Below are positions 1 to 64,000 of a stretch of DNA of 64,000 bases, one piece after another. A program made the position numbers and the translations under genes. A model generated the notes under the pieces. The model was given only the letters and a program-made list of their open reading frames with translations, did no database searches and was not told where the DNA came from. Source of the stretch: a virus. Where the stretch lies: the IMG/VR virus record IMGVR_UViG_3300045988_119557, positions 13,946-77,945 of that record, one strand, 5' to 3'. Position 1 is the stretch's first letter, and each line of letters opens with the position of its first letter.

Positions 1-535
1 ATTAGCGGTGGATTCCCTTGTCAAGACATCAGCATTGCTGGAAAAGGTGTCGGAATTGTCGGTGAACGAAGCGGATTATGGAATGAAATGTTCCGCATCA
101 TACGGGAAATTAGACCTAAATACATTATCATTGAAAACAGTCCTATGCTCTTGGTTCGAGGATTCGAACGAGTCTTATGCAACCTTTCCGAAATCGGGTA
201 TGATGCAGAATGGCAATGTTTATCGGGTACGGACTTTGGTATACAACAGGGTAGGGAGCGATTATATTGTATTGCCTACCCCCCACGAAATCGACAGCAA
301 ACGGAGCGTGCAAGAATCGGTATTTCGGAAGCCCTACCTATCGGGGCAATATACACGAGTATATCCGGGATGGAGAACAAGACAGTCAATACCCTCACCC
401 CGATTTGCTGGAAAGTCTAATGGGGTTCCCGATAGGATGGACAGAACGCATTGTATAGGAAATGCGGTACAACCCATAATTGCGCATTATTTATTTGAAT
501 GTATAAAAAGCCATCATTTCACTAAAAGACCATGA
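1..535 (+). pseudogene. C5 DNA cytosine methyltransferase, 3' part (5' end outside window), reading frame broken at least twice
   Basis: Frame 1 (1-420) has GGFPCQDIS (motif IV), IIIENSP (VI) and DFGIQQGRERLYCIAY (VIII). Motif IX LLESLMGFPIGWTE exists only in frame 3 (~402-446). Motif X IGNAVQP exists only in frame 2 (~449-535). The breaks map to a C4 run (398-401) and to 441-452. Confidence 0.6.
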
Positions 536-1884
536 CTGATAAACTACAAACCCTTATTGAAAAATACAATAATAATTACTATTTCAAACAAGACCCGATC
601 TCAATTGTAAAAAGATACAAAGAGCTAAGAGATATTGAAATAGCAGCTATTATCTGCTCTACATTAAGCTTCGGAAACAGACAGCAAATATATAAAGCAT
701 GTAAAAAGACAATGGATATGATGGGGACTTCGCCCTATAAATATCTAATGGATAGCAAGTATTTAGAATACAGAAATAGCGACGAATGTTGGTATCGTAT
801 GCTAAAGATGCGCGATTTTGCCATTTTATGTTTACGTTTAAAGAGTATATACGCAACATATAATTCAATGGAATTGCTACTCTTAAATAGTAATGATTAT
901 GTGGAGACTCTAACCAATGTTTTTTATGGCTGTAATGGAATCCCTAAAGATAATAAATCGGCGTGCAAGCGAATTTGTCTGTTATTAAGGTGGCTTGTTA
1001 GACGAGATGGTAAAGTTGATATTGGCATATGGAGGAATTTAGATCAAAGCAAACTACTATTACCTTTAGATGTACACAGCTTAAATACTTTACGCAAATT
1101 AGGCGTGTTAACGCGTAAAAGCAATGATATGAAAGCGGTAATAGAAGCTACTCAATGGGCTAAATCCTTTTACCCTAATGACCCTGCCATTTTAGATTTT
1201 TTCCTTTTTGGAGAATCTTACGAAAGAGCGCATCCAGAGGAATTTAAAGAGCCAGAAAGGATTCCTATGACAAATGACCAAATATTGCTTGTCGCTACAT
1301 ATATTGTTATTTATGTCAACGAATTAGCCAATGTATGCGTCATGGACATTAAGCCATCTATTACCAATAAGGACAAGGAGACTCAAAAGATTTATTTTGC
1401 AGCGCTTAAACGAGTTAAGGAGTATCAAAGTCGGATGGCTAAGATCGCAGGTGATAATGCAATAGGTATCTATGCTTCTTACTGTGACGCTCTCGACCAA
1501 GAAGTATTACCTGTTATCGAGAAGTATCGAATGTCCATTGAGAAATATCTTTGTGAGATAGAAGGGGTTGAAAATCCCTATTTCCTATCAATGGTTGAAT
1601 TAGCGCGAAGCATAACAAGTTATTCGGTTATTGCAATCTCAAAAAGAATAGCTGAATGTTTGAAGTTTGATGAAAATGCAGTAGCTTTGCGAGGATATAA
1701 ACAGTCCGAACTATTGAAGATCTTGGAAGAATTATGCAAATGGTGCTTTAGAAAAGCTTCTGATATAAATTACAATGAAAGTGAAGAATGCGTAAATGCC
1801 TATAGGGAATTTGACGCGATACTCACAAATCCGGATATTATTTCAACATGTATTATTAACGCTAACGAATTAGAAAACAAATGA
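532..1884 (+). CDS. DUF2400/TIGR02757-like (HhH-GPD glycosylase-like) N-domain fused to an unrecognised ~210-aa helical C-domain
   Basis: 450-aa ORF. The N-terminal ~235 aa show the family pattern as I recall it (DPISIVKRY..RDIEIAAIICSTLSFGNRQQI; LPLDVHSLNTLRKLGVL). The ATG overlaps the upstream stop (ATGA at 532-535). Confidence 0.55.
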   Translation: MTDKLQTLIEKYNNNYYFKQDPISIVKRYKELRDIEIAAIICSTLSFGNRQQIYKACKKTMDMMGTSPYKYLMDSKYLEYRNSDECWYRMLKMRDFAILCLRLKSIYATYNSMELLLLNSNDYVETLTNVFYGCNGIPKDNKSACKRICLLLRWLVRRDGKVDIGIWRNLDQSKLLLPLDVHSLNTLRKLGVLTRKSNDMKAVIEATQWAKSFYPNDPAILDFFLFGESYERAHPEEFKEPERIPMTNDQILLVATYIVIYVNELANVCVMDIKPSITNKDKETQKIYFAALKRVKEYQSRMAKIAGDNAIGIYASYCDALDQEVLPVIEKYRMSIEKYLCEIEGVENPYFLSMVELARSITSYSVIAISKRIAECLKFDENAVALRGYKQSELLKILEELCKWCFRKASDINYNESEECVNAYREFDAILTNPDIISTCIINANELENK

Positions 1885-2462
1885 AAGTAAAAATTAAGAA
1901 AATACATAAAGACGAATTGTGGGAATTTTATCCATTAGACAATAGATACCTTATATCAAATTACGGTAGAGTTTGGAGTACTATAAATAACAGGGAGCTT
2001 AAAAACAGTATAAATGGAGCAGGATATTTATGTTGTTTAGGAGAAAGTGTACATAGATTAGTGGCAGAAACATTTATCCCTAATGTGCATAATTATACAG
2101 AAGTAGACCATATTGATACAAATAGAAAAAATAATTTTGTTGGTAATCTAAAGTGGTGTAATCATCCCGAAAATTGCAAGAACCCCATAAGTATAAATAA
2201 AAGAAAATTAAAAGATGGTTTCCGAGTAAACTTAGGTGTAAGTTTTTCAGATGAGCATAAAAAGAAAATATCAGAAGCGCAAATCGGGAACAGAGGTATT
2301 CCAGTAATACAAATGTCATTAGATGGGGATTTTATTAAAGAGTATGTAAGCCTTAATCAAGCTGCGAAACAGAATAATATATCCAGGAGGAATATATCAA
2401 GATGTTGCAATGGAATTTACAGTCAGGCAAATGGTTATAAATGGATATATAAAAATAAATGA
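1881..2462 (+). CDS. HNH homing endonuclease (NUMOD4 + HNH + C-terminal NUMOD1/IENR1-like DNA-binding module)
   Basis: YLISNYGRVWS (NUMOD4), HRLVAETFIPN..VDHIDTNRKNNFVGNLKWCNHPEN (HNH) and a C-terminal ..NQAAKQNNISRRNISRCCNG..GYKW helix-turn-helix module. Confidence 0.85.
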   Translation: MKVKIKKIHKDELWEFYPLDNRYLISNYGRVWSTINNRELKNSINGAGYLCCLGESVHRLVAETFIPNVHNYTEVDHIDTNRKNNFVGNLKWCNHPENCKNPISINKRKLKDGFRVNLGVSFSDEHKKKISEAQIGNRGIPVIQMSLDGDFIKEYVSLNQAAKQNNISRRNISRCCNGIYSQANGYKWIYKNK

Positions 2463-2857
2463 TAATTTTTAGAACTATGGAATTAAAAGAGTATCAAAAT
2501 CAAGCAATGACTACTTGTATGCCAAGTAGTGAAAATTTTAGTTATATGTTCCTTAACCTTATTGGCGAAGTAGGAGAATTTGCGAGTAAGGTGTCAAAGC
2601 AAATTCGCAAAAGCAATATGAACATTGAGGATTCTCAATTAGCATTTACAACTAAAGCAGATATTAATGATTTAGATTGTTTTTATGAGGAATTACAGAA
2701 AGAGGCAGGAGATATTTTATGGCAGTTGAGTGGTCTATGCACCGTAATGGGTTGGTCTTTAGAAGATATTGCTCAAATTAACTTAGATAAACTTGCTTCT
2801 CGTAAGGCTATTGGAACGATAGACGGTAATGGAGATGGGATAATTAGGGGGAAATAA
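2459..2857 (+). CDS. MazG-like nucleoside triphosphate pyrophosphohydrolase
   Basis: LKEYQNQAMTT..LNLIGEVGEFASKVSK..EAGDILWQLSGLC..NLDKLASRK matches the all-alpha MazG signature. An alternative start is at 2477. Confidence 0.8.
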   Translation: MIIFRTMELKEYQNQAMTTCMPSSENFSYMFLNLIGEVGEFASKVSKQIRKSNMNIEDSQLAFTTKADINDLDCFYEELQKEAGDILWQLSGLCTVMGWSLEDIAQINLDKLASRKAIGTIDGNGDGIIRGK

Positions 2858-2911
2858 TATAGGAGTAAAACAGTATAGGCATGACACCAAAAATAGACTT
2901 TATCGAAGTGG

Positions 2912-3181
2912 ATGAGTTGGAAGAAAGAGAGAGAAATTGTAATGGATACGGAAGCACGGATGAGAAAATTAACCAATAAAGATATGAATAAGAAAGAAGT
3001 AATTAAAATGGCAAAGAAATACTCAAGTAAACGCCATATCCAAGATGGGTATTTAGCAGGGTTTCAGGCAGCGTGTAATATCATAAGGCAGAAATATCAA
3101 ACATGCTATAACGAGGATTTTTGCGATGCGATGGAAGAGCTCGCACAAGTTTCATATATGGATTTAGATATTGATGATTAA
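2912..3181 (+). CDS. hypothetical protein
   Basis: 89-aa ORF inside a same-strand gene string. No motif recognised and the start is uncertain. Confidence 0.4.
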   Translation: MSWKKEREIVMDTEARMRKLTNKDMNKKEVIKMAKKYSSKRHIQDGYLAGFQAACNIIRQKYQTCYNEDFCDAMEELAQVSYMDLDIDD

Positions 3182-3198
3182 CGTAAAACAATAAAGAA

Positions 3199-3426
3199 AT
3201 GAATATAAAAGAGGCGGTAAAAGACTATATAGAAGACTTCCCAGAGTGTTTTAGATTTAAAAGATCCGACGTTGCGGATGCCTTTGAAGCAGGTGCAGAA
3301 TGGCAAGCAAAGCAAGGAGATCTCGAATCCATGCTTAGGAAACTAAAGGGGAAAGCGTTAAAAGCTTTCCTCGAATGTGAAGGATACGATGAATTTGAAC
3401 GTGAAATTAATTCTTTGACAGAATGA
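3199..3426 (+). CDS. hypothetical protein
   Basis: 75-aa ORF. It shares the motif AFEAGAEWQAKQ with the N-terminus of the DUF551 protein at 54234-54563. Confidence 0.5.
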   Translation: MNIKEAVKDYIEDFPECFRFKRSDVADAFEAGAEWQAKQGDLESMLRKLKGKALKAFLECEGYDEFEREINSLTE

Positions 3427-3602
3427 GCAATACTGGGTACAAATACATTCATTTTAATAGAAGCAGTAAGAAGTTCCAAGTAAAAATATGGAATGGGGAT
3501 AGAAACATATATTTCAAAGAATGGAAAACATTGGAAGAAGCTATTAAAGTGAGAGAAGAGAAAATGAAAGAATTAGGATTAACTTTATATTTGGATAAAT
3601 AA
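3423..3602 (+). CDS. small AP2-like DNA-binding protein (59 aa, below the ORF-track cutoff)
   Basis: Hand translation: MSNTGYKYIHFNRSSKKFQVKIWNGDRNIYFKEWKTLEEAIKVREEKMKELGL. This fits the AP2-type pattern (G..Y..f....kkf...i..g.......f.t.eEA...). ATGA overlap with the upstream stop. Confidence 0.4.
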   Translation: MSNTGYKYIHFNRSSKKFQVKIWNGDRNIYFKEWKTLEEAIKVREEKMKELGLTLYLDK

Positions 3603-3603
3603 A

Positions 3604-3822
3604 ATGAAGATAGAAATAGATATTCCAGATCCTTTTATTTCGGATGAAAATAGTTATCTCTCCATTAGTGGCGATAATTTCGAATATTGCAGATTTGATA
3701 AAATTTATCGTGGTTTACAATGCAACCATGAAAAAGATTCTAAGGAATACTGTGTCCTTCAATCAAAATTAGATATTATATCTGATGAAATCATTAATTT
3801 AATAACAAATAAACTCTTATGA
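3604..3822 (+). CDS. hypothetical protein
   Basis: 72-aa ORF that starts 2 nt after the upstream stop. No motif recognised. Confidence 0.4.
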   Translation: MKIEIDIPDPFISDENSYLSISGDNFEYCRFDKIYRGLQCNHEKDSKEYCVLQSKLDIISDEIINLITNKLL

Positions 3823-3920
3823 AGTATTTTACGATTGAAGAGCTAACGCGCTCAACCACAGCAACGGCAAAAAGCAGGAAGAGAAAGAAAAAACAAGTTA
3901 TTCACAAGGGGAAGGCATAA
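3819..3920 (+). pseudogene. possible 5' remnant of a peptidase M15-type endolysin gene
   Basis: Hand translation: MKYFTIEELTRSTTA followed by AKSRKRKKKQVIHKGKA and a stop. The first 15 aa match the N-terminus I recall for Bacteroides phage M15 (VanY-like) peptidases. The metal-binding core is absent. Confidence 0.35.
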
Positions 3921-3937
3921 TACCCCTTAAAACATTT

Positions 3938-4714
3938 ATGAAAATGGAAAAGTTGAATATGAACCTGTTTGTGGAAAAATCAAACAATGTACATTCCAAT
4001 AAATATGATTACTCGAAAGTAAGCTATATAAACAATAAAACAAAAATTTGTATTATATGCCCGATTCATGGAGAGTTTTTTCAGACACCGAACTCTCACA
4101 TAACTGGTCATGGTTGTCCAAAGTGTAAATCATGTAATAATAAGAAACTTATTTTTGGGGTTGGTATAAATGATTTAAACGATTACATATTTTCTGACTA
4201 TAAGTTATCAAAATGTTATACCGTTTGGCATAGTATGCTTAGGAGATGTTATTCAAGCGTATATCAAAAACATAAGAAAAGTTATATAGGATGTAGCGTT
4301 TGTAGTGAATGGTTGTTTTTATCTAACTTTTATAAATGGTTTAATGAAAACCACGTGGACGGTTTTGAGCTTGATAAAGATATTCTATTTAAGGGTAATA
4401 AAATTTATAGTCCACAAACATGTAGTTTTATCCCTCGGAGGATAAACTGCTTATTAGTGTCATGTAAATCTAAAAGGGGTATTTATCCGATAGGAGTTAA
4501 GAGAAATGGAAAATTATACGAATCTTCATGCAAAATCAATGGGAAAGATGTGTATTTGGGATTGTTTAAAAATGCAAATGACGCTTTTTTAGCGTATAAA
4601 AAATTTAAAGAATCTTATATAAAGGAATTGGCTACAAGTTACTATAACAATGGTAATATTACAAAAGAGGTATATAACGCTTTGTTAAAATACGAAGTAG
4701 AAATAAATGATTAA
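3938..4714 (+). CDS. homing-endonuclease-like protein (N-terminal zinc-ribbon module, DUF723-like, plus C-terminal AP2-like domain)
   Basis: N-terminus FVEKSNNVHSNKYDYSKVSYINNKTKICIICPIHGEFFQTPNSHITGHGCPKC. C-terminus GVKRNGKLYESSCKINGKDVYLGLFKNANDAFLAYKKFKE. No catalytic nuclease motif was identified by eye. Confidence 0.5.
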   Translation: MKMEKLNMNLFVEKSNNVHSNKYDYSKVSYINNKTKICIICPIHGEFFQTPNSHITGHGCPKCKSCNNKKLIFGVGINDLNDYIFSDYKLSKCYTVWHSMLRRCYSSVYQKHKKSYIGCSVCSEWLFLSNFYKWFNENHVDGFELDKDILFKGNKIYSPQTCSFIPRRINCLLVSCKSKRGIYPIGVKRNGKLYESSCKINGKDVYLGLFKNANDAFLAYKKFKESYIKELATSYYNNGNITKEVYNALLKYEVEIND

Positions 4715-5177
4715 TATGGAATTAAAAGCAAAGAGAATTTTCAAAGGTAGTTTGTATACTATCAGCAAGTTATATGTAGATGGTGTTTACGAATGTGATG
4801 TGTTAGAGGATACCGATAGAGATCTTTCGGATAGCATGGATATATCAGAGATAAAGAAAGTGAAACAGTACGGAAAGACAGCTATTCCCACAGGAACGTA
4901 TGCCATTGATATGGATACTGTCAGCCCTAAATTCAAAGATCGTGGGTGGGCAAAGGTGTGTAGCGGTAAACTACCTCGACTCAGAAATGTAAAGGGTTTC
5001 GATGGCGTATTAATCCACGTAGGAAATAAATCGGAGGATACATTAGGATGCTTATTGACAGGATACAACAAAGTGAAGGGGCAAGTCGTAAACAGTACAG
5101 TCGCTTTCACTAAGTTATATGAAAAGATGAAAGAAGCGCATGAAAGAGGCGAATGTATTAACTTAACTATCGAATAA
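4707..5177 (+). CDS. DUF5675-like protein, possible cell-wall hydrolase
   Basis: TAIPTGTYAIDM..LPRLRNVKGFDGVLIHVGNKSEDTLGCLLTG. The His...Gly-Cys arrangement recalls YkuD-type catalytic sites. The function is an inference. Confidence 0.5.
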   Translation: MINMELKAKRIFKGSLYTISKLYVDGVYECDVLEDTDRDLSDSMDISEIKKVKQYGKTAIPTGTYAIDMDTVSPKFKDRGWAKVCSGKLPRLRNVKGFDGVLIHVGNKSEDTLGCLLTGYNKVKGQVVNSTVAFTKLYEKMKEAHERGECINLTIE

Positions 5178-5281
5178 CATGAGCGCGATTTTTCGTGGGT
5201 GCATGTATCTTACAATCCAAATAGACTAAGAAAGCAAGTGCTAAAAATGTGAAAAAACTTTAGTGTTTAGTTTTTAACTAC

Positions 5282-5289
5282 TATATTTG
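5282..5289 (+). promoter_or_regulatory. Bacteroides-type -7 promoter box
   Basis: TATATTTG matches TAnnTTTG. It lies in an intergenic region upstream of the 5398 gene. Confidence 0.45.
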
Positions 5290-5342
5290 CAGCGTCAGCC
5301 ACCACTGACACAAAAAGAAGAAATAGTTTTATCTATATATTA

Positions 5343-5385
5343 ATCGGGATTTAGATGCGTGGTGGCTCTATTTCCCGATTTTTTT
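5343..5385 (+). terminator. intrinsic terminator-like hairpin 13 nt before the ATG at 5398
   Basis: ATCGGGA (5343-5349) pairs with TCCCGAT (5373-5379), extended by 4 more bp after a 2-nt mismatch. T7 run at 5379-5385. Confidence 0.6.
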
Positions 5386-5397
5386 ATAAAAAGCAAT

Positions 5398-6120
5398 ATG
5401 AAAGAATTAGTATTTAAAGGAGAATCAAATCAAGTTTTAACGAACAGTCTGCTGGTGGCAGAAAAGTTTGGGAAAGAACACAAAAGAGTAATGCAGGATA
5501 TAAGAGAATTAAAATGCAGTAATCAATTTAAACAGCACAATTTCGTGCTTTCCTCTTATAAGAGTGAACAGAATCGAGAATTGCCTATGTATGTGATGAA
5601 TAAAGACGGATTTACTCTTTTAGTTATGGGATATACTGGTGAAATAGCTATGAAATTTAAGGAGGAATACATTAAGGCTTTCAATGAAATGGAGGAGATT
5701 ATAAAAAATGGAAGCTATTGTGTGCCTAAATCATTCCGTGAAGCTCTTTTACTTGCAGCCGAACAACAGGCTCAGATTGAACAACAGCAAATGCGTATTG
5801 AAGAGATGAAACCTAAAGAAGAGTTTTTTGATCAAGTAACAGATAGTAAGGACGCATGTGATATGGCAACAGTGGCTAAAGTACTAAACATGGGAGTTGG
5901 TAGAAACAAACTATTTGAAATATTGAGAGATAAGAAAGTCCTCCAAGAGAGAAACGCACCATACCAGTCTTACATAGATAGAGGATGGTTTAGAGTCATA
6001 GAAAGCAAATACACCAAGCCCAATGGAGACATGTGTGTAAACTACAAAACCATAGTTTATCAAAAAGGCATAGATGGTATCAGAAAGCTATTATCAGAAC
6101 TAAAGAATGCCGGGGAGTAA
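5398..6120 (+). CDS. Rha-family regulatory protein with C-terminal KilAC antirepressor domain
   Basis: SNQVLTNSLLVAEKFGKEHKRVMQDIREL (Rha N-domain). C-terminus FFDQVTDSKDACDMATVAKVL..GRNKLFEILRDKKVL..YIDRGWFRV (KilAC). The start is placed downstream of the promoter/terminator unit. Confidence 0.8.
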   Translation: MKELVFKGESNQVLTNSLLVAEKFGKEHKRVMQDIRELKCSNQFKQHNFVLSSYKSEQNRELPMYVMNKDGFTLLVMGYTGEIAMKFKEEYIKAFNEMEEIIKNGSYCVPKSFREALLLAAEQQAQIEQQQMRIEEMKPKEEFFDQVTDSKDACDMATVAKVLNMGVGRNKLFEILRDKKVLQERNAPYQSYIDRGWFRVIESKYTKPNGDMCVNYKTIVYQKGIDGIRKLLSELKNAGE

Positions 6121-6126
6121 TACTCC

Positions 6127-6309
6127 CTATTCTTTTAATCTTTTTAATTCCTCAATTCTAAACAGAAGAAAGCCTTTTATCTTCTCAAATTCAAACTGTG
6201 GCATTTCACACATTAATTGATTTATAACAGAGTCTATTTCATACTTCTTGCGTAAAATCGCAAGCTTTACAGAGTCATATTTTACCTTGTTTAGCTTCAT
6301 GGATTTCAT
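6127..6309 (-). CDS. hypothetical protein
   Basis: 60-aa ORF, last gene of the minus-strand cassette. No motif recognised. Confidence 0.35.
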   Translation of the reverse strand: MKSMKLNKVKYDSVKLAILRKKYEIDSVINQLMCEMPQFEFEKIKGFLLFRIEELKRLKE

Positions 6310-6460
6310 TTTTTAACAAGTTATTAATCTTTTCTTCTGTGAATCCGAATTTCCCGGCAAAAGATAGGAAATTCTTCTTATTCTTTATTGGTATTAATGA
6401 AAATAGTGAATTAATAGGAGTATCACTTTCAATGGCTTTTTTAATTTCTTTTTTATTCAT
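6275..6460 (-). CDS. hypothetical protein
   Basis: ORF trimmed to MNKKEIKKAIE. Its ATG overlaps the upstream stop (ATGA at 6457-6460). Confidence 0.35.
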   Translation of the reverse strand: MNKKEIKKAIESDTPINSLFSLIPIKNKKNFLSFAGKFGFTEEKINNLLKNEIHEAKQGKI

Positions 6461-6879
6461 AATAATTGTTTTTTGTTTTTGCAACAATCACATAAATATT
6501 TCTTTGCCGAATCCCATGTCTTATCTATGATGTAATCACCTAAATATTGTATTTCCTCGCCATGAGGGCTTATATCATAAGTAAGGCATATATGGTCTGC
6601 TAAGTGTCCTGATTCATGAGACCAAGTTTTTTCAAACTCTTTTGCACTGCTCGTTCTACCTATAACAATTACACTTTTATGCGCTAAGTGATTAGAAAAT
6701 GTGAGTCCGTTATTATATCCACATGTAGTTAGATTTTTATAAGCTCTTTTAAGAGACTCCTCTCCACATTCGATATATTCTAATTCCTCTATTACATCTT
6801 CAAAATATTTGCAAGTATAATCATAAAAGATAGTGACAGTCCAATCGTATTTATATAAATATATTGTTTCTATTTCCAT
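6457..6879 (-). CDS. small HExxH protein (putative zinc metallopeptidase-like)
   Basis: WSHESGHLADH contains HExxH, and the C-terminus is Cys-rich (YLCDCC). It is a paralogue of the broken gene at 50181-50538. Confidence 0.5.
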   Translation of the reverse strand: MEIETIYLYKYDWTVTIFYDYTCKYFEDVIEELEYIECGEESLKRAYKNLTTCGYNNGLTFSNHLAHKSVIVIGRTSSAKEFEKTWSHESGHLADHICLTYDISPHGEEIQYLGDYIIDKTWDSAKKYLCDCCKNKKQLL

Positions 6880-6913
6880 AATATTTAAAAAGGCACATTT
6901 TAAGTGCCTAAAA

Positions 6914-7324
6914 TTAAAGCATATCTTCCCAATTAATGGCTATTCCAAAACCATACATGTCTGCTAAAAAGTGCCTAAAAGCTTTTTCTGTAGATGGATA
7001 ATCAGGGTCATCAATATACGCTTTAATAAATTTAGCCAGCTGATCTTCGGAGCTTATTACTGTACCCCAATAATCTGCTTTAGCCATGTGTAGAACATAC
7101 AACCCATTATAACCATTATCTTTTTCAAGTTCAATGCCATACAGTTTAAGCAATTCATCATACTTTTCTTTCGGTATTGGTGTGATTTTCCCTTCTTTAG
7201 TTTTCATCATAGATACTGCAAAATCACACATTTTTTTAGAAAAGTTGAATCCATAATTTTGTAGATAAATCCGCATATCTTCCGGGATATTATCATATAA
7301 ATCAAAACTTGCTCCTTTTTTCAT
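6914..7324 (-). CDS. hypothetical protein
   Basis: 136-aa ORF in the minus-strand cassette. No motif recognised. Confidence 0.5.
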   Translation of the reverse strand: MKKGASFDLYDNIPEDMRIYLQNYGFNFSKKMCDFAVSMMKTKEGKITPIPKEKYDELLKLYGIELEKDNGYNGLYVLHMAKADYWGTVISSEDQLAKFIKAYIDDPDYPSTEKAFRHFLADMYGFGIAINWEDML

Positions 7325-7370
7325 ATCTTTTAGTATTAAAGGGGGACTATTATATCCCCCTTAGTTTATA

Positions 7371-7643
7371 TTAGCGACGACGACCACGACCAGAGCCTCT
7401 TACACCTCTGCGCTCTCCCATCATTTCGTCATCATCGTATTCATCGTATCTATTCCCGTAAGAACCACCACGACTACCACCACCATAAGAACCGCCTTGT
7501 CCGCTACGTTCTCCCATTGATTCCATTTCGTCCCAAAGGGTTTCGAAATCTTCTTTTAGGCATTCAAGACTCTCTTTGAAGTCCTTAAAGGCTTTTCCTA
7601 ATCCACCTTTTCTTTCGCCTTCCATTATTTCAATCATTCCCAT
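7371..7643 (-). CDS. small protein with acidic helical N-half and Gly/Arg/Tyr-rich disordered C-half
   Basis: ..DFETLWDEMESMGERSGQGGSYGGGSRGGSYGNRYDEYDDDEMMGERRGVRGSGRGRRR. No family recognised. Confidence 0.5.
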   Translation of the reverse strand: MGMIEIMEGERKGGLGKAFKDFKESLECLKEDFETLWDEMESMGERSGQGGSYGGGSRGGSYGNRYDEYDDDEMMGERRGVRGSGRGRRR

Positions 7644-7650
7644 AATATTA

Positions 7651-8181
7651 TTATTTAGAATTTGTTGTTTTGGGTTTATTAGACGTATTCATTTCCATCA
7701 AAAGAGATTTTATATCTCCCAATCCATCTTTTACGGATTTAACCTCTTGCTCCAATGAATTAATCCTATCTTCTTGTTGCTTTTCTTTGGCAAATTGAGG
7801 ATTTAGTTCTTTTAAAATACTATCACAAGATTCTATAACAGATTTATGATATGGAACGCTTTCTACAATTTGCTTACTGGTTTGCATCATTGCTTCAACT
7901 TCCGAAATGATAGCCTCTTTCTTTTCGGAAACAATCACATTTGGATAAGCAAAAATTTCACCATTTGCTGGTAATTTTTGAAAGTCTAAAACTTCCTCGC
8001 CACATCTTACCTTAATGTCAATAAGCATTTCTGGTTGAGGACTATAAGGTACTGACGGATTATAAGTAGGATATTTAGGGACAGGTGAACTTACAGATTC
8101 AATCTGTCCTATCTTAACAGTTGGTCTTTCTCCTTTAGAAAGAACATATATAAAACCACCTTGTCTACTTGATGAAAACAT
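7651..8181 (-). CDS. hypothetical protein
   Basis: 176-aa ORF that ends 8 nt before the next gene's ATG. The C-terminal half is predicted coiled-coil-like (EKQQEDRINSLEQEVKSVKD). Confidence 0.5.
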   Translation of the reverse strand: MFSSSRQGGFIYVLSKGERPTVKIGQIESVSSPVPKYPTYNPSVPYSPQPEMLIDIKVRCGEEVLDFQKLPANGEIFAYPNVIVSEKKEAIISEVEAMMQTSKQIVESVPYHKSVIESCDSILKELNPQFAKEKQQEDRINSLEQEVKSVKDGLGDIKSLLMEMNTSNKPKTTNSK

Positions 8182-8236
8182 ATAATAAACTTTTAATTTG
8201 TTTTACATAGACGGGGTTTTACTCCCGTCTATAGAT

Positions 8237-8725
8237 TCACTTACTTGTTGCTAATGTAGGTGCAGGAGTTGTTCCGCCTGTCTGAAAATTGACAAAACGT
8301 ATAATCCCCTCTCTTTTATTGATAAAAGCAAAGACCTCTTTTGAGTTTGTTATATCAGAACCAATAACATTTGAGCTGTTATGATCTATAACATTTACTT
8401 TACTTTCACCATTATTAGAAGAAGAACTCCCTACATTTGTACTATTATTGGACGTTGGAATAGCAATCGTTACAGGCAATGCTTCACCACCTGTTGGAAC
8501 TGCTTGATTAACTTGCACAGTCACATAACATTCACAAGGAAGCTGATTATACAGACATTTGTCAATCCCATAGTCTACACTCGTCTCTGATAAGGCTACG
8601 TTTGTTGTCGGCAACTCAAATATACAGAGTTGTTTCAAACAAGAACGTTGTCTCGTAGGAATAGCTGGACCGGGACCACCTACCCACCAATACGTATCAA
8701 AAGGATTTAATGGATTTCCATACAT
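8237..8725 (-). CDS. hypothetical Cys-containing protein
   Basis: ORF trimmed to MYGNPLNPFDTYWW. A perfect AGGAGG lies 5 nt upstream (8731-8736), which is unusual for this genome. Motifs CLKQLC and CECYV. Confidence 0.5.
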   Translation of the reverse strand: MYGNPLNPFDTYWWVGGPGPAIPTRQRSCLKQLCIFELPTTNVALSETSVDYGIDKCLYNQLPCECYVTVQVNQAVPTGGEALPVTIAIPTSNNSTNVGSSSSNNGESKVNVIDHNSSNVIGSDITNSKEVFAFINKREGIIRFVNFQTGGTTPAPTLATSK

Positions 8726-8739
8726 AGATACCTCCTTTC

Positions 8740-9711
8740 TTAACAACCACAGTTACTATAAGGTGATACACTCATATTAACTGGTACGCTATAGTTAACA
8801 GGTATATAGTTACCAGCAGCTGGGATATAAGGAATTGTTATCGTTTCAGGTTGTTTACATTCAATTTTAGCCAATCGAGCACTCAAATCATTTAAAGCTG
8901 CACCAAGAGGAGCCGTTGCCTGTCCGACGATCTGAGAGGTCATGGCAGAACTTTTAAATGTGCTATTCTCCTCACGAAGTTTATCAATCTTGTTCTGCAT
9001 TTCGCGCATTTCAGCCGCACGCTGACCGGCAAGAATCTGCTGTGTGCTATCCTTGATGGAATTTTGCAGATCACAAGTCTGACGTTGAGTTTCATATGCA
9101 ACAGAAGCAAAGCCTCTTTCCTGACCAGTCGCAACGCCGTTAATGGCATTTTGCAATGTGTTCGTTTGCTGACAGATCGCCAGACGGTTTTCGCAGCAGC
9201 ATGAAGCAATCTGTTGAGCGATCTGACAGTTACCCTGCTGGATAGCATTGATAATCTGCATTGAGCTTTGACCAACCTGATTCCCTACCTGTTGCACCTG
9301 TGACATCACTCCATTGATAGCATTCTGAACCTGACCGATTGAACAGTTTAAATTAGTAGCCAGATTGTTGATTGCCTGTCCGTTCCCCTGAATAGCACTC
9401 ATTAGTAATTCCCTTCCTGCATCATTGTTAATCAAATTTGGAATACCAGCGACACCATATCCGCCACCATTTCCACCATCGTTACCCCAACCATTACGAC
9501 CGAAAAGAGGAAAAAGGAAGAACAAGAAGATAATCCATAAGAACCATGAGCCATCTCCGCCAAACCCGTTTCCATTTCCTTTGCTATTCAAAGCCATTAA
9601 CAAGTTAGGGTCAATACCTTTCTGCTGCAAAAGTGGAGCAAGCATAGCCATCATTCCACTTCCGCTTCCACTCCCTACATCAGGAGTATAAACAACTGTT
9701 TTTGATTCCAT
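8740..9711 (-). CDS. membrane protein with Gly-rich flanks, one TM helix and a long Gln/Asn/Cys-rich region
   Basis: TM segment WFLWIIFLFFLFPLF flanked by GNGNGFGGDG and GWGNDGGNGGGYG. Then degenerate QNAINGV-type repeats, SCCCENRLAICQQ, and a C-terminal NCGC. No family recognised. Confidence 0.6.
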   Translation of the reverse strand: MESKTVVYTPDVGSGSGSGMMAMLAPLLQQKGIDPNLLMALNSKGNGNGFGGDGSWFLWIIFLFFLFPLFGRNGWGNDGGNGGGYGVAGIPNLINNDAGRELLMSAIQGNGQAINNLATNLNCSIGQVQNAINGVMSQVQQVGNQVGQSSMQIINAIQQGNCQIAQQIASCCCENRLAICQQTNTLQNAINGVATGQERGFASVAYETQRQTCDLQNSIKDSTQQILAGQRAAEMREMQNKIDKLREENSTFKSSAMTSQIVGQATAPLGAALNDLSARLAKIECKQPETITIPYIPAAGNYIPVNYSVPVNMSVSPYSNCGC

Positions 9712-9841
9712 AAAAAATACATTTAATATAGTCCGACATTGAACTATGTTCTGAATAAACTAAAAATAATGGAATCAAAATACACAGTATTTTTATATTT
9801 TTCGAGCGTTGTGTTTCAGCGTGTTATGATATATTATAGAA

Positions 9842-9849
9842 TATATTTG
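9842..9849 (+). promoter_or_regulatory. Bacteroides-type -7 promoter box
   Basis: TATATTTG in the divergent intergenic region 9712-9895. Confidence 0.35.
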
Positions 9850-9869
9850 GAGGGTAGTGATAAAACCAT

Positions 9870-9877
9870 TACATTTG
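9870..9877 (+). promoter_or_regulatory. Bacteroides-type -7 promoter box
   Basis: TACATTTG, 18 nt upstream of the ATG at 9896. Confidence 0.45.
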
Positions 9878-9895
9878 TGCCATATATTTATCACT

Positions 9896-10237
9896 ATGAC
9901 GCTAACAACAGAACAACAACATAAAGTCGATCAGATAGCCAACGAAGTCTATAAATACTTCGGAGTTACAGAGCAAGATATAATTAATCATAATATGAAA
10001 GAAAAGCCTTCTACTGCTCGGTATTTTCTTTATTATATATTGCACTATAGCTTAGGCTTATCTTCGGCAACAATCGCGAATATGTACTTTAGAGCACCGC
10101 GATGTGTTAAACGTGGTGTTGCTAAAATAAAATTGGGAGTCGTAAGGCACAAGTATTACAATGCTATTTACACCGACTTGATGGAAAGAATCCAGCCTTT
10201 GATTCCCGAAGATATTGATAGATTCTTAAACAAATAA
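9896..10237 (+). CDS. DnaA C-terminal-domain-like helix-turn-helix protein
   Basis: KPSTARYFLYYILHYSLGLSSATIANMYFRAPRCVKRGVAKIK resembles the DnaA domain IV pattern. The start is placed downstream of the promoter box. Confidence 0.5.
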   Translation: MTLTTEQQHKVDQIANEVYKYFGVTEQDIINHNMKEKPSTARYFLYYILHYSLGLSSATIANMYFRAPRCVKRGVAKIKLGVVRHKYYNAIYTDLMERIQPLIPEDIDRFLNK

Positions 10238-10244
10238 TAAAACA

Positions 10245-10445
10245 ATGAACGATTTGAAAATTAACAAGGGAGTAATGACTTCGAGAGAGATTGCGGATCT
10301 GACGGGGAAGGAACACAAAAACGTAATGCAAGATATTAGAAATCTTGTTGCCCAACTGCCAGAAAAAGATAGGCTGAATTTTCAGCTCACCTCTTATACA
10401 GATGCGAAAGGTGAGAAACGTCCTATGTATGAGCTAACAAATTAA
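10245..10445 (+). CDS. Rha-family N-terminal domain only (truncated paralogue of 59364-60065)
   Basis: MTSREIADLTGKEHKNVMQDIRNL..YTDAKGEKRPMYEL parallels the 59364 gene, then stops right after PMYELTN. Confidence 0.6.
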   Translation: MNDLKINKGVMTSREIADLTGKEHKNVMQDIRNLVAQLPEKDRLNFQLTSYTDAKGEKRPMYELTN

Positions 10446-10459
10446 CTAAAAAAAGACAT

Positions 10460-11209
10460 ATGAAAAATAGAATTAAAATTTTCGAGAACGCAGAGTTCGG
10501 GAAGGTTAGAGTTAATACAGTGAACAATGAACCAATGTTCTGCCTAAGTGATGTATGTAGGGTGTTAGGATTAACGCAACCATCAAAAGTAAAAGAAAGA
10601 TTAAATGAAAAGGGTGTGAATACTATTCCTACCCTTACCTCAGGAGGCACACAAGAACTTTTGTATATTAACGAAAGTAATCTTTATAAAACAATCTTTC
10701 AGAGTCGAAAGGAATGCGCAGAACGTTTTTCCGATTGGGTAACTTCGGAAGTCCTTCCGTCCATTAGAAAGAATGGAGGATATATCATGGAGAAACAAGA
10801 TGAAACGCCCGAAGAGCTTATGGCGCGTGCGTTAATGATTGCACAAGAAACCTTAAAGCGCAAGGAGCAAAGGCTGCTCGAAGCTGAGACCAAAATCAAA
10901 GAGAATGCTCCAAAGGTTGAATACTTCAATGGGCTTGTCGAGAGAGGGAATAATCTTAATTTTCGTGATACAGCGAAGCTACTTGGGGTTAAAGAAAAAA
11001 CTTTCATTTATATTTTTATTGATAAAGGGTATGTCTATCGTGATGCAAAAGGAAAACTAAAACCGATAGCCAAATATGTAGGCAAATACTTTGAGTTGAA
11101 GGAATGGGTCACCAATGATAAATCTGGAACGCAAACTCTTATTACGGTGACAGGAAGAGAAAAGTTCGCCAGCATACTTAAGGAATACATTTCAGAGAGT
11201 TTTAATTGA
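10460..11209 (+). CDS. Bro-N / KilAC-type phage antirepressor
   Basis: IFENAEFGKVRV..EPMFCLSDVCRVLGL..NLYKTIFQSRKECAERFSDWVTSEVLPSIRKNGGY (Bro-N), plus a C-terminal KilAC-like half. Confidence 0.8.
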   Translation: MKNRIKIFENAEFGKVRVNTVNNEPMFCLSDVCRVLGLTQPSKVKERLNEKGVNTIPTLTSGGTQELLYINESNLYKTIFQSRKECAERFSDWVTSEVLPSIRKNGGYIMEKQDETPEELMARALMIAQETLKRKEQRLLEAETKIKENAPKVEYFNGLVERGNNLNFRDTAKLLGVKEKTFIYIFIDKGYVYRDAKGKLKPIAKYVGKYFELKEWVTNDKSGTQTLITVTGREKFASILKEYISESFN

Positions 11210-11235
11210 GCCATATTTAATAAAAACCAATAAAA

Positions 11236-11613
11236 ATGAAAAAGAACATTCTATTTTTAGTATTAGCATTAATGCTTGCATTTTCTTCTTGTTCTAAAGG
11301 AGAAGATAGTCATAACGATTTTCTTCTTGAAAACACAACATGGTTGTGCATCGAGAATCAAATCACCATGCAATTTACTTCTGCAAAAGATGTAAAAGTC
11401 GAATCAGATTTATGGGCTGACCGCTATGGAACTTATATTCAAAACGAAAAGTCTATTAAATTCTTTGATCTATGGGCATTAATATCAATCACTCCTTATG
11501 ATTTCAAATCTGCTACCTTGTCAGACTACGGAACAAATATGAAGGTAAAATGCGTAGATAAAAATAATGGAGAAGAAAAAGAGTTAACTTTTGTGAAAGA
11601 AGTAGCTAAGTAA
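11236..11613 (+). CDS. lipoprotein
   Basis: Signal peptide with lipobox: MKKNILFLVLALMLAFSSC followed by SKGED. Confidence 0.75.
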   Translation: MKKNILFLVLALMLAFSSCSKGEDSHNDFLLENTTWLCIENQITMQFTSAKDVKVESDLWADRYGTYIQNEKSIKFFDLWALISITPYDFKSATLSDYGTNMKVKCVDKNNGEEKELTFVKEVAK

Positions 11614-11720
11614 CATCCCTTTTACTGTCTTTGTAAACAAGAAATAGCAGCAACTTAAATTTCTTAACTCATATCATTTTTTTTAGTGTTAAACATAGAA
11701 TATAGGTTTAAAGGGTTTAT

Positions 11721-11757
11721 CCCCAAGAGTATGTGAATATTCTTGGGGATGTTTTTT
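11721..11757. terminator. hairpin between convergent genes (terminator for the lipoprotein gene, overlaps the tape-measure stop codon)
   Basis: CCCCAAGA (11721-11728) pairs with TCTTGGGG (11741-11748), followed by a T6 run at 11752-11757. Confidence 0.55.
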
Positions 11758-14700
11758 ATAGTACAGTTTTTATGCTATATCCTCCAACCGAATTATTTCC
11801 TCCGGCTGTAATAACACTTTCCAATTTGCTATTTATATCTCTTAATACTCTTGTTTGTGCGACTAATTCTCCTAATAATGGATTAGCCTCAACATCAAAG
11901 CTACCGATAGCAGAAAGCGTTTTTAATTGTACGTTTGAATCAGCTACAAAGAATCGCATGGAGTTTAAAAGTGCTTCAAGAGCTTGCGCTGTTTCTTCTG
12001 TAATACCTTTTATACCTGCATTCAAACCAGATAGCTCTTGATTGTTGCCTCCTGGCAAAACACCTAAGTTTTCTACGATGGATTTATACAATGCGTCTAA
12101 AGCTCCTTTGGTATCCGTATTAAATTTATCCATGATTCCAGAAAGTTCATCCTTAGTTAAGATGCTATCTTTAACTGCTTCGTCAATCATTCCCAATAGG
12201 GGTTTTAATATGGTCTCAGTTCCTCTAAACAACAATTGCTTTTTAACAACATTATCCATAAAGTCTTGGAATGTAGTTTCCAACCCTTTCATTCCATCCC
12301 CTGTTTCTTTGAAGGCTTCATACCAAGCATTAGCAAATTCTTGTGCGGCAGATTTAAAGTTTTCTTCCGTTCCGAATCCTCCCATTTCCGCTAAAGCTTC
12401 TTCTTTTAATTGCAATTGCAGATCGTGTAGCTTTTCAATTTCTCCTTGCCATTCCTTTATTCGGTTCTTGTCGGTTTTCTTTTTCGCATCTTCGGCAGCT
12501 ATCATTTGTTCGTATGCCTTTATTTGGGCTTTTACGTTTTCTTGGGCAAGCCTATTTGATTCTTGAAATGTGTCTACAGAATAAGCCGCCTCTATTGACT
12601 TTTCAAGCTTTTTATATGCCTTATCCAGATTCTCTATCTTTTCTATTTCTCTCTGTATTTGACGCTCCTTCTTTTTGTCGCCAATATTAAAGAAAGCTCC
12701 AATTGTTTTTGCCAAACCAGTAATACCTTGTAGGTATCCGCCAATATCAGCAGGATTTACCATGACTCTCGCGACACCCGATGCTGTATCTCCGACACCC
12801 GATAATATTTCTTGGAGAGAACCGATTGAGTCAGCAGCCTTAGCATCCATCTTGCCAAAGACATTTTCCATTGAAGTAGCTACATCAGATATAGTTTGTC
12901 CTACTTCATCGGCATATCTACCGATTAATAATAATACAGCTTGAAGTTTATCTTTTAATGTTTCGCCATATTTTATTTGCTTTATTAAGGCTTTTACAAC
13001 TTCTCCTTGACTTTTCACATTGTTATTTGCAATGTCCAATGCTTGCTGTGCAATCCTTAAATTTTCCTTAGCTAAATTAGCTTCTTTAGAATTAAGGCCA
13101 TATTTTTTAACCGCAACATCATATTGCTTTTGAGCAGAAAGAACATTATTTTCTGCTAATGTTTGCTGTTGTTTATATTGCTCTAATGTTTTGGATTCAT
13201 CTGTATATTCAGCCTCTAAATTCTTTTTTTCTTTTAAGTAGCCGATATACTCTTTTATATTAGGCAATAGATCCTTAAACGGATTTCGCTTCTCTATTTG
13301 TTCGTCAATCTTTTGCATTTGAGAAGTTATCTCCTTTAATTCGGTTGGAGACAAATCTTTTAAAGACTCTTTCAACGAAATCAATTTAGCTTTCATCTGC
13401 TCTAATACGGAAGAAGATACTCTATCAAGATCTTCAAACATCGTAATATAAAGATCGCTTTCTTTGAATTCAGCAAAAGATTGCTTATCTAACTTCTGCC
13501 TTGTTTCTTTCTGTATGTTCTTTTTAATCTGTTCCTTCTGAGGTTTTGTAAATTCAGAAGGAATTTCCGCTATCTTCTTCTGCGCTTCAAGCTCAATCTT
13601 GATACGCTCCGACATGGATTTTTTTAGATATTGAGAATAATCCTTTAAACGTTCTTCCAAGGAGGCTTTTTCTGCGGCAGTTATTTTGTCCGACGCTTCG
13701 TTGTATGCTTTTAATTGCTCCTCGCTCAATGCCTCTATGTCTGGGTATAGAGATTTCAATTTAGCCTTAATATCATCAAGCGTAAATGTATCTATCCCAA
13801 ATAACTGACTAATTAAGTCTTTATCAAGACCCAATTTCCCTAATTCAACAGTTAATTCATAACCAGTGAAAAGCCCCTCTATTTCTTTTCTTGTCCTTTC
13901 TACATCTTTAGCTCTCACGTCTATTTCCACATCACCCCTAAGATCAGAAATTGCTTTTTCAAGTGTCAAGCGCATTTTGGGAGAAACAGAAGACATAAGC
14001 GATTCTAACCCTGCTATAATTCCGCTTGGATCAAAATTCATCGTTGTAATCAAATTCCCTAATCCAGCTTCTTTAAAAGAATCCGTATAGTCTTTGCGAG
14101 TTTTCTCTAAAGCCGCAGCTTTATTATAATATTTTAGATTTTTCTGATATTCTTGACCTACTTTCTTTAAAAGATCTATTTGTTGTTGTAACGTTTTATT
14201 TCTTTCATTTTCTCCTTTATTCGATTTAGGCATTTCACCAAATGCTGTCAATATCTGAGTAAGCTGCTTAACTCTCTCTTTATTGTATTTAAGAGCTTCT
14301 TCATTGGTCATCGAAGCATTTAACTGCTCTGTTGCTACATTTAATTTTTCTACATTAGATTGCGAGTCTTTCAGTTCGGCTTTTAGCTTATCAAAATAAT
14401 CTTTAGTTCCTTGATCTGGTTTTATAATATCAAGTTCAAGCTTATGATCTTCTACATATTTTTTAAGTCGAGCTTGCATCCCTTGATATTGATTTATAAT
14501 AGGTTTAGATGCTATTTCTACTCCAAACTTAACTGTAAACTCCTGAGATACAAATTTTTTTGTTTCCTCGTCAGCTATATTTAAAGAATTAATATAATCC
14601 CTAAGAGTTTCTTGTGCCGCTTTTCTCCCCTCTTCTGTAGCAATATTATAAGTCTTCTTAAAATCCGTAGCAAGTTTCTTTATATCTTCCGACATTTCAG

Positions 14701-17371
14701 TTCTTGTTTTAGTTAACTTGCTTAAAGCTTTATCGTAATCATTGAAATCAGAAGAATAAGGACGCATTAATTCTCTCAATCCTCCACCACCAGTAGCAGC
14801 AGTTTTTCTACCGAGGACATCTAATGCTTTTAATTTTTCAACGGCTGTTCCTGCACTATTTTGTATTGCAACAATCTGCTGTCGGACATCAGGGTCTAAA
14901 TTTTTAGCTGTTTGAAGAAAAACATTAAGTTTTCCATTTGCATCAAGCCAAATATTACCCATACTATTAGCTTGTTTATTATATTCGGCTTGAAGTTCCG
15001 ATAACTCTGCTGCCCTTTCAATCATTCCTGTACTAAACCAAGATTCTTGCCTCTTTGCTAACCAATTTAAATAATTAGTTTGTTCTAACTTCTTATTAAA
15101 CTCCTCTTGTGCTTTAGTCAAATCTACAGTACCATCTTTCTGTGTAATAATACTATTATATACTGTCGGATGATTAATTCTCAATTCTTCTAACAAGGCA
15201 TTTCGTTTTGCCGAAGATTCGTTGTTTTCTTTTTGAGCATCTGTGTATTCTTTAGTCCCTTCTTTAAACTGCTGCATTGCAGAAGCAGATTCTTTTATTT
15301 TTGCATTATATTCCTTAATTTTAGATGAGATAGAATCTATTTCATTCTTTTGTCTTGCTAAAGAATTTGTTAATATGTCATATTTAGCTTTTGCTTCTTC
15401 AACCTTACTGTTGTATTCTGTAGCTGCATATATTGCCGTAGCAATACCAGTTGCCAAAAGTAAATAAGGATTGCCTTTTGCAAAAGATAATAAGTTTTTA
15501 AGCCCTGTAACTGTTCCTCCGATAGCCTTGTTAACTCTTCCTGAATTGGCGATTATTTCTCCCTGTGATGCCGCGAAAGCCTTATTAGCGATGGTAGCTA
15601 AAACTATTTTTCCAGTATATAAAACGAACCCAGTTGCTACGGATTTTAATAAAACTGCAAAAACTTCCCAACTCTCTACAATGCCTCGAACAATCGCAAC
15701 CAAATCTTTTAGAACACCGTCATTAGCTTTTCCAATCTCGTTAAACATAACATCGAAGCTATCTTGGAGGTTGGAAATTTGACCTTGCAAAGTTTCAGCT
15801 TGTATTTCTTGCATATTATAGAAGATTCCTCCGGCAGAAGTTATCCTCTTAAATACTTCTTCGACATCCTCAAAGGCAACCATTCTATTAGATACCATAT
15901 CGAAGACTTCTCCAACAGATACCATTCGTCCTTCTAATTCAGTGAAATATGTTGCCAATTCACCTAATATATTAATACCAGCTTCACTAAACTGTCTTAA
16001 TTCCGTTCCACGTAGATAATTAGCTGCCTTAACTTGACCAAAGGCTAAAATCAAGCGATCCATTTCAACACCCAAGCCGCTTGATATATCAGCAAGCATT
16101 TTTGTTGTATCGTACAGTTTTTCTGTTTCGATACGATATGCTGCTAATTGCTTTGTATATGTAACCAATTCCTTAACTCTATATGGAGACCTAACAGCCA
16201 ATTCGACAACTTGATTAAATAATTGGTCAGCTTGATCTTTGTTTTGAAGAATAGCTTGTAATGCGCGGTTCTGCAATTCAAATTCCCCTCGCACCTGTAC
16301 TAATTTACCAATATACCCTTCAATTGCGGCCACACTGAAAAGAAGACCTAACTTACGCTCCAATTGTGCAGAAGTATCGAGTATGCGACTTTGATTTTTC
16401 TTCAAATTGTTCATGCTGTTTGCTGTAGCATCATTAACCGCATTTAGTCTTTGGGTTTCAGCAGTTATTCTCTGTAATTGAGTCGTATAATTTCTGCCAG
16501 TAGCATTTAACTGTTCTTGGGCGCTTCTTAATTTGGCTAATTTATTAATACGTTGGGCGATGGTACCCTCAGATGCAGCCATAGCTCTATTATAAGCTTG
16601 CATGGCTTGTGCAGCTTGCTGATCTGATTTCCTATTTTGTTCTCTATTAAGTTTTTCTTGTGCTTTAGCTAATTTCTCTGCTTCTGCCGCAGCCTTCTCT
16701 TCAGCTTGCGCCATTTTATAAGCCTTCTCAAAAGCTGCATCCATCATCTTCTGTTGCTGTTGTAAAGCCGAACTTCCTGTTTTGAATGAAGAATTTAATT
16801 GGTCTAATGCAATAGAGGCGTTACCGATTGTTTTTTTGTAATTTTCCCAAGAAGCGGCTGTAGCAAGAATGCTTCTTCTTTCTTGCTCTAATACAGCTAA
16901 TTCAGCTTGAATTTGAGGAGTAAGTGATTTCCCTGCTGAGGCTTCTTTCATTGTAGAACCACTGATAAATCCGCCTCCCTTATTCTTCAAATTAGCAATT
17001 TGAGAATCTAATTTAGATACTGCCGAAGTCGAATCATTTAACAAGTTTTTTAGCGATTCTATTTTTTTATTGATAACATCGACGGGAGATTGGGACACTC
17101 TATTTAGTTGCTCTGCCACATTAGCCACACTTTTAGCTACTTTTTCTGTGCCAGATGTATCAAGCTTAGGCATCAAATCTTTAATGCCTTTATTCGCTGT
17201 TTTTAATTGTTGTAATAATGGGTTAAGACCATCGGCCATTTCTTGAAAAGCCGACTTCATTAGCTTTTTAGTGTTCTCACTCGTTTTAGCTAATGTCTCT
17301 ATTTTCTTATCTGTTTGATCCAGTTGCTTTAATACATTTTCTGGTATCTCTAAAATATATCCTTCTGCCAT
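11756..17371 (-). CDS. tail tape measure protein
   Basis: 1871 aa, highly helical. Its core region (SPYRVKELVTYTKQLAAY..LGVEMDRLILAFGQVKAANYLRGTELRQFSEAGINILGELA) resembles TP901-type tape-measure cores. It lies directly downstream of a frameshifted chaperone pair. Confidence 0.9.
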   Translation of the reverse strand: MAEGYILEIPENVLKQLDQTDKKIETLAKTSENTKKLMKSAFQEMADGLNPLLQQLKTANKGIKDLMPKLDTSGTEKVAKSVANVAEQLNRVSQSPVDVINKKIESLKNLLNDSTSAVSKLDSQIANLKNKGGGFISGSTMKEASAGKSLTPQIQAELAVLEQERRSILATAASWENYKKTIGNASIALDQLNSSFKTGSSALQQQQKMMDAAFEKAYKMAQAEEKAAAEAEKLAKAQEKLNREQNRKSDQQAAQAMQAYNRAMAASEGTIAQRINKLAKLRSAQEQLNATGRNYTTQLQRITAETQRLNAVNDATANSMNNLKKNQSRILDTSAQLERKLGLLFSVAAIEGYIGKLVQVRGEFELQNRALQAILQNKDQADQLFNQVVELAVRSPYRVKELVTYTKQLAAYRIETEKLYDTTKMLADISSGLGVEMDRLILAFGQVKAANYLRGTELRQFSEAGINILGELATYFTELEGRMVSVGEVFDMVSNRMVAFEDVEEVFKRITSAGGIFYNMQEIQAETLQGQISNLQDSFDVMFNEIGKANDGVLKDLVAIVRGIVESWEVFAVLLKSVATGFVLYTGKIVLATIANKAFAASQGEIIANSGRVNKAIGGTVTGLKNLLSFAKGNPYLLLATGIATAIYAATEYNSKVEEAKAKYDILTNSLARQKNEIDSISSKIKEYNAKIKESASAMQQFKEGTKEYTDAQKENNESSAKRNALLEELRINHPTVYNSIITQKDGTVDLTKAQEEFNKKLEQTNYLNWLAKRQESWFSTGMIERAAELSELQAEYNKQANSMGNIWLDANGKLNVFLQTAKNLDPDVRQQIVAIQNSAGTAVEKLKALDVLGRKTAATGGGGLRELMRPYSSDFNDYDKALSKLTKTRTEMSEDIKKLATDFKKTYNIATEEGRKAAQETLRDYINSLNIADEETKKFVSQEFTVKFGVEIASKPIINQYQGMQARLKKYVEDHKLELDIIKPDQGTKDYFDKLKAELKDSQSNVEKLNVATEQLNASMTNEEALKYNKERVKQLTQILTAFGEMPKSNKGENERNKTLQQQIDLLKKVGQEYQKNLKYYNKAAALEKTRKDYTDSFKEAGLGNLITTMNFDPSGIIAGLESLMSSVSPKMRLTLEKAISDLRGDVEIDVRAKDVERTRKEIEGLFTGYELTVELGKLGLDKDLISQLFGIDTFTLDDIKAKLKSLYPDIEALSEEQLKAYNEASDKITAAEKASLEERLKDYSQYLKKSMSERIKIELEAQKKIAEIPSEFTKPQKEQIKKNIQKETRQKLDKQSFAEFKESDLYITMFEDLDRVSSSVLEQMKAKLISLKESLKDLSPTELKEITSQMQKIDEQIEKRNPFKDLLPNIKEYIGYLKEKKNLEAEYTDESKTLEQYKQQQTLAENNVLSAQKQYDVAVKKYGLNSKEANLAKENLRIAQQALDIANNNVKSQGEVVKALIKQIKYGETLKDKLQAVLLLIGRYADEVGQTISDVATSMENVFGKMDAKAADSIGSLQEILSGVGDTASGVARVMVNPADIGGYLQGITGLAKTIGAFFNIGDKKKERQIQREIEKIENLDKAYKKLEKSIEAAYSVDTFQESNRLAQENVKAQIKAYEQMIAAEDAKKKTDKNRIKEWQGEIEKLHDLQLQLKEEALAEMGGFGTEENFKSAAQEFANAWYEAFKETGDGMKGLETTFQDFMDNVVKKQLLFRGTETILKPLLGMIDEAVKDSILTKDELSGIMDKFNTDTKGALDALYKSIVENLGVLPGGNNQELSGLNAGIKGITEETAQALEALLNSMRFFVADSNVQLKTLSAIGSFDVEANPLLGELVAQTRVLRDINSKLESVITAGGNNSVGGYSIKTVL

Positions 17372-17376
17372 CGTTT

Positions 17377-18089
17377 TTATTCTTTAAATAATGGGAATCC
17401 TAAATCACTTAATAAATCTTCTGCGGAATTGATTACAGTTACATTGTCCTCGCTTTTATTTTCAGGTAAATAAACAACTTGCGTTGAATCATGGGACGCT
17501 AAAGCTATTTGAGCCATACTCATTTTCCACATGTATTCGTCTATGGTCACAGAAGGATAAGCTTTAAGAAAGTCAAACATCTGTCCATAGCTTGTCCTGG
17601 CTACTATTATTTTTGTTCGTTCATCCTTGTCTTCCTCTGTAGAGCCATCTCCTTGAATATCTGAGTCGAGTTGATAATGTAAAAAAAAACATCCACATTT
17701 ATCAAATTCAGTATTTCAAATAACAACTGTCCCCATTCCTTTTCATCACATTCCCAAAAAAGGGTTTCGTATACTTTTTTATATGTTACTTCATCTTCAA
17801 TATCTTCTTTCTTGTTAAGAATAGCCAATGTAATAATCCTACAAACAGAAGGTAAATTAGACGCTAATCCTTTTAACACATCACTATACGATGCTTTTTC
17901 TGCTTTACTTATTTTAACTGCTTCTTCTGCAATCATCCACATTACGGCAGGCTTCAAAGACTTTATAGCGAACTCTGTTTTTGACAACTTAACTAAAGTT
18001 GGGCTATCTGTCATAATTTGCGCTAAACGCTCCATTGCTTCATCAGAAACAGGTTCGTTGATTGATTTTCTTTTTATATTTTCTTTCAT
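17377..18089 (-). CDS. tail assembly chaperone, long product via programmed -1 frameshift
   Basis: The 67-aa ORF 17377-17580 is in the -1 frame of 17607-18089. That frame is open with no stop from the T9 run to its ATG (34 codons, LHYQLDSDIQGDGSTEEDKDERTKIIVARTSYGQ). Confidence 0.6.
17607..18089 (-). CDS. tail assembly chaperone (short, in-frame product)
   Basis: 160-aa ORF immediately upstream of the tape measure. It contains the slippery T9 run. Confidence 0.7.
   Translation of the reverse strand: MKENIKRKSINEPVSDEAMERLAQIMTDSPTLVKLSKTEFAIKSLKPAVMWMIAEEAVKISKAEKASYSDVLKGLASNLPSVCRIITLAILNKKEDIEDEVTYKKVYETLFWECDEKEWGQLLFEILNLINVDVFFYIINSTQIFKEMALQRKTRMNEQK
17681..17689 (-). promoter_or_regulatory. 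-1 ribosomal frameshift slippery site
   Basis: The minus strand reads G TTT TTT TTA C, a T TTT TTT heptamer in the X XXY YYZ register of the chaperone frame. Confidence 0.6.
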
Positions 18090-18106
18090 GTTATTACTTA
18101 TGAAAT

Positions 18107-18137
18107 AGGGGGAAGGAGTTTAATTCTCCCACCCCCT
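18107..18137 (-). promoter_or_regulatory. GC-rich stem-loop between tail-tube and chaperone genes (possible attenuator)
   Basis: AGGGGGAAGGAG (18107-18118) pairs with CTCCCACCCCCT (18126-18137) with one mismatch. There is no strong T-run. Confidence 0.35.
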
Positions 18138-18250
18138 CCTATATAGTTAGATGATATTACTTTTTCTCGCTCTTGTTTTAGGAGACAATAAAATAGCGTC
18201 TTCTCCGTTCAGGATATTTAGGGAATTAGCCGGAGTTACCGATTCCCTCG

Positions 18251-18829
18251 TTACCCCCCCACAGTTGTAGGAATAGTATAATCGTAGTCGATCATAAATG
18301 GAGTCATAACTTTGCCAGAACCATTTGTCATCTCTAACAAAGAACCTGTACCAGCCAATGCAATTCGTCCAATCGAAGTACTCAAAGAGTCAATTGTTAC
18401 TGTCGGACTCATTTGTACTTTAGGTAGAATACATGCGATGTATTTTCCATCTGTGCCCTGGAATACCAAAGCAAATTCAGCATATTTAGTGACGTAACCA
18501 CTCGGAGCATATACTTTCTTAGTATCCGTACTAACTTCAAAGCCCAAAAGATCTTTCAATAAATCGGGCTGCAAGTCAGCAATCTCTGTAGCTACAGAAT
18601 ACTGTCCAGCTTGGATATTATTAATAATTGGTGCAGAAGACAATTCGTTTTCTACAGGATTTTCAGTATTTTCCTCCTGTGTAATAGAGGTTGAATCTCG
18701 GATAATTTCCTCACATTGATATACATTCGTTCCTTTTGTTGTTTCATCTGTAAAAGGAGTAATAAAAATGTATTTCGGGTTAAAAACCTTCTTCGACTTT
18801 GCGGATGTTTTTACAACTGTTGTTGCCAT
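18251..18829 (-). CDS. major tail (tube) protein, assigned by position
   Basis: 192-aa ORF directly upstream of the chaperone pair and tape measure. No motif recognised. Confidence 0.6.
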   Translation of the reverse strand: MATTVVKTSAKSKKVFNPKYIFITPFTDETTKGTNVYQCEEIIRDSTSITQEENTENPVENELSSAPIINNIQAGQYSVATEIADLQPDLLKDLLGFEVSTDTKKVYAPSGYVTKYAEFALVFQGTDGKYIACILPKVQMSPTVTIDSLSTSIGRIALAGTGSLLEMTNGSGKVMTPFMIDYDYTIPTTVGG

Positions 18830-18841
18830 AATTTTTATTAT

Positions 18842-19234
18842 TTAAGCGGTTAAAATTTGAATTTCTACAATATTGTAATGTAATTTAGCATTGGAATCAT
18901 AGCCTGAACGCGTACCTCTCCTGATTAATTGATAAGCAGGATTTTCATTTGAAAAAAGTATTTCATTCAAGGTAGTTTCCATTTTAGAGAGTATGGGAAC
19001 GTTTTTTGCGCCAGAGGACATTGGCTTGGCATATAACCAAATTGCTATTGTGCCAAAACCATAAGCCGACAAGTCGCGTATCAAATAAGAACAATCAACC
19101 AAAAGTAAATCTTTCCACGAGTCTTTTATAACTGGCGGCAATGTATCAAAGAAAACATTTGCTGAAACCTTATTCCCCAACAAGGAATCAAGGTAAGCTT
19201 CTATATTTGATATGTTTAACTTATTTTTATCCAT
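18842..19234 (-). CDS. head-tail connector / tail completion protein (by position)
   Basis: 130-aa ORF in the capsid-to-tail-tube string. Confidence 0.45.
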   Translation of the reverse strand: MDKNKLNISNIEAYLDSLLGNKVSANVFFDTLPPVIKDSWKDLLLVDCSYLIRDLSAYGFGTIAIWLYAKPMSSGAKNVPILSKMETTLNEILFSNENPAYQLIRRGTRSGYDSNAKLHYNIVEIQILTA

Positions 19235-19682
19235 TTCCTATTGTCTTTACTTTTGAACCTTTTATCTTCGACGATAATAATGAAATATCATCTCCAATCA
19301 TAAAGATCACTTTATATTTTCTTTTTAAAGGAGATTCGCCTGCCTCTAATATTCCCCCATAGAACAAAGCAACAGCAACTACTAATTGCATCCCTTTAGA
19401 TGGTGGATTATATTTAGAGAAAAACTCCTCAATTGACTGTCTTCCTGTTATGTAACGCCCATTAACTTTTACACCCTTATCCGTAGCTAAACGATCTAAA
19501 AATCTTGTTGTTTGCGGATATATTTTTCCGTTATAAAAGACTGCGCTACCGTAACTATCATGGAGGTTTTGAGTTTCGTTTTTACTATAATCCGCTTCTT
19601 CAAAAGCCTGATGTATCAACTTATCTCCATCGGAAGCCAGTTTCATGGCTAATTGATGTACATAATTAGAAGAAACCTTCAT
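19227..19682 (-). CDS. head-tail connector protein (by position)
   Basis: 151-aa ORF that overlaps its neighbours by a few nt. Confidence 0.45.
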   Translation of the reverse strand: MKVSSNYVHQLAMKLASDGDKLIHQAFEEADYSKNETQNLHDSYGSAVFYNGKIYPQTTRFLDRLATDKGVKVNGRYITGRQSIEEFFSKYNPPSKGMQLVVAVALFYGGILEAGESPLKRKYKVIFMIGDDISLLSSKIKGSKVKTIGNG

Positions 19683-20029
19683 TATTCTTCCTGTGTATAA
19701 GTTGTTATGTAAACCGAAACACCCCCTAATTGAGTTGGGAATAAACCAATTACTCGACCTTCGACTGACATTCCAAACATTTCCCCTCTGAATAGCATTC
19801 CTTTTTTTATGGTAATGCCTTGTTTTTTATCAAAAGGATAATATACTTCAAAAGCATTTGAGATGATAGTATTATCACTTTTCTTTGCTTCTTGTATATC
19901 ACATTTGGTTTCTAATACCAAGATTTCCTCTTCGACTCTTTCCGTCAACGGCTTAGTCATATCTATGTCGTATGTATAGAAAGAACCATTGAAAGGATAT
20001 TCTTGTATTAAGTCTCTGTCAATAATCAT
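19682..20029 (-). CDS. head-tail connector protein (by position)
   Basis: 115-aa ORF with start/stop overlap on both sides. Confidence 0.45.
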   Translation of the reverse strand: MIIDRDLIQEYPFNGSFYTYDIDMTKPLTERVEEEILVLETKCDIQEAKKSDNTIISNAFEVYYPFDKKQGITIKKGMLFRGEMFGMSVEGRVIGLFPTQLGGVSVYITTYTQEE

Positions 20030-20391
20030 TAGTCATATTCATTAATCCATTGTACACCCAAGTTTGATAGCTCTGATAATTTAGGATCGTCCCATTTCTT
20101 ATATAACCCAATTAAAATATTATAGACTTCTTTCTTTGTATCATAACGCTGGCTCCCAATCGTTTTCGTAAATGCGCCATGCTGCTGAGTTGAACTCGCA
20201 GTATAATTAGGGGCTGTATAAATCACGAACAATAAATCAGCAAGACAAAGATCTTTTTGTTTTTCTGTCAAAGATTTATAATCTGTAACGTCGATAACTT
20301 CTCTTTCTATTGCGATACGGGTTAAGACTGCCCTGTCAAAGACAAAGGCAGTCAAACCAGAAAGATATTCTATAACATCAAATTGCGCCAT
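20029..20391 (-). CDS. head-tail connector protein (by position)
   Basis: 120-aa ORF immediately downstream of the capsid gene. Confidence 0.45.
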   Translation of the reverse strand: MAQFDVIEYLSGLTAFVFDRAVLTRIAIEREVIDVTDYKSLTEKQKDLCLADLLFVIYTAPNYTASSTQQHGAFTKTIGSQRYDTKKEVYNILIGLYKKWDDPKLSELSNLGVQWINEYD

Positions 20392-20392
20392 A

Positions 20393-21565
20393 TTAATTCG
20401 CTACTGTTGTGTCAACAATGACATGGTACGGGAACTCGTTCAATGACGGAACAGCCGACATAATCAAATCGGTATGCCATTCTTTATACATTCCATTAGG
20501 TACAGTTGTATTTACCAATGTATAAATACCACCTTCCATCTGAGCGAATGATTTAGTAATGGAATTATTACCGTATTTTTCAAACATTACTACGTCCAAA
20601 ATATCAGTATACTGAATTTCCCCAGCAAATCCCGCAGGGCGTAGAACAGCAGCTTTCGAATCCCATCCATTAACAAACTTACCAGTCATATTATCCCAAC
20701 TGATGTCCTTTTGTTTTTCAACAACAATCTCAATTGGAGACAAATCGGGATAATTAGCATAAACAACACTGTTGAAGATTTCCTCAGTAACAGGCATTGA
20801 GTCCAAGAAAACCTTATCATTTAGCGTATAGTATTGTTTCACCAGCTCGCGAACTTCTTTGTTCTTCAAAACGACATCCATATACATCTTATACGGAATC
20901 TGCCATTTCATTGGGCCATTATAACCTTTTGTATCGCGGAAGTCAACCTCAATAGTACGCATTTGGCTAAGCAAATTACAATCTGCGGCAGTCCAAACCT
21001 TAGCACCTGCTTTCTTGAAGTTTTCTGCCGGGATTTCTGCTTTCTGCAAAGCGCCCTTCATTCCACGTCCAAAATTATAAGAACACTGACCTTTTGAAAT
21101 AAGCTGTGCGCCCAAATTAGTTAAGGTCTGGTCAGCAGCGTCGATCTGCATCTGAACATCGTCCATCCATTCGCTAATCAAGAAAGCGTCATTCCCGAAT
21201 TGAGCAAAAAGACGTTCTTTGTATTCACGCTGCGGAGCAGTTTCTACAATACCAGGAGCAATAAAATCAGGGATAGTAGCGGAATACCAAGAAATTCCCT
21301 TGTAATCCAAAGGTACAGAATCGCCAAGGGGTGCACGCATATCCATCATTGGAGTTGCGGTTCTGTCTTTAGCCTGTACTGTAAAGGTTGCAGTACCATC
21401 AGCTGCTACGGGGGTAGCATTGCTGGCTTTCGTAAATTGGGTTTTCCACCATCCGTAATTTGTGCGAAGCAAACCCGATTCGTCAATCAAAGAGCGCAAA
21501 AAACGCACATCAGAATCAGTCCACAAACGAGCATATCTATTATTATTAAAATCAAACTTTGGCAT
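20393..21565 (-). CDS. major capsid protein
   Basis: 390-aa ORF located after the scaffold and decoration-like genes and before the connectors. Size and position fit a lambda gpE-like major capsid protein. Confidence 0.8.
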   Translation of the reverse strand: MPKFDFNNNRYARLWTDSDVRFLRSLIDESGLLRTNYGWWKTQFTKASNATPVAADGTATFTVQAKDRTATPMMDMRAPLGDSVPLDYKGISWYSATIPDFIAPGIVETAPQREYKERLFAQFGNDAFLISEWMDDVQMQIDAADQTLTNLGAQLISKGQCSYNFGRGMKGALQKAEIPAENFKKAGAKVWTAADCNLLSQMRTIEVDFRDTKGYNGPMKWQIPYKMYMDVVLKNKEVRELVKQYYTLNDKVFLDSMPVTEEIFNSVVYANYPDLSPIEIVVEKQKDISWDNMTGKFVNGWDSKAAVLRPAGFAGEIQYTDILDVVMFEKYGNNSITKSFAQMEGGIYTLVNTTVPNGMYKEWHTDLIMSAVPSLNEFPYHVIVDTTVAN

Positions 21566-21582
21566 TTTCTATTTCCTTTCTT

Positions 21583-22305
21583 TTAAAGTTCAAACCATCC
21601 GGTTACTAATGATTTATTTCTCGCGGCAAGTACACTTTTGGGAAGTGGAGACATCCTGTCAATATAAGCAATACCATGAAGCACAGGAGTCATAAAATAT
21701 CTTGCTCCATCAAAATCATTATCGCCTGTTACTGGCTCATAAAGGAAATCATAATCCGCAGGACACATTGCATTCGGATTTGTAACCATCGGTTTTTTGC
21801 CAGAACCTGCTTCAACTGCCTCAACAAGAATATCATCTACGACTAAATCAGCCAATGTAGCAGAAAGAGTAACCTTCCATACATCCTTAGACGCTTCAAC
21901 AGTCGGTTCTACTTTTGTTACCGTAACCGCAGTACCCGCTCCATCAATAGTAGCAGGAGCTTTCATCAAAACATCTCCTACAAAAGGGATATGTTTATAT
22001 CCATCTCTTGTTAAATAGATAACGACGTCAGAGGATGTACTTGTCGCTTTGCTTACAACATAAGTCTTCAAGATATAACCTGTAGCACCCTTTTCACCGT
22101 CCTTATAGCGATATTCAATCAAATCGCCTGCATACATTTTGGCTGTTCCCTTAAACGGATTCATAATTTTACATCCGAAAGTAGGGAATACAAGTTCATT
22201 CTTGTTGCCTTGCAGCTTAACAAAAACGTATCTTGCGCCACCAATTTCACCTCTTCGTTGAAGAAGAGTCTTTCCTAAAAAGACACCTGCATCGGTAGAA
22301 TACAT
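21583..22305 (-). CDS. head-associated protein (decoration/auxiliary capsid protein, by position)
   Basis: 240-aa ORF between the scaffold and major capsid genes. Confidence 0.4.
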   Translation of the reverse strand: MYSTDAGVFLGKTLLQRRGEIGGARYVFVKLQGNKNELVFPTFGCKIMNPFKGTAKMYAGDLIEYRYKDGEKGATGYILKTYVVSKATSTSSDVVIYLTRDGYKHIPFVGDVLMKAPATIDGAGTAVTVTKVEPTVEASKDVWKVTLSATLADLVVDDILVEAVEAGSGKKPMVTNPNAMCPADYDFLYEPVTGDNDFDGARYFMTPVLHGIAYIDRMSPLPKSVLAARNKSLVTGWFEL

Positions 22306-22320
22306 ATTTTCTCTTTTTTT

Positions 22321-22953
22321 TTAATTTAAAACTTCTTTTTTACGTTCTCTCATTTTCTTAATATCATCCCACGTATCGGTTGCGGCTGCACTTGGGGTTT
22401 CCAAAGATTGTGGGGACATTGAAGTCGTGAAATTAGCCTGAGATTGATTGTAAATTTTCACATAAGAGTCAAGTTTTGCGTCTACGTCGAATTCTTCTGT
22501 AATATTAATCTCTTGAATGAAATCATTAATCCATGAATCGTTTTTAACGCCTTTAGTTTTTAATTTGCCTTTCAAATCTTGTTTCTTCTGAGAAATAACT
22601 TTCTCTCTCTTTTCAGCTTGCAATTCCTGTTCCAACTGTGCGAGTCTTTTTTCAAGTTCGCTTGTTCCTTCCGCAGGTTTCTGTGTAGTCTGCTGTGCGG
22701 CAGGTGATGTAGTTTGAGACTTGTAAGACTGTACGAAATCCGAATAATCTTTTTCCATGTTGCCATTTGCGGTTTTGAATAACGGCAATGCTTTTGACAT
22801 AAAATCAGTCAATTCGGTTTCTTCTGTTGCTAATAATGGGGTTAGGGTTTCTAACATCTCATTAATACTTCTCTCTGTTAAACGTAGGGTTTTCCCACCT
22901 TCTGTCAGAGCACCTTTGAGGTTTTCAAAGGCTTGCTGTTTGGTAAATTTCAT
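22321..22953 (-). CDS. scaffolding protein
   Basis: 210 aa, helical and charged (ELEKRLAQLEQELQAEKREK). It is the first gene of the late minus-strand operon, upstream of the capsid gene. Confidence 0.6.
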   Translation of the reverse strand: MKFTKQQAFENLKGALTEGGKTLRLTERSINEMLETLTPLLATEETELTDFMSKALPLFKTANGNMEKDYSDFVQSYKSQTTSPAAQQTTQKPAEGTSELEKRLAQLEQELQAEKREKVISQKKQDLKGKLKTKGVKNDSWINDFIQEINITEEFDVDAKLDSYVKIYNQSQANFTTSMSPQSLETPSAAATDTWDDIKKMRERKKEVLN

Positions 22954-23084
22954 ACTTCGTTAATCTTTTAATTTGCATACAAAATAAAGCTATATATTCA
23001 ACAATATAGAAAGATATAGGACTAAACTTTATCACTGGTGACAACATTTATTCATTAGTTCAAAATATTCGCAAATTTCTATAG

Positions 23085-23092
23085 TATTTTTG
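23085..23092 (+). promoter_or_regulatory. Bacteroides-type -7 promoter box
   Basis: TATTTTTG ends 2 nt before the first ATG of terL, so the true start may be the ATG at 23100 or the box may not be used. Confidence 0.3.
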
Positions 23093-23093
23093 C

Positions 23094-25775
23094 ATGTATA
23101 TGGAAACAACAGACAAAGATAAAGAATCAAAGACCAAAATAATTAAGCCACAACCAGGCTTTCAAGAAAAGTTTGTGTGCTCGAATGTGGATGTAGTGTT
23201 CGGAGGCGGTACGTTAAACCCGCAACCCAAGGACTGTCTTGTCTCTACTCCTAATGGATTTGTAAAAATAGGAAGTCTAAAAGCAGGCGATGTTATTACA
23301 AATCCTCTTGGAGGGAATCAGACTGTTAATTTCGTGTTAGACAAAGGAGTACAAGAGTGTGTTGAATTTACTTTGCAGGACGGAAGAAAGGTAAGAAGTG
23401 CCCTATCCCATCATTGGATGGTAAAAGAAAGGCATGGTTATATTTGGGATATATCCGCCAAAGATATAATTGACTATATAGAAACAAGCAAACGGAGAGA
23501 TAAAAGACATGTAAATAGGCTAAGGATTCCAATGTCCGAGCCAGTTGAATTTAGCGATATATATAAAAAGCAAAGGAAAATACATCCTTATTTATTAGGA
23601 GTGTTAATTGGAGATGGCTGCTTATCAGATAAAATATATAGAGCCGATATTGGGACTAATGATATTGAAGTTATCGAAAGGGTTCGGTCTTTGGGGTATA
23701 ATGTAGTTAAAGATAGTATCAATCCAAAAAGTTTGCATTATTGTGTAAGAGATAAACATGTTGTATCAGACTTGAAAGAATTAGGGCTTTGGGGACATTT
23801 AGCTGGGAGTAAATTTATTCCAGATTGCTATAAATATGCGCCCATCGAAGATAGAATGGAACTTTTAAGAGGGTTGTTTGATACAGACGGATGTTGTTCT
23901 ATTAGCAAAATTAGGAAAAATGGGAAAGTTCAATACAATACTATCAGCAAGAGACTGGCAAAGGATGTGCAAGAAGTCATTTGGTCTATTGGAGGCAAAT
24001 GTAGGGTATTCTCAACAGCTCCTACTAAAAGAATGTTTTATGACAGAGAAATAAACTGTGCAGAATACTATACATTGCGAATCTGGACAAAGGACGATAA
24101 AGAACTATTTCACTTAGAAAGAAAAAAAAGAAATACCACTTCGGAAGATAACAAGAAAGTAAAAACTTTCTTAAGTATAATGGATTATAAAATCCTCCCT
24201 CCGGCAGAAGTATGTTGTATAAATGTTTCAGGGGAAGAACATTTGTATTTAACTGATAATTATGTTATTACAAGAAATTGCGGTAAAACATTTAGTGCGA
24301 TTTTGTCAGTTGCAGAGCCAAGTTTAGACCCTTCTTTCCGCGCATGTTTTACTCGTAGGACATTTGGTGAGTTGAACATGGGTGGCGGACTTGTAGATGA
24401 TTTTGAATCAGCATTCGGTAATGGAGCGCAAGTTAGGAAAACAAATCCGCCAAGAGTAACATTTCCATCGGGATCTTTTGTTGAAATGCGTCAAATCAAT
24501 GATGAGAATATCAAAAAGATAACGGAGCAATGGAAAGGTGCGCAGTTTGACCTTATATATATGGACGAGTTGACCTCTTATCAATTCTCTACTTTTAAAT
24601 ACCTTCTGACCAGAAATAGAGGTAAAGGTTCTTGGACAGGTAAGTTTAGAGGCACTACGAATCCGAAGAAAGATTCTTGGATTAGAAAATTCCTTGATTG
24701 GTATATTAGTCCAGAAGGTCAGATTATTCCTGAACGAGATGGTGTAGTTAGATATTTCTATATTGCTGGAGATACCATAGACGATGTTATTTGGGGAGAT
24801 ACCAAAAAAGAAGTATACCAGAAATGTAAGTTAGACATTGACAAGAAGATAAAAGCTGTAGGAGGAACGATTTCTTATGAAAACTTTATCAAGTCTTTTA
24901 CATTTTATTTGGGTAGAATGTCCGAGAATAAAGCCATTCTCGATGGCAACATGGACTACGTAGGTTCTGTTGCTGCATCAGGAGGTAGAATGGCTCAACA
25001 ATTATTGGAAGGTAACTGGAATGTTGACTTGGAGGATGAATCAGACGCTCCTATTCCGTCCCATGTTGCAAGAAGTACATTTATGAATGACCCTCAAAGG
25101 AATGGAGACAGATGGATTACTTGCGACTTGGCAGACTTTGGAACGGATAACATGGTTGCTTTGGCTTGGGATGGATTTCATATAATGGATGCTCTAATCT
25201 TGGGTAAAACGACGCCGCGAATGAATGCGGATAAGCTTTCTTTATTTGCAGCAAAGTGGGATGTAGCAGATTGCCATATAATATATGATGGTATCAACGG
25301 ACGTTACCTTTCTGATTATATTCCAGATGCAATTGCATTTCTTTCTTTTAAAGCGCCAAGAGGGATGTATGGACGTTCCGCAAGAAGCTTAAAAGACGAA
25401 TGTTATTTACGACTCAAATACATTATTAATAATAGATATCTGTCTTGGGAAGAAGAAGTCTTACAAAGAAGATATACGCATAATAAGATGAAAGATGAAA
25501 TCACTATTGGCGTTGAATTTGTAGAAGAATGTACTGTCGTTCGGTTTAAGACAGAAGCAAGCGGGAAACATAGACTGGCCACGAAGAAAGAGATGAATCA
25601 AATGTTGGGAAAGGGACGCTCTATGGACTTATTAGACCCATGTGCTATGCGAATGTATCCTGTTTTGGAATATCAATATGGCGATGAACTTATCGAGACA
25701 GCAGTCGATTTTGAAGAAAGAGAGAAGCAATATATTCCCAAAGACAATATATATAGAGATGATTTTTGGGCTTAA
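23094..25775 (+). CDS. terL: terminase large subunit, interrupted by an intein
   Basis: The exteins carry CGKT (P-loop), DLIYMDELT (Walker B) and RGTTNP, plus a C-terminal nuclease half. They total 545 aa once the 348-aa insert is removed. Confidence 0.9.
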   Translation: MYMETTDKDKESKTKIIKPQPGFQEKFVCSNVDVVFGGGTLNPQPKDCLVSTPNGFVKIGSLKAGDVITNPLGGNQTVNFVLDKGVQECVEFTLQDGRKVRSALSHHWMVKERHGYIWDISAKDIIDYIETSKRRDKRHVNRLRIPMSEPVEFSDIYKKQRKIHPYLLGVLIGDGCLSDKIYRADIGTNDIEVIERVRSLGYNVVKDSINPKSLHYCVRDKHVVSDLKELGLWGHLAGSKFIPDCYKYAPIEDRMELLRGLFDTDGCCSISKIRKNGKVQYNTISKRLAKDVQEVIWSIGGKCRVFSTAPTKRMFYDREINCAEYYTLRIWTKDDKELFHLERKKRNTTSEDNKKVKTFLSIMDYKILPPAEVCCINVSGEEHLYLTDNYVITRNCGKTFSAILSVAEPSLDPSFRACFTRRTFGELNMGGGLVDDFESAFGNGAQVRKTNPPRVTFPSGSFVEMRQINDENIKKITEQWKGAQFDLIYMDELTSYQFSTFKYLLTRNRGKGSWTGKFRGTTNPKKDSWIRKFLDWYISPEGQIIPERDGVVRYFYIAGDTIDDVIWGDTKKEVYQKCKLDIDKKIKAVGGTISYENFIKSFTFYLGRMSENKAILDGNMDYVGSVAASGGRMAQQLLEGNWNVDLEDESDAPIPSHVARSTFMNDPQRNGDRWITCDLADFGTDNMVALAWDGFHIMDALILGKTTPRMNADKLSLFAAKWDVADCHIIYDGINGRYLSDYIPDAIAFLSFKAPRGMYGRSARSLKDECYLRLKYIINNRYLSWEEEVLQRRYTHNKMKDEITIGVEFVEECTVVRFKTEASGKHRLATKKEMNQMLGKGRSMDLLDPCAMRMYPVLEYQYGDELIETAVDFEEREKQYIPKDNIYRDDFWA
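23235..24278 (+). mobile_element. intein with LAGLIDADG homing endonuclease
   Basis: Starts CLVSTPNGFVKIGSLKAGDVI (block A), then LSHHWMV (block B). LAGLIDADG motifs LLGVLIGDGCL and LLRGLFDTDGC. Ends HLYLTDNYVITRN, followed by a +1 Cys. Confidence 0.85.
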
Positions 25776-25800
25776 TTCATTGTAATTCAATTATTTTTAT

Positions 25801-25808
25801 TAACTTTG
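25801..25808 (+). promoter_or_regulatory. Bacteroides-type -7 promoter box
   Basis: TAACTTTG, 17 nt upstream of the ATG at 25826. Confidence 0.4.
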
Positions 25809-25825
25809 CAATATAAAAAAGTAAC

Positions 25826-26383
25826 ATGGATACCAACGACTTTAAAAAAATAACTACCGATGCTAAAAACTTGGGACATGATGTCTCGATGCAAGATATT
25901 GCATATGTGTTTCTCTGCGAAAGTTATGAAAACGCAGAGATTGCATATAAAGTGCTATTCGGGAAAGAGTCCATAGATGCGGAGGTGAATAAATATAAGA
26001 AATCAAAAAAGATTGTTTTTTTAACAGACTATATAAAAAGCAATTATATTAAGCCTTCTAAGAAAGCAGAAGTTGAATTTTCGACAGAAGAAGATATGGA
26101 TCTTTCTTTTGAGGAAAACAAGAGCAAGATGATCTCTCTCTTAAATAAGATTGAGGAGTTGGTTGCTTCTGGCGACATGTCTGCGAAAGACGCTGTTAAA
26201 TTAGAGGCTGAAATTAGAACCAAACTGAATGATAAATTCTCTGTTGATGATCAATCGGAGCAAAGTAATGTTATCGTCGTTGAACCAAAATTTAATCTTA
26301 TTTGTCCGCATACTAACAGGGAGTGCTATGTAAATAGCAAAGAGCAAGTAATGAAAAGATATAATTTGATCGAAAAAGAATAA
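25826..26383 (+). CDS. hypothetical protein (possible small terminase subunit)
   Basis: 185-aa ORF between terL and portal. The N-terminal DIAYVFLCESYENAEIAYKVLFG weakly recalls the TerS helix-turn-helix. The assignment is tentative. Confidence 0.45.
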   Translation: MDTNDFKKITTDAKNLGHDVSMQDIAYVFLCESYENAEIAYKVLFGKESIDAEVNKYKKSKKIVFLTDYIKSNYIKPSKKAEVEFSTEEDMDLSFEENKSKMISLLNKIEELVASGDMSAKDAVKLEAEIRTKLNDKFSVDDQSEQSNVIVVEPKFNLICPHTNRECYVNSKEQVMKRYNLIEKE

Positions 26384-26384
26384 T

Positions 26385-27902
26385 ATGGCAGAAGACAGAA
26401 CAAAAATAGATCATTTGATTGCTAATCCGCAATTGTTATTACAGAAAAAGCCTTTCTTTAGAGGATTGCAGATAAATGCGCGTTATAATCCTCAAAACGT
26501 AGACTTGAATCAAACTATACAAGTAGACACTCCGAAGGTGAAGAAAATGGTTATTTCACAAGATGAATATCTTCAAGAATTAAACCCATACTGCCACAAA
26601 GTCTTATTTGATGATAACGTGCCAAGTATTACAATGAAGCTTTCAAAAGAACAAGGTGGAGGCTGGGCTACTATCGAATATAAAAAGATGGCAATCTCTT
26701 TTCAAGAAAATATAAAGAATAAGCAAGTATTGCATCTTTGCGGTAATCCTCTGAATTTCACATTGATGGAAACTAATCCTACAACCAAACAGAGCGAAGA
26801 CTTTATTACCTTTAAGCAGTATTGGGATTTAAGAAACCAAGATGGCATGAAGACAAAAATGGTTGATGCTCAAAAGTCGGTTGGAGATGCAGGACTTCTA
26901 TATTATTTCGATAGGAAAGGAGAGATTAAATCGCGATTGCTATCCTACATGGATGGATATGTTCTCTGCCCGCATAATGACGATAACGGTGATAGACTAT
27001 TAGAAAGCGTTTATTACAAAAAGGACGATATTGAATATATTGATTCTTATGATGATAGATATATGTATCGTCACATGAATGATGGAAGCGGTGCGGATGA
27101 AAACGGCTGGAAATTAATATTTAAGAACGAACATGGATTTAGCGAAATTCCTCTGATTACTAAAAGAGGCAAAGTCGCTTGGGATGATGCTCAAAGCTCA
27201 ATTGAAGCCTATGAAGTGTTATATAACATATTCTTAGTGATTCAGAAAAGACATGGATGGGGTATATTATATATCAAAGGGCGTTTTGATAATGATGGTA
27301 GAAAGATTGCTGGTTCTGTTATCTTGAATGACAGAAGTGATGACGCTAATAGTGATGCCAAGTTCCTTACTCCACCAACTCCGGAAGGAACTATTGAAAC
27401 GCTGAATCTCTTAGAGGAAACAATACAGAAAGGATCAAAAACGACATTTATTCTTCCGAAAGATATTAAAATGTCAGGAGATATTTCTGGTATTGCCATC
27501 ATGCTTACTCAATCATTGGATATAGAGAATGCTCTTCAAGGCGTTATTGAATGGCAGAATGTAGCTGATAAAATGTGTCGCTTATTCAAAGAGGGATTAG
27601 CTAAGGAATTGGTGAATAAAGACATTCAACCAACTGCTATTACAGACTTCAATAATATTAAAATTAATGCCAAATTCAAAGTATGGAGACCTCAATCTGA
27701 TACAGACTTTGCACAAATGTTGGTTACTTTAAAATCTAATGGCTTATTGTCAGAGGAAAGCGGCATTGAATTAAGTCCAGTATCTTCTCCTGATGAAAAG
27801 GCAAGAAGACAGAAAGAAAAAGATTTAGAGAGGAATTTAGAGATAGAAAAAGAAACTATTATTAATAATTCTAACAATATTAAGGAGGAAGAAAATGTAT
27901 AA
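26385..27902 (+). CDS. portal protein
   Basis: 505-aa ORF next to the terminase with an acidic C-terminal tail. Called from size and synteny. Confidence 0.7.
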   Translation: MAEDRTKIDHLIANPQLLLQKKPFFRGLQINARYNPQNVDLNQTIQVDTPKVKKMVISQDEYLQELNPYCHKVLFDDNVPSITMKLSKEQGGGWATIEYKKMAISFQENIKNKQVLHLCGNPLNFTLMETNPTTKQSEDFITFKQYWDLRNQDGMKTKMVDAQKSVGDAGLLYYFDRKGEIKSRLLSYMDGYVLCPHNDDNGDRLLESVYYKKDDIEYIDSYDDRYMYRHMNDGSGADENGWKLIFKNEHGFSEIPLITKRGKVAWDDAQSSIEAYEVLYNIFLVIQKRHGWGILYIKGRFDNDGRKIAGSVILNDRSDDANSDAKFLTPPTPEGTIETLNLLEETIQKGSKTTFILPKDIKMSGDISGIAIMLTQSLDIENALQGVIEWQNVADKMCRLFKEGLAKELVNKDIQPTAITDFNNIKINAKFKVWRPQSDTDFAQMLVTLKSNGLLSEESGIELSPVSSPDEKARRQKEKDLERNLEIEKETIINNSNNIKEEENV

Positions 27903-28188
27903 CGACGTAATAAAACAAGTTTTAGAGATTCCAGAAAGCCCCGACCATTTTACTTTGTCTGATCGGAATCCATTTTATGTATTTCCACAAAAGAAAGATG
28001 ATACTGCACCCGATGTTTTTAATATTCAGGCTGAATGTTCTGCGGCAAGAGCAAGTAGTGCACCTGTGAATATTCCTTTGGTTTGTAATCAGTGGAATGT
28101 TATTCTTCTGCAAGGCATACATTTAACCGCAGATTTAAAAACCAAGTATAAGTTATTTGCAGGGGTAAACTATTCTTATGAGCCATGA
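27895..28188 (+). CDS. hypothetical protein
   Basis: 97-aa ORF that overlaps its neighbours. Confidence 0.4.
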   Translation: MYNDVIKQVLEIPESPDHFTLSDRNPFYVFPQKKDDTAPDVFNIQAECSAARASSAPVNIPLVCNQWNVILLQGIHLTADLKTKYKLFAGVNYSYEP

Positions 28189-29657
28189 AAATAGGAGTTG
28201 GAATAGGATTGTCGTATCCTAAATATGCTACATTTGTAAATAAGGGAGGGCAAACTTCTCCTTTTCACCCGTCCCTTGTAGATTATTGGAACTTTAAAGG
28301 TAAGAGCAATTTTGATAAAGATAGGAATACTATCAAGGGAATAAAAGGTGAATTATTGACCGCGTATAACTTCGGTTGGAGCTTAGGCAGTGGTTATGGT
28401 AAATATACTATGAATTATTTAAATAATTTAAATAATTCTAAGAGCCCTGAAGACATTATAATAACAGATTCTTCAATAACCAGATTAAAAGGTGAAGGAA
28501 AAATATCCTTTTGGGTTACAGGGAATAAACTTCCCACAGGTATAACAGTTATTCCTTCCTATAGAATCAATGTTACAGGAGAATGGGAAACTCCTCCGGA
28601 ATTTACTTATTATGATGGAGATAACGCATCTATATCACATACAATTACTTTAACTCACGGCATTAACATCATCCCTGAGATAACAATAAATGTAATAACA
28701 TCAATATCATCCACTATATATGGTTTTAGTACTTTTCAAAATGGAGATGTCACTATTGAACAAATTCCAGAATATGAAGGGGCAATAGTTACAGATGGTG
28801 TTGATGATTATCTGAAACTTGATAAGGTAGGATATAAGATAGGAACTGTTATAGTTAAATTTGTTCCTATTAAGTTTAATGTTGGTTGGAATACAGTTTT
28901 TGATAATAATAAATACGATAGCCCTAATAGGAATTTTTTAGGTTATTCTTCTACCATAGAAAATAGAGGTACTACTATGTTTGTTTCTAATTATGGCGAT
29001 TATCTTGCATTATATCATAATACGCCTAAACAAGCTAATGACTCACTTTATATAAGTAGCTCTTATACAGAATCGTTTACAGCTAAGGAGTTTTTTTCTA
29101 TGGCTCTATATGATATTGCTATATATCAAGACGTTCTGACCGCTGAAGAAATTCAGAAAGAAATCAACGTCATGGAATATGGTACTCCAAATCCAGTGTT
29201 CGCATTGAACTTTGATAATTTTGCCTATAAAGCCGTTGATTATCCTGAATTTGCTACTGGCAAAGTTACAACAAACAAAATTGTAATAGATAGTACAACT
29301 ACACAAATGAATGGATTTATTGTGGCTGCTTATAATCCAGAATTAACAACAGGAGATGCAATTGAACTACCATCTTATAAAGTAAAAGTCACAGGAATTG
29401 ACGCATATGGTAATCTGGGCGATGGTTATTGGGCAGTTGCGTTAATGGGAATGCCTATTAATGCGTCACAAGACCCTTGGGTTTATCTGTTTTACAAAGA
29501 TGGAATTTATGATATACCAGCAATATCATTAAGTGAAAGTATCTATAATTTAGCAGTGATGTGTCAAATAATGGTTGACAAGCCTATTGAAATAGAAGTT
29601 CTTTATGATAGTAGTATAACTACTAATTTTCCGAGTGTTAAACAAATACTTCCTTAA
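28185..29657 (+). CDS. LamG (concanavalin-A-like lectin) domain protein, probably virion-associated
   Basis: IVTDGVDDYLKLDK..IGTVIVKF.. and the closing ALYDIAIYQDVLTAEEIQKE match the Laminin_G_3 pattern (fdG.dDyl ... l.dvriY.r.Ls.eEI). Confidence 0.65.
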   Translation: MKIGVGIGLSYPKYATFVNKGGQTSPFHPSLVDYWNFKGKSNFDKDRNTIKGIKGELLTAYNFGWSLGSGYGKYTMNYLNNLNNSKSPEDIIITDSSITRLKGEGKISFWVTGNKLPTGITVIPSYRINVTGEWETPPEFTYYDGDNASISHTITLTHGINIIPEITINVITSISSTIYGFSTFQNGDVTIEQIPEYEGAIVTDGVDDYLKLDKVGYKIGTVIVKFVPIKFNVGWNTVFDNNKYDSPNRNFLGYSSTIENRGTTMFVSNYGDYLALYHNTPKQANDSLYISSSYTESFTAKEFFSMALYDIAIYQDVLTAEEIQKEINVMEYGTPNPVFALNFDNFAYKAVDYPEFATGKVTTNKIVIDSTTTQMNGFIVAAYNPELTTGDAIELPSYKVKVTGIDAYGNLGDGYWAVALMGMPINASQDPWVYLFYKDGIYDIPAISLSESIYNLAVMCQIMVDKPIEIEVLYDSSITTNFPSVKQILP

Positions 29658-29661
29658 GATT

Positions 29662-29910
29662 ATGAAATTTGCAATACTAACAAAAGAGTGGTTAAACAAC
29701 AAAGGCGTTGTTATTCAACCAGAGTGGAGACATAATATAGCTGAAACTGAGTATATTCTGCATCAAGAGATGATTAGTCCTTTGTTGAATGATACAGATA
29801 ATATTACTTTTTACGAGTATGATAATACTGAGTTTATTAATATAATCAATAGTTCTTCTTGGGTATTGCCAGAAAGGGAAGAAATACTCCGCAGTTCGCG
29901 TCGTCGATAA
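29662..29910 (+). CDS. hypothetical protein
   Basis: ORF trimmed to the first ATG after the upstream stop (MKFAILTKEW). Confidence 0.4.
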   Translation: MKFAILTKEWLNNKGVVIQPEWRHNIAETEYILHQEMISPLLNDTDNITFYEYDNTEFINIINSSSWVLPEREEILRSSRRR

Positions 29911-29948
29911 AAAGTCGATTAGATAATTGGATATTGTTTTTAATTGAT

Positions 29949-29956
29949 TATCTTTG
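29949..29956 (+). promoter_or_regulatory. Bacteroides-type -7 promoter box
   Basis: TATCTTTG in intergenic region 29911-30116. Confidence 0.4.
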
Positions 29957-30081
29957 CAATGTAGAAGCTGAAAGTCAGTCGGGAACTCTTAAAAATGGGA
30001 GTTTTCGGCTTATCTTATACTCACCAGTATCTTTTTAGTTCACTTTTTCATTCTTTTCTTTATCAATATCTAACAAATTGC

Positions 30082-30089
30082 TATATTTG
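30082..30089 (+). promoter_or_regulatory. Bacteroides-type -7 promoter box
   Basis: TATATTTG, 27 nt upstream of the ATG at 30117. Confidence 0.45.
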
Positions 30090-30116
30090 TATTTAAATTA
30101 AAAAACGTTTTTTAGA

Positions 30117-30494
30117 ATGGACTGGACAACTATATTAAATTATATTATCGGAGGAGGTGGATTACTAACGTTCACGCTTTCTGCATATAAAGCGAGGCCA
30201 GAAAAAGTTTCTTTCGAAATAAAAAATCTTAGAGAATTAGTCGAAGAGATAAAGACTAATGCAAAAGAAGAAAAAATAGAGTATGAAGAAAAGATGTCTA
30301 AATTAGAGCGTAAAGTAGACGAATTAGAGCTTAAGGATGAAATAAAATCAAGAGGTATAGCTCAATATCTAAGATGCTCTTATCCTCCAACAGATAAAGA
30401 ATGTCCAGTCGCAGTTTTTATTAATCGCTCCGAGGATATTATGAAACGTAAGACAAAAGAACTAAAAGAAAAAAGAGAGACAAATGAGCAATAA
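30117..30494 (+). CDS. membrane-anchored coiled-coil protein
   Basis: N-terminal TM segment ILNYIIGGGGLLTFTLSAY followed by charged heptad-like sequence. It overlaps the start of the giant fibre gene. Confidence 0.5.
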   Translation: MDWTTILNYIIGGGGLLTFTLSAYKARPEKVSFEIKNLRELVEEIKTNAKEEKIEYEEKMSKLERKVDELELKDEIKSRGIAQYLRCSYPPTDKECPVAVFINRSEDIMKRKTKELKEKRETNEQ

Positions 30495-33400
30495 CATTTT
30501 ACTGACAGTATACACTTATGTAGATGGGGTTTCTGATACTCCGTTTCCTAATGCGGAAAATCCGTTAAAAATCAAATATACTTATAATGCTCAACGAATG
30601 GGGAGCAGTTCTTTAACAGCTACGGCAATGTATCCGACTTGCCTTGATGATCTATGGGTGAGTGGGAAACAATACGTAGATTTCAAAGGAGAACGATATT
30701 TCATTGTAAAAACGCCGTCTTCTTCAAAGAGTAACGACGATGTTAGATACAAACATGAATTAGAGTTCTTGTCCGGCAGAAGTGTATTGGATAATGTGTA
30801 TGTATATGACGTGGTTACTGGTGACGCAGGGAGCACAGACCGTTATGTAAGCAATAGCACAAAAGTTCTTTTTTATGGCGATATTCAGGAATTTGTAGCA
30901 AGACTTAACTTCTCTCTTGAATATAGTAATTTAGCATATCGCATTGTTATTGATGAAGGTATTACTTCCGAAGCAAAACAAGTTTCTTTGGAGAATGTGT
31001 TTTTTAGTAATGCTTTACAAGAAATATTCAATATATTTGAATTGCCTTTTTACTTTGTCGGAACAACGATTCATGTCGGATTCACGAACAATGCAATCAC
31101 GCATACATTCAAATACGGAAAAGATTTCGAACTCTTATCTGTAAGCAAAACTAATGCTAACTATAAAATAACCAATAGAGTTACAGGTACAGGTAGTTCC
31201 GATAATATTCAATTCTATTATCCGAATCCGAGCAACGATAGAAAAGCCATAGAAGAAGCAGGAGGTACATGGATTACTCCTTCACAAGTATTAATGCCTC
31301 CAATATATAGACAGACAAATGGAGCAGAACGTTTTTATAATGCTTTAAATAATAAATATATTAATCCTGATACAGGTGATTATTATACCTTTGAGAATCT
31401 TTATTTGCCGACAAATCCTAAAGAACAAATAGTCGATTTCTCTTATATCAAGCCAAGTATTAAAAATGCCTTAAACAAAGCTGGTGTAAGAATGGATATG
31501 ATTAAAGCAATCGCCTTTGATCAGAACGACGACGATTCAATAAACAAAGACACTGGTGAATATGTTCACTCTTACTTTTATGTTAAACTAAATAAGTTTG
31601 ACGGAGACTTTGGTTTTAACTTATTTGATCAAGCTTTAGTCGGCAGTGATGCAACTGTCTCGATGACAAGTGGGGCTTGTGGGGCTTGTAATTTCCAAAT
31701 TGGAGTAACAGAAATTACACAAGAAGGGAAACAAGTATTCAGGAATCCTGTTCAAGTCGATAGTAAAGGCGATATTGTTCCTGGTGATTATGCACAAAAG
31801 GTTAATGTAAACAATCTGCAACCACAGCAGCAAAATACAATGACCAATGAAGTGTGGATTGCCCTCAAAAAGGATAATACTACATTTGGTATCGTAATGC
31901 CTAATGCAGGTAATAATATAAAACCAAGTGTCGGAGATAGCTTTGTCTTTTTGAATATTGATATGCCACAAGCCTATATAACGAAGGCTGAAAAGGAATT
32001 AGAAGAAGCTATCATTAAATATATGGCAAATAATAATAGGGAAAAGTTTACCTTCTCTATTAAATTGAGTCGTATTTTTTTAGCCGAAAATCCGAGCATT
32101 GGGAATCTGTTAAACGAGAATGCGCGTATAGATTTAGAATATAATGGGCAGTTCCATCAATTGTATGTTTCTAACTATACACTTAAGGTTGATGAAAATG
32201 TATTGCCCGAAATTTCAATTCAGTTAACAGACACTCTGACCATTGGCAAGAACTCTCTTCAAACTGCTATTGATGGAGTAAAACAAGATATAATGAACTC
32301 TATCGGAAGTGTGGATTTCCTAAAACAAGGATTGAAATACTTTTTGAGAAAAGACACCAGTGATTACGCAAGAGACTTCATTACTTTTTTGCGCGGATTA
32401 AAAGTTGGTTCTTATACCGAAGGAGGCAATAGCGGAGGTATTTTCGCTGTTGATGCAAATGGAAAAACTTACATCGAAACAGACATGTTGAAAGTACGTG
32501 CCAAAGCGTATTTTGAGACATTGGAAATAATCAACACGAATAGTATCGGAGGCAGACAGATAATCACTCCTGGCGGAAGTATAACCTGTAATAAAGTTGT
32601 TGAAGGAGATACTTATTACCGTTGTTATTTCGTGAACGATGCAGATAATACACCAATTGAAAACAGGTTTAAGGTAGATGACCAAGCTCTATCGCAAGAC
32701 TTCAACATCAAAGAGGGTATTTATGAAAATGTATCAAATCATTATTATTGGAGAAAGGTTGTAGCCATTGGTGATGATTATATTGATTTATCTAAGACGG
32801 ATGCTGATGTAAGCAGTGATGTGCCCAAAGCAGGGGACGTTATTTGTCAATTAGGTAACAAGACAGATAAAACTCGCCAAAATGCTATTATATTCTCTGC
32901 TGTAGACTTTTATTCTCCAAGTATTACTTTATACGCTGGCATTGATAACTATTCCTACGTGAACAAAGAATATGTTTCTTATGGCGTTGACAAGACAACA
33001 AATGAAGCCTTCTTTAATGTTTACGGACGAATGTATGTAGGAGATAGGAACAAGACTTCTTACATGCAATATAGCGAAAAGGACGGTTTGCAAATTAAGG
33101 GTAAATTGCAGATTGGAACAACCATTGGATCTGGGCAAACGGTAGAAGACGCATTAGAACAAACTAAAAATGACGCTATAGCTGGTGCAAAAGAAAATCT
33201 GGATGAATTTGCAACGATAGTCAATGGCAGCTTAGGAGATTTACAGGATCAAATAGATGGGGCTATTGAAACTTGGTTTTACGACCCAGTGCCAACACTA
33301 ACAAATCAACCTGCTGTAAATTGGACTACTGATAAAGACAAAAATACGCATTTAGGAGACTTATATTATGATGGTAATGGGAAAGCCTATAGATTCCAAT

Positions 33401-36400
33401 TAACAGGCACAACGTATGAATGGAAAGTACTTACAGATAGCGATATTACTAAAGCTTTAGCAGATGCCAAGAAAGCGCAAGACACAGCCGATAGTAAACG
33501 AAAAATCTTTGTACGTCAACCATTAGACACTGAAACGTATGAAGTCGGGGATCTTTGGGTGAATGCTACTTTTAGTACTACTTATTCCAATGATGTCCTT
33601 CGATGCAAAACAGCTAAAGCAGCAGGAATATCTTTTTCTATCAACCATTGGGAAAAGGCTTCTAAATATACTGATGATCAAGCGGCTTTAGAAGCACAAA
33701 GATTAGCTAAAGCGGCACAAGCAGATGTCGATCAAGCCAAGCGAGATATAAATGGATTAGATGGAGAAGTAGACGGATTGCGCAACTTCACAGATCAAGC
33801 TTTTAAAGACGGAGTAATTGATAGAAGTGAAGCTACTGCAATAGCCAAATATCTTAATAATATCGAAACTTCGCAGAAAGATGTAAGCCAAAGTTTCGCG
33901 AAGGTGTACAATAATCCATTATTATCGGGAATAGCTAAGACGAATCTCAACAATGCAAATATTGCCTTTAATACTGCTGCAACAGATTTGATTTCAACGA
34001 TTAGATCGGCTATTGCAGATGGCATAACTACAAATACAGAGAAAGCCGCAGTTGATGATAAATATTCTGTATTTAATACTAAATATGGAGATTATATCGC
34101 GTATTTAAATGAAGCCAATAAGTTTATTCAAGACCAAATAAAGACTACGGCTGATAATGCTTTACAAAAAGCGGTTGACTTAGATTATCTTAAACAAGCC
34201 TTTACAGAAAAGACTACGATTACTGATGGTATCGTTCAAACTTCTATTTTAGCATTGGGGTATACCGATGGTAGCTCTTATAAGATAATGAGTGGATCGA
34301 ATGGTATATATAATTCCTCTAAAATAGGCGGAGGTATCGCATCTTGGTGGGGTGGTTCAATGAAAGACCGCAATGATTACACTTCCGAGAATATGCCCGC
34401 TGATGTAGCCAAAGGACTTGTTCGATTTGACGGTACAGGATATTTCGCTAATGGCAATTTATGGTGGGATAATAATGGTAAGCTTCATGCAGATCCTTTA
34501 TCCTTCTTTGTTGGCCCGGAAAATGTTGGTGACTTATTATCTATATTCCAAATTGTGAAATCGGGATCTTCCATAAGCTATGTAGTCCCTCGCTATCCAT
34601 TTCAAAAGTTGTCAATTTCAAGTTACTTGGAATTAGGTAGTGGTTATCGTATAAAGGTAGATGAAGCCAATAATGCGATATATTTCGAAAAGGCAGATGG
34701 AGGTATTGTCAACTTCTATGCGACTGGCGGTATTACCGCTTTAGGCGTTGGGACTAAATCCCCACAAACAATATTAGATGCCCTCCCCATTGACACTAAT
34801 ACATTAAGTAAAGAAGGTGGTAAACTAACAGTGATTGGCGGAGGAAGTGGTGGCAATACAGGGGCTATTTCTCTAAATGGACAGAGATACGAATCGGTGG
34901 ATGGTGTAATTACTTTGCCTAATTTAGCTACTCCCGGGGATATTACTACTGCTTTAAGTAGCTATGCAACCCAGGCGTGGGTCAATAGTCAAGGTTTTTT
35001 AAGTTCTGCTGCTCTTGATAATTATGTTACATTAAATACAGTTCAGAATATCACTGGTGTTAAAACATTCTCTTCTGGCTTAATAGCTACAGATATTGTA
35101 GCTAATAAATTTAAGACATTATCAGGAACTGCTTCTCAGTTCCTTAAAGCAGATGGTTCAGTAGATAGTAATTTATATGCCTTAGCGTATGAAGGTAACC
35201 AGAATAAAACTCAGCATTCTCAATACTCAAGATTTACGAACTACTTTAATGTTATAGATAGGAGAAGCGAAACACCTACGCCTAATTCATACGAGACTCA
35301 CACTATTTCCGCATTTTTTAATGCAAGCAACGGCATGCCAGACGGTAACTGGTGGTCTGGCTTCCACGTTCGTGGTTGGGGAGATGGTTACTGTACTTGG
35401 GAATTAGTAGGACCTTCTTCTACTAATAATACCGCTAACAATCTTCGTTACCGCACAGGTATTGGTGATACGTGGGGAGCGTGGAAGATGATTATGACTG
35501 ATGTTGAAGCAGATGGTAAGTACGTTTTCAAGACAGGGGATACTATGACAGGTGCTCTTACTGCGCCAGATGTTTTTGCAACAACCTTATGGGCTATAAG
35601 TACGTTACGTTCTAATTTATTGCTTACTGTAGGCGCATCAAATGCAATCGTTGTTGCGAATAGAGCTGAACTACATCTAATTACCCCTTCAGATAATCCT
35701 TGTGATTTATGGATGGGAGCTAACAATAGTAGACGTTGGTCTATTACAGCCAGAGGTTCCGGAGAGAATTATCAATTAGGAATCTATAATAATACAAGAT
35801 CCAATTGGAATGTTATCTTTAGAGACGACATAAATGATTTCTTTGTAAAAACTGAGGTACGTAGTACGTTTTTAGTCGTTCCTTCAGATATTGGTGGAGG
35901 ATACAATGAAGGCATCCGTATCTGTAATGGATCAAACAATTGGTCTAATATCCAGTTTGGAGCACAGAACGCATGGAACGGTAAAATTGACGGTCAGTGG
36001 ATAGTTGGTAAAGATCCGGTAAAAAATTTCCAGATTTGTCTTGCAGGAACAGAAACGTCTAACGGTTCAAGACCCAGTAAAGGGATACATATTGATATAA
36101 ATGGCTATCTTCATACGGGTTATGTATCTACGGAAATAAATCCGGATAATCAGGGAGATTATTTTTACTCTTCTGATGATACGTTTCTTAGAAGATCTAC
36201 TTGGTATGCCGCTTTATCCCATTTAAGCAATAAACAGCGAACATTAGACCTTACAACTTTAGACCAAAATAAGTGGTATCCATGTATTATTAATGCGCCT
36301 GCTTATGGAGGAACACCTTTAAGAATTACTCTATTTAATGGACTTAGAGGCAATAAGCCATCATGGGGTTCGCATCAGCAAGGGTTTTCTTTACTATTAG

Positions 36401-38610
36401 ATTATGAAGTTATCGGCTCTGGTTGGGGAACACTTCGTGCTGTAGCAAAATTAAATTGGTACTTTGGCTCTTATGGCGGAGAAACCGCTTTCGGAGGAAG
36501 GCAACAAAATACGATGGCTTCCAAAGAAATTATATATTTACGTGGTGGAGGCTTATATTATTATAGAACTACAAATGCTGATAGTTTTACAGTTCACCCA
36601 AATGGTTATTCTTGGGTCAGTGGTCCACATCGTTATAGTGCTCCAGTAAAAACTTCACAAGATAATTCTCCGATGGAGAGAACCTTTGACCAAGTATACT
36701 GGCTACCTGCTACTTTGAGAGAGACAAGAACTTTCTGGGGACAACCTTTTAACGGTTCTCAAAATGTATCTGGCGCTTTATCAGGAGTAACTACAATAAA
36801 TGCCTCAAATACGATATATACAGCCGGAGATATTAGTAATGGTGGTTATATATACTGTAATGGTAGGTTATATGTGGATAGAGGTAGGTATTCTGTTACT
36901 TCCTCACCTGCTATATCATTAGCCATTGGTGATACAGATACCGGACTTCACTGGGTATCTAATGGAGCAGTAGACCTTTATGCAAATGCTGCTGCTGTAG
37001 GTGGCTGGACTGGAAGCCAATTTAGATATGGTCACGGCTATTTTAAACAAGCTACTGGAAATGATTATTACACATTAGGGATAATGGTAAACGGTAACGG
37101 TACAGCTAACTCTATTAAACCCGGTATCGGTTTTCACCAACCGGGAGTTTATGCTAATTCAATAAGATCTGACGGACCCGGAGATTTTAGATTTTGTGTT
37201 CAAGGAGGTACGGTAGGTTGTACTGTTCAGGCTGCTAATTTCTACGCTAATGGCGGTTTTCTTTATTCATCTGCCAATGGCTGTGAACTAAAAATTGGCT
37301 CACAAAATGATTCTTATGTACACTTTACCACTAATCCTGCAAGAAGCTTATATTTTGATAATAGTTTATTTATAAGTGGTGGGGTTTTACCATATACAAC
37401 TACTACTTATGATTTAGGAGACGCTGGTCATATATGGAGAAACATATATGCAAATAGATTATTAGGAGGAGCAGATTGGGCTGATTATTTATCTAATCAT
37501 TATATAGGTGGACGACAATTTAATCCTCAAACTTATTTTGGAAATAACAGCATGGGTCTTAGAGTTGCAATGACTGGAGTTTCTACTAATGGGGCTAATT
37601 GGTCAGATACTATATGGATTAATGGTTATTATGGAGCAGATGTGCCTTCCTGTAATGCTTTACATTTTCCAAGAGATGGTTCTTCTGAAATGTATATAAG
37701 TTCTCAAACTTATAATGCTACAAGTTATGGTACAAGATATAGATTTTGGTCATCTAAGAATAGTAATAAATCAGATGTAGATTGGACTTGTAGAGGTCTT
37801 AGTGCACATGCAAGAATAAGTACTACTGCTGATATTTATTCAGCTTCTTGGGTGAGAACAGAAGGAAAAACTGGTTGGTATTCTCAGACTTATGGAGGTG
37901 GTATCTATATGGCAGACTCAGATCACGTCCAAGTATACAATAATAAAGTATTCTATAATAGTGGCTATAGATCTTGGGGTATTGGTGGGCACTATTGCGG
38001 TATTAAGCTTTACCAAGGTAATCATATTGGCATTAATCTTGCCAATGATTCTTATACTTGGGGTATATATTCCAATCAAAATGGTAATATGTATATAGGT
38101 AGACGAGACGGAAATGTAAATAACACATCGGGTACCTATGTTGTAACAATTGGTCTATCAACATTTTCAATGTCTGGTAATATTGTTGCTACTGGTGGCA
38201 TAACAGCGAAAACTTCTTCGGACGAACAGCTTAAAAATCTGCTTCCGAGATCTAATTATGCGGAAAGATTATTATCTTTGGGAAACGTATTTGATTTTGT
38301 CTACAATGAAACGGCTAAACGTAGGGAGGGTAAACAGGTTGACGGTGCTGCACATACAGGTCTTAGTTACCAGAAAGTTAGTTCCATTATGCCTACTATA
38401 TGTGGTAAAGATGATGATGGTTATGGTTATATCAATTACATAAGCCCTGATTTTATTTCTTTGATTGCTGGTGCGACTCAATTAAATACATTAGGTATTA
38501 AGGAATTGTATAAAAAGACTAATAGTATTGAAGATGAAATAAAGAAATTGAAAAAGGAGAATGAATGCTTAAAGAAAGAGATTAATAAGTTGAAAAGGGA
38601 GTATAGATAA
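30484..38610 (+). CDS. giant tail fibre / host-specificity protein with C-terminal intramolecular chaperone (peptidase S74-like) domain
   Basis: 2708 aa. Fibre motifs NITGVKTFSSGL and FLKADGSVDSN. The C-terminus TSSDEQLKNLLP..GNVFDFVYNE..HTGLSYQKVSSIMP..YINYISPDFISLIAGATQ matches the self-cleaving chaperone domain, followed by a coiled coil. Confidence 0.9.
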   Translation: MSNNILLTVYTYVDGVSDTPFPNAENPLKIKYTYNAQRMGSSSLTATAMYPTCLDDLWVSGKQYVDFKGERYFIVKTPSSSKSNDDVRYKHELEFLSGRSVLDNVYVYDVVTGDAGSTDRYVSNSTKVLFYGDIQEFVARLNFSLEYSNLAYRIVIDEGITSEAKQVSLENVFFSNALQEIFNIFELPFYFVGTTIHVGFTNNAITHTFKYGKDFELLSVSKTNANYKITNRVTGTGSSDNIQFYYPNPSNDRKAIEEAGGTWITPSQVLMPPIYRQTNGAERFYNALNNKYINPDTGDYYTFENLYLPTNPKEQIVDFSYIKPSIKNALNKAGVRMDMIKAIAFDQNDDDSINKDTGEYVHSYFYVKLNKFDGDFGFNLFDQALVGSDATVSMTSGACGACNFQIGVTEITQEGKQVFRNPVQVDSKGDIVPGDYAQKVNVNNLQPQQQNTMTNEVWIALKKDNTTFGIVMPNAGNNIKPSVGDSFVFLNIDMPQAYITKAEKELEEAIIKYMANNNREKFTFSIKLSRIFLAENPSIGNLLNENARIDLEYNGQFHQLYVSNYTLKVDENVLPEISIQLTDTLTIGKNSLQTAIDGVKQDIMNSIGSVDFLKQGLKYFLRKDTSDYARDFITFLRGLKVGSYTEGGNSGGIFAVDANGKTYIETDMLKVRAKAYFETLEIINTNSIGGRQIITPGGSITCNKVVEGDTYYRCYFVNDADNTPIENRFKVDDQALSQDFNIKEGIYENVSNHYYWRKVVAIGDDYIDLSKTDADVSSDVPKAGDVICQLGNKTDKTRQNAIIFSAVDFYSPSITLYAGIDNYSYVNKEYVSYGVDKTTNEAFFNVYGRMYVGDRNKTSYMQYSEKDGLQIKGKLQIGTTIGSGQTVEDALEQTKNDAIAGAKENLDEFATIVNGSLGDLQDQIDGAIETWFYDPVPTLTNQPAVNWTTDKDKNTHLGDLYYDGNGKAYRFQLTGTTYEWKVLTDSDITKALADAKKAQDTADSKRKIFVRQPLDTETYEVGDLWVNATFSTTYSNDVLRCKTAKAAGISFSINHWEKASKYTDDQAALEAQRLAKAAQADVDQAKRDINGLDGEVDGLRNFTDQAFKDGVIDRSEATAIAKYLNNIETSQKDVSQSFAKVYNNPLLSGIAKTNLNNANIAFNTAATDLISTIRSAIADGITTNTEKAAVDDKYSVFNTKYGDYIAYLNEANKFIQDQIKTTADNALQKAVDLDYLKQAFTEKTTITDGIVQTSILALGYTDGSSYKIMSGSNGIYNSSKIGGGIASWWGGSMKDRNDYTSENMPADVAKGLVRFDGTGYFANGNLWWDNNGKLHADPLSFFVGPENVGDLLSIFQIVKSGSSISYVVPRYPFQKLSISSYLELGSGYRIKVDEANNAIYFEKADGGIVNFYATGGITALGVGTKSPQTILDALPIDTNTLSKEGGKLTVIGGGSGGNTGAISLNGQRYESVDGVITLPNLATPGDITTALSSYATQAWVNSQGFLSSAALDNYVTLNTVQNITGVKTFSSGLIATDIVANKFKTLSGTASQFLKADGSVDSNLYALAYEGNQNKTQHSQYSRFTNYFNVIDRRSETPTPNSYETHTISAFFNASNGMPDGNWWSGFHVRGWGDGYCTWELVGPSSTNNTANNLRYRTGIGDTWGAWKMIMTDVEADGKYVFKTGDTMTGALTAPDVFATTLWAISTLRSNLLLTVGASNAIVVANRAELHLITPSDNPCDLWMGANNSRRWSITARGSGENYQLGIYNNTRSNWNVIFRDDINDFFVKTEVRSTFLVVPSDIGGGYNEGIRICNGSNNWSNIQFGAQNAWNGKIDGQWIVGKDPVKNFQICLAGTETSNGSRPSKGIHIDINGYLHTGYVSTEINPDNQGDYFYSSDDTFLRRSTWYAALSHLSNKQRTLDLTTLDQNKWYPCIINAPAYGGTPLRITLFNGLRGNKPSWGSHQQGFSLLLDYEVIGSGWGTLRAVAKLNWYFGSYGGETAFGGRQQNTMASKEIIYLRGGGLYYYRTTNADSFTVHPNGYSWVSGPHRYSAPVKTSQDNSPMERTFDQVYWLPATLRETRTFWGQPFNGSQNVSGALSGVTTINASNTIYTAGDISNGGYIYCNGRLYVDRGRYSVTSSPAISLAIGDTDTGLHWVSNGAVDLYANAAAVGGWTGSQFRYGHGYFKQATGNDYYTLGIMVNGNGTANSIKPGIGFHQPGVYANSIRSDGPGDFRFCVQGGTVGCTVQAANFYANGGFLYSSANGCELKIGSQNDSYVHFTTNPARSLYFDNSLFISGGVLPYTTTTYDLGDAGHIWRNIYANRLLGGADWADYLSNHYIGGRQFNPQTYFGNNSMGLRVAMTGVSTNGANWSDTIWINGYYGADVPSCNALHFPRDGSSEMYISSQTYNATSYGTRYRFWSSKNSNKSDVDWTCRGLSAHARISTTADIYSASWVRTEGKTGWYSQTYGGGIYMADSDHVQVYNNKVFYNSGYRSWGIGGHYCGIKLYQGNHIGINLANDSYTWGIYSNQNGNMYIGRRDGNVNNTSGTYVVTIGLSTFSMSGNIVATGGITAKTSSDEQLKNLLPRSNYAERLLSLGNVFDFVYNETAKRREGKQVDGAAHTGLSYQKVSSIMPTICGKDDDGYGYINYISPDFISLIAGATQLNTLGIKELYKKTNSIEDEIKKLKKENECLKKEINKLKREYR

Positions 38611-38645
38611 GTCTATGCTCCTTTGGAGGTTAAGAGATAAATTCT

Positions 38646-38653
38646 TATTTTTG
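38646..38653 (+). promoter_or_regulatory. Bacteroides-type -7 promoter box
   Basis: TATTTTTG, 26 nt upstream of the ATG at 38680. Confidence 0.4.
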
Positions 38654-38679
38654 CATTGAAACAATAACTAATAAAAAAA

Positions 38680-38907
38680 ATGACGAAGATGAAAAATCTA
38701 TTTAAGGCTTACAAAGAATGGAGAGACAGAAAGTTTATTGAACGTATTGATCGAGTTTATTTCAAGAAGGACAAGGACAAAAATCTTTTTATAAAAGGCA
38801 ATCTCATTGTCGAAGGCAAAGTTTTGTATTATGGAAATGCTCCCGAAGCAAACGAGGTAGAAGGATTCAAAACCAGACGTTCTGTTAGCAAAAAGAAGTC
38901 GAAATGA
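38680..38907 (+). CDS. small protein, first gene of putative receptor-binding cassette 1
   Basis: 75 aa with the motif FIKGNLIVEGK, shared with the 40140 ORF. ATGA overlap with the next gene. Confidence 0.5.
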   Translation: MTKMKNLFKAYKEWRDRKFIERIDRVYFKKDKDKNLFIKGNLIVEGKVLYYGNAPEANEVEGFKTRRSVSKKKSK

Positions 38908-40136
38908 GCAATAGTAACGGAAAGATTACTGCGCCTGTTTCGATAGAAAGCGATATAGTGCCAGTATTAGGCGAAACAACTTATAAGCTGGAAGACCTAT
39001 GCCGTAGTAGTAAGATTAACAAATGGAGCTATATCAAACCGATACAAGATTCCAATCCCGTAGAATGTTCTTTTTCTATTGCTAAATATAAAGAGTCCAT
39101 TTCACGTGTTTTTGTATATGCCCCAAGTTCAACGATAAATTCTGCGGATTACGCATATTTGCCTCCACATTCAAACTTTAGAGCGACTGATTTTAACGGA
39201 TATGATCATAACAGTTTTGCAGCTAAATGTGATGTAGCTGGTGCTCTTCCATCAAATATTGATTTTGATAATTGTTATTATAATATACCAATAGAATTAG
39301 GGTCAGGTGATTTATGGTCTAATCTATTAGTCTCAACACCCGGAGACAGATGGGAGAATGCTTTGTTGTTAGTATGCAAGAAAGGAAATATAACGCATAC
39401 CTATAGAACATATAGGTTTAATAGATATGAGAATAAAGTAGTATTAAGTTTAGGAGGCCCAGAGTATACCGATAAATCGGCTTACGAAAAGTTTAAAGCT
39501 ATAGGAATTGCTGATTATACGGTAGATATAATGGCTATCGCAATCCCGCAAACACATCCTGATAAGCCTGATGGTTTTATAGAGATAACTAATTCTACAA
39601 ATTATCAAGTTTATCCATTGACAAATATGGGTGGTAGAATATGGAATCCTCTTAAAAAAGGAATTAGAATAAGTAATCCTAAACCAAGAACATTTTGGGA
39701 AGTTAGTGCTTATGATTTGGGAAATCAAACTGATGGTACTTATATACCCGATGATGCTTTAATTGGAGGAGATCTAATGGGTATTAGAGCAGATGGAGGA
39801 GGTATAGACTTGTGGTATGAACCGAATGGTATTCCCTTCTCGGAGTTTATAAAAGGGCCTGGAAGTGGAATTGGTGGAATCGTTGCACAAGGATCAGTTG
39901 TTACAACAGGTGTATATACTAAAATGAAAGGCAATCTTAATATATATTATTATCAGTTTAGAAGTGGAGGATTAACAAGGCCTGTTATTGTGAGCCATGG
40001 GACAGGAGGAGTAGTCTCTTGGCTCTCAAGAAGTGTTAATATTAAATTTGACAATTTATCTATGGGAACAGGAAGTACAACTAACAGTATAACTGCAAGT
40101 TTTTATTTTGTAGACCCAGACTTTAGACCGCAATAA
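38904..40136 (+). CDS. putative tail fibre-associated / receptor-binding protein, cassette 1
   Basis: 410 aa. The N-terminus MSNSNGKITAPVSIESDIVPVLGETT parallels MSISNGLIIAPVGVHDDIPQTLGISS of the 40412 gene. Both share RATDFNGYDHN / RASDFDGYNHN. Confidence 0.6.
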   Translation: MSNSNGKITAPVSIESDIVPVLGETTYKLEDLCRSSKINKWSYIKPIQDSNPVECSFSIAKYKESISRVFVYAPSSTINSADYAYLPPHSNFRATDFNGYDHNSFAAKCDVAGALPSNIDFDNCYYNIPIELGSGDLWSNLLVSTPGDRWENALLLVCKKGNITHTYRTYRFNRYENKVVLSLGGPEYTDKSAYEKFKAIGIADYTVDIMAIAIPQTHPDKPDGFIEITNSTNYQVYPLTNMGGRIWNPLKKGIRISNPKPRTFWEVSAYDLGNQTDGTYIPDDALIGGDLMGIRADGGGIDLWYEPNGIPFSEFIKGPGSGIGGIVAQGSVVTTGVYTKMKGNLNIYYYQFRSGGLTRPVIVSHGTGGVVSWLSRSVNIKFDNLSMGTGSTTNSITASFYFVDPDFRPQ

Positions 40137-40139
40137 AAA

Positions 40140-40411
<272 letters not shown>

Positions 40412-40415
<4 letters not shown>

Positions 40416-41569
40416 GTATATCAAATGGATTAATAATAGCTCCCGTTGGAGTCCATGATGATATTCCACAAACCTTAGGAATAAGTAGCACAGATGTAGG
40501 TACTCAATGTGTTTCTGATAATGTTAATATGTGGACTGACAGACATCCTGTCGCTTATGATAGCATAGCTCCACTTAGTGAAGAACAGTTTAAATCTGTA
40601 CATTATGGTTTTGAAAATGTAGCAATAATACAGCCAACTCTTTCTAATTTAACAACTAAATCTATGTATTATAGACAACCTATATCAGGAACCAATGCTT
40701 GGTATTATAGAGCTTCAGATTTTGATGGATATAATCATAATGCTAAACCTATATTTCAATTTTCTTTTCCTGCTAATATATCTCCAGATTCAGCAGTTAT
40801 AATTAATATAAATGATTTAATATTTGAATCCTCTACTTCTGGACAATTATCTATTGATAAAATAATAGGTAATGGGAAGAAGAATCAGTTAGGTGTAGCT
40901 ATATTTAGTAGAAGCAGGCAAAAAGGATATTATAAAATATTTGGTAGAACAATTACTGGAGGTAAACTTCCTTTGTTCTTAGTAGATGATTCCTTAGATT
41001 GGGAAGGTAAATTAAGTAAAGATATAGCTATTTGTTTATTTATATCTGACAATACTTATTCTAATGAAAGACTTAAATGGAGAGAGGCTCCTGAATATAA
41101 TATGAACTTCTATCCTGGTATTTCTAATACAAGAAGGAATAATGTTCCTGCTATGAAATACTATAATTTGTCTCAGTTTCCTATTCAAGGATATCTTCAA
41201 TATTCTGTTGTTGGTAGTACTACTCCAAGAGTTAATGATAATTCAGATAGTTATTATAATTATAGATTTACTATACATGATAAAGCATCTGCTGGATTAG
41301 CTACTTTAAAAACTTATAGCGTATCTATGGAAACTATTGATTATAATGGAAACTTTAGAGTTGACCAATATGAAATAGGTAAAGGTATGGCTAATGTAAT
41401 ATCTGGTCCTGATGGTAGTGGGAATTACGTTATTAGTGTCCCATGTATGACCTTAGGTGGGAAATACTATATTGGCAAGACAGCTTATACTAATTGCTAT
41501 ATCTATAATACAACAACTGGGGCAAGTGCTGGAAAATTATTGGGAATAACGTTAATTGGATCTGCTTAA
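40412..41569 (+). CDS. putative tail fibre-associated / receptor-binding protein, cassette 2
   Basis: 385-aa divergent paralogue of 38904-40136 (see the shared motifs above). Confidence 0.6.
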
Positions 41570-41701
41570 ACAGCTATACAAGCTACACAGCACGCTATTT
41601 AGGAGATGATTATAAGTCTGGATCTATTTTGTTTAGAGCAAAATAGTTGTATATATACAAAAAAAGAAGTATCTTAGCAGCGAAATATTAAAAATATTAA
41701 G

Positions 41702-42061
41702 ATGACAACACCAGTAACAGTAACAGTAGAAAATGGAGATTTGGTTAGCGTTAAGCGAACTAATGCCGCAGTAAATAGCGAAACTCTTAAATTAGTAGGT
41801 TCAATATTAGTTGTAGCAACTAATAAGGTTCTCGAATTTAGTGGAAATGTTCAATTAAAAGATTCACAAAACGTAATCGGAACTTTTCATTATAATAATA
41901 ATGATGGTACAATGACTGCGCCTGCCCCTGCGGGAATGTATGAATCAGTAGTACGTATTACAAACGAAGCGTATGCCGATAAGCAAGTTGAGGCAACCGA
42001 GGCTTTGTTGGCTGGAATTAAGAAATGGGGTGAAGCAACAATTAATACAATATGTGAGTAA
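41702..42061 (+). CDS. hypothetical protein
   Basis: 119-aa ORF. No motif recognised. Confidence 0.5.
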   Translation: MTTPVTVTVENGDLVSVKRTNAAVNSETLKLVGSILVVATNKVLEFSGNVQLKDSQNVIGTFHYNNNDGTMTAPAPAGMYESVVRITNEAYADKQVEATEALLAGIKKWGEATINTICE

Positions 42062-42675
42062 TGGAAAATACAGAAACTAAAAAAAGCGAGAATAAACTCG
42101 ATAAAATAAAAAATAGCGAGATAGTTAAAAAGACATCATTGATCAAGGCTTTATTGATCGCACATCAAGGAAAAGAACTTCCACGCGAATTGAAGACTAA
42201 AGTTATGATGACTCGAATCTATTATAATGGATTTTATAAAAAATTCGAGGATGCCATTAAAGAAGCTACAGAAGGATTGAAGCCGGAGGGATTTGATAAA
42301 GAAAAAGAGGAAGTAAGTAAACTTCAAGAGAAAATCCAAAAACAATGTAAAGACCTATCTTCTCTTACAGAGGAAATGCTAAAAAACATCTTAACTGATG
42401 AAGAATTTGATAAGCATAAGGCATTTATGGACATGTACAATAAGCATTGGAGAGATGTAGCGGATTTTAAGTCTAAGAAGCTGAACGAAGAGGTCGAGGT
42501 AGAACAAAAGACTTTTACGCAGAAAGAATATGAAGATTTAGTGAATGTAAATGTAGCTGATAAATATACTATTGAAGAGGTATTAACCGATTTTCAGGGA
42601 ATGTCTATCACGACTGAAAAACAAATATCAACTACTGATTTTCTTGAAATGATATACGAGAACTTTGTTTGTTAA
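42061..42675 (+). CDS. hypothetical protein
   Basis: 204-aa charged, helical ORF whose start overlaps the upstream stop. Confidence 0.5.
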   Translation: MENTETKKSENKLDKIKNSEIVKKTSLIKALLIAHQGKELPRELKTKVMMTRIYYNGFYKKFEDAIKEATEGLKPEGFDKEKEEVSKLQEKIQKQCKDLSSLTEEMLKNILTDEEFDKHKAFMDMYNKHWRDVADFKSKKLNEEVEVEQKTFTQKEYEDLVNVNVADKYTIEEVLTDFQGMSITTEKQISTTDFLEMIYENFVC

Positions 42676-42720
42676 TTATCATGTAAGTTTGTTTTTAATT
42701 TTCAGGTATTAGTTGTTTTT

Positions 42721-42752
42721 CAAGGGGAAGTTTTCTTCCCCTTGTTTTGTTT
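42721..42752 (+). terminator. intrinsic terminator at the end of the plus-strand late block
   Basis: CAAGGGGAAG (42721-42730) pairs with CTTCCCCTTG (42735-42744) around a TTTT loop, followed by TTTTGTTTTT. Confidence 0.65.
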
Positions 42753-43206
42753 TTATCTCTTTTTTAAGGTTTTCTTCTGGCGTTCTTCTTTCAACTTATC
42801 TTTGACAGCAAGAATATCAGAACGCTTAAATCCAATCTTATGGTTATTGAAACTTTGATTCTTAATACCATATTTATCCATCAATTTCTTGAATCCTGCT
42901 CGATTATTACCCATGCACAATATCTTCATTGCACCATCATAAGTAACATAATCTTTCGGATTAACATATTCTGAATTCATCTTGTCTATTGTATTAAGTG
43001 CTCCCGCCAATTCGTCTTCGTTACAGTCAGCGCTAAATATATCAAAGATTCTTCCAAAGATAGTACTAAATACAAGTTTCCTAATAGGAGAGAGTGCATC
43101 TACTTCTTCTTTTATAATATCGTATATGTCGCTCTTAATCTTATTGATTCTGTTTTGAATTTGTAAGTTTCACATTGTTTTCTTTTACTTCTTTCAGATT
43201 AGCCAT
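42753..43206 (-). pseudogene. hypothetical gene split by a +1 frame break (21-codon head plus a long start-less body)
   Basis: ATG at 43206 gives MANLKEVKENNVKLTNSKQNQ then a stop (43141). The +1 frame is open from 43169 to 42753 but has no ATG/GTG before the TTG at 43010. Deleting one base of the T4 run at 43153-43156 fuses them into ~150 aa. Confidence 0.4.
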
Positions 43207-43223
43207 AATAAAAAATGTTTTAA

Positions 43224-43532
43224 TTAGTTATTTTCTACATATTGGTAACACTTGGTAGTGTTCATTCCAGGTAACTTATAATTCACCTCCCTAATATATC
43301 CATGTTCAACGAGCCTATTAACGGCATTGTATATTTTCTTTGTAGAAAGGAAAGGAATTAATTCTTTTAGTTTTGCTATTGCAATAAATCCGGTATATTT
43401 CTCTCGTTTTACCATGCAGCCTTTAAACGATTCTTGATACATTTTAGTACATAGTATCAATCGCATATAATAGTAGACGGCTGCGGCTTCTAAACCAACT
43501 TTAGAAGCCATTTCTTCATCAATACAAATCAT
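43224..43532 (-). CDS. winged-helix DNA-binding protein
   Basis: ASKVGLEAAAVYYYM..KKIYNAVNRLVEHGYI resembles the N-terminus of the replication organiser at 52655-53647. Confidence 0.5.
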   Translation of the reverse strand: MICIDEEMASKVGLEAAAVYYYMRLILCTKMYQESFKGCMVKREKYTGFIAIAKLKELIPFLSTKKIYNAVNRLVEHGYIREVNYKLPGMNTTKCYQYVENN

Positions 43533-43541
43533 GCAGCCTAT

Positions 43542-43934
43542 CTACTTTTTGAGTTTAAATTCTTCGTATCGTTGCTTGATATTCTTTAGCCTACGAACTT
43601 TTCTAAAATGATTAATACCTAAATGTACCGTAACAATAATGCTAATAGCCCATGTAGCTGATACAATAAGCAAATATACCTCTGCCGTAGGCATAATATT
43701 GAATGTATTGTCAATACAAGTAATAGTATCGGTAAACATAAGATTAAGTGGTATAGCTCTTGCATACTTGCAATGATATTTACCTTCGTCACAAGCAAGC
43801 CTATACAAACAATAATCTAATAAGACAACATAGCCATCAAATGTTATTAATACTCCACTCCATGCAAAACAAAATACAATTAACATATAAATAGCTAATC
43901 CAAAGATAGTTGCTCTAACTATTAACTTTTCCAT
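43542..43934 (-). CDS. integral membrane protein
   Basis: 130 aa with about four hydrophobic helices (ATIFGLAIYMLIVFCFAWSGVLI, etc.). Confidence 0.55.
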   Translation of the reverse strand: MEKLIVRATIFGLAIYMLIVFCFAWSGVLITFDGYVVLLDYCLYRLACDEGKYHCKYARAIPLNLMFTDTITCIDNTFNIMPTAEVYLLIVSATWAISIIVTVHLGINHFRKVRRLKNIKQRYEEFKLKK

Positions 43935-44015
43935 ATCTATATTTAATATAACCTTTACTTATTCTTTTTAGAATTGACTACGAATACAATTTTCTCTGTA
44001 AATAATCCAGGCGCT

Positions 44016-44492
44016 TTAGATCTTAGTTGCGGCTTCACTGGTGACTTTCTCCCATTCTCCGTTACCTTCGTGCTCGCCTTTATCTGTACCTTTTTCTTTG
44101 CCATAGCCTAATTCGATTAATGTCATTATTGAATAAGAAGCCAAGTCCATTAATGTATCCGCGATAGATTCGTCATTAACTTTTTGATTCTTTTTAGTTG
44201 TTAAAGAGATAATGCGATTCATTTTATCGCTCATTCGCGTAATTGAGGATATAATCCCAAGTTTTTTAAATGTTTCGCCAAATGAATCGCCATAATCACT
44301 GTTTTTTCTTTCATAAAGAGATGCAAGAGAATTTGCAATTGATTTGAACTGCGCAACTTTATCTATTCTCTTTGTTCCAAAATATTCTGGGAATTCTATC
44401 ATTCCAAATGGCTTTGTATCGTCAGTCATCCAATAAATAGGTTTTGCGCTACCTACTACATGAACACAATTACTGTTATTCTCCTCTTTCAT
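44016..44492 (-). CDS. DUF1599 / MazG-superfamily-like all-alpha protein
   Basis: KNSDYGDSFGETFKKLGIISSITRMSDKMNRIISL matches the K..DYG....f..lG......R..DK..R pattern as I recall it. Confidence 0.5.
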   Translation of the reverse strand: MKEENNSNCVHVVGSAKPIYWMTDDTKPFGMIEFPEYFGTKRIDKVAQFKSIANSLASLYERKNSDYGDSFGETFKKLGIISSITRMSDKMNRIISLTTKKNQKVNDESIADTLMDLASYSIMTLIELGYGKEKGTDKGEHEGNGEWEKVTSEAATKI

Positions 44493-45084
44493 TTTCTCCT
44501 TCTTTTAAAACTTCTTGTTTAAATCTCTCTGCCGCCAAAATATTCTTTCTAAACTCTTCGTCTTCAATTGGGGTTTCTTCTTGAATAGGAGCGTCTAATT
44601 TGCTTTGGAAGAATTCTATTTGCTTTTTAGTTATATATGTAGCTAAATCAATCCAATATTCGTCATTTGTAAAGCAAATAAGAGGATTTAGTATAATAGA
44701 GAAAGTTCCAGAGAACAGCAAATCATAATTCTCTTTTTCTTGTTCGGTTAAGAGGTCATAATTCCCCTTCAGTTCAATAAGAGACTTCAAATGTCCATAA
44801 AGGGAATGTAGCCACGGTCTTACATACATTCTAAAACCATTTGCGCTTACTATTATCCCAGATTTTGTTTCGTACAGTTTAAAACTCTCAAAATCAAGTT
44901 CTTTTTGGGTTTCAGAACAAGGCACATGTATCAATGTAGGCTCAATACATAATTGTTCCTTTATTGATAAGATGTCATTAATTAATTTCTCACCATAATG
45001 TGCGTTATCGCAAAGCCCTTTCAGCTTTGCGATCTTAACGCGTAGTTCTTTGTTCAATTCTTCTTTAGTTTTAGTTTTCATCAT
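44476..45084 (-). CDS. hypothetical protein
   Basis: 202-aa ORF that overlaps its neighbours within the operon. Confidence 0.5.
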   Translation of the reverse strand: MMKTKTKEELNKELRVKIAKLKGLCDNAHYGEKLINDILSIKEQLCIEPTLIHVPCSETQKELDFESFKLYETKSGIIVSANGFRMYVRPWLHSLYGHLKSLIELKGNYDLLTEQEKENYDLLFSGTFSIILNPLICFTNDEYWIDLATYITKKQIEFFQSKLDAPIQEETPIEDEEFRKNILAAERFKQEVLKEGENERGE

Positions 45085-45652
45085 TTTCAGTTTTAGGTTT
45101 GCGTCCTCTTCTTTTGGGTGATTCGTCTAATGTTTCAGTATCAACTTCGGAGGCAGCAGATTTATCTATTACTTTGCTTTCTGTAGGATTTTCAGGATCT
45201 TCTACGCCTAACATGTAATCAGTAGTAGTTTTTCTTCCGTTGAACCTACTAATTTTCTCTTTAATACAGATATTCAACAAACGTTTTTTTAGCGTATCGT
45301 TGTCAAGTCCGATTAGACTATCTCGTTCTACACGCTCTCTTTGGCTGATAAAGTTGATAATATCCTCTTTGGTTTCAACAGCCGGAGTATCAGAAGCACC
45401 GAGGCTTAAATAGGGATAAATAGCTACTACACTATGTGGAATGCCTCTGTTGGGAGATTCTTTCTTTACATTTATTTCCTCCCATGAAAAGAAATCATGT
45501 TCTGCTATAACATAATCCTCACAACCAGATTTACGTTTCAGTTTTACAATTGCCTGTGCCCATACTTTAGAGCCATCATATTCATCGGGAAGTTCCGATA
45601 TTTTTGCATAAAGCAACATGTCTATCAAAGATTCATCTTCTCTTGTTACCAT
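45071..45652 (-). CDS. hypothetical protein
   Basis: 193-aa ORF with a basic C-terminal tail (PKRRGRKPK). Confidence 0.5.
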   Translation of the reverse strand: MVTREDESLIDMLLYAKISELPDEYDGSKVWAQAIVKLKRKSGCEDYVIAEHDFFSWEEINVKKESPNRGIPHSVVAIYPYLSLGASDTPAVETKEDIINFISQRERVERDSLIGLDNDTLKKRLLNICIKEKISRFNGRKTTTDYMLGVEDPENPTESKVIDKSAASEVDTETLDESPKRRGRKPKTENDEN

Positions 45653-45682
45653 GATTTTTATATTTTAAATTATGAATTCGCC

Positions 45683-45690
45683 ACAAATAT
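45683..45690 (-). promoter_or_regulatory. Bacteroides-type -7 promoter box
   Basis: The minus strand reads TATATTTG, about 30 nt upstream of the ATG at 45652. Confidence 0.4.
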
Positions 45691-45727
45691 AACTTTTTTA
45701 AGTCGTATTTACAACCGAGTAGTATTA

Positions 45728-46486
45728 TTAATTGCGACTCAACAACTTATTAACAAAGAACACTTGTCCAGCACCAGTCACTTTTGGAGTTTTATTTATG
45801 GTAATATGTCCATCACTGTGAGTTATAGCTGTTTCCTTAATCTCAAATAATTTCATCTCCATGCTTTTTTGAGTTGGCATATTAAAATCAGATCCTTTTC
45901 TTTTTATTAGATAACCATTATCTCTTAACCAAGAAAACATCCTATTTTGTCCCATTTCTACTCCATTCTGCTTGATAATTTTAGCCAAATCTCCAATTAG
46001 GATAGAAGTTTTGGAAGTAGTCACCGCTTCACTGAACAGAACTTTAGGTTTATCAACCTCAATCTTAGCCTCAGCCTCAATCCTTTTCTTTTGTTCCTCT
46101 TTCAGATTTTGCAACAGACCAATCATAAAGTCTGGATTAGAGATAGCTTGTTCTAATACATTATCTGTCATATATGCGCCATGCTTGCGAATTGAAGGGA
46201 GGATTTTGGTAGCTACGTTCATTTGGAAAGATTTGGCAGTTTCATTTGATGCTTTCATCGCAAGTAGATAGAATGCCTGTTCAGGGATAAAATCATCTTT
46301 TCCCAAGATGTTGGGAAAGCCAAAATCAGCCAAGTAGCGGTTGATTGTCTCCCATCTTACATACTCCACTCCATTTTTGTTTTGTGTAAACCCTAATCCT
46401 CTTGCAATATCTTCTACATTTAGATATGCTACTTCATTTTTAATGTAACCTCTTACGTTACTTACTGTGATAATTTCTTTTCCCAT
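45728..46486 (-). CDS. Bro-N/Ant-type antirepressor with KilAC domain
   Basis: NVEDIARGLGF..AFYLLAMKASNETAKSFQMNVATKILPSIRKHGAY, plus a C-terminal KilAC-like half (ILIGDLAKIIKQNGVEMGQNRMFSWLRDNGYL). Confidence 0.8.
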   Translation of the reverse strand: MGKEIITVSNVRGYIKNEVAYLNVEDIARGLGFTQNKNGVEYVRWETINRYLADFGFPNILGKDDFIPEQAFYLLAMKASNETAKSFQMNVATKILPSIRKHGAYMTDNVLEQAISNPDFMIGLLQNLKEEQKKRIEAEAKIEVDKPKVLFSEAVTTSKTSILIGDLAKIIKQNGVEMGQNRMFSWLRDNGYLIKRKGSDFNMPTQKSMEMKLFEIKETAITHSDGHITINKTPKVTGAGQVFFVNKLLSRN

Positions 46487-46503
46487 TTATAATCTATATT
46501 AAA

Positions 46504-46869
46504 TTATGCTACAAGTCGAAAGTTTGTATTTTCGATAGACTTATCTGTCATATATGAGCCATTCTTGCGAATCGAAGGTAATACTTCGTTGCATACCCAA
46601 TCTTGAAACTTTTCTGCATTAGGAAGATTTGATTTCATTGTTAATCTATATACTTCCCCTTCTTTCCCGTACTTTATAGGTTGCACACCACTTTGAGTAG
46701 GGGTTTCCAAAACGGTAACCCCCTTACAATGGTCTATAACAGCCTTTGCCGGATTTGAATAACCGAGAGATTTCGCCACATCAGCCAAACAAAATAAAGG
46801 CTCACCGTCAACGACTGATACTCTTACCTTTCCGAACTCTAAATTTTCAAATACCTTAATTTCTGACAT
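46504..46869 (-). CDS. Bro-N domain protein
   Basis: VFENLEFGKVRV..EPLFCLADVAKSLGY..YRLTMKSNLPNAEKFQDWVCNEVLPSIRKNGSY. Confidence 0.8.
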   Translation of the reverse strand: MSEIKVFENLEFGKVRVSVVDGEPLFCLADVAKSLGYSNPAKAVIDHCKGVTVLETPTQSGVQPIKYGKEGEVYRLTMKSNLPNAEKFQDWVCNEVLPSIRKNGSYMTDKSIENTNFRLVA

Positions 46870-46899
46870 AATTTTGATTTTTAATGATTAGTACTATTA

Positions 46900-47100
46900 T
46901 TATTTGCTCAACAAAGAGTTAAGCGTCTCTCTAAACTTTTTGTAGTCTTTCAATTCTTCATCAGACAATACAATAAAGCACATTCCATCAATGTATGTAC
47001 ATTCTAATTTTTCTCTTTTGATTAATCTCCAAATCCATGGTACGGTAACACCTTTCATGTCAGCGTAATTTTTGACCTTAATAAGATTTTCTAACTTCAT
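46900..47100 (-). CDS. small helix-turn-helix (excisionase/MerR-like, HTH_17-type) protein
   Basis: VKNYADMKGVTVPWIWRLIKREKLECTYIDGMCFI. It is a paralogue of the small ORFs at 54902-55066 and 59191-59361. Confidence 0.55.
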   Translation of the reverse strand: MKLENLIKVKNYADMKGVTVPWIWRLIKREKLECTYIDGMCFIVLSDEELKDYKKFRETLNSLLSK

Positions 47101-47129
47101 GTTATTTATTGTTTATTGGTTTAACAGTA

Positions 47130-47137
47130 CAAATATA
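47130..47137 (-). promoter_or_regulatory. Bacteroides-type -7 promoter box
   Basis: The minus strand reads TATATTTG, about 30 nt upstream of the ATG at 47100. Confidence 0.45.
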
Positions 47138-47200
47138 GCGTTAATTACCATATACATCCAAATAAAAAAATAATATTTTCAGAATTTAACATTGTTTTAT

Positions 47201-47231
47201 AAAAAAAGCGGCAAGAACTAAGTCTCACCGC
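47201..47231 (-). terminator. intrinsic terminator after the tnpB + 184-aa gene pair
   Basis: Minus strand: GCGGTGAGA..TTCTTGCCGC forms a 9-bp stem (two G-U pairs), followed by T7 (plus-strand A7 at 47201-47207). Confidence 0.7.
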
Positions 47232-47271
47232 TCAAAACAATTATGAACAAAATTTAAACTAAAGATTTCTG

Positions 47272-47826
47272 TTACCAGATTTTATATCCTGCGCCAATAT
47301 TATATACGGGCTTGTTCCCAAAGACTCCTATACCACCATTTAAATAAAATCCTTTTGGGAATGTAATAGCAACATTTAAAGTTGGTATATAGTTCTGATC
47401 AAAGTAAGAAACTTGTCCATAAAGATACCCTTGTGTTTTTTTAGGAGGATATATGGTTTTCGTTTCCGTATTTGTTATTGTCTTATATTCCGTTTTATTA
47501 AAGACATTTATTTTATCCAATGAAGGATTATACCCCGACACCCAAGCTTCATATCTACCATCTTCTTTATAATATTTCTGTTCTATTGGAAGTATTATTT
47601 TAGAAGAGTCAGAAGTATATATGTAAATAGTATCAATAATCTTTTTTTCTTTAAATATTGGAGATACTAATTCAAGAGTATCGTATTTTACTACCCAAAC
47701 CGTATCTGTCTGAAAAACCGTAGTAGGCTTCTCTAATGGTTTATTAAAATACGGGACAATTGCTATTATCACTAATAATATGATGATAATATATGCAAGA
47801 GCATTACAACGCTTTAAGGCACTCAT
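47272..47826 (-). CDS. membrane-anchored protein with beta-rich C-terminus ending in an aromatic residue
   Basis: N-terminal anchor ALAYIIIILLVIIAIVPYF. C-terminus LNGGIGVFGNKPVYNIGAGYKIW. It starts 8 nt after the tnpB stop. Confidence 0.55.
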   Translation of the reverse strand: MSALKRCNALAYIIIILLVIIAIVPYFNKPLEKPTTVFQTDTVWVVKYDTLELVSPIFKEKKIIDTIYIYTSDSSKIILPIEQKYYKEDGRYEAWVSGYNPSLDKINVFNKTEYKTITNTETKTIYPPKKTQGYLYGQVSYFDQNYIPTLNVAITFPKGFYLNGGIGVFGNKPVYNIGAGYKIW

Positions 47827-47834
47827 ATCAAATT

Positions 47835-49055
47835 TTACACTTGTCTATTTTGACGTTTCACTGAACCACTACTTCTTAGGTAACTTTCGCCACGTTCGTC
47901 CATAGTTGGGTTCTCACCGTCCAAACCCCAGTGTGCCACTGGTTCTGTTAATAAATTCTGTTCTTGCAGTCCGAATCGTTTAATATTCTGTGCTGCATTT
48001 AAGTCTCTGTCATTTACTATTCCACACTTAGGGCAAGTCCATGTACGGTCAGATAGTTTCATCCCCCAGTTTACATATCCACATCCACACATTTTAGATG
48101 AAGGCTGAAATCTACCGATGCGAATCAAAGTCTTTCCATACCATTTGCACTTGTATTCAAGCATAGAAAAGAAAGTAGACCAACCAACAGAACCTATTGA
48201 ACGGGCTAAATGATGATTCTTCATCATACCCTTAACGTTCAAATCCTCTATGATAATCGCTTGGTTTTCGCGAACAAGTTTAGTACTAATCTTGTGAAGA
48301 TAGTCCGTCCGTTGGTTGGTTACTTTCTCATATTGTCTTGCTAACCGCTTTCTAATTCTTTCACGTCTATTCCCTCCTTTTTTAGCCTTACTGAAACGTC
48401 TTTGCAGTTGTTTTAGTTTGACTGTTGATTTCTCCAAGTATTTTGGATTCTTATACACATCACCATTGGAACATACTGCAAAGTCTTTAATTCCTACATC
48501 AATCCCAATAGTCCCGTCATACGTTATGTTTTCCTTAGCTGGAAAATCTTTATCATCATCCACCAATACGCTAATATAGTATTTATCAGTAGGAGTTTTT
48601 GATACTACAACTGAAGTTGTTCTCCCTTCAAATGCACGGTTAGCTGCAAACTTCACCCATCCTATCTTTGGGAGTCTTACTTTGTTGCTGTCTAAGTCAA
48701 CCACTACTGAATTGATAGCTTTATACGACTGTCTATTATCATGCTTTGACTTGAATTTAGGAAATCCTTTCTTTTCCCTAAAGAATCTCGTAAAAGCGGA
48801 ATCAAGATTGCGAATTGACTGTTGCAGGCATTCGTTTGACAGCTCTTTTAGCCACTCCATCCCCTCTTCCTTTTTCAAGCCTGTAAGCATCTTGCACAGA
48901 TCAATAGAATTTATCCGCCTTTTTTCTGTCTGATATGCTTCAATGCGTTTGTTCAAAGCCCAATTATATACATACCTCGCGCACCCAAAAGACTTCGCAA
49001 AGAAAATCTTCTGTTCTTTTGTAGGATGTAATCTGTATTTGTAGGCTCGTAACAT
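47835..49055 (-). CDS. tnpB: TnpB, IS200/IS605-family RNA-guided nuclease with an intact RuvC triad
   Basis: MLRAYKYRLHPT.., IGIDVGIKDF (RuvC-I), IIIEDLNVKGM (RuvC-II), CGCGYV..CPKCG zinc ribbon, NDRDLNAAQNI (RuvC-III). Confidence 0.9.
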   Translation of the reverse strand: MLRAYKYRLHPTKEQKIFFAKSFGCARYVYNWALNKRIEAYQTEKRRINSIDLCKMLTGLKKEEGMEWLKELSNECLQQSIRNLDSAFTRFFREKKGFPKFKSKHDNRQSYKAINSVVVDLDSNKVRLPKIGWVKFAANRAFEGRTTSVVVSKTPTDKYYISVLVDDDKDFPAKENITYDGTIGIDVGIKDFAVCSNGDVYKNPKYLEKSTVKLKQLQRRFSKAKKGGNRRERIRKRLARQYEKVTNQRTDYLHKISTKLVRENQAIIIEDLNVKGMMKNHHLARSIGSVGWSTFFSMLEYKCKWYGKTLIRIGRFQPSSKMCGCGYVNWGMKLSDRTWTCPKCGIVNDRDLNAAQNIKRFGLQEQNLLTEPVAHWGLDGENPTMDERGESYLRSSGSVKRQNRQV

Positions 49056-49078
49056 AGCTTATTTCTATTGATTCAGTG

Positions 49079-49086
49079 CAAATATA
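49079..49086 (-). promoter_or_regulatory. Bacteroides-type -7 promoter box
   Basis: The minus strand reads TATATTTG, 23 nt upstream of the tnpB ATG. Confidence 0.45.
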
Positions 49087-49137
49087 GTAAACGGTAAACT
49101 AAAATGCAACTATATTAGTTTATTTAACTGTTTACTT
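49087..49137. repeat. long imperfect palindrome upstream of tnpB (candidate left-end hairpin)
   Basis: GTAAACGGTAAACTAAAAT...ATTTAACTGTTTAC. Pairing the arms by hand gives about 16 of 19 positions (including G-U pairs). Confidence 0.5.
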
Positions 49138-49165
49138 GGTGTTGGGACGTATATAAGTGCCCTTG

Positions 49166-49612
49166 TTAATTTTTAATAGTCGTAAGACCGTTAATATTAG
49201 TAAATTTAAATGTTGCTAAAATATATGGGGAATTTCCATGCAGATAATCCGAAGATGGTTCTACTTTATCGGAGAGAATAATCTCTGCTTGTCTTTTTCT
49301 GATAGTATCCCAATACAATATTTTTTTTCCAAGAACATAATTATAAAAGTTGTCGAAAGTATCACGACGATTGACTCCTATAAATGCAAACACGAATTCA
49401 ATATCTGTAGCATCTACCGTTGGAGTATCTGGTATGTAGTAATTACTTCCATTGCTTTCAGGAAATACTTCTGAATAAATTCTTGGCTTACCCTTAGTGG
49501 ATAGCCCTTTGCATGACACATACTTCATACCAGGGAAATCTACCTCTAAGTTTTTAACGGGTTGCGTTGTTGGCTTCCCTATCTCTTGCATATAAAAAAC
49601 CGGATTACTCAT
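49166..49612 (-). CDS. hypothetical protein
   Basis: 148-aa ORF. No motif confidently recognised. Confidence 0.5.
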   Translation of the reverse strand: MSNPVFYMQEIGKPTTQPVKNLEVDFPGMKYVSCKGLSTKGKPRIYSEVFPESNGSNYYIPDTPTVDATDIEFVFAFIGVNRRDTFDNFYNYVLGKKILYWDTIRKRQAEIILSDKVEPSSDYLHGNSPYILATFKFTNINGLTTIKN

Positions 49613-50126
49613 TATCTTTCGGCATTATTCGTTCAACTATAACGCGACTATTAATAACATCTCCTGTAATTAAAGGCGAGCCGCCATATACATAGATAAA
49701 ACATCTGCTATTTGCTCCAATGCTTATATCTATCCTACTATCACCAGCAATAAAGATTTTGCAAAAATGATTGGGTTTTATTTTGAGATCTGTATTACTA
49801 TCTAATACACACAAAAGAGTAGTAGAAACCTCAAAGTTGTCGTCGTTGTATTCACACAACATAGCCCCAGTGTATCCATGACCTTTATCATTTTTATATT
49901 CGCAAATATATTTTCCATTTACATAGGCTTTAAATTTCTTTGCAAAATATTCAGGAGACACTCCCCATCCCTCGGCAACAGAAGTAGCCATAAATTCTGC
50001 TCCATTAGCGTCACAAGCAATTTCAAATAATTCTCTATTGCTTTTTTCAGAAGTCCATTTGTCAGTATAACCTTGACAGAGACCTCTTTCTATAGCGTTT
50101 TTTTTAAATTGTTCTAAATCTATCAT
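49605..50126 (-). CDS. hypothetical protein
   Basis: 173-aa ORF that overlaps the downstream gene by 8 nt. Confidence 0.5.
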   Translation of the reverse strand: MIDLEQFKKNAIERGLCQGYTDKWTSEKSNRELFEIACDANGAEFMATSVAEGWGVSPEYFAKKFKAYVNGKYICEYKNDKGHGYTGAMLCEYNDDNFEVSTTLLCVLDSNTDLKIKPNHFCKIFIAGDSRIDISIGANSRCFIYVYGGSPLITGDVINSRVIVERIMPKDNE

Positions 50127-50180
50127 TGTTAGTCTGTTTTATACCGCAAATATAGCAATTATTACTTTAAATCCAATATT

Positions 50181-50538
50181 TTATTCTCCTTTTCTAACTT
50201 TATCACAACAATCAGCGATATACCCACAAAGATAGCTAAAACATTCTTGATTTTCAAGGTCAACCTTTGCTCCAATATAAGAGAATATATCCATTGCAGC
50301 ATGTGTAGCTTCATGCGTTATATGCTTAATCGTCATATCTTTTTTTGAAGCAAATCTAATTAGTACACCTCCTTTATCTGTTTTTTTTGTTACAAGTGGT
50401 TTCCGTTATAGCACAACAACTGTTATCAAAATCAACAACATCGTCTAAAATATACTCAAATTTGCTTTTAGAAACTGCTATCCACAACTTTATTGGATAA
50501 ATAGCTAAATCAAATTCATGTAGTGTTTCTTTCTTCAT
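50181..50538 (-). pseudogene. small HExxH protein gene broken by a +1 frame shift at an A8 run
   Basis: Hand translation: MKKETLHEFDLAIYPIKLWIAVS..CAITETTCNKKNR then a stop (50374). The +1 frame continues TDKGGVLIRFASKKDMTIKHITHEATHAAMDIF..YLCGYIADCCDKVRKGE to 50181. The junction is the run at 50381-50388. Confidence 0.55.
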
Positions 50539-50550
50539 TTTTTATTTGTT

Positions 50551-52662
50551 TTAAAAAGGACAACTTTCATCTCCACTTGCGAATGGCAGTCCATTATCCT
50601 TATTTTGATTAACATCTCTCGGTTCTTGATTATGCCATGATTCGGGTTGAGGATATGTAAAAGAGTATGGTTTAGGTGCTTCTTCCCATCCATAATGTAT
50701 ATCTTCATTTTCTTCATTTTTGAATCTTCGGCTTGGTATATCATAGTGCATCCCCACCAAATAATCCACTACGCCATACATTCGGTTTTTAGCCACCTCT
50801 ATTACGTTTCCAAATCCAGTATATCTGGCAACCTTATCCTTCCCTAAAAACTCTCCTCCACGTTTAATGAAGTCATTATTAACTCGATGGATTATAAATA
50901 CATTGTCAACAGCATTTGTTAAATCGGCTGTTCCGCTAATTGAATCCTTTCTTAGAAATTCAACTTGTTTACGCGGATGACAGACCAGAATTAAATGGAT
51001 TTGATTCTTTTTAGAGAATTCGCATATTTTCAATATAAGTTCTTTTTGCTTATTGTTTTTATCTCCATCAAATAAATCAATATCAAGAGAAAATAAGTTG
51101 TCAAGAATCAAAAGCTTTACGCCATTATCAACCATCTCTTTCATGTCGTTAAAAAGCTGCGCGAACTTAGAGCCATACTCGTTGTTATACAAGAAGAACT
51201 TCCCATCAAGCCAATTGTCTATTTTTTCAGCAGCAGCAGGCATAACGTCATATTTTCCAGAACCAGGTATTCGTTCAACTAAATTCCTACTACCTGCGGC
51301 AACCATTTGAATCCAAGTTTTTAGAATATCTGGACGTAATTCTCCGCTCCACAATGCAGCCTTATATCCCTGATTTACAACATTAAGAATTAATGTATTT
51401 AGCCATGATGATTTTCCACTGGAATTACTACCAGACAAAATAGATACTTCTCCAAGATTTAACCCAACCATAGCCCTATCCAAGACATGAAAACCTGTTT
51501 TTAGGCTTATTATTTCTGTCAGATTTATCTTTTTAATATCCTTCATGCTAAACCATTTCTTGCCTAACTCTTCCGTTTCCTCCTTGATTTTCATTTCTTT
51601 TTTGGGAGGAATTGGATAGTTATTGTTCCCATATTGGGTATTATTTCTTGGAGTAACATCATAAGCATTAGGCTCGTATTTTAAGCGCAAATCTCTCCAA
51701 GTATATTGGCTACATGAATTATGGAAACAAGTAAAACCTATCCCATCTTTAGATACAAAAATAGCCGAATCAGGATGTTTATGCGAAGAGTCAAATGGGC
51801 ATTCATCTAATATGATCTTTCTTGTCCCATCACCAAGCAATGTATCTTTATATACTTTTATCCCATGCTTACTGATAAAATTATCAATATCAAATCGTTC
51901 CCTATTGCCGTTGTTAAATCTAACTATTGGCTCTATTTTCGGGATATAATCAGCAAGCCTTTTGAATAAAGATATATCATTCTCTTTAATTTCTTGCGGT
52001 ACAACTAATATTTTGCTAATTCGATGTGGTCTATTAGGCGTATTACCTCCCTTTCTCGAATACGTACCATATAGCTTTGTTATTCTCGCTGGATTAAACA
52101 CCTTTACATCAACATCAACATGGTCATCAGTAAACTTGGAAGATAAATACTTCAAAAAATCCCTGATAATAGATGTATTTTCATCAGTATTATCCAAATC
52201 CACCTTATACATCAAATGGTATCCATTCCCAGATTCACAAACAATTGGATAATTAAAACCATTTGCTTTTAAAAATGTTCTTGCTTCGTTTGCTGTCTTG
52301 CGAGAATATTCCTTTTCTTCATCAGTACTTGCTACATCCTTTACGCCACCTTCACGTATTGGATCAAAGTCAATAAGCACCCAACGTCTTTTTTGAATAT
52401 CAGCATCCTTAATCGCAGGTGCTCCTTTCACCATAGTGTTAAACTGAGGCAAGCCATCTAACGCGTTTTTTAGCTCGTTAAAGGTAAAATAGATGTTGTA
52501 CCTATCATCGAACCTTTGGATTGATTCTACGGCTTTATTTGCGTCTCTAAACACACCTGAATAAATGTCATTCTTGTTTAGTGGATTAAAAAGCCGTATT
52601 TCAAATAATTCTCCATCATTTCTGAACAGAGCAAGGGTCTTTTTTATTTCTTCGTTATTCAT
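50551..52662 (-). CDS. primase-helicase (AEP prim-pol-like N-domain, zinc motif, DnaB/RecA-type helicase C-domain)
   Basis: WVLIDFDP and GNGYHLMY (AEP motifs), CPFDSSHKHPDSAIF..CFHNSC, Walker A GSNSSGKSS, Walker B LLILDNLF. Confidence 0.8.
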   Translation of the reverse strand: MNNEEIKKTLALFRNDGELFEIRLFNPLNKNDIYSGVFRDANKAVESIQRFDDRYNIYFTFNELKNALDGLPQFNTMVKGAPAIKDADIQKRRWVLIDFDPIREGGVKDVASTDEEKEYSRKTANEARTFLKANGFNYPIVCESGNGYHLMYKVDLDNTDENTSIIRDFLKYLSSKFTDDHVDVDVKVFNPARITKLYGTYSRKGGNTPNRPHRISKILVVPQEIKENDISLFKRLADYIPKIEPIVRFNNGNRERFDIDNFISKHGIKVYKDTLLGDGTRKIILDECPFDSSHKHPDSAIFVSKDGIGFTCFHNSCSQYTWRDLRLKYEPNAYDVTPRNNTQYGNNNYPIPPKKEMKIKEETEELGKKWFSMKDIKKINLTEIISLKTGFHVLDRAMVGLNLGEVSILSGSNSSGKSSWLNTLILNVVNQGYKAALWSGELRPDILKTWIQMVAAGSRNLVERIPGSGKYDVMPAAAEKIDNWLDGKFFLYNNEYGSKFAQLFNDMKEMVDNGVKLLILDNLFSLDIDLFDGDKNNKQKELILKICEFSKKNQIHLILVCHPRKQVEFLRKDSISGTADLTNAVDNVFIIHRVNNDFIKRGGEFLGKDKVARYTGFGNVIEVAKNRMYGVVDYLVGMHYDIPSRRFKNEENEDIHYGWEEAPKPYSFTYPQPESWHNQEPRDVNQNKDNGLPFASGDESCPF

Positions 52663-53647
52663 GGTTCAATGGTTTTCTTTTCCACTCTTTTTTTTCTGAA
52701 TTCCAACTATAATAAACGCCTTGGCAGTACACCGTTGCTCCATTAGGGCGTTCATTGGGCTTATATCCATCATATACTCCCCATTCAGGATTATTAGTTG
52801 TACAATAGGCATTGACATTATCATTCCAAAACAGTGATATACCATCACATGATGGAGTGTACGCCTCTTTATAAGCCTTGTCTCCCAAATTGATAATCAT
52901 ATCATAGTCTCTTTTAGCAGAAGGAGAATTATGCAATGCTCCTGACAGTATGGAATCAAAATTGCCTTTTGTATTGCTTATAAGCCACATGAAACTTGCT
53001 TTCCACAATTTCCCACTATCTCCTCCCTTGTAGAAATCAGGCAACGACTCACAAAGCAATATAGCTTTTTTAATATCATCAACCGAATATCCATCCCTGA
53101 TTCTTGAGTTAATTGCTGACTTTATTTTCTCTGAAATAACATGGACTTTAGCAAACGATTTGGTGTTCTCATTCCAGAAATCAACTATTTCTTTATAAAT
53201 TTCTTTATTTATAGATTTATCTTTATAGTTTTGTTTTATAGATTGTATTGCTTGGGTGTTTTCCCAATCAGACGGGGATTTTCCCCAACGGTCGGTTATT
53301 TTTCCCAGCGATGTACCAAAAAGACCATAAGCTTCATTTGTTAACGCATACCAATTTGTTTTATCGATTTTAATTTTATTGTAATTAGAAACAAGAATAA
53401 GTCCTTTCTTCTCCAATCTATTTAAAGCTCCTCTTATTTTATCTTCTGTTAGATATGGATATTGTTCATTTATTCTTTTACGTGTAATGTACACCCAAAC
53501 ATGTCCATCTTTGAACATGTCTTCGTCGTCTGAATTTCCTACGCACCAATGATACAAATGACCTAATACCAATGCTTCCACTAATCCTATTTTAGAAGCC
53601 AATTCTACTGAAAATGAATGTGAATCGTAATTTTGTTCTTTTAACAT
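52655..53647 (-). CDS. replication organiser-like protein (winged-helix N-domain plus conserved phage C-terminal-type region)
   Basis: ELASKIGLVEALVLGHLYHW..IRGALNRLEKKGLI, then IVDFWNENTKSFAKV..SAINSRIRDGYSVDDIKKAIL. It lies immediately upstream of the primase-helicase. Confidence 0.5.
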   Translation of the reverse strand: MLKEQNYDSHSFSVELASKIGLVEALVLGHLYHWCVGNSDDEDMFKDGHVWVYITRKRINEQYPYLTEDKIRGALNRLEKKGLILVSNYNKIKIDKTNWYALTNEAYGLFGTSLGKITDRWGKSPSDWENTQAIQSIKQNYKDKSINKEIYKEIVDFWNENTKSFAKVHVISEKIKSAINSRIRDGYSVDDIKKAILLCESLPDFYKGGDSGKLWKASFMWLISNTKGNFDSILSGALHNSPSAKRDYDMIINLGDKAYKEAYTPSCDGISLFWNDNVNAYCTTNNPEWGVYDGYKPNERPNGATVYCQGVYYSWNSEKKEWKRKPLNHE

Positions 53648-53695
53648 AATTCCCGAATTTTAATTAATTAATAATATTACATCTGAATTTTTTTT

Positions 53696-53774
53696 AAAAA
53701 AAAAAGAGTGGATAAAGGGAAATTCAGGGAACCTTTTTCAACAGGGTAGCTAATCCATGCCTTCCACTCTTTTT
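53696..53774 (-). terminator. strong intrinsic terminator inside the leader of the replication operon
   Basis: Minus strand: AAAAAGAGTGGA...TCCACTCTTTTT forms a 12-bp closing stem (53763-53774 pairs with 53701-53712), followed by a T10 run (plus-strand A10 at 53696-53705). Confidence 0.65.
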
Positions 53775-53797
53775 GGTTTATTATTAATGCAGAAAAT

Positions 53798-53860
53798 TGA
53801 GGGGAAGAGGGATATGGTAAGACCTCTTTCGGTCGGGTAATTAAGCCGCCTATCCCCTCA
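53798..53860 (-). promoter_or_regulatory. promoter-proximal stem-loop in the same leader
   Basis: TGAGGGGA (53798-53805) pairs with TCCCCTCA (53853-53860). An internal GACC-GAAAGA-GGTC hairpin is present. Confidence 0.45.
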
Positions 53861-53876
53861 AAAAATGTTAGTACTG

Positions 53877-53884
53877 CAAAGATA
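53877..53884 (-). promoter_or_regulatory. Bacteroides-type -7 promoter box
   Basis: The minus strand reads TATCTTTG, starting 6 nt after the stop codon of the 53890-54177 gene. Confidence 0.45.
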
Positions 53885-53889
53885 GCACT

Positions 53890-54177
53890 TTATTTGTTAT
53901 TCTCCATTTTCTCCTTTAATTTTTCTTCCGCCTCAGCCAATCTTTTCTTTAGTTCTATGACGACTTTAGACAGCGCGTAATCATTCACCCACTTAACATC
54001 GCCTATTTGCGTCAATATCGTCCCAAAATCGCGATTTAAATCATAAAGTATACCCTCGGTATCCTGCGACAAGAAAGTGTCTAAATTCGCACTATATAAG
54101 CCAAATGGAGTATTGTATACGATATTGCCTTTCTTCTCTTCTTCCAATACCAATTTCTTAATATCGTTATTTCCCAT
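53890..54177 (-). CDS. hypothetical protein
   Basis: 95-aa ORF. No motif recognised. Confidence 0.5.
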   Translation of the reverse strand: MGNNDIKKLVLEEEKKGNIVYNTPFGLYSANLDTFLSQDTEGILYDLNRDFGTILTQIGDVKWVNDYALSKVVIELKKRLAEAEEKLKEKMENNK

Positions 54178-54233
54178 ATTAAATCTTCTTTCTCTTTAAT
54201 TCGTTTCAACACATTTTAATTGACTTCGATGAT

Positions 54234-54563
54234 TTATTCAAAAGGAGGTATTGGCATCCAATGCGTTATGGCTAATCTTTCGTCATTGACATTTGCGTTT
54301 GTTTCCCATTCACCTAAAGTTGAAAGAAAACAAATAAGGCGTCCATAAGCTCCTTTAGTTAAAACTACTGTGTTAGCTACAGGTAACCGTTCTTTCACAC
54401 TTATCCAAGGTGATCGCTTCGCTTGCCATTCAGACCCATTTTCAAAAGCAAGAACAAGCATTTCCTTAATGTCTAAAATACCATTTGGAACTCCGTTTCT
54501 TCCGAATGAATTAATTACTGAATCTGCATATTCCCTTGCGGTTTCTTGAAATGTTTTCTTCAT
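54234..54563 (-). CDS. DUF551 domain protein
   Basis: WISVKERLP..VLTKG..GEWETN..ITHWMPIPP fits the DUF551 pattern. Confidence 0.7.
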   Translation of the reverse strand: MKKTFQETAREYADSVINSFGRNGVPNGILDIKEMLVLAFENGSEWQAKRSPWISVKERLPVANTVVLTKGAYGRLICFLSTLGEWETNANVNDERLAITHWMPIPPFE

Positions 54564-54566
54564 TTA

Positions 54567-54905
54567 TTATTTCTTTCTTATTTGCATTCTTAATTCAAAA
54601 ATCTCTTGCAGATGTTCTTCGATTACATTTAATAATCTTTTGTTTTCTGCTTGTAATCGAGAAGTTTTTAATTCATAAGCCTTAATACAATCATTCAGTT
54701 CATTTTTAGCTTTATCCTCAAAAGTATCTACATTATTAGCGCTATTTGCACTACATTCCAATCTATGAACCCGAACTTTCAAAGACTCAATATCAGATTC
54801 AATCTTATCAGTTCCATGATTTAAACTACATTCTTCGGAATTGAAAAATTCGCGAATCAAGTTTAAAACGCTCTCCTTTTTTGATTTACTTTTAAATAAC
54901 TTCAT
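54567..54905 (-). CDS. coiled-coil hypothetical protein
   Basis: 112-aa ORF with ATGA overlap to the upstream small HTH ORF. Confidence 0.5.
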   Translation of the reverse strand: MKLFKSKSKKESVLNLIREFFNSEECSLNHGTDKIESDIESLKVRVHRLECSANSANNVDTFEDKAKNELNDCIKAYELKTSRLQAENKRLLNVIEEHLQEIFELRMQIRKK

Positions 54906-55066
54906 GGCTTTTTGTTTTTTAATTCTTCATCGGTTAGTTTTATGAAAATGGTTTTATCTATAGTAACGGTCTTAACTAAACCTTTTAATATTCTCACTCG
55001 GATCATCTCTTTAGACAAATCCAACATTTTTGCATAAGTGCTAATTCTAACTAAATTTTCGTACAT
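54902..55066 (-). CDS. small helix-turn-helix (HTH_17-type) protein, 54 aa, below the ORF-track cutoff
   Basis: Hand translation: MYENLVRISTYAKMLDLSKEMIRVRILKGLVKTVTIDKTIFIKLTDEELKNKKP. It starts 2 nt after the upstream stop. Confidence 0.5.
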   Translation of the reverse strand: MYENLVRISTYAKMLDLSKEMIRVRILKGLVKTVTIDKTIFIKLTDEELKNKKP

Positions 55067-55067
55067 A

Positions 55068-55787
55068 TTACTTTCTTTTGTTTTTAATGGTTTTACTTAT
55101 AAAATCAACTCCTTTTTGGTAAACAAGCGTCTTAATGTTCATACATGGCTCTCCATTTTTCATGTATTTTTGCTCTATAACTCTAAAATATCCGCGATCA
55201 ACATAGATTTGGAAAGGAACATTATTCGACATTAATATCTTTTCATTTCTTAAAAACTCAAAGAGATTGTTTCGCCCCATTCCTTTAATACCTAAAACTT
55301 TAGCTACATCATTCATGGATATTGCAGTCTTACTGTCAGCAACAGTATCGAAGAACTCAGCCTTGGGCTTCATCTCCTTATTTTCAAGTTGAAGCCTTTC
55401 GTTCTCCTCAACTTTGTCAGCGAGTTGCCTCAACGCTTCTGCATAGCTTGGAAGTTTAGGCTGAACCGAATAACTTCCATTTTTGCGGATTGAAGGCAGA
55501 ACTTCCGAAGTAATCCATTTTCTAAACTTTTTGGCTTCTGGCTTGCGGGAGTCAAGTATTACGTCATACAAACCGTCTTCGTTGACAAAGTTCGCTTGTT
55601 GAATTCCTCCTGCTGTTAAAAGGGGGTACTTTGAAAGTACATCCTCTCCCAAACGTTGGGCTACCTTGCTTGGAGTAAGATCTAATACCAGACAAAGGTC
55701 TGCCAAACAAAACATTGGTTCTCCATTCTCATTCATTGCAATTCTTACTTGTCCAAATTGCTCGTTTTCAAAAATCTTTAATTCCAT
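55068..55787 (-). CDS. Bro-N / KilAC-type antirepressor
   Basis: IFENEQFGQVRI..EPMFCLADLCLVLDL..GLYDVILDSRKPEAKKFRKWITSEVLPSIRKNGSY, plus a KilAC half (FFDTVADSKTAISMNDVAKVLG). Confidence 0.8.
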   Translation of the reverse strand: MELKIFENEQFGQVRIAMNENGEPMFCLADLCLVLDLTPSKVAQRLGEDVLSKYPLLTAGGIQQANFVNEDGLYDVILDSRKPEAKKFRKWITSEVLPSIRKNGSYSVQPKLPSYAEALRQLADKVEENERLQLENKEMKPKAEFFDTVADSKTAISMNDVAKVLGIKGMGRNNLFEFLRNEKILMSNNVPFQIYVDRGYFRVIEQKYMKNGEPCMNIKTLVYQKGVDFISKTIKNKRK

Positions 55788-55850
55788 ATTTAATATTTTA
55801 AATTACTCTGCAAATACAATGGTTAATTGTCAATAACCAAACAAAAAGAG

Positions 55851-55880
55851 CGAAAAAAGAGGAGAATTTAACCTCCTCTT
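55851..55880 (-). terminator. intrinsic terminator after the sliding-clamp gene
   Basis: AAGAGGAG (55857-55864) pairs with CTCCTCTT (55873-55880). The hairpin is followed by a T-run on both strands. Confidence 0.6.
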
Positions 55881-55911
55881 GCTTTTTAATACATTTTTTA
55901 TAGCTAAATCA

Positions 55912-57048
55912 TTAATGAAATGGACATGTTATAGCAAGTTCAGAATCATATTCTGTGTTTTTTATTTTAATGGGAGTACTTTCTCCCGTAAAACATAAAC
56001 TCACCTTATCACACATAATAGAATTGACTACCATAGAAAGATAACTTATGCTAAATCTTTGAGTTATTGGAACGACTTCTCCATCAGATTCAAAAGGTAT
56101 CAATTCTTCTGCTTTTTTATTATAGTCAATGTTTTCGGCATAGATATAAATGCTGTTATCTATAACACTTACATCACATACGCTGTTAATATTATCCGAA
56201 AGCAAAGAAATACGTCGTAAAGCAGAAATTAATGCTTTTTTATCAACATTGATACATGTCTTATCAGGAAGATTGATCAGCCTGTCAAATGGAGGAAGAG
56301 CTTTTTTCTCTAATTTTTGAATCAGAACCATCACATCTCCACAAACAAACATCATATTGTTTTCTGAATTTGTTATTTTAACATTCTTGTCCTTAATTGA
56401 TTTTAAAGCAGATTCTAACCCATCAAAAGCCGTTTTATCAATAGAAAGTGTACATTCTCCCTTATAATCAATTTCTGGGAAGACATCATGGTAAATATTA
56501 TGCCCTTCAGAAGCGTATACTTTGGCAGTACCTTCAGACAATACGATATGCACGCATTGTTTGTTTGGGAAAAATTCATCCTCTAACAAAAAGGGTTTGC
56601 TCTTTTCAATCCAATATAATAGCATATTTGCATCAAAAAGGAAAGATTCAGTATTAGTATCTATTTTTAATACTGGAAATTCGCGAGCATCTTCAAGAGG
56701 AAATTTAATCGAACCATTCTCTGCCTTAATCTCTGCAATGCCTTTATATAAATTTTGCGCAGTTCTTTCTTCTTCGATATTGATTTCAATTAAATCATCA
56801 TTAATCAAAGAAATGTATTTTCTCAATTCTATAGAATCAATGCAAAATACAATATCTTCTTCCGAAGATTCTACTGGGCATTTTGCTTTAATAGCATTTT
56901 TACCATTATAAGACATAATCCAGCAATCATTTCCCTTTATTGTTATTTTAGCACATCCCAAAATAGGAAGAATCTTCTTGCTTCCTGCATAACCACCTCC
57001 GACTACAAGTCCGGAAATTAAACTTTTTCTGTTAAATACGATTTTCAT
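55912..57048 (-). CDS. dnaN: DNA polymerase III beta subunit-like sliding clamp
   Basis: 378 aa. N-terminus MKIVFNRKSLISGL..SKKILPILGCAKITIKGNDCWIMSYNGKNAIKAK fits the DnaN pattern and length. Confidence 0.75.
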   Translation of the reverse strand: MKIVFNRKSLISGLVVGGGYAGSKKILPILGCAKITIKGNDCWIMSYNGKNAIKAKCPVESSEEDIVFCIDSIELRKYISLINDDLIEINIEEERTAQNLYKGIAEIKAENGSIKFPLEDAREFPVLKIDTNTESFLFDANMLLYWIEKSKPFLLEDEFFPNKQCVHIVLSEGTAKVYASEGHNIYHDVFPEIDYKGECTLSIDKTAFDGLESALKSIKDKNVKITNSENNMMFVCGDVMVLIQKLEKKALPPFDRLINLPDKTCINVDKKALISALRRISLLSDNINSVCDVSVIDNSIYIYAENIDYNKKAEELIPFESDGEVVPITQRFSISYLSMVVNSIMCDKVSLCFTGESTPIKIKNTEYDSELAITCPFH

Positions 57049-57191
57049 TGTCCAACTATTATTTTTAAAATTTCATCTATTCCATTTCTTAAAATCTCTT
57101 CATTTTATTGTAGGCATTATACTCAACCTCCATTGTCTTTACAAAATTTCTTGCCTCTTGTGATTTCATATTTTCTTTGATTTGAATTAAA

Positions 57192-58808
57192 CTATGCTGT
57201 CACTTTTCTTAATTCTCGTAGTTTCCTGCCGACAGCTTCGCAGAGAACTCTTGCCATCGTCACCTCTACCGCATTCCCAATAAACTTCTTCTGTTCGGCT
57301 TGTGTACCGATCAGTCTATAGTCTTTTGGAAATCCCATGATTTGTTTAAGTTCAGGTATCTTAAGCATACGCATCAAGATATCAACTATGCCATATAGAG
57401 CCATGAACTCCTTTATCTTCCGGGTCATGGGGCTATCGCTTTCATATACCCTAATAAGAAAATCACCTTCTTGCGCACATACTAAGTAAGGTGGCATCTT
57501 ATCCATGCGTGCGATGAGAGTAAAGCATGGATTTTCTATATTGCCGCCGGCAGACATAAACTGTGGATTCATCAGGTAGTGCCACTTTCGGTTGGCGGTG
57601 ATAACTGGTGCAGGATCATCTACCTGGCTGACATTATCGCCATTGCCATAATACGCAGCGAGGAACTTCACACCTACCAAAGCATGATTATCCTTGCACT
57701 TGACAGTATGTGCGGGTCCATCAATAGGAATATTCTTACTTTCCGGGTGACCACTGAAATACTTTGAGAGGAAATGACAGTCTACCTTTGCAAATCGGTT
57801 GTTAGTAGTAAGCACTCCACAAGGTTCTTCTACTGATTTACAAGTATCTTGAGGACGACATGTATTGTATCTGGAAAGGAACTGAACATTTACTACACCT
57901 AAACGACCTTGGCAACTGATGGTTGGGCATGGTTCGTCTATTCCGGGAGGAATATGTTTTCCAGTCTTTCCGTTGGTTGAGTTATATTTCAGTAGCCATT
58001 TATCTTTTCCACCTACTACAAACTTAATGAGACCAGCATAGATGCGTTCAAGTGTTTTCTCTGACAATGGCTTCTTCCGGGTGAAGATACTTGTTCCTTC
58101 GTCTTCAAAATCTAATACATCCTTTACAGGTTTCCATTTTGCAAGGCTGCCGAACATATCTTGCTTGCCTTCTTTGCAGTGGGTGGGTTCTGGAAACACA
58201 ATTGGTAGCTCATTCTTGGCAAAGATGCCAAAAAAACGCTTCCGACTGGTGTATGCTCCATAGTCAGCAGCATTCATTATCCGGTGATCGAAGTTATATC
58301 CATAAGATTTCACGTTATGCACCCAACGGGTGTAGTCTTCTCCTTTGTTCATGGATATTGGCCTACCATTCTCATCCATCGGGCCCCATGACATGAACTC
58401 TTCTACATTTTCAATCTGGATATAATCTGGGTTAAGGGATTCGATATAACGAAAAAGATGTTCAGCCAGTGTCCGGCTGTCTGCATCCCGAGGCTGGCCA
58501 CCTTTGGCTTTTGAGAAGTTCGTACACTCTAAAGATGCCCAAAGTACCAAGCGAGCTTCCGGATATAATTGCTTCATCCGTTGTACGTGTGTAACCAGTG
58601 GAGAAAACTCAAGTGTTCGAATGTCTTCTGTGAAGTGCATCGCCTCCGGATGATTAGCCGCATGACTGGCAATGGCATTGGCGTCATGATTGACACAGGC
58701 AATTACTTTTGCACATTGTTCTCCATTTATTCGGGCAGATTCAACACCTGTAGAGGTTCCACCAGCTCCACAGAATAAATCAATGTATAGCAGGTCTATA
58801 GTATTCAT
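57192..58808 (-). CDS. C5 DNA cytosine methyltransferase, intact, with a large target-recognition region
   Basis: IDLFCGAGGTSTG (motif I), ASLECTNFS (motif IV variant), IQIENVEEF (VI), AADYGAYTSRKRFFGIF (VIII), LKQIMGFPKDY (IX), IGNAVEV (X). The start is trimmed to MNTIDLL. Confidence 0.85.
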   Translation of the reverse strand: MNTIDLLYIDLFCGAGGTSTGVESARINGEQCAKVIACVNHDANAIASHAANHPEAMHFTEDIRTLEFSPLVTHVQRMKQLYPEARLVLWASLECTNFSKAKGGQPRDADSRTLAEHLFRYIESLNPDYIQIENVEEFMSWGPMDENGRPISMNKGEDYTRWVHNVKSYGYNFDHRIMNAADYGAYTSRKRFFGIFAKNELPIVFPEPTHCKEGKQDMFGSLAKWKPVKDVLDFEDEGTSIFTRKKPLSEKTLERIYAGLIKFVVGGKDKWLLKYNSTNGKTGKHIPPGIDEPCPTISCQGRLGVVNVQFLSRYNTCRPQDTCKSVEEPCGVLTTNNRFAKVDCHFLSKYFSGHPESKNIPIDGPAHTVKCKDNHALVGVKFLAAYYGNGDNVSQVDDPAPVITANRKWHYLMNPQFMSAGGNIENPCFTLIARMDKMPPYLVCAQEGDFLIRVYESDSPMTRKIKEFMALYGIVDILMRMLKIPELKQIMGFPKDYRLIGTQAEQKKFIGNAVEVTMARVLCEAVGRKLRELRKVTA

Positions 58809-58818
58809 TTCTGTTCTA

Positions 58819-59052
58819 TTATTCGTTAATATTAGGAATCTGACCAACTTTCATGTAGTAGTCCATATTTTCATGCAGAGAGCTTTCTTTTCCGTTTATT
58901 ATATCAACTACATTATTCCATGAACGCATTACATTCCGAGCCAAACATGATTGTCTTTTTGGACAATCAAGCGCATTTGCTACCATCCGAAGCGTATTAG
59001 CTATTTCTTTAAGCTCCCAAAGAGGAACATTAATGGTTTCATTCACTTTCAT
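58819..59052 (-). CDS. hypothetical protein
   Basis: 77-aa ORF in the operon. Confidence 0.45.
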   Translation of the reverse strand: MKVNETINVPLWELKEIANTLRMVANALDCPKRQSCLARNVMRSWNNVVDIINGKESSLHENMDYYMKVGQIPNINE

Positions 59053-59198
59053 AAGATATTTATTTTTTCGTTATTCAACATTTCTGCAAATTCTGCAATT
59101 ATACCATCTCTATCAACGTCAAGAACCCAATTGTCTAATACAGATAAAAGGGCTTCAATGGATTTTTCTTTCTGAGCTTCAACTCCCTTCTTAAACAT
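59049..59198 (-). CDS. hypothetical small protein (49 aa)
   Basis: Hand translation: MFKKGVEAQKEKSIEALLSVLDNWVLDVDRDGIIAEFAEMLNNEKINIL. Start/stop overlaps on both sides. Confidence 0.35.
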   Translation of the reverse strand: MFKKGVEAQKEKSIEALLSVLDNWVLDVDRDGIIAEFAEMLNNEKINIL

Positions 59199-59361
59199 AT
59201 TCACCCGGCTTTAAGATTATAAACCTAACACCGTCTATCATAACAGAATCAACAGCATCTTTCCGAATCCATTGCGCCACAGTCTCGCGAACAACACTGC
59301 GAAGCTCCGCATAGTGACGAACAGTTACCAATCTACTAATGTCATACATCTTTTTCTCCAT
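59191..59361 (-). CDS. small helix-turn-helix (HTH_17-type) protein, 56 aa
   Basis: Hand translation: MEKKMYDISRLVTVRHYAELRSVVRETVAQWIRKDAVDSVMIDGVRFIILKPGEYV. Confidence 0.5.
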   Translation of the reverse strand: MEKKMYDISRLVTVRHYAELRSVVRETVAQWIRKDAVDSVMIDGVRFIILKPGEYV

Positions 59362-59363
59362 AA

Positions 59364-60065
59364 TTACTTTGTTTTAAATAAGTTAATAATAAAATCTCTT
59401 CCTCTACCAGTCCAACGTCTATCATATTGAATTGTTCCGTTGTCAAGCTGTATTTGTTTTACCGAAGTATATCCTTTTTCAGAGTACTCGGAATACATCA
59501 ACCATGTGCCGTTCTGCTTATACTGAATACGTTTTTCTTCAAGCAGCTTATTTAAAGCTATGGCAGACTTCATCCCAAGTTCTTTGGCAATCTCACTCGA
59601 TGTATATGTCTTGCCATTATGAACGAGAAGTTTCACGTGCTCTTTAGCCTCTTTCGCTTCAAGCAAAGCTTGCTGCTTCTCCTCCTCGCTTTTAACTAAA
59701 GCCTTCAATGCTTCGAGATAAGTCTGAGGAAGGGCGGGAACGTTCCGTCTTTCCTTTGCTTCGAGTTCTTCCCATCTATCTATAATTTTAGACCGCAAAA
59801 CAACATTATACCCACTTGCAAGCAATAAACAAGATTTCTTATCAAGTTCATACATTGGTCTCTTTTCACCTTTCGCATCTGTGTATTCAACCAGTACAAA
59901 AATGTACCCGTTGTTTTCTCCAAGTTGATCTATCAGATTTCTAATATCACGCATAACAATCTTATGCTCTTTACCTGTAAGATCTGCAATCTCTTTTGAG
60001 GTCATACACTCTTTTGCGTTTATAGTTGCGCCAACTTTCTCTAAATTAAATTCCATTCCTTTCAT
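59364..60065 (-). CDS. Rha-family regulatory protein with KilAC-like C-domain
   Basis: MTSKEIADLTGKEHKIVMRDIRNL..YTDAKGEKRPMYEL. The start is trimmed to MKGMEF, downstream of the promoter box at 60082-60089. Confidence 0.8.
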   Translation of the reverse strand: MKGMEFNLEKVGATINAKECMTSKEIADLTGKEHKIVMRDIRNLIDQLGENNGYIFVLVEYTDAKGEKRPMYELDKKSCLLLASGYNVVLRSKIIDRWEELEAKERRNVPALPQTYLEALKALVKSEEEKQQALLEAKEAKEHVKLLVHNGKTYTSSEIAKELGMKSAIALNKLLEEKRIQYKQNGTWLMYSEYSEKGYTSVKQIQLDNGTIQYDRRWTGRGRDFIINLFKTK

Positions 60066-60081
60066 CGTTTTGATTATGATG

Positions 60082-60089
60082 CAAAGATA
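60082..60089 (-). promoter_or_regulatory. Bacteroides-type -7 promoter box
   Basis: The minus strand reads TATCTTTG, 16 nt upstream of the ATG at 60065. Confidence 0.45.
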
Positions 60090-60154
60090 ATACAATGTTT
60101 GTAATTCGCAATACACAATTTGGTATTTAACTACAATTTAACACATATACACAC

Positions 60155-60195
60155 AAAAAAAAGAAGCGGACATCAGAAATAAATCCAATGTCCGC
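60155..60195 (-). terminator. intrinsic terminator after the 60287-60598 gene
   Basis: GCGGACAT (60166-60173) pairs with ATGTCCGC (60188-60195). On the minus strand the hairpin is followed by TTC then T8 (plus-strand A8 at 60155-60162). Confidence 0.65.
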
Positions 60196-60286
60196 CTGCA
60201 TAATTGAAAGAAAGGTGATGAAGAATCTAACACGATGAAAATATAAGAACTATTTAGAGGAATACAATAGAGCCTTAAAAGAAAAA

Positions 60287-60598
60287 TTAAAAATCATCAT
60301 CCACAACCTCCTCTTCGGATAATTTAGATGCTCCATGGAGGTTTATCTCTTCAAAACGCTGCTTGGCGCGATTCAAATCACCAAACTCAAAAGCCCAAAC
60401 ACCAAACGACTTACTCCGAGGATAACATACACAGTCAAAACGAACATTCTCCATACGACGAAAAACCTCGTAACTCACAACACCACTCTCCGAATGCGTC
60501 TTTTCGTAGATATAACCAAAAGGAGACTTGGACAACTGAACAAAAGAATAGCCGCTAACTTCACCACGACCTTCAAATTTTAAATCTAACTCTTTCAT
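60287..60598 (-). CDS. hypothetical protein
   Basis: ORF trimmed to MKELDLKFEGRGE. It has an acidic C-terminus. No family recognised. Confidence 0.5.
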   Translation of the reverse strand: MKELDLKFEGRGEVSGYSFVQLSKSPFGYIYEKTHSESGVVSYEVFRRMENVRFDCVCYPRSKSFGVWAFEFGDLNRAKQRFEEINLHGASKLSEEEVVDDDF

Positions 60599-60744
60599 AA
60601 AAACATGTTTGTTAATTAATACTGCATTATAGCTAATTTTCAACTTTAATAAGAAAAACAAGGAAACTATCACGAAACGTCAGAAAGTCTCTAAAATACG
60701 AATGTATTAGGCTTATTTCAAACGCAAACGATAAGTTTACTGCG

Positions 60745-60752
60745 CAAAGATA
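60745..60752 (-). promoter_or_regulatory. Bacteroides-type -7 promoter box (leftward early promoter)
   Basis: The minus strand reads TATCTTTG. Confidence 0.4.
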
Positions 60753-60784
60753 GAGAAAAAGATTAAAGCGGCAAATTTAAAAAG

Positions 60785-60830
60785 AAAAAAAGAGGATAAC
60801 GCAAAAAAAACGAAATCCTCTACTCTTTTT
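60785..60830. terminator. bidirectional terminator-like hairpin
   Basis: AGAGGAT (60791-60797) pairs with ATCCTCT (60815-60821). T5 follows on the plus strand and T6 on the minus strand. Confidence 0.55.
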
Positions 60831-60859
60831 AAGTGCAGTAGCCCCATTCAAGACGAAAC

Positions 60860-60886
60860 AGTGCACTATTAGAAATAGTGCACTAT
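60860..60886. repeat. operator-like repeat: AGTGCACTAT twice, also forming a 9-bp inverted repeat
   Basis: AGTGCACTAT at 60860-60869 and 60877-60886. GTGCACTAT (60861-60869) is the reverse complement of ATAGTGCAC (60875-60883). Confidence 0.6.
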
Positions 60887-60900
60887 GGACAAATCAAATG

Positions 60901-60908
60901 CAAATATA
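60901..60908 (-). promoter_or_regulatory. Bacteroides-type -7 promoter box reading into the repeat and the terminator
   Basis: The minus strand reads TATATTTG. Confidence 0.4.
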
Positions 60909-61611
60909 GACAATAATTGGAAAATTTAAAAGAAATGAAGAGAAAATAAAGCGTAGAATACATAAAATATGAATAACAAACTGATTTTCAGAAAAATAAA
61001 AAAAATGAAAAGTAAAAAAATTGAGAAAGGGTAGACTGAGCCCAATATCCGAAAGACGGGAGGGGGTGAGTGCCACGGGGATAGCCAGCGACAAAAGGAG
61101 GTCAAACATCGACGAGGACACTAATACATCGGCAAAATAGAGACTTTTATACTAAAATGGTATATCTGTATACATTGGTGTGAAATATCGCCTAATTTAG
61201 CCTTAAAACGCGTCTTATTCGTTCGTTTAGTGTTTTGGGAGTTAAAATATAAAACTTGAAGCACGTAGAAAAGCAATATTTACGCTTTTTGAGGCGCTTT
61301 TTCATCATTTGGAGGGTGTTCTTGCGAGAAAGGGCGCGAGCCCGCCTAAACTATACCCGCTCCGCTCTTTTTTCTTTGCCTCTTTCTTTTCCTTCATTCT
61401 CCATCCTGGTACTTTCTTCATTTGCATTTTCTTTTTGCCTTATTTTCATTCTTTCCATTTCTCTTTCTGTTATTCTTTTGATTGTATCTTTATTGCTTTC
61501 TTCTTCTCCCTCTTTTATTCTTTCTCTAAAGTTCCATTTATTTTTTCTATGATAATAATGCTCGTCATAGATTTATTCTATTGACTCTTTGTTACCGCTT
61601 GGTAACATTGT

Positions 61612-61740
61612 GTATTGTCTATATTATATATATATTAATATTAATATTATATCGTGTTATATATAAATATCCAAGTAATATATATACTTCACTACGTTAC
61701 GTAATATATTACATTGTATATTCATATAAACACTATAGTG
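61612..61740. other. extremely AT-rich (TA-rich) tract, candidate DNA unwinding element
   Basis: ..ATATTATATATATATTAATATTAATATTATAT..ATATATAAATAT.. with the palindromes GTTACC..GGTAAC (61591-61606) and TTACGTAA nearby. No plausible ORF. Confidence 0.4.
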
Positions 61741-61863
61741 TAAAATCTTCGATTTTGTTGGTATTTACAGTTAACAAACCTTTAATACGTTCTTTTGTTG
61801 TTAATAGGTGTTATATATCTGTCTTTTTACGTGTTGTTGTTTGGCTATTCCGAATATAACACC

Positions 61864-61871
61864 TATATTTG
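61864..61871 (+). promoter_or_regulatory. Bacteroides-type -7 promoter box (rightward)
   Basis: TATATTTG. The first convincing ORF downstream begins at 62295. Confidence 0.4.
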
Positions 61872-62294
61872 TATCAGAAACAAAGAGATAAAGATTCTCT
61901 TAAAGTTCTAAAGTAGTTCTTTCATTTACTTCCATACTGACAAACCTGTAAGACTGGTTACAGGTTCTATTTACTACCATTCAAATAAGCAACATTCATA
62001 AGCGTTATGTTATAATGTTATCATCGTATTTTTTCTTTTATTCTTCGATGTATAAAGAAGTATTTAGGCGTTATGTGTGTAGATATACTTGTTATATCTA
62101 TGTGCTTGACTTTTTTCGTTTCCTTTACGCTGTTTGGTGGTGATTCTGAATAAAAGAAAAGGTTGAGGAATAAAGGTAGTACTCAACCACTTTAATGTAG
62201 CCTGCATATACTTTGTATGCTGACAGTCTAAAGCCTGTGAAATACAGATAGGAGCAATAAATATTAAATATAAACCCTTTAAGCATATAGAGTT

Positions 62295-62687
62295 ATGAAA
62301 ACAATTGATTTGATTAAAAACATTGAGGAAAAAGGAATTATCACAGAAAAAGAAATTCTTCTTTTAAAGAGACGCGCCAACAACGGTGACAGCGACGCTG
62401 CTAACTTCTATCCTGGTTGTGATAGAATTATAGAGGTTACAGATGAACAAAGTGAAAAAGGATTTAAATGGCTGTATAACCTTTATAAAAATCCAATGGG
62501 AAAAGAAAGAAAAAACAATCCTTTCGGATATAGAGAAATGGACATTTTGGATAATTACAACGGTGAAAGATTTACATTTGTAGGTTTTTACGACGCAGGA
62601 AACCGATTTAATTCATACTATATTCCTATTTACGAATTAAACGGAATGGAGTATTATTATAACGGAGAAATTCACATAGTAGGATAA
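62295..62687 (+). CDS. hypothetical protein
   Basis: 130-aa ORF. No motif recognised. Confidence 0.5.
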   Translation: MKTIDLIKNIEEKGIITEKEILLLKRRANNGDSDAANFYPGCDRIIEVTDEQSEKGFKWLYNLYKNPMGKERKNNPFGYREMDILDNYNGERFTFVGFYDAGNRFNSYYIPIYELNGMEYYYNGEIHIVG

Positions 62688-62834
62688 CTTTAAATATCAC
62701 AATCATGGAGGATAAAGATTTTTTTGGTAGTGCTATAATAACGGTTTGTATTATAGCTGTTATTTTTACACTTTATTATATATTTCACTAATTGATAAAC
62801 GATTTGCAAACTTTTAAGAATAGGAGATTAAATT

Positions 62835-63098
62835 ATGAAAATGACTGATATAGAATTGTATTCTGCAAAATGTGATATTTACGGAAACCCTCGCGTAATA
62901 GTGCATTTTCTCACATTTGTTAAACCTGATGAATTTAATTTGTCTATTGAGGAACAATATAGAATCGCACACAAAAGAGCAAAATATTTAGGATTTAGGA
63001 AATACAAAGGGAGGGATTTTGGCGGCGGTTTTGTGTGCCAATGTTGGAGCGGACCGCACCTTAAAAATAGTATTATAAAACTAATGAATAAAGCGTAA
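62835..63098 (+). CDS. hypothetical protein
   Basis: 87-aa ORF with an AGGAG-like sequence 8 nt upstream. Confidence 0.5.
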   Translation: MKMTDIELYSAKCDIYGNPRVIVHFLTFVKPDEFNLSIEEQYRIAHKRAKYLGFRKYKGRDFGGGFVCQCWSGPHLKNSIIKLMNKA

Positions 63099-63115
63099 TA
63101 ATAGGAGGATATAAT

Positions 63116-63292
63116 ATGGCAACTTACATTTATAAAGGAGAAAAGATCAGTCATTCAAAGTTATTAATGCTTTTGCGTTCTGCACACGTTTTTGGTGGAA
63201 GCAAGCTATCACATTACGAGGCTTTAGTGCAAGCGGCTGAGAACGGGAACGAACGTGCGACAAACATTCTTAGGGACTTAGAAGTAAAGTAA
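63116..63292 (+). CDS. hypothetical small protein (58 aa)
   Basis: Hand translation: MATYIYKGEKISHSKLLMLLRSAHVFGGSKLSHYEALVQAAENGNERATNILRDLEVK. AGGAGG lies 7 nt upstream. Confidence 0.4.
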   Translation: MATYIYKGEKISHSKLLMLLRSAHVFGGSKLSHYEALVQAAENGNERATNILRDLEVK

Positions 63293-63441
63293 TAAACTAA
63301 TAAAACCATTTTTTTAATAACATGAAACGTAGAAGAATAAATACTAAAACTTTTGTTTGTAGATGTGAAGATCTAAATTTACATATACTTTCATTCAATT
63401 TTAAGAAATAATAATTCAATAAACATTTAAATAAAAATATC

Positions 63442-63723
63442 ATGGAAGGGAATTTAAAATATAATAAAGAGGAAAAAACATTAGTTGTATTAGGTAATAT
63501 TTTACTTATAGTTGGTTTTATCGCGTCTGTTTTTATAATTGCCGCGGCTTTTCAAAAAGAAGAATTTAGGTACGGAGGCTTTTATGACTCAAGAATGATT
63601 TTTAAATTTGAATTTATAGCTTATGCTATTTGTGATATGTTATTGAGTTTAACTCTTTGGGCTGCAATGACATGTCTCGCTAAAACGTCAAGAAATATTA
63701 GAGAAATGAAAAACAATAAATAA
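63442..63723 (+). CDS. membrane protein
   Basis: 93 aa with two hydrophobic helices (LVVLGNILLIVGFIASVFIIAAAF; IAYAICDMLLSLTLWAAMTCL). Confidence 0.5.
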   Translation: MEGNLKYNKEEKTLVVLGNILLIVGFIASVFIIAAAFQKEEFRYGGFYDSRMIFKFEFIAYAICDMLLSLTLWAAMTCLAKTSRNIREMKNNK

Positions 63724-63730
63724 CAAAATT

Positions 63731-64000
63731 ATGGAAAAGAAATTTGAACTAACAGAAAAGTATGTAGTAAATGAGTTTGGAACAAAGTTGTACCAAATCA
63801 AATGTACGAAGACGTTCGAGTATGCAAAAGAAGGAGAACTTGGAGGATATATCGAAAAAGAAGAAAACTTAAGTCAAGAAGGTAATGCGTGGGTGTCCGA
63901 CACTGCGCGGGTATCCGACGATGCGCGGGTGTTCGGCAATGCGCAGGTATTCGGCGATGCGAATGTATCCGGCAATGCGCGGGTATTCGGCAATGCGTGG
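63731..64000 (+). CDS. beta-helix (hexapeptide-repeat) protein, 3' end outside window
   Basis: GELGGYIEKEENLSQEGNAWVSDTARVSDDARVFGNAQVFGDANVSGNARVFGNAW. The ORF is open to the window edge. Confidence 0.6.
   Translation, partial: MEKKFELTEKYVVNEFGTKLYQIKCTKTFEYAKEGELGGYIEKEENLSQEGNAWVSDTARVSDDARVFGNAQVFGDANVSGNARVFGNAW
63881..64000 (+). repeat. tandem 18-bp coding repeats (6.7 units, continuing past the window edge)
   Basis: Units such as GGCAATGCGCGGGTATTC encode [GD][ND]A.V[SF]. The tract is visibly GC-richer than its surroundings. Confidence 0.85.

Follow-up and report, generated by a model that had tools for sequence, protein, structure and literature searches.

An ISDra2-like TnpB and its guide RNA on probable IS1595-type transposon ends in a phage genome

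Cas12 descends from TnpB, and the ways in which TnpB proteins partner with transposons are under active study. TnpB is common on phages, with homologues in 355 GenBank phage records. The 64,000-nucleotide stretch of viral DNA analysed here (the window) contains a tnpB gene whose stop codon lies 8 nt before the start of a 184-aa membrane-anchored ORF, which raises the question of where the element that carries it ends and what moves it. Comparison with other copies indicates that 49161..47818 (-) is probably a 1344-bp non-autonomous transposon, with an ISDra2-like TnpB and its guide RNA as cargo, on the ends of an IS1595-family DDE transposon of Bacteroidales phages. An ISDra2-like TnpB on IS1595 ends is supported by the inverted-repeat ends, the 8-bp duplications and a shared terminus of 25-29 nt. 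The features of the locus are as follows.

49170..49172 (-): AAA, candidate TAM, directly 5' of the left target duplication
49162..49169 (-): left 8-bp target duplication TTAACAAG, overlapping the stop codon of a 148-aa gene
47818..49161 (-): putative mobile element, 1344 bp, delimited by BLAST homology limits, terminal motifs and empty sites
49149..49161 (-): left terminal inverted repeat GGCACTTATATAC, kept at the left end of all copies and extending to ~25-29 nt with an ACAC box
49086..49136 (-): imperfect palindrome inside the left end, 18-nt arms, 83% complementary
49079..49086 (-): Bacteroidetes-type -7 box TATATTTG (TAnnTTTG), likely tnpB promoter
47835..49055 (-): tnpB CDS, 406 aa, predicted to be catalytically intact from the ORF, Pfam and structure-database alignment
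47818..47955 (-): predicted guide-RNA (omega RNA) scaffold, ~138 nt, spanning the final ~118 nt of the CDS plus the stop codon and a further 17 nt
47928..47942 (-): scaffold stem-loop 1 (CCAGTGGCACACTGG)
47880..47893 (-): apical GNRA-type hairpin (GTGGC GAAA GTTAC)
47829-47843 (-): terminal hairpin, part of the right-end segment 47818..47843
47818-47830 (-): right inverted repeat TGATATGAGTGCC, the reverse complement of which aligns with left ends as GGCACTnATAT.C-N6-ACAC
47798..47817 (-): predicted guide TTAAAGCGTTGTAATGCTCT, the first 20 nt outside the right end
47272..47826 (-): 184-aa membrane-anchored gene (Pfam DUF6808), a flanking phage gene outside the element
47206..47233 (-): intrinsic-terminator-like hairpin after the DUF6808 gene

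The tnpB gene and the limits of its element

The initial annotation recognized an intact TnpB, and domain and structure comparisons agree: the 406-aa protein matches HTH_OrfB_IS605 (PF12323), OrfB_IS605 (PF01385) and Cas12f1-like_TNB (PF07282), all above cut-off, in an architecture of HTH/WED-REC, split RuvC and zinc ribbon (TNB), and phmmer matches residues 3-376 to ISDra2 TnpB in the PDB (8exa/8h1j; E 1e-73), with the RuvC D/E/D of the latter aligned by GIDVG, IIIEDL and NDRDLNAAQNI. Its RuvC-III has the DRDxN form that defines the 'typical' TnpB clade (PMC10278001), to which its sequence assigns it. Across aa 1-366, dN/dS against relatives is ~0.06-0.08, indicating purifying selection. Species-representative bacterial and archaeal genomes yielded no chromosomal source of this TnpB, the best relative being 53% identical.

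The consensus of Bacteroides promoters is well established, and the TAnnTTTG box that the initial annotation assigned to tnpB is present upstream of the gene. Because the bare motif occurs in the window at chance frequency (99 found, 87 expected), its likely role as the tnpB promoter rests on conservation in diverged copies: box and a TTTG ~20 nt upstream are both kept in diverged left ends that are 76% identical. The upstream palindrome reported earlier is also present, and its outer arms co-vary (GTAAAC/GTTTAC becomes ATAAAT/ATTTAT in copy L006); its interpretation as an IS200/IS605 left-end hairpin was mistaken, the ends being of IS1595 type.

BLAST detects about 30 copies that lie in unrelated flanks; their homology to the window begins at 49124-49178 and ends at 47813-47825, breaking off sharply at 47818. 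This puts the right end 17 nt past the tnpB stop codon, where the initial annotation saw no room for one. Between these limits lie, in order, the left end, promoter, tnpB, guide-RNA scaffold and right end. The termini, GGCACTTATAT.C-N6-ACAC, occur in inverted orientation and are thus terminal inverted repeats. The insertion site of the window is empty in two related phages (L005 and L031), and the same element occupies three differing sites among 97%-identical phages and many sites elsewhere. Contigs of 1345-1348 nt also occur and may be excised circles.

Insertion is accompanied by an 8-bp target duplication. The same insertion in phage L004 is flanked by CTAACAAT...CTAACAAG, and the empty sites of L005 and L031 contain a single CTAACAAG; a filled site of L031 was compared with the empty site in the window. 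Among 33 insertions, the duplications match at 8/8 positions in ten cases and at 7/8 in four, against an expectation of ~1 from shuffled partners. Duplications, checked against empty sites, occur at 11 distinct sites, and two insertions only 3 bp apart (L204 and L219) rebuild the identical empty site. About half of the insertions have no matching duplications, which may reflect recombination of copies with each other; in two cases this is supported by a right flank that follows AAA in the ancestral sequence. TnpB cleaves DNA 15-21 bp away from its TAM; staggered cuts by TnpB were rejected as the origin of the 8-bp duplications on account of this distance and of new sites that are unlike the guide.

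In the window copy, three substitutions fall within the final 19 nt of the right end, which is perhaps in decay. All other copies of the main right-end type read GATATAAG here and lack an ATG. In the window, a new ATG (47824-47826) and the stop codon of tnpB (47835-47837) both lie inside 47818-47843, a 26-nt segment predicted to be gene end, guide-RNA hairpin and transposase-binding repeat at once.

The guide-RNA scaffold and its junction with the DUF6808 gene

The scaffold of a TnpB system stops, at its 3' side, where the transposon right end does, and the guide comes from the sequence outside (PMC10278001). The sequence points to the same layout here, with a scaffold that overlaps the 3' end of tnpB and terminates at the right end. 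The initial annotation had placed a scaffold in the GC-richer end of the gene; the GC content of the scaffold is 42.8%, compared with 35.1% for the window (top 7% of windows), and its location is corroborated by stand-alone intergenic copies that have no ORF and are 80% identical to it, as well as by covariation. Synonymous divergence is halved over the last 40 tnpB codons. The consensus fold has 23 pairs, of which six show compensatory changes, with more in relatives that are 67-72% identical. Folded alone, the window scaffold has an unexceptional minimum free energy (z = -0.65), so the claim of structure rests on covariation. In stem-loop 1, two inner pairs vary among 32 copies as GC/GU/UA/AU and AU/CG/GC. 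In the apical hairpin, compensatory changes affect three pairs, the sequence in copy L029 being GTCAA GAAA TTGAC. Of the three hairpins proposed earlier, these two held up, and the one at 47908-47928 was not found in the consensus fold. Rfam searches of the whole window at gathering threshold, and of 47600-49300 at permissive settings, returned no family for the scaffold, for which the library seems to have no model, and no match to a group I intron, which an IStron would carry in its left end. Megablast of 45000-52000 against GenBank phages gave a match to the 138-nt scaffold only.

The initial annotation offered three alternatives, and the first of them holds: the end of the scaffold, the right end and the guide overlap the 184-aa ORF. 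Codons 1-3 of DUF6808 coincide with the final 9 nt of the right end, and codons 4-10 are the predicted guide. The guide sequence is unique within the window and is preceded by GATGAAA in L004, L005 and L031. In relatives, the native start of the DUF6808 gene is ATGAAATTAAAGCG (MKLKRCNA), following a 117-aa gene that the window does not have; the empty-site allele reads AAA followed by TTAAAGCG... Comparison of these alleles identifies the tight junction between tnpB and DUF6808 as the product of a secondary 363-bp deletion rather than a designed operon. The element would have inserted 4 nt past the 148-aa gene; a 363-bp stretch with the 117-aa gene would next have been lost, either through recombination with a second copy or through an end-anchored deletion; the deletion would have fused the right end to codon 3 of DUF6808, and an A>G substitution in the right end would have restored the start codon. 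For annotation, the 3' end of tnpB and the start of the next gene would represent a deletion scar repaired by point mutation, and the co-transcription of a nuclease with a membrane protein, which the initial annotation regarded as a special arrangement, would be its result.

Two readings give the 184-aa gene a larger role. One makes it a passenger and puts the true right end of a larger element past 47272, as might be suggested by the single terminator-like hairpin, confirmed here, that serves both genes, and by the membrane-protein or lipoprotein genes among the passengers that IS1595-type elements of these phages carry. It is extremely improbable: homology to about 30 copies ends at 47818, no inverted-repeat motif occurs downstream of 47272, L005 and L031 have the DUF6808 gene at the locus with no element alongside, and in L004 the gene lies 367 nt outside the element with the 117-aa gene in between. 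The other, which is unlikely, holds that the TnpB has been domesticated and is immobile, with a fixed guide, and serves either to attack sibling phages or to regulate DUF6808, with which it is co-transcribed. A window without a transposase, a drifted right end that now supplies the DUF6808 start codon, strong purifying selection on TnpB and a guide that matches the 5' end of DUF6808 in relatives, with AAA in front, could all be cited for it. However, purifying selection is equally expected of a homing element, the guide is merely flanking sequence as for any mobile copy, the co-transcription is due to a recent deletion, which L004 does not have, and the element is found at differing sites in near-identical phages. 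These differing sites and the intact catalytic triad also rule out a TldR-like, nuclease-dead repressor. Relatives thus contain a bounded insertion with a normal right end and the 184-aa gene outside it, an arrangement that the initial annotation had set against its own interpretation, which is partly supported overall.

A probable transposase partner

In accordance with the initial annotation, which reported neither TnpA nor a serine recombinase, the 53 non-structural ORFs of the window include no Y1 TnpA, serine recombinase or DDE transposase; a single Y1_Tnp match in the window was dismissed as sub-threshold and within a Rha/ANT protein, and tblastn of the IS1595 transposase against the window was negative. 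Because the transposase is absent from both the element and the whole window, the element is classified from its sequence as a non-autonomous derivative rather than a full IS1595 member.

The putative partner was found from ORFs adjoining a lone terminus in copy L237. Phage transposons of 2.6-3.1 kb encode a transposase of the IS1595 family (Pfam DDE_Tnp_IS1595 at 5e-43, plus a zinc ribbon) and have a left end identical to that of the element over 25-29 nt; the identity holds between the left ends of TnpB elements and MITEs and those of the transposase-bearing elements in two co-varying subtypes, and extends over 29 nt in a close relative of the window copy (L035). The transposases are 300-314 aa long, the one for the subtype of the window copy being encoded at L309 2501-3403. 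The transposase-bearing elements are likewise flanked by 8-bp duplications (AAAAGTTT in L298, TTATTTAT in L299 and TTATATTT in L309), as expected of the IS1595 family, which generates A/T-rich 8-bp repeats and prefers A/T-rich targets (PMC12561309). Both types of element occur together on contigs 106663 (L008 and L294) and 114541 (L017 and L298). No element with transposase and tnpB within one pair of ends was found, and no paired identical left-end motifs were found in viral contigs. The shared ends, the length of the duplications and the co-occurrence on contigs suggest that the IS1595 transposase mobilizes the element in trans.

IS607-type recombination produces no duplications. The serine recombinase of phage C3_41T2LP was rejected as mobilizer on this ground and for the absence of its gene from the window. 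A rival reading is an ordinary tnpB-only element of IS200/IS605 type (IS1341 group), which a Y1 TnpA acting in trans would mobilize in the form of single-stranded DNA. In its favour, the closest match of the protein, ISDra2 TnpB, comes from a Y1-type element; relatives that are 43-47% identical, in Firmicutes and phages of Firmicutes, are directly preceded by a Y1 TnpA; a palindrome lies within the left end; and one MITE-bearing phage contig (L076) includes a canonical IS605 with TnpA. This explanation is very improbable, since IS200/IS605 elements have subterminal hairpins instead of inverted repeats and make no duplications, whereas the termini here are inverted repeats and 8-bp duplications occur at 11 distinct sites. 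Directly beside the left end there is no conserved tetra- or pentanucleotide, and the AAA that is conserved is 8 bp away; the ends of the L076 IS605 are unrelated to those of the element, and no window ORF encodes TnpA.

The element with IS1595-type ends combines traits of several known systems. It shares with ISDra2 (8exa, 8h1j) the domain order and intact D/E/D of TnpB, a scaffold that runs over the 3' end of the gene to the right end, and a guide taken from the flank. In contrast to ISDra2, which has a Y1 TnpA, hairpin ends without inverted repeats or duplications, and a TTGAT TAM directly at the left end, it has inverted repeats, an 8-bp duplication, no TnpA, and a candidate AAA TAM that is separated from the left end by 8 bp. 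TnpBs associated with DDE transposases are flanked by inverted repeats, and mobilization in trans is presumed for their solo copies (PMC10691335). Those branches (Altae-Tran et al. 2023, e.g. the IS630-linked DDE-6) resemble the present case in their inverted-repeat DDE transposons, solo tnpB copies with the same ends and a right end near the 3' end of tnpB; here, unlike there, transposase and tnpB were never encountered within one element, the contigs are exclusively phage-like and the TnpB is ISDra2-like. The main text of PMC10691335 names IS630 and does not mention IS1595, and a full-text literature search combining TnpB with IS1595 turned up no description of such a link. With IS1595 insertion sequences the element shares short inverted repeats starting with GG, A/T-rich 8-bp duplications and the existence of passenger-carrying derivatives; it differs in having no transposase, an RNA-guided nuclease as cargo and a right inverted repeat that is predicted to double as the guide-RNA 3' hairpin and the end of a protein-coding gene. 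An ISDra2-like, apparently catalytically intact TnpB would on this evidence have exchanged its Y1 transposase partner for IS1595-type ends.

Mini-elements, candidate TAM and possible homing

The same lineage has produced guide-RNA-only mini-elements of 212-220 bp that consist of only the left terminus and the scaffold and reach 6-7 copies per phage contig. Like MITEs and PATEs, the protein-less derivatives of insertion sequences, they keep both termini, show duplications and occur in many copies per genome; they differ in retaining a complete guide-RNA scaffold and residing in virulent-type phages, at 6-7 copies per 45-75 kb. Phages with mini-elements usually have one copy of tnpB or none, C3_41T2LP being such a case. 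A plasmid collection gave no match to the mini-element, TnpB elements of this lineage were met only in phage-like contigs, and the lineage appears to be confined to gut phage genomes. The host phage of the window has no close cultured relative; its portal protein is 36% identical to that of C3_41T2LP.

Insertion sites of guide-RNA-bearing elements are asymmetric. Twenty of the 22 distinct left flanks have AA at -10/-9, and the mirror motif on the right is found in one of 11 (Fisher p 7e-6). This one-sided AA(A), 5' of the duplicated 8 bp, suggests a candidate TAM, AAA, based on 22 sites in A/T-rich DNA, and gives a directly testable prediction. It is possible, though rather doubtful, that AAA reflects the target preference of the IS1595 transposase alone and that TnpB has no part in where copies persist: the family favours A/T-rich targets (PMC12561309), and transposase-only elements have AA at the same position in six of 13 cases, compared with a background of ~10%. 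However, the motif is more pronounced in guide-RNA-bearing than in transposase-only elements (p 0.006), and its one-sidedness relative to the orientation of tnpB is unexpected from a transposase bound to two similar ends.

A mechanism in which TnpB does influence persistence can be outlined. In co-infected cells, the IS1595 transposase would act in trans to move the element as well as its mini-elements; tnpB would be transcribed from the Bacteroidetes-type promoter in the left end; TnpB would excise the guide RNA from its own mRNA, the ~16-20 nt past the right end serving as guide; the complex would cut the uninterrupted allele of co-infecting sibling phages beside an AAA TAM; and recombinational repair would then copy the element in, which amounts to homing. 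Tentatively, guide-RNA-bearing IS1595 derivatives in virulent Bacteroidales phages may act mainly as RNA-guided gene drives in co-infection, with the one-sided AAA as the footprint of TnpB homing and the mini-elements, at 6-7 per genome, as a dispersed set of multiple guides for one tnpB against rival phages. If this were true, they would constitute an analogue of a CRISPR guide repertoire, built from transposons and without an array, in competition between phages. The asymmetry of the insertion sites also makes these phages a natural setting in which to ask whether elements spread between co-infecting phages by RNA-guided homing. Free-standing homing endonuclease genes of phages encode enzymes that cleave the insertion-free allele of a relative in the same cell, after which repair copies the gene in (PMC13565253). 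The predicted behaviour of the TnpB element is the same as that of these endonucleases, with their intronless homing and marker exclusion; the difference is that TnpB would recognize its target through a guide RNA read from the flank, so that each new site would gain its own specificity.

TnpB and the boundaries of its element

The 406-aa ORF matches the Pfam families HTH_OrfB_IS605, OrfB_IS605 and Cas12f1-like_TNB, each far over the cut-off, and a search of solved structures aligned residues 3-376 to ISDra2 TnpB (8exa/8h1j; E 1e-73), whose three catalytic motifs are matched by GIDVG, IIIEDL and NDRDLNAAQNI, in agreement with the initial annotation of the ORF as TnpB. Its RuvC-III places it among the 'typical' TnpBs, which are defined by the form DRDxN (PMC10278001). 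The dN/dS ratio is ~0.06-0.08 over the body of the protein. Also as initially annotated, the window lacks TnpA and serine recombinases: a Pfam scan of 53 non-structural ORFs returned no Y1 transposase, serine recombinase or DDE transposase. A single sub-threshold Y1_Tnp match, inside a Rha/ANT antirepressor, was rejected. The box, palindrome and terminator-like hairpin noticed earlier were all found.

Features of the tnpB region (window positions)
49161-47818, minus strand: the element, 1344 bp (left end, tnpB, guide-RNA scaffold, right end)
47835-49055, minus strand: 406-aa ORF (tnpB)
49079-49086: TATATTTG box
49086-49136: palindrome
47206-47233: terminator-like hairpin

A scan of IMG/VR yielded 195 relatives of the TnpB protein, ~30 of them at 67-97% identity and spread over many different phage contigs. 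In all of these ~30 close relatives, nucleotide homology to the window starts at 49124-49178 and stops at 47813-47825; motif mapping set the boundaries of the element at 49161 (first base, GGCACTTATATAC...) and 47818 (last base, ...GATATGAGTGCC). Because homology stops and a terminal motif occurs at 47818, a right end exists, 17 nt past the tnpB stop codon, where the membrane-anchored 184-aa ORF (a DUF6808 gene) had been thought to leave no space; the right end contains the ATG of that ORF (47826-47824).

The history of the element was read from the comparison with related phages that had been proposed, using three near-identical phages (L004, L005 and L031). The site is empty in L005 and L031, where the order is 148-aa gene, CTAACAAG, 117-aa gene and DUF6808 gene, with the native DUF6808 start ATGAAATTAAAGCG; in L004 the element occupies the window's site, between CTAACAAT and CTAACAAG, and the 117-aa gene is retained. 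The window thus represents a genome of the L004 type from which 363 bp, lying between the right end and TTAAAGCG, were lost. All other copies of the main right-end type read GATATAAG where the window reads GATATGAG, and thus an A>G change made a new start codon, from which the truncated DUF6808 gene now begins MSALKRCNA (native MKLKRCNA). A compact right end and a deletion scar together account for what had seemed a puzzle. The short distance between the two genes had also raised the possibilities that the 184-aa gene is a passenger inside the element or that the nuclease has been domesticated by the phage. The former is not supported, since L004 keeps the 117-aa gene between the element and the DUF6808 gene; nor is the latter, since the position shared by L004 and the window differs from those in L005 (after a 66-aa gene) and L031 (between 173- and 148-aa genes), from which it follows that the element has moved within this phage lineage.

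The L005 copy (L005 4238 onward, compared with window 45794-46881) directly abuts the 3' end of a 252-aa antirepressor gene, and ~1.1 kb including a Bro-N gene is missing beside its right end, a second independent right-flank deletion in the lineage. Some tnpB-bearing metagenome contigs (1345 and 1348 nt; proteins P0002 and P0084) are about as long as the element and may represent excised circles or collapsed repeats.

The window phage is uncultured and related to Bacteroides siphoviruses, with 36% identity between its portal and that of C3_41T2LP. In its 893-aa terminase large subunit (23094-25775, plus strand), LAGLIDADG_3 (residues 255-300) precedes Terminase_6N (390-642), which suggests an intein or inserted homing endonuclease. 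At least six Bro-N/ANT/Rha-type antirepressor-like genes (including 5359-6120, 10460-11209, 45728-46869, 55068-55787 and 59364-60116) form a paralogous set that is unusually large for one phage.

Inverted-repeat ends and a probable IS1595-type partner

Terminal inverted repeats with the pattern GGCACTTATAT.C-N6-ACAC bound the element. Identical 8-bp sequences flank 10 of 33 non-redundant insertions, and another four match at 7 of 8 bp, against about one matching flank pair expected from shuffled partners. Where two mini-elements (short tnpB-less derivatives; L204 and L219) lie 3 bp apart, the common empty sequence is restored only after removal of one 8-bp copy, as is the empty site of L005/L031 from L004. 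IS200/IS605 elements lack inverted repeats as well as duplications (PMC13565253), whereas the window element has both, which rules out the IS200/IS605 identity suggested earlier by its left end. A canonical IS605-type element does occur in L076 (2440-4200; divergent Y1 TnpA, TnpB 40% identical to that of the window, hairpin ends), on a phage contig that also carries mini-elements with IS1595-type ends.

A 314-aa ORF adjoining a lone terminus in contig L237 contains DDE_Tnp_IS1595 (5e-43) and an IS1595 zinc ribbon, and has relatives at nineteen viral loci. Those transposase-bearing elements with both ends found measure 2.65-3.14 kb, carry extra membrane-protein or lipoprotein genes and are flanked by 8-bp duplications; the IS1595 family makes A/T-rich 8-bp repeats (PMC12561309).

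IS1595-type transposons and their duplications
L298 2323-5437: AAAAGTTT
L299 870-4008: TTATTTAT
L309 1734-4384: TTATATTT

The left terminus of the TnpB element L035 equals that of transposase element L303 over 29 nt, a mini-element left end equals that of L294 over 25 nt, and the termini of cargo and transposase elements fall into two subtypes that vary together. Both kinds share several contigs, such as 106663 (L008 and L294) and 114541 (L017 and L298), and in L307, a relative of the window phage, the transposase adjoins the primase gene. The window contains no IS1595-type transposase, and its copy is therefore non-autonomous. A general description exists of DDE-linked TnpBs with inverted repeats and of solo copies presumed to move in trans (PMC10691335); that text does not mention IS1595, and a literature search found no paper connecting IS1595 with TnpB.

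In the IS1595-type transposons of these phages a conserved lysine-rich ORF of ~60 aa lies directly downstream of the transposase, and the membrane-protein or lipoprotein genes vary. Ends of the kind described above, GACAATTATATAGGACTTGACACTT ... ACTTGTAAATAAGTGCC, also occur on another, unrelated TnpB family (26% identity over 137 aa), and thus two TnpB cargos seem to share transposon ends.

Second TnpB family
L003 10876-12119 (C3_41T2LP record ~49875-51118)
also L012, L022 and L028

Guide-RNA scaffold and mini-elements

As noticed earlier, the scaffold region at the 3' end of tnpB is GC-richer than the window, if mildly (42.8% vs 35.1%). At the DNA level, GenBank phages match 45000-52000 only over 138 nt (47953-47816), which are 80% identical to four intergenic, ORF-free copies in Bacteroides phage C3_41T2LP. 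The invariant scaffold core recurs in 101 stretches in IMG/VR, with up to six to seven copies per 45-75-kb contig, the majority within mini-elements of 212-220 bp that consist of a ~70-nt left end and the scaffold. The consensus fold from 32 aligned, non-redundant copies contains 23 pairs. Compensatory changes support six of them, which include the previously noted hairpins (47928-47942, 47880-47893), and relatives with 67-72% identity in the protein contributed further compensatory pairs. Over the last 40 tnpB codons synonymous divergence is about halved (pS 0.36 vs 0.71), a signature of overlapping RNA constraint.

In TnpB systems the 3' end of the scaffold is the right end and the guide lies directly beyond (PMC10278001), a layout that the window element follows. 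The predicted guide (47817-47798) corresponds to codons 4-10 of the DUF6808 ORF and has no second match within the window.

Some mini-elements (L203 783-924, L207 2663-2804, L215 1982-2123 and others) have an alternative right end, ...GTGTCCCACAAGGACATGAACGCC, with another terminal hairpin and an ATG at unchanged distance from the end. At one orthologous site a tandem related terminus, GGCAATTATATAG GGCACTTATATAC, stands before the left end of a full tnpB element in some phages and of a mini-element alone in others. L003 4357-5658 (C3_41T2LP record ~43356-44657) comprises 1.3 kb with no annotated gene or ORF >66 aa in an otherwise tightly packed genome.

Tandem-terminus site
L034 5316-5341
L014 884-909
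L028 2895-2920
L003 25464-25489

Candidate TAM and phage distribution

Of 22 distinct left flanks, 20 have AA directly 5' of the 8-bp duplication and 15 have A at the position before that; the first duplicated base is T or C in all 22. The motif is one-sided (mirror motif at 1/11 right-hand sites, p 7e-6) and stronger in guide-RNA-bearing than in transposase-only elements (6/13, p 0.006). AAA at the empty site stands exactly at the TAM position required relative to the guide-matching sequence and is a candidate TAM. In the search of related phages suggested earlier, the predicted guide matched the 5' end of DUF6808 beside AAA in L031 (23 nt) and L005 (18 nt). TnpB-dependent homing would explain a one-sided, tnpB-oriented motif more easily than the transposase does. 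Insertions with mismatched flanks keep the AAA rule on either side: in relatives GATGAAA precedes the window's right flank TTAAAGCG, and in the window CCATAAA precedes that of L005. Either recombination of one copy with another or an end-anchored deletion reaching a second target would fit this.

The best match to the window TnpB in 185,579 species-representative genomes is 53% identical, with no close copy; close homologues come from metagenome assemblies (longest contigs 45-130 kb), and the gene neighbourhoods examined are phage-like. TnpB homologues (<60% identity) are present in 355 GenBank phage records, and phage-borne TnpB as such is therefore not unusual. The points of interest are a TnpB/guide-RNA cargo on IS1595 ends, apparently confined to phages, its scaffold-only derivatives (the mini-elements), and a candidate TAM, AAA, that can be tested, with RNA-guided homing from phage to phage as a possibility. 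In the L288/L289 phages, whose TnpB belongs to the 72%-identity subfamily, a gene of Tad2-like/Sequestin type (anti-defence; 2046-2853) lies ~1.2 kb upstream of tnpB.
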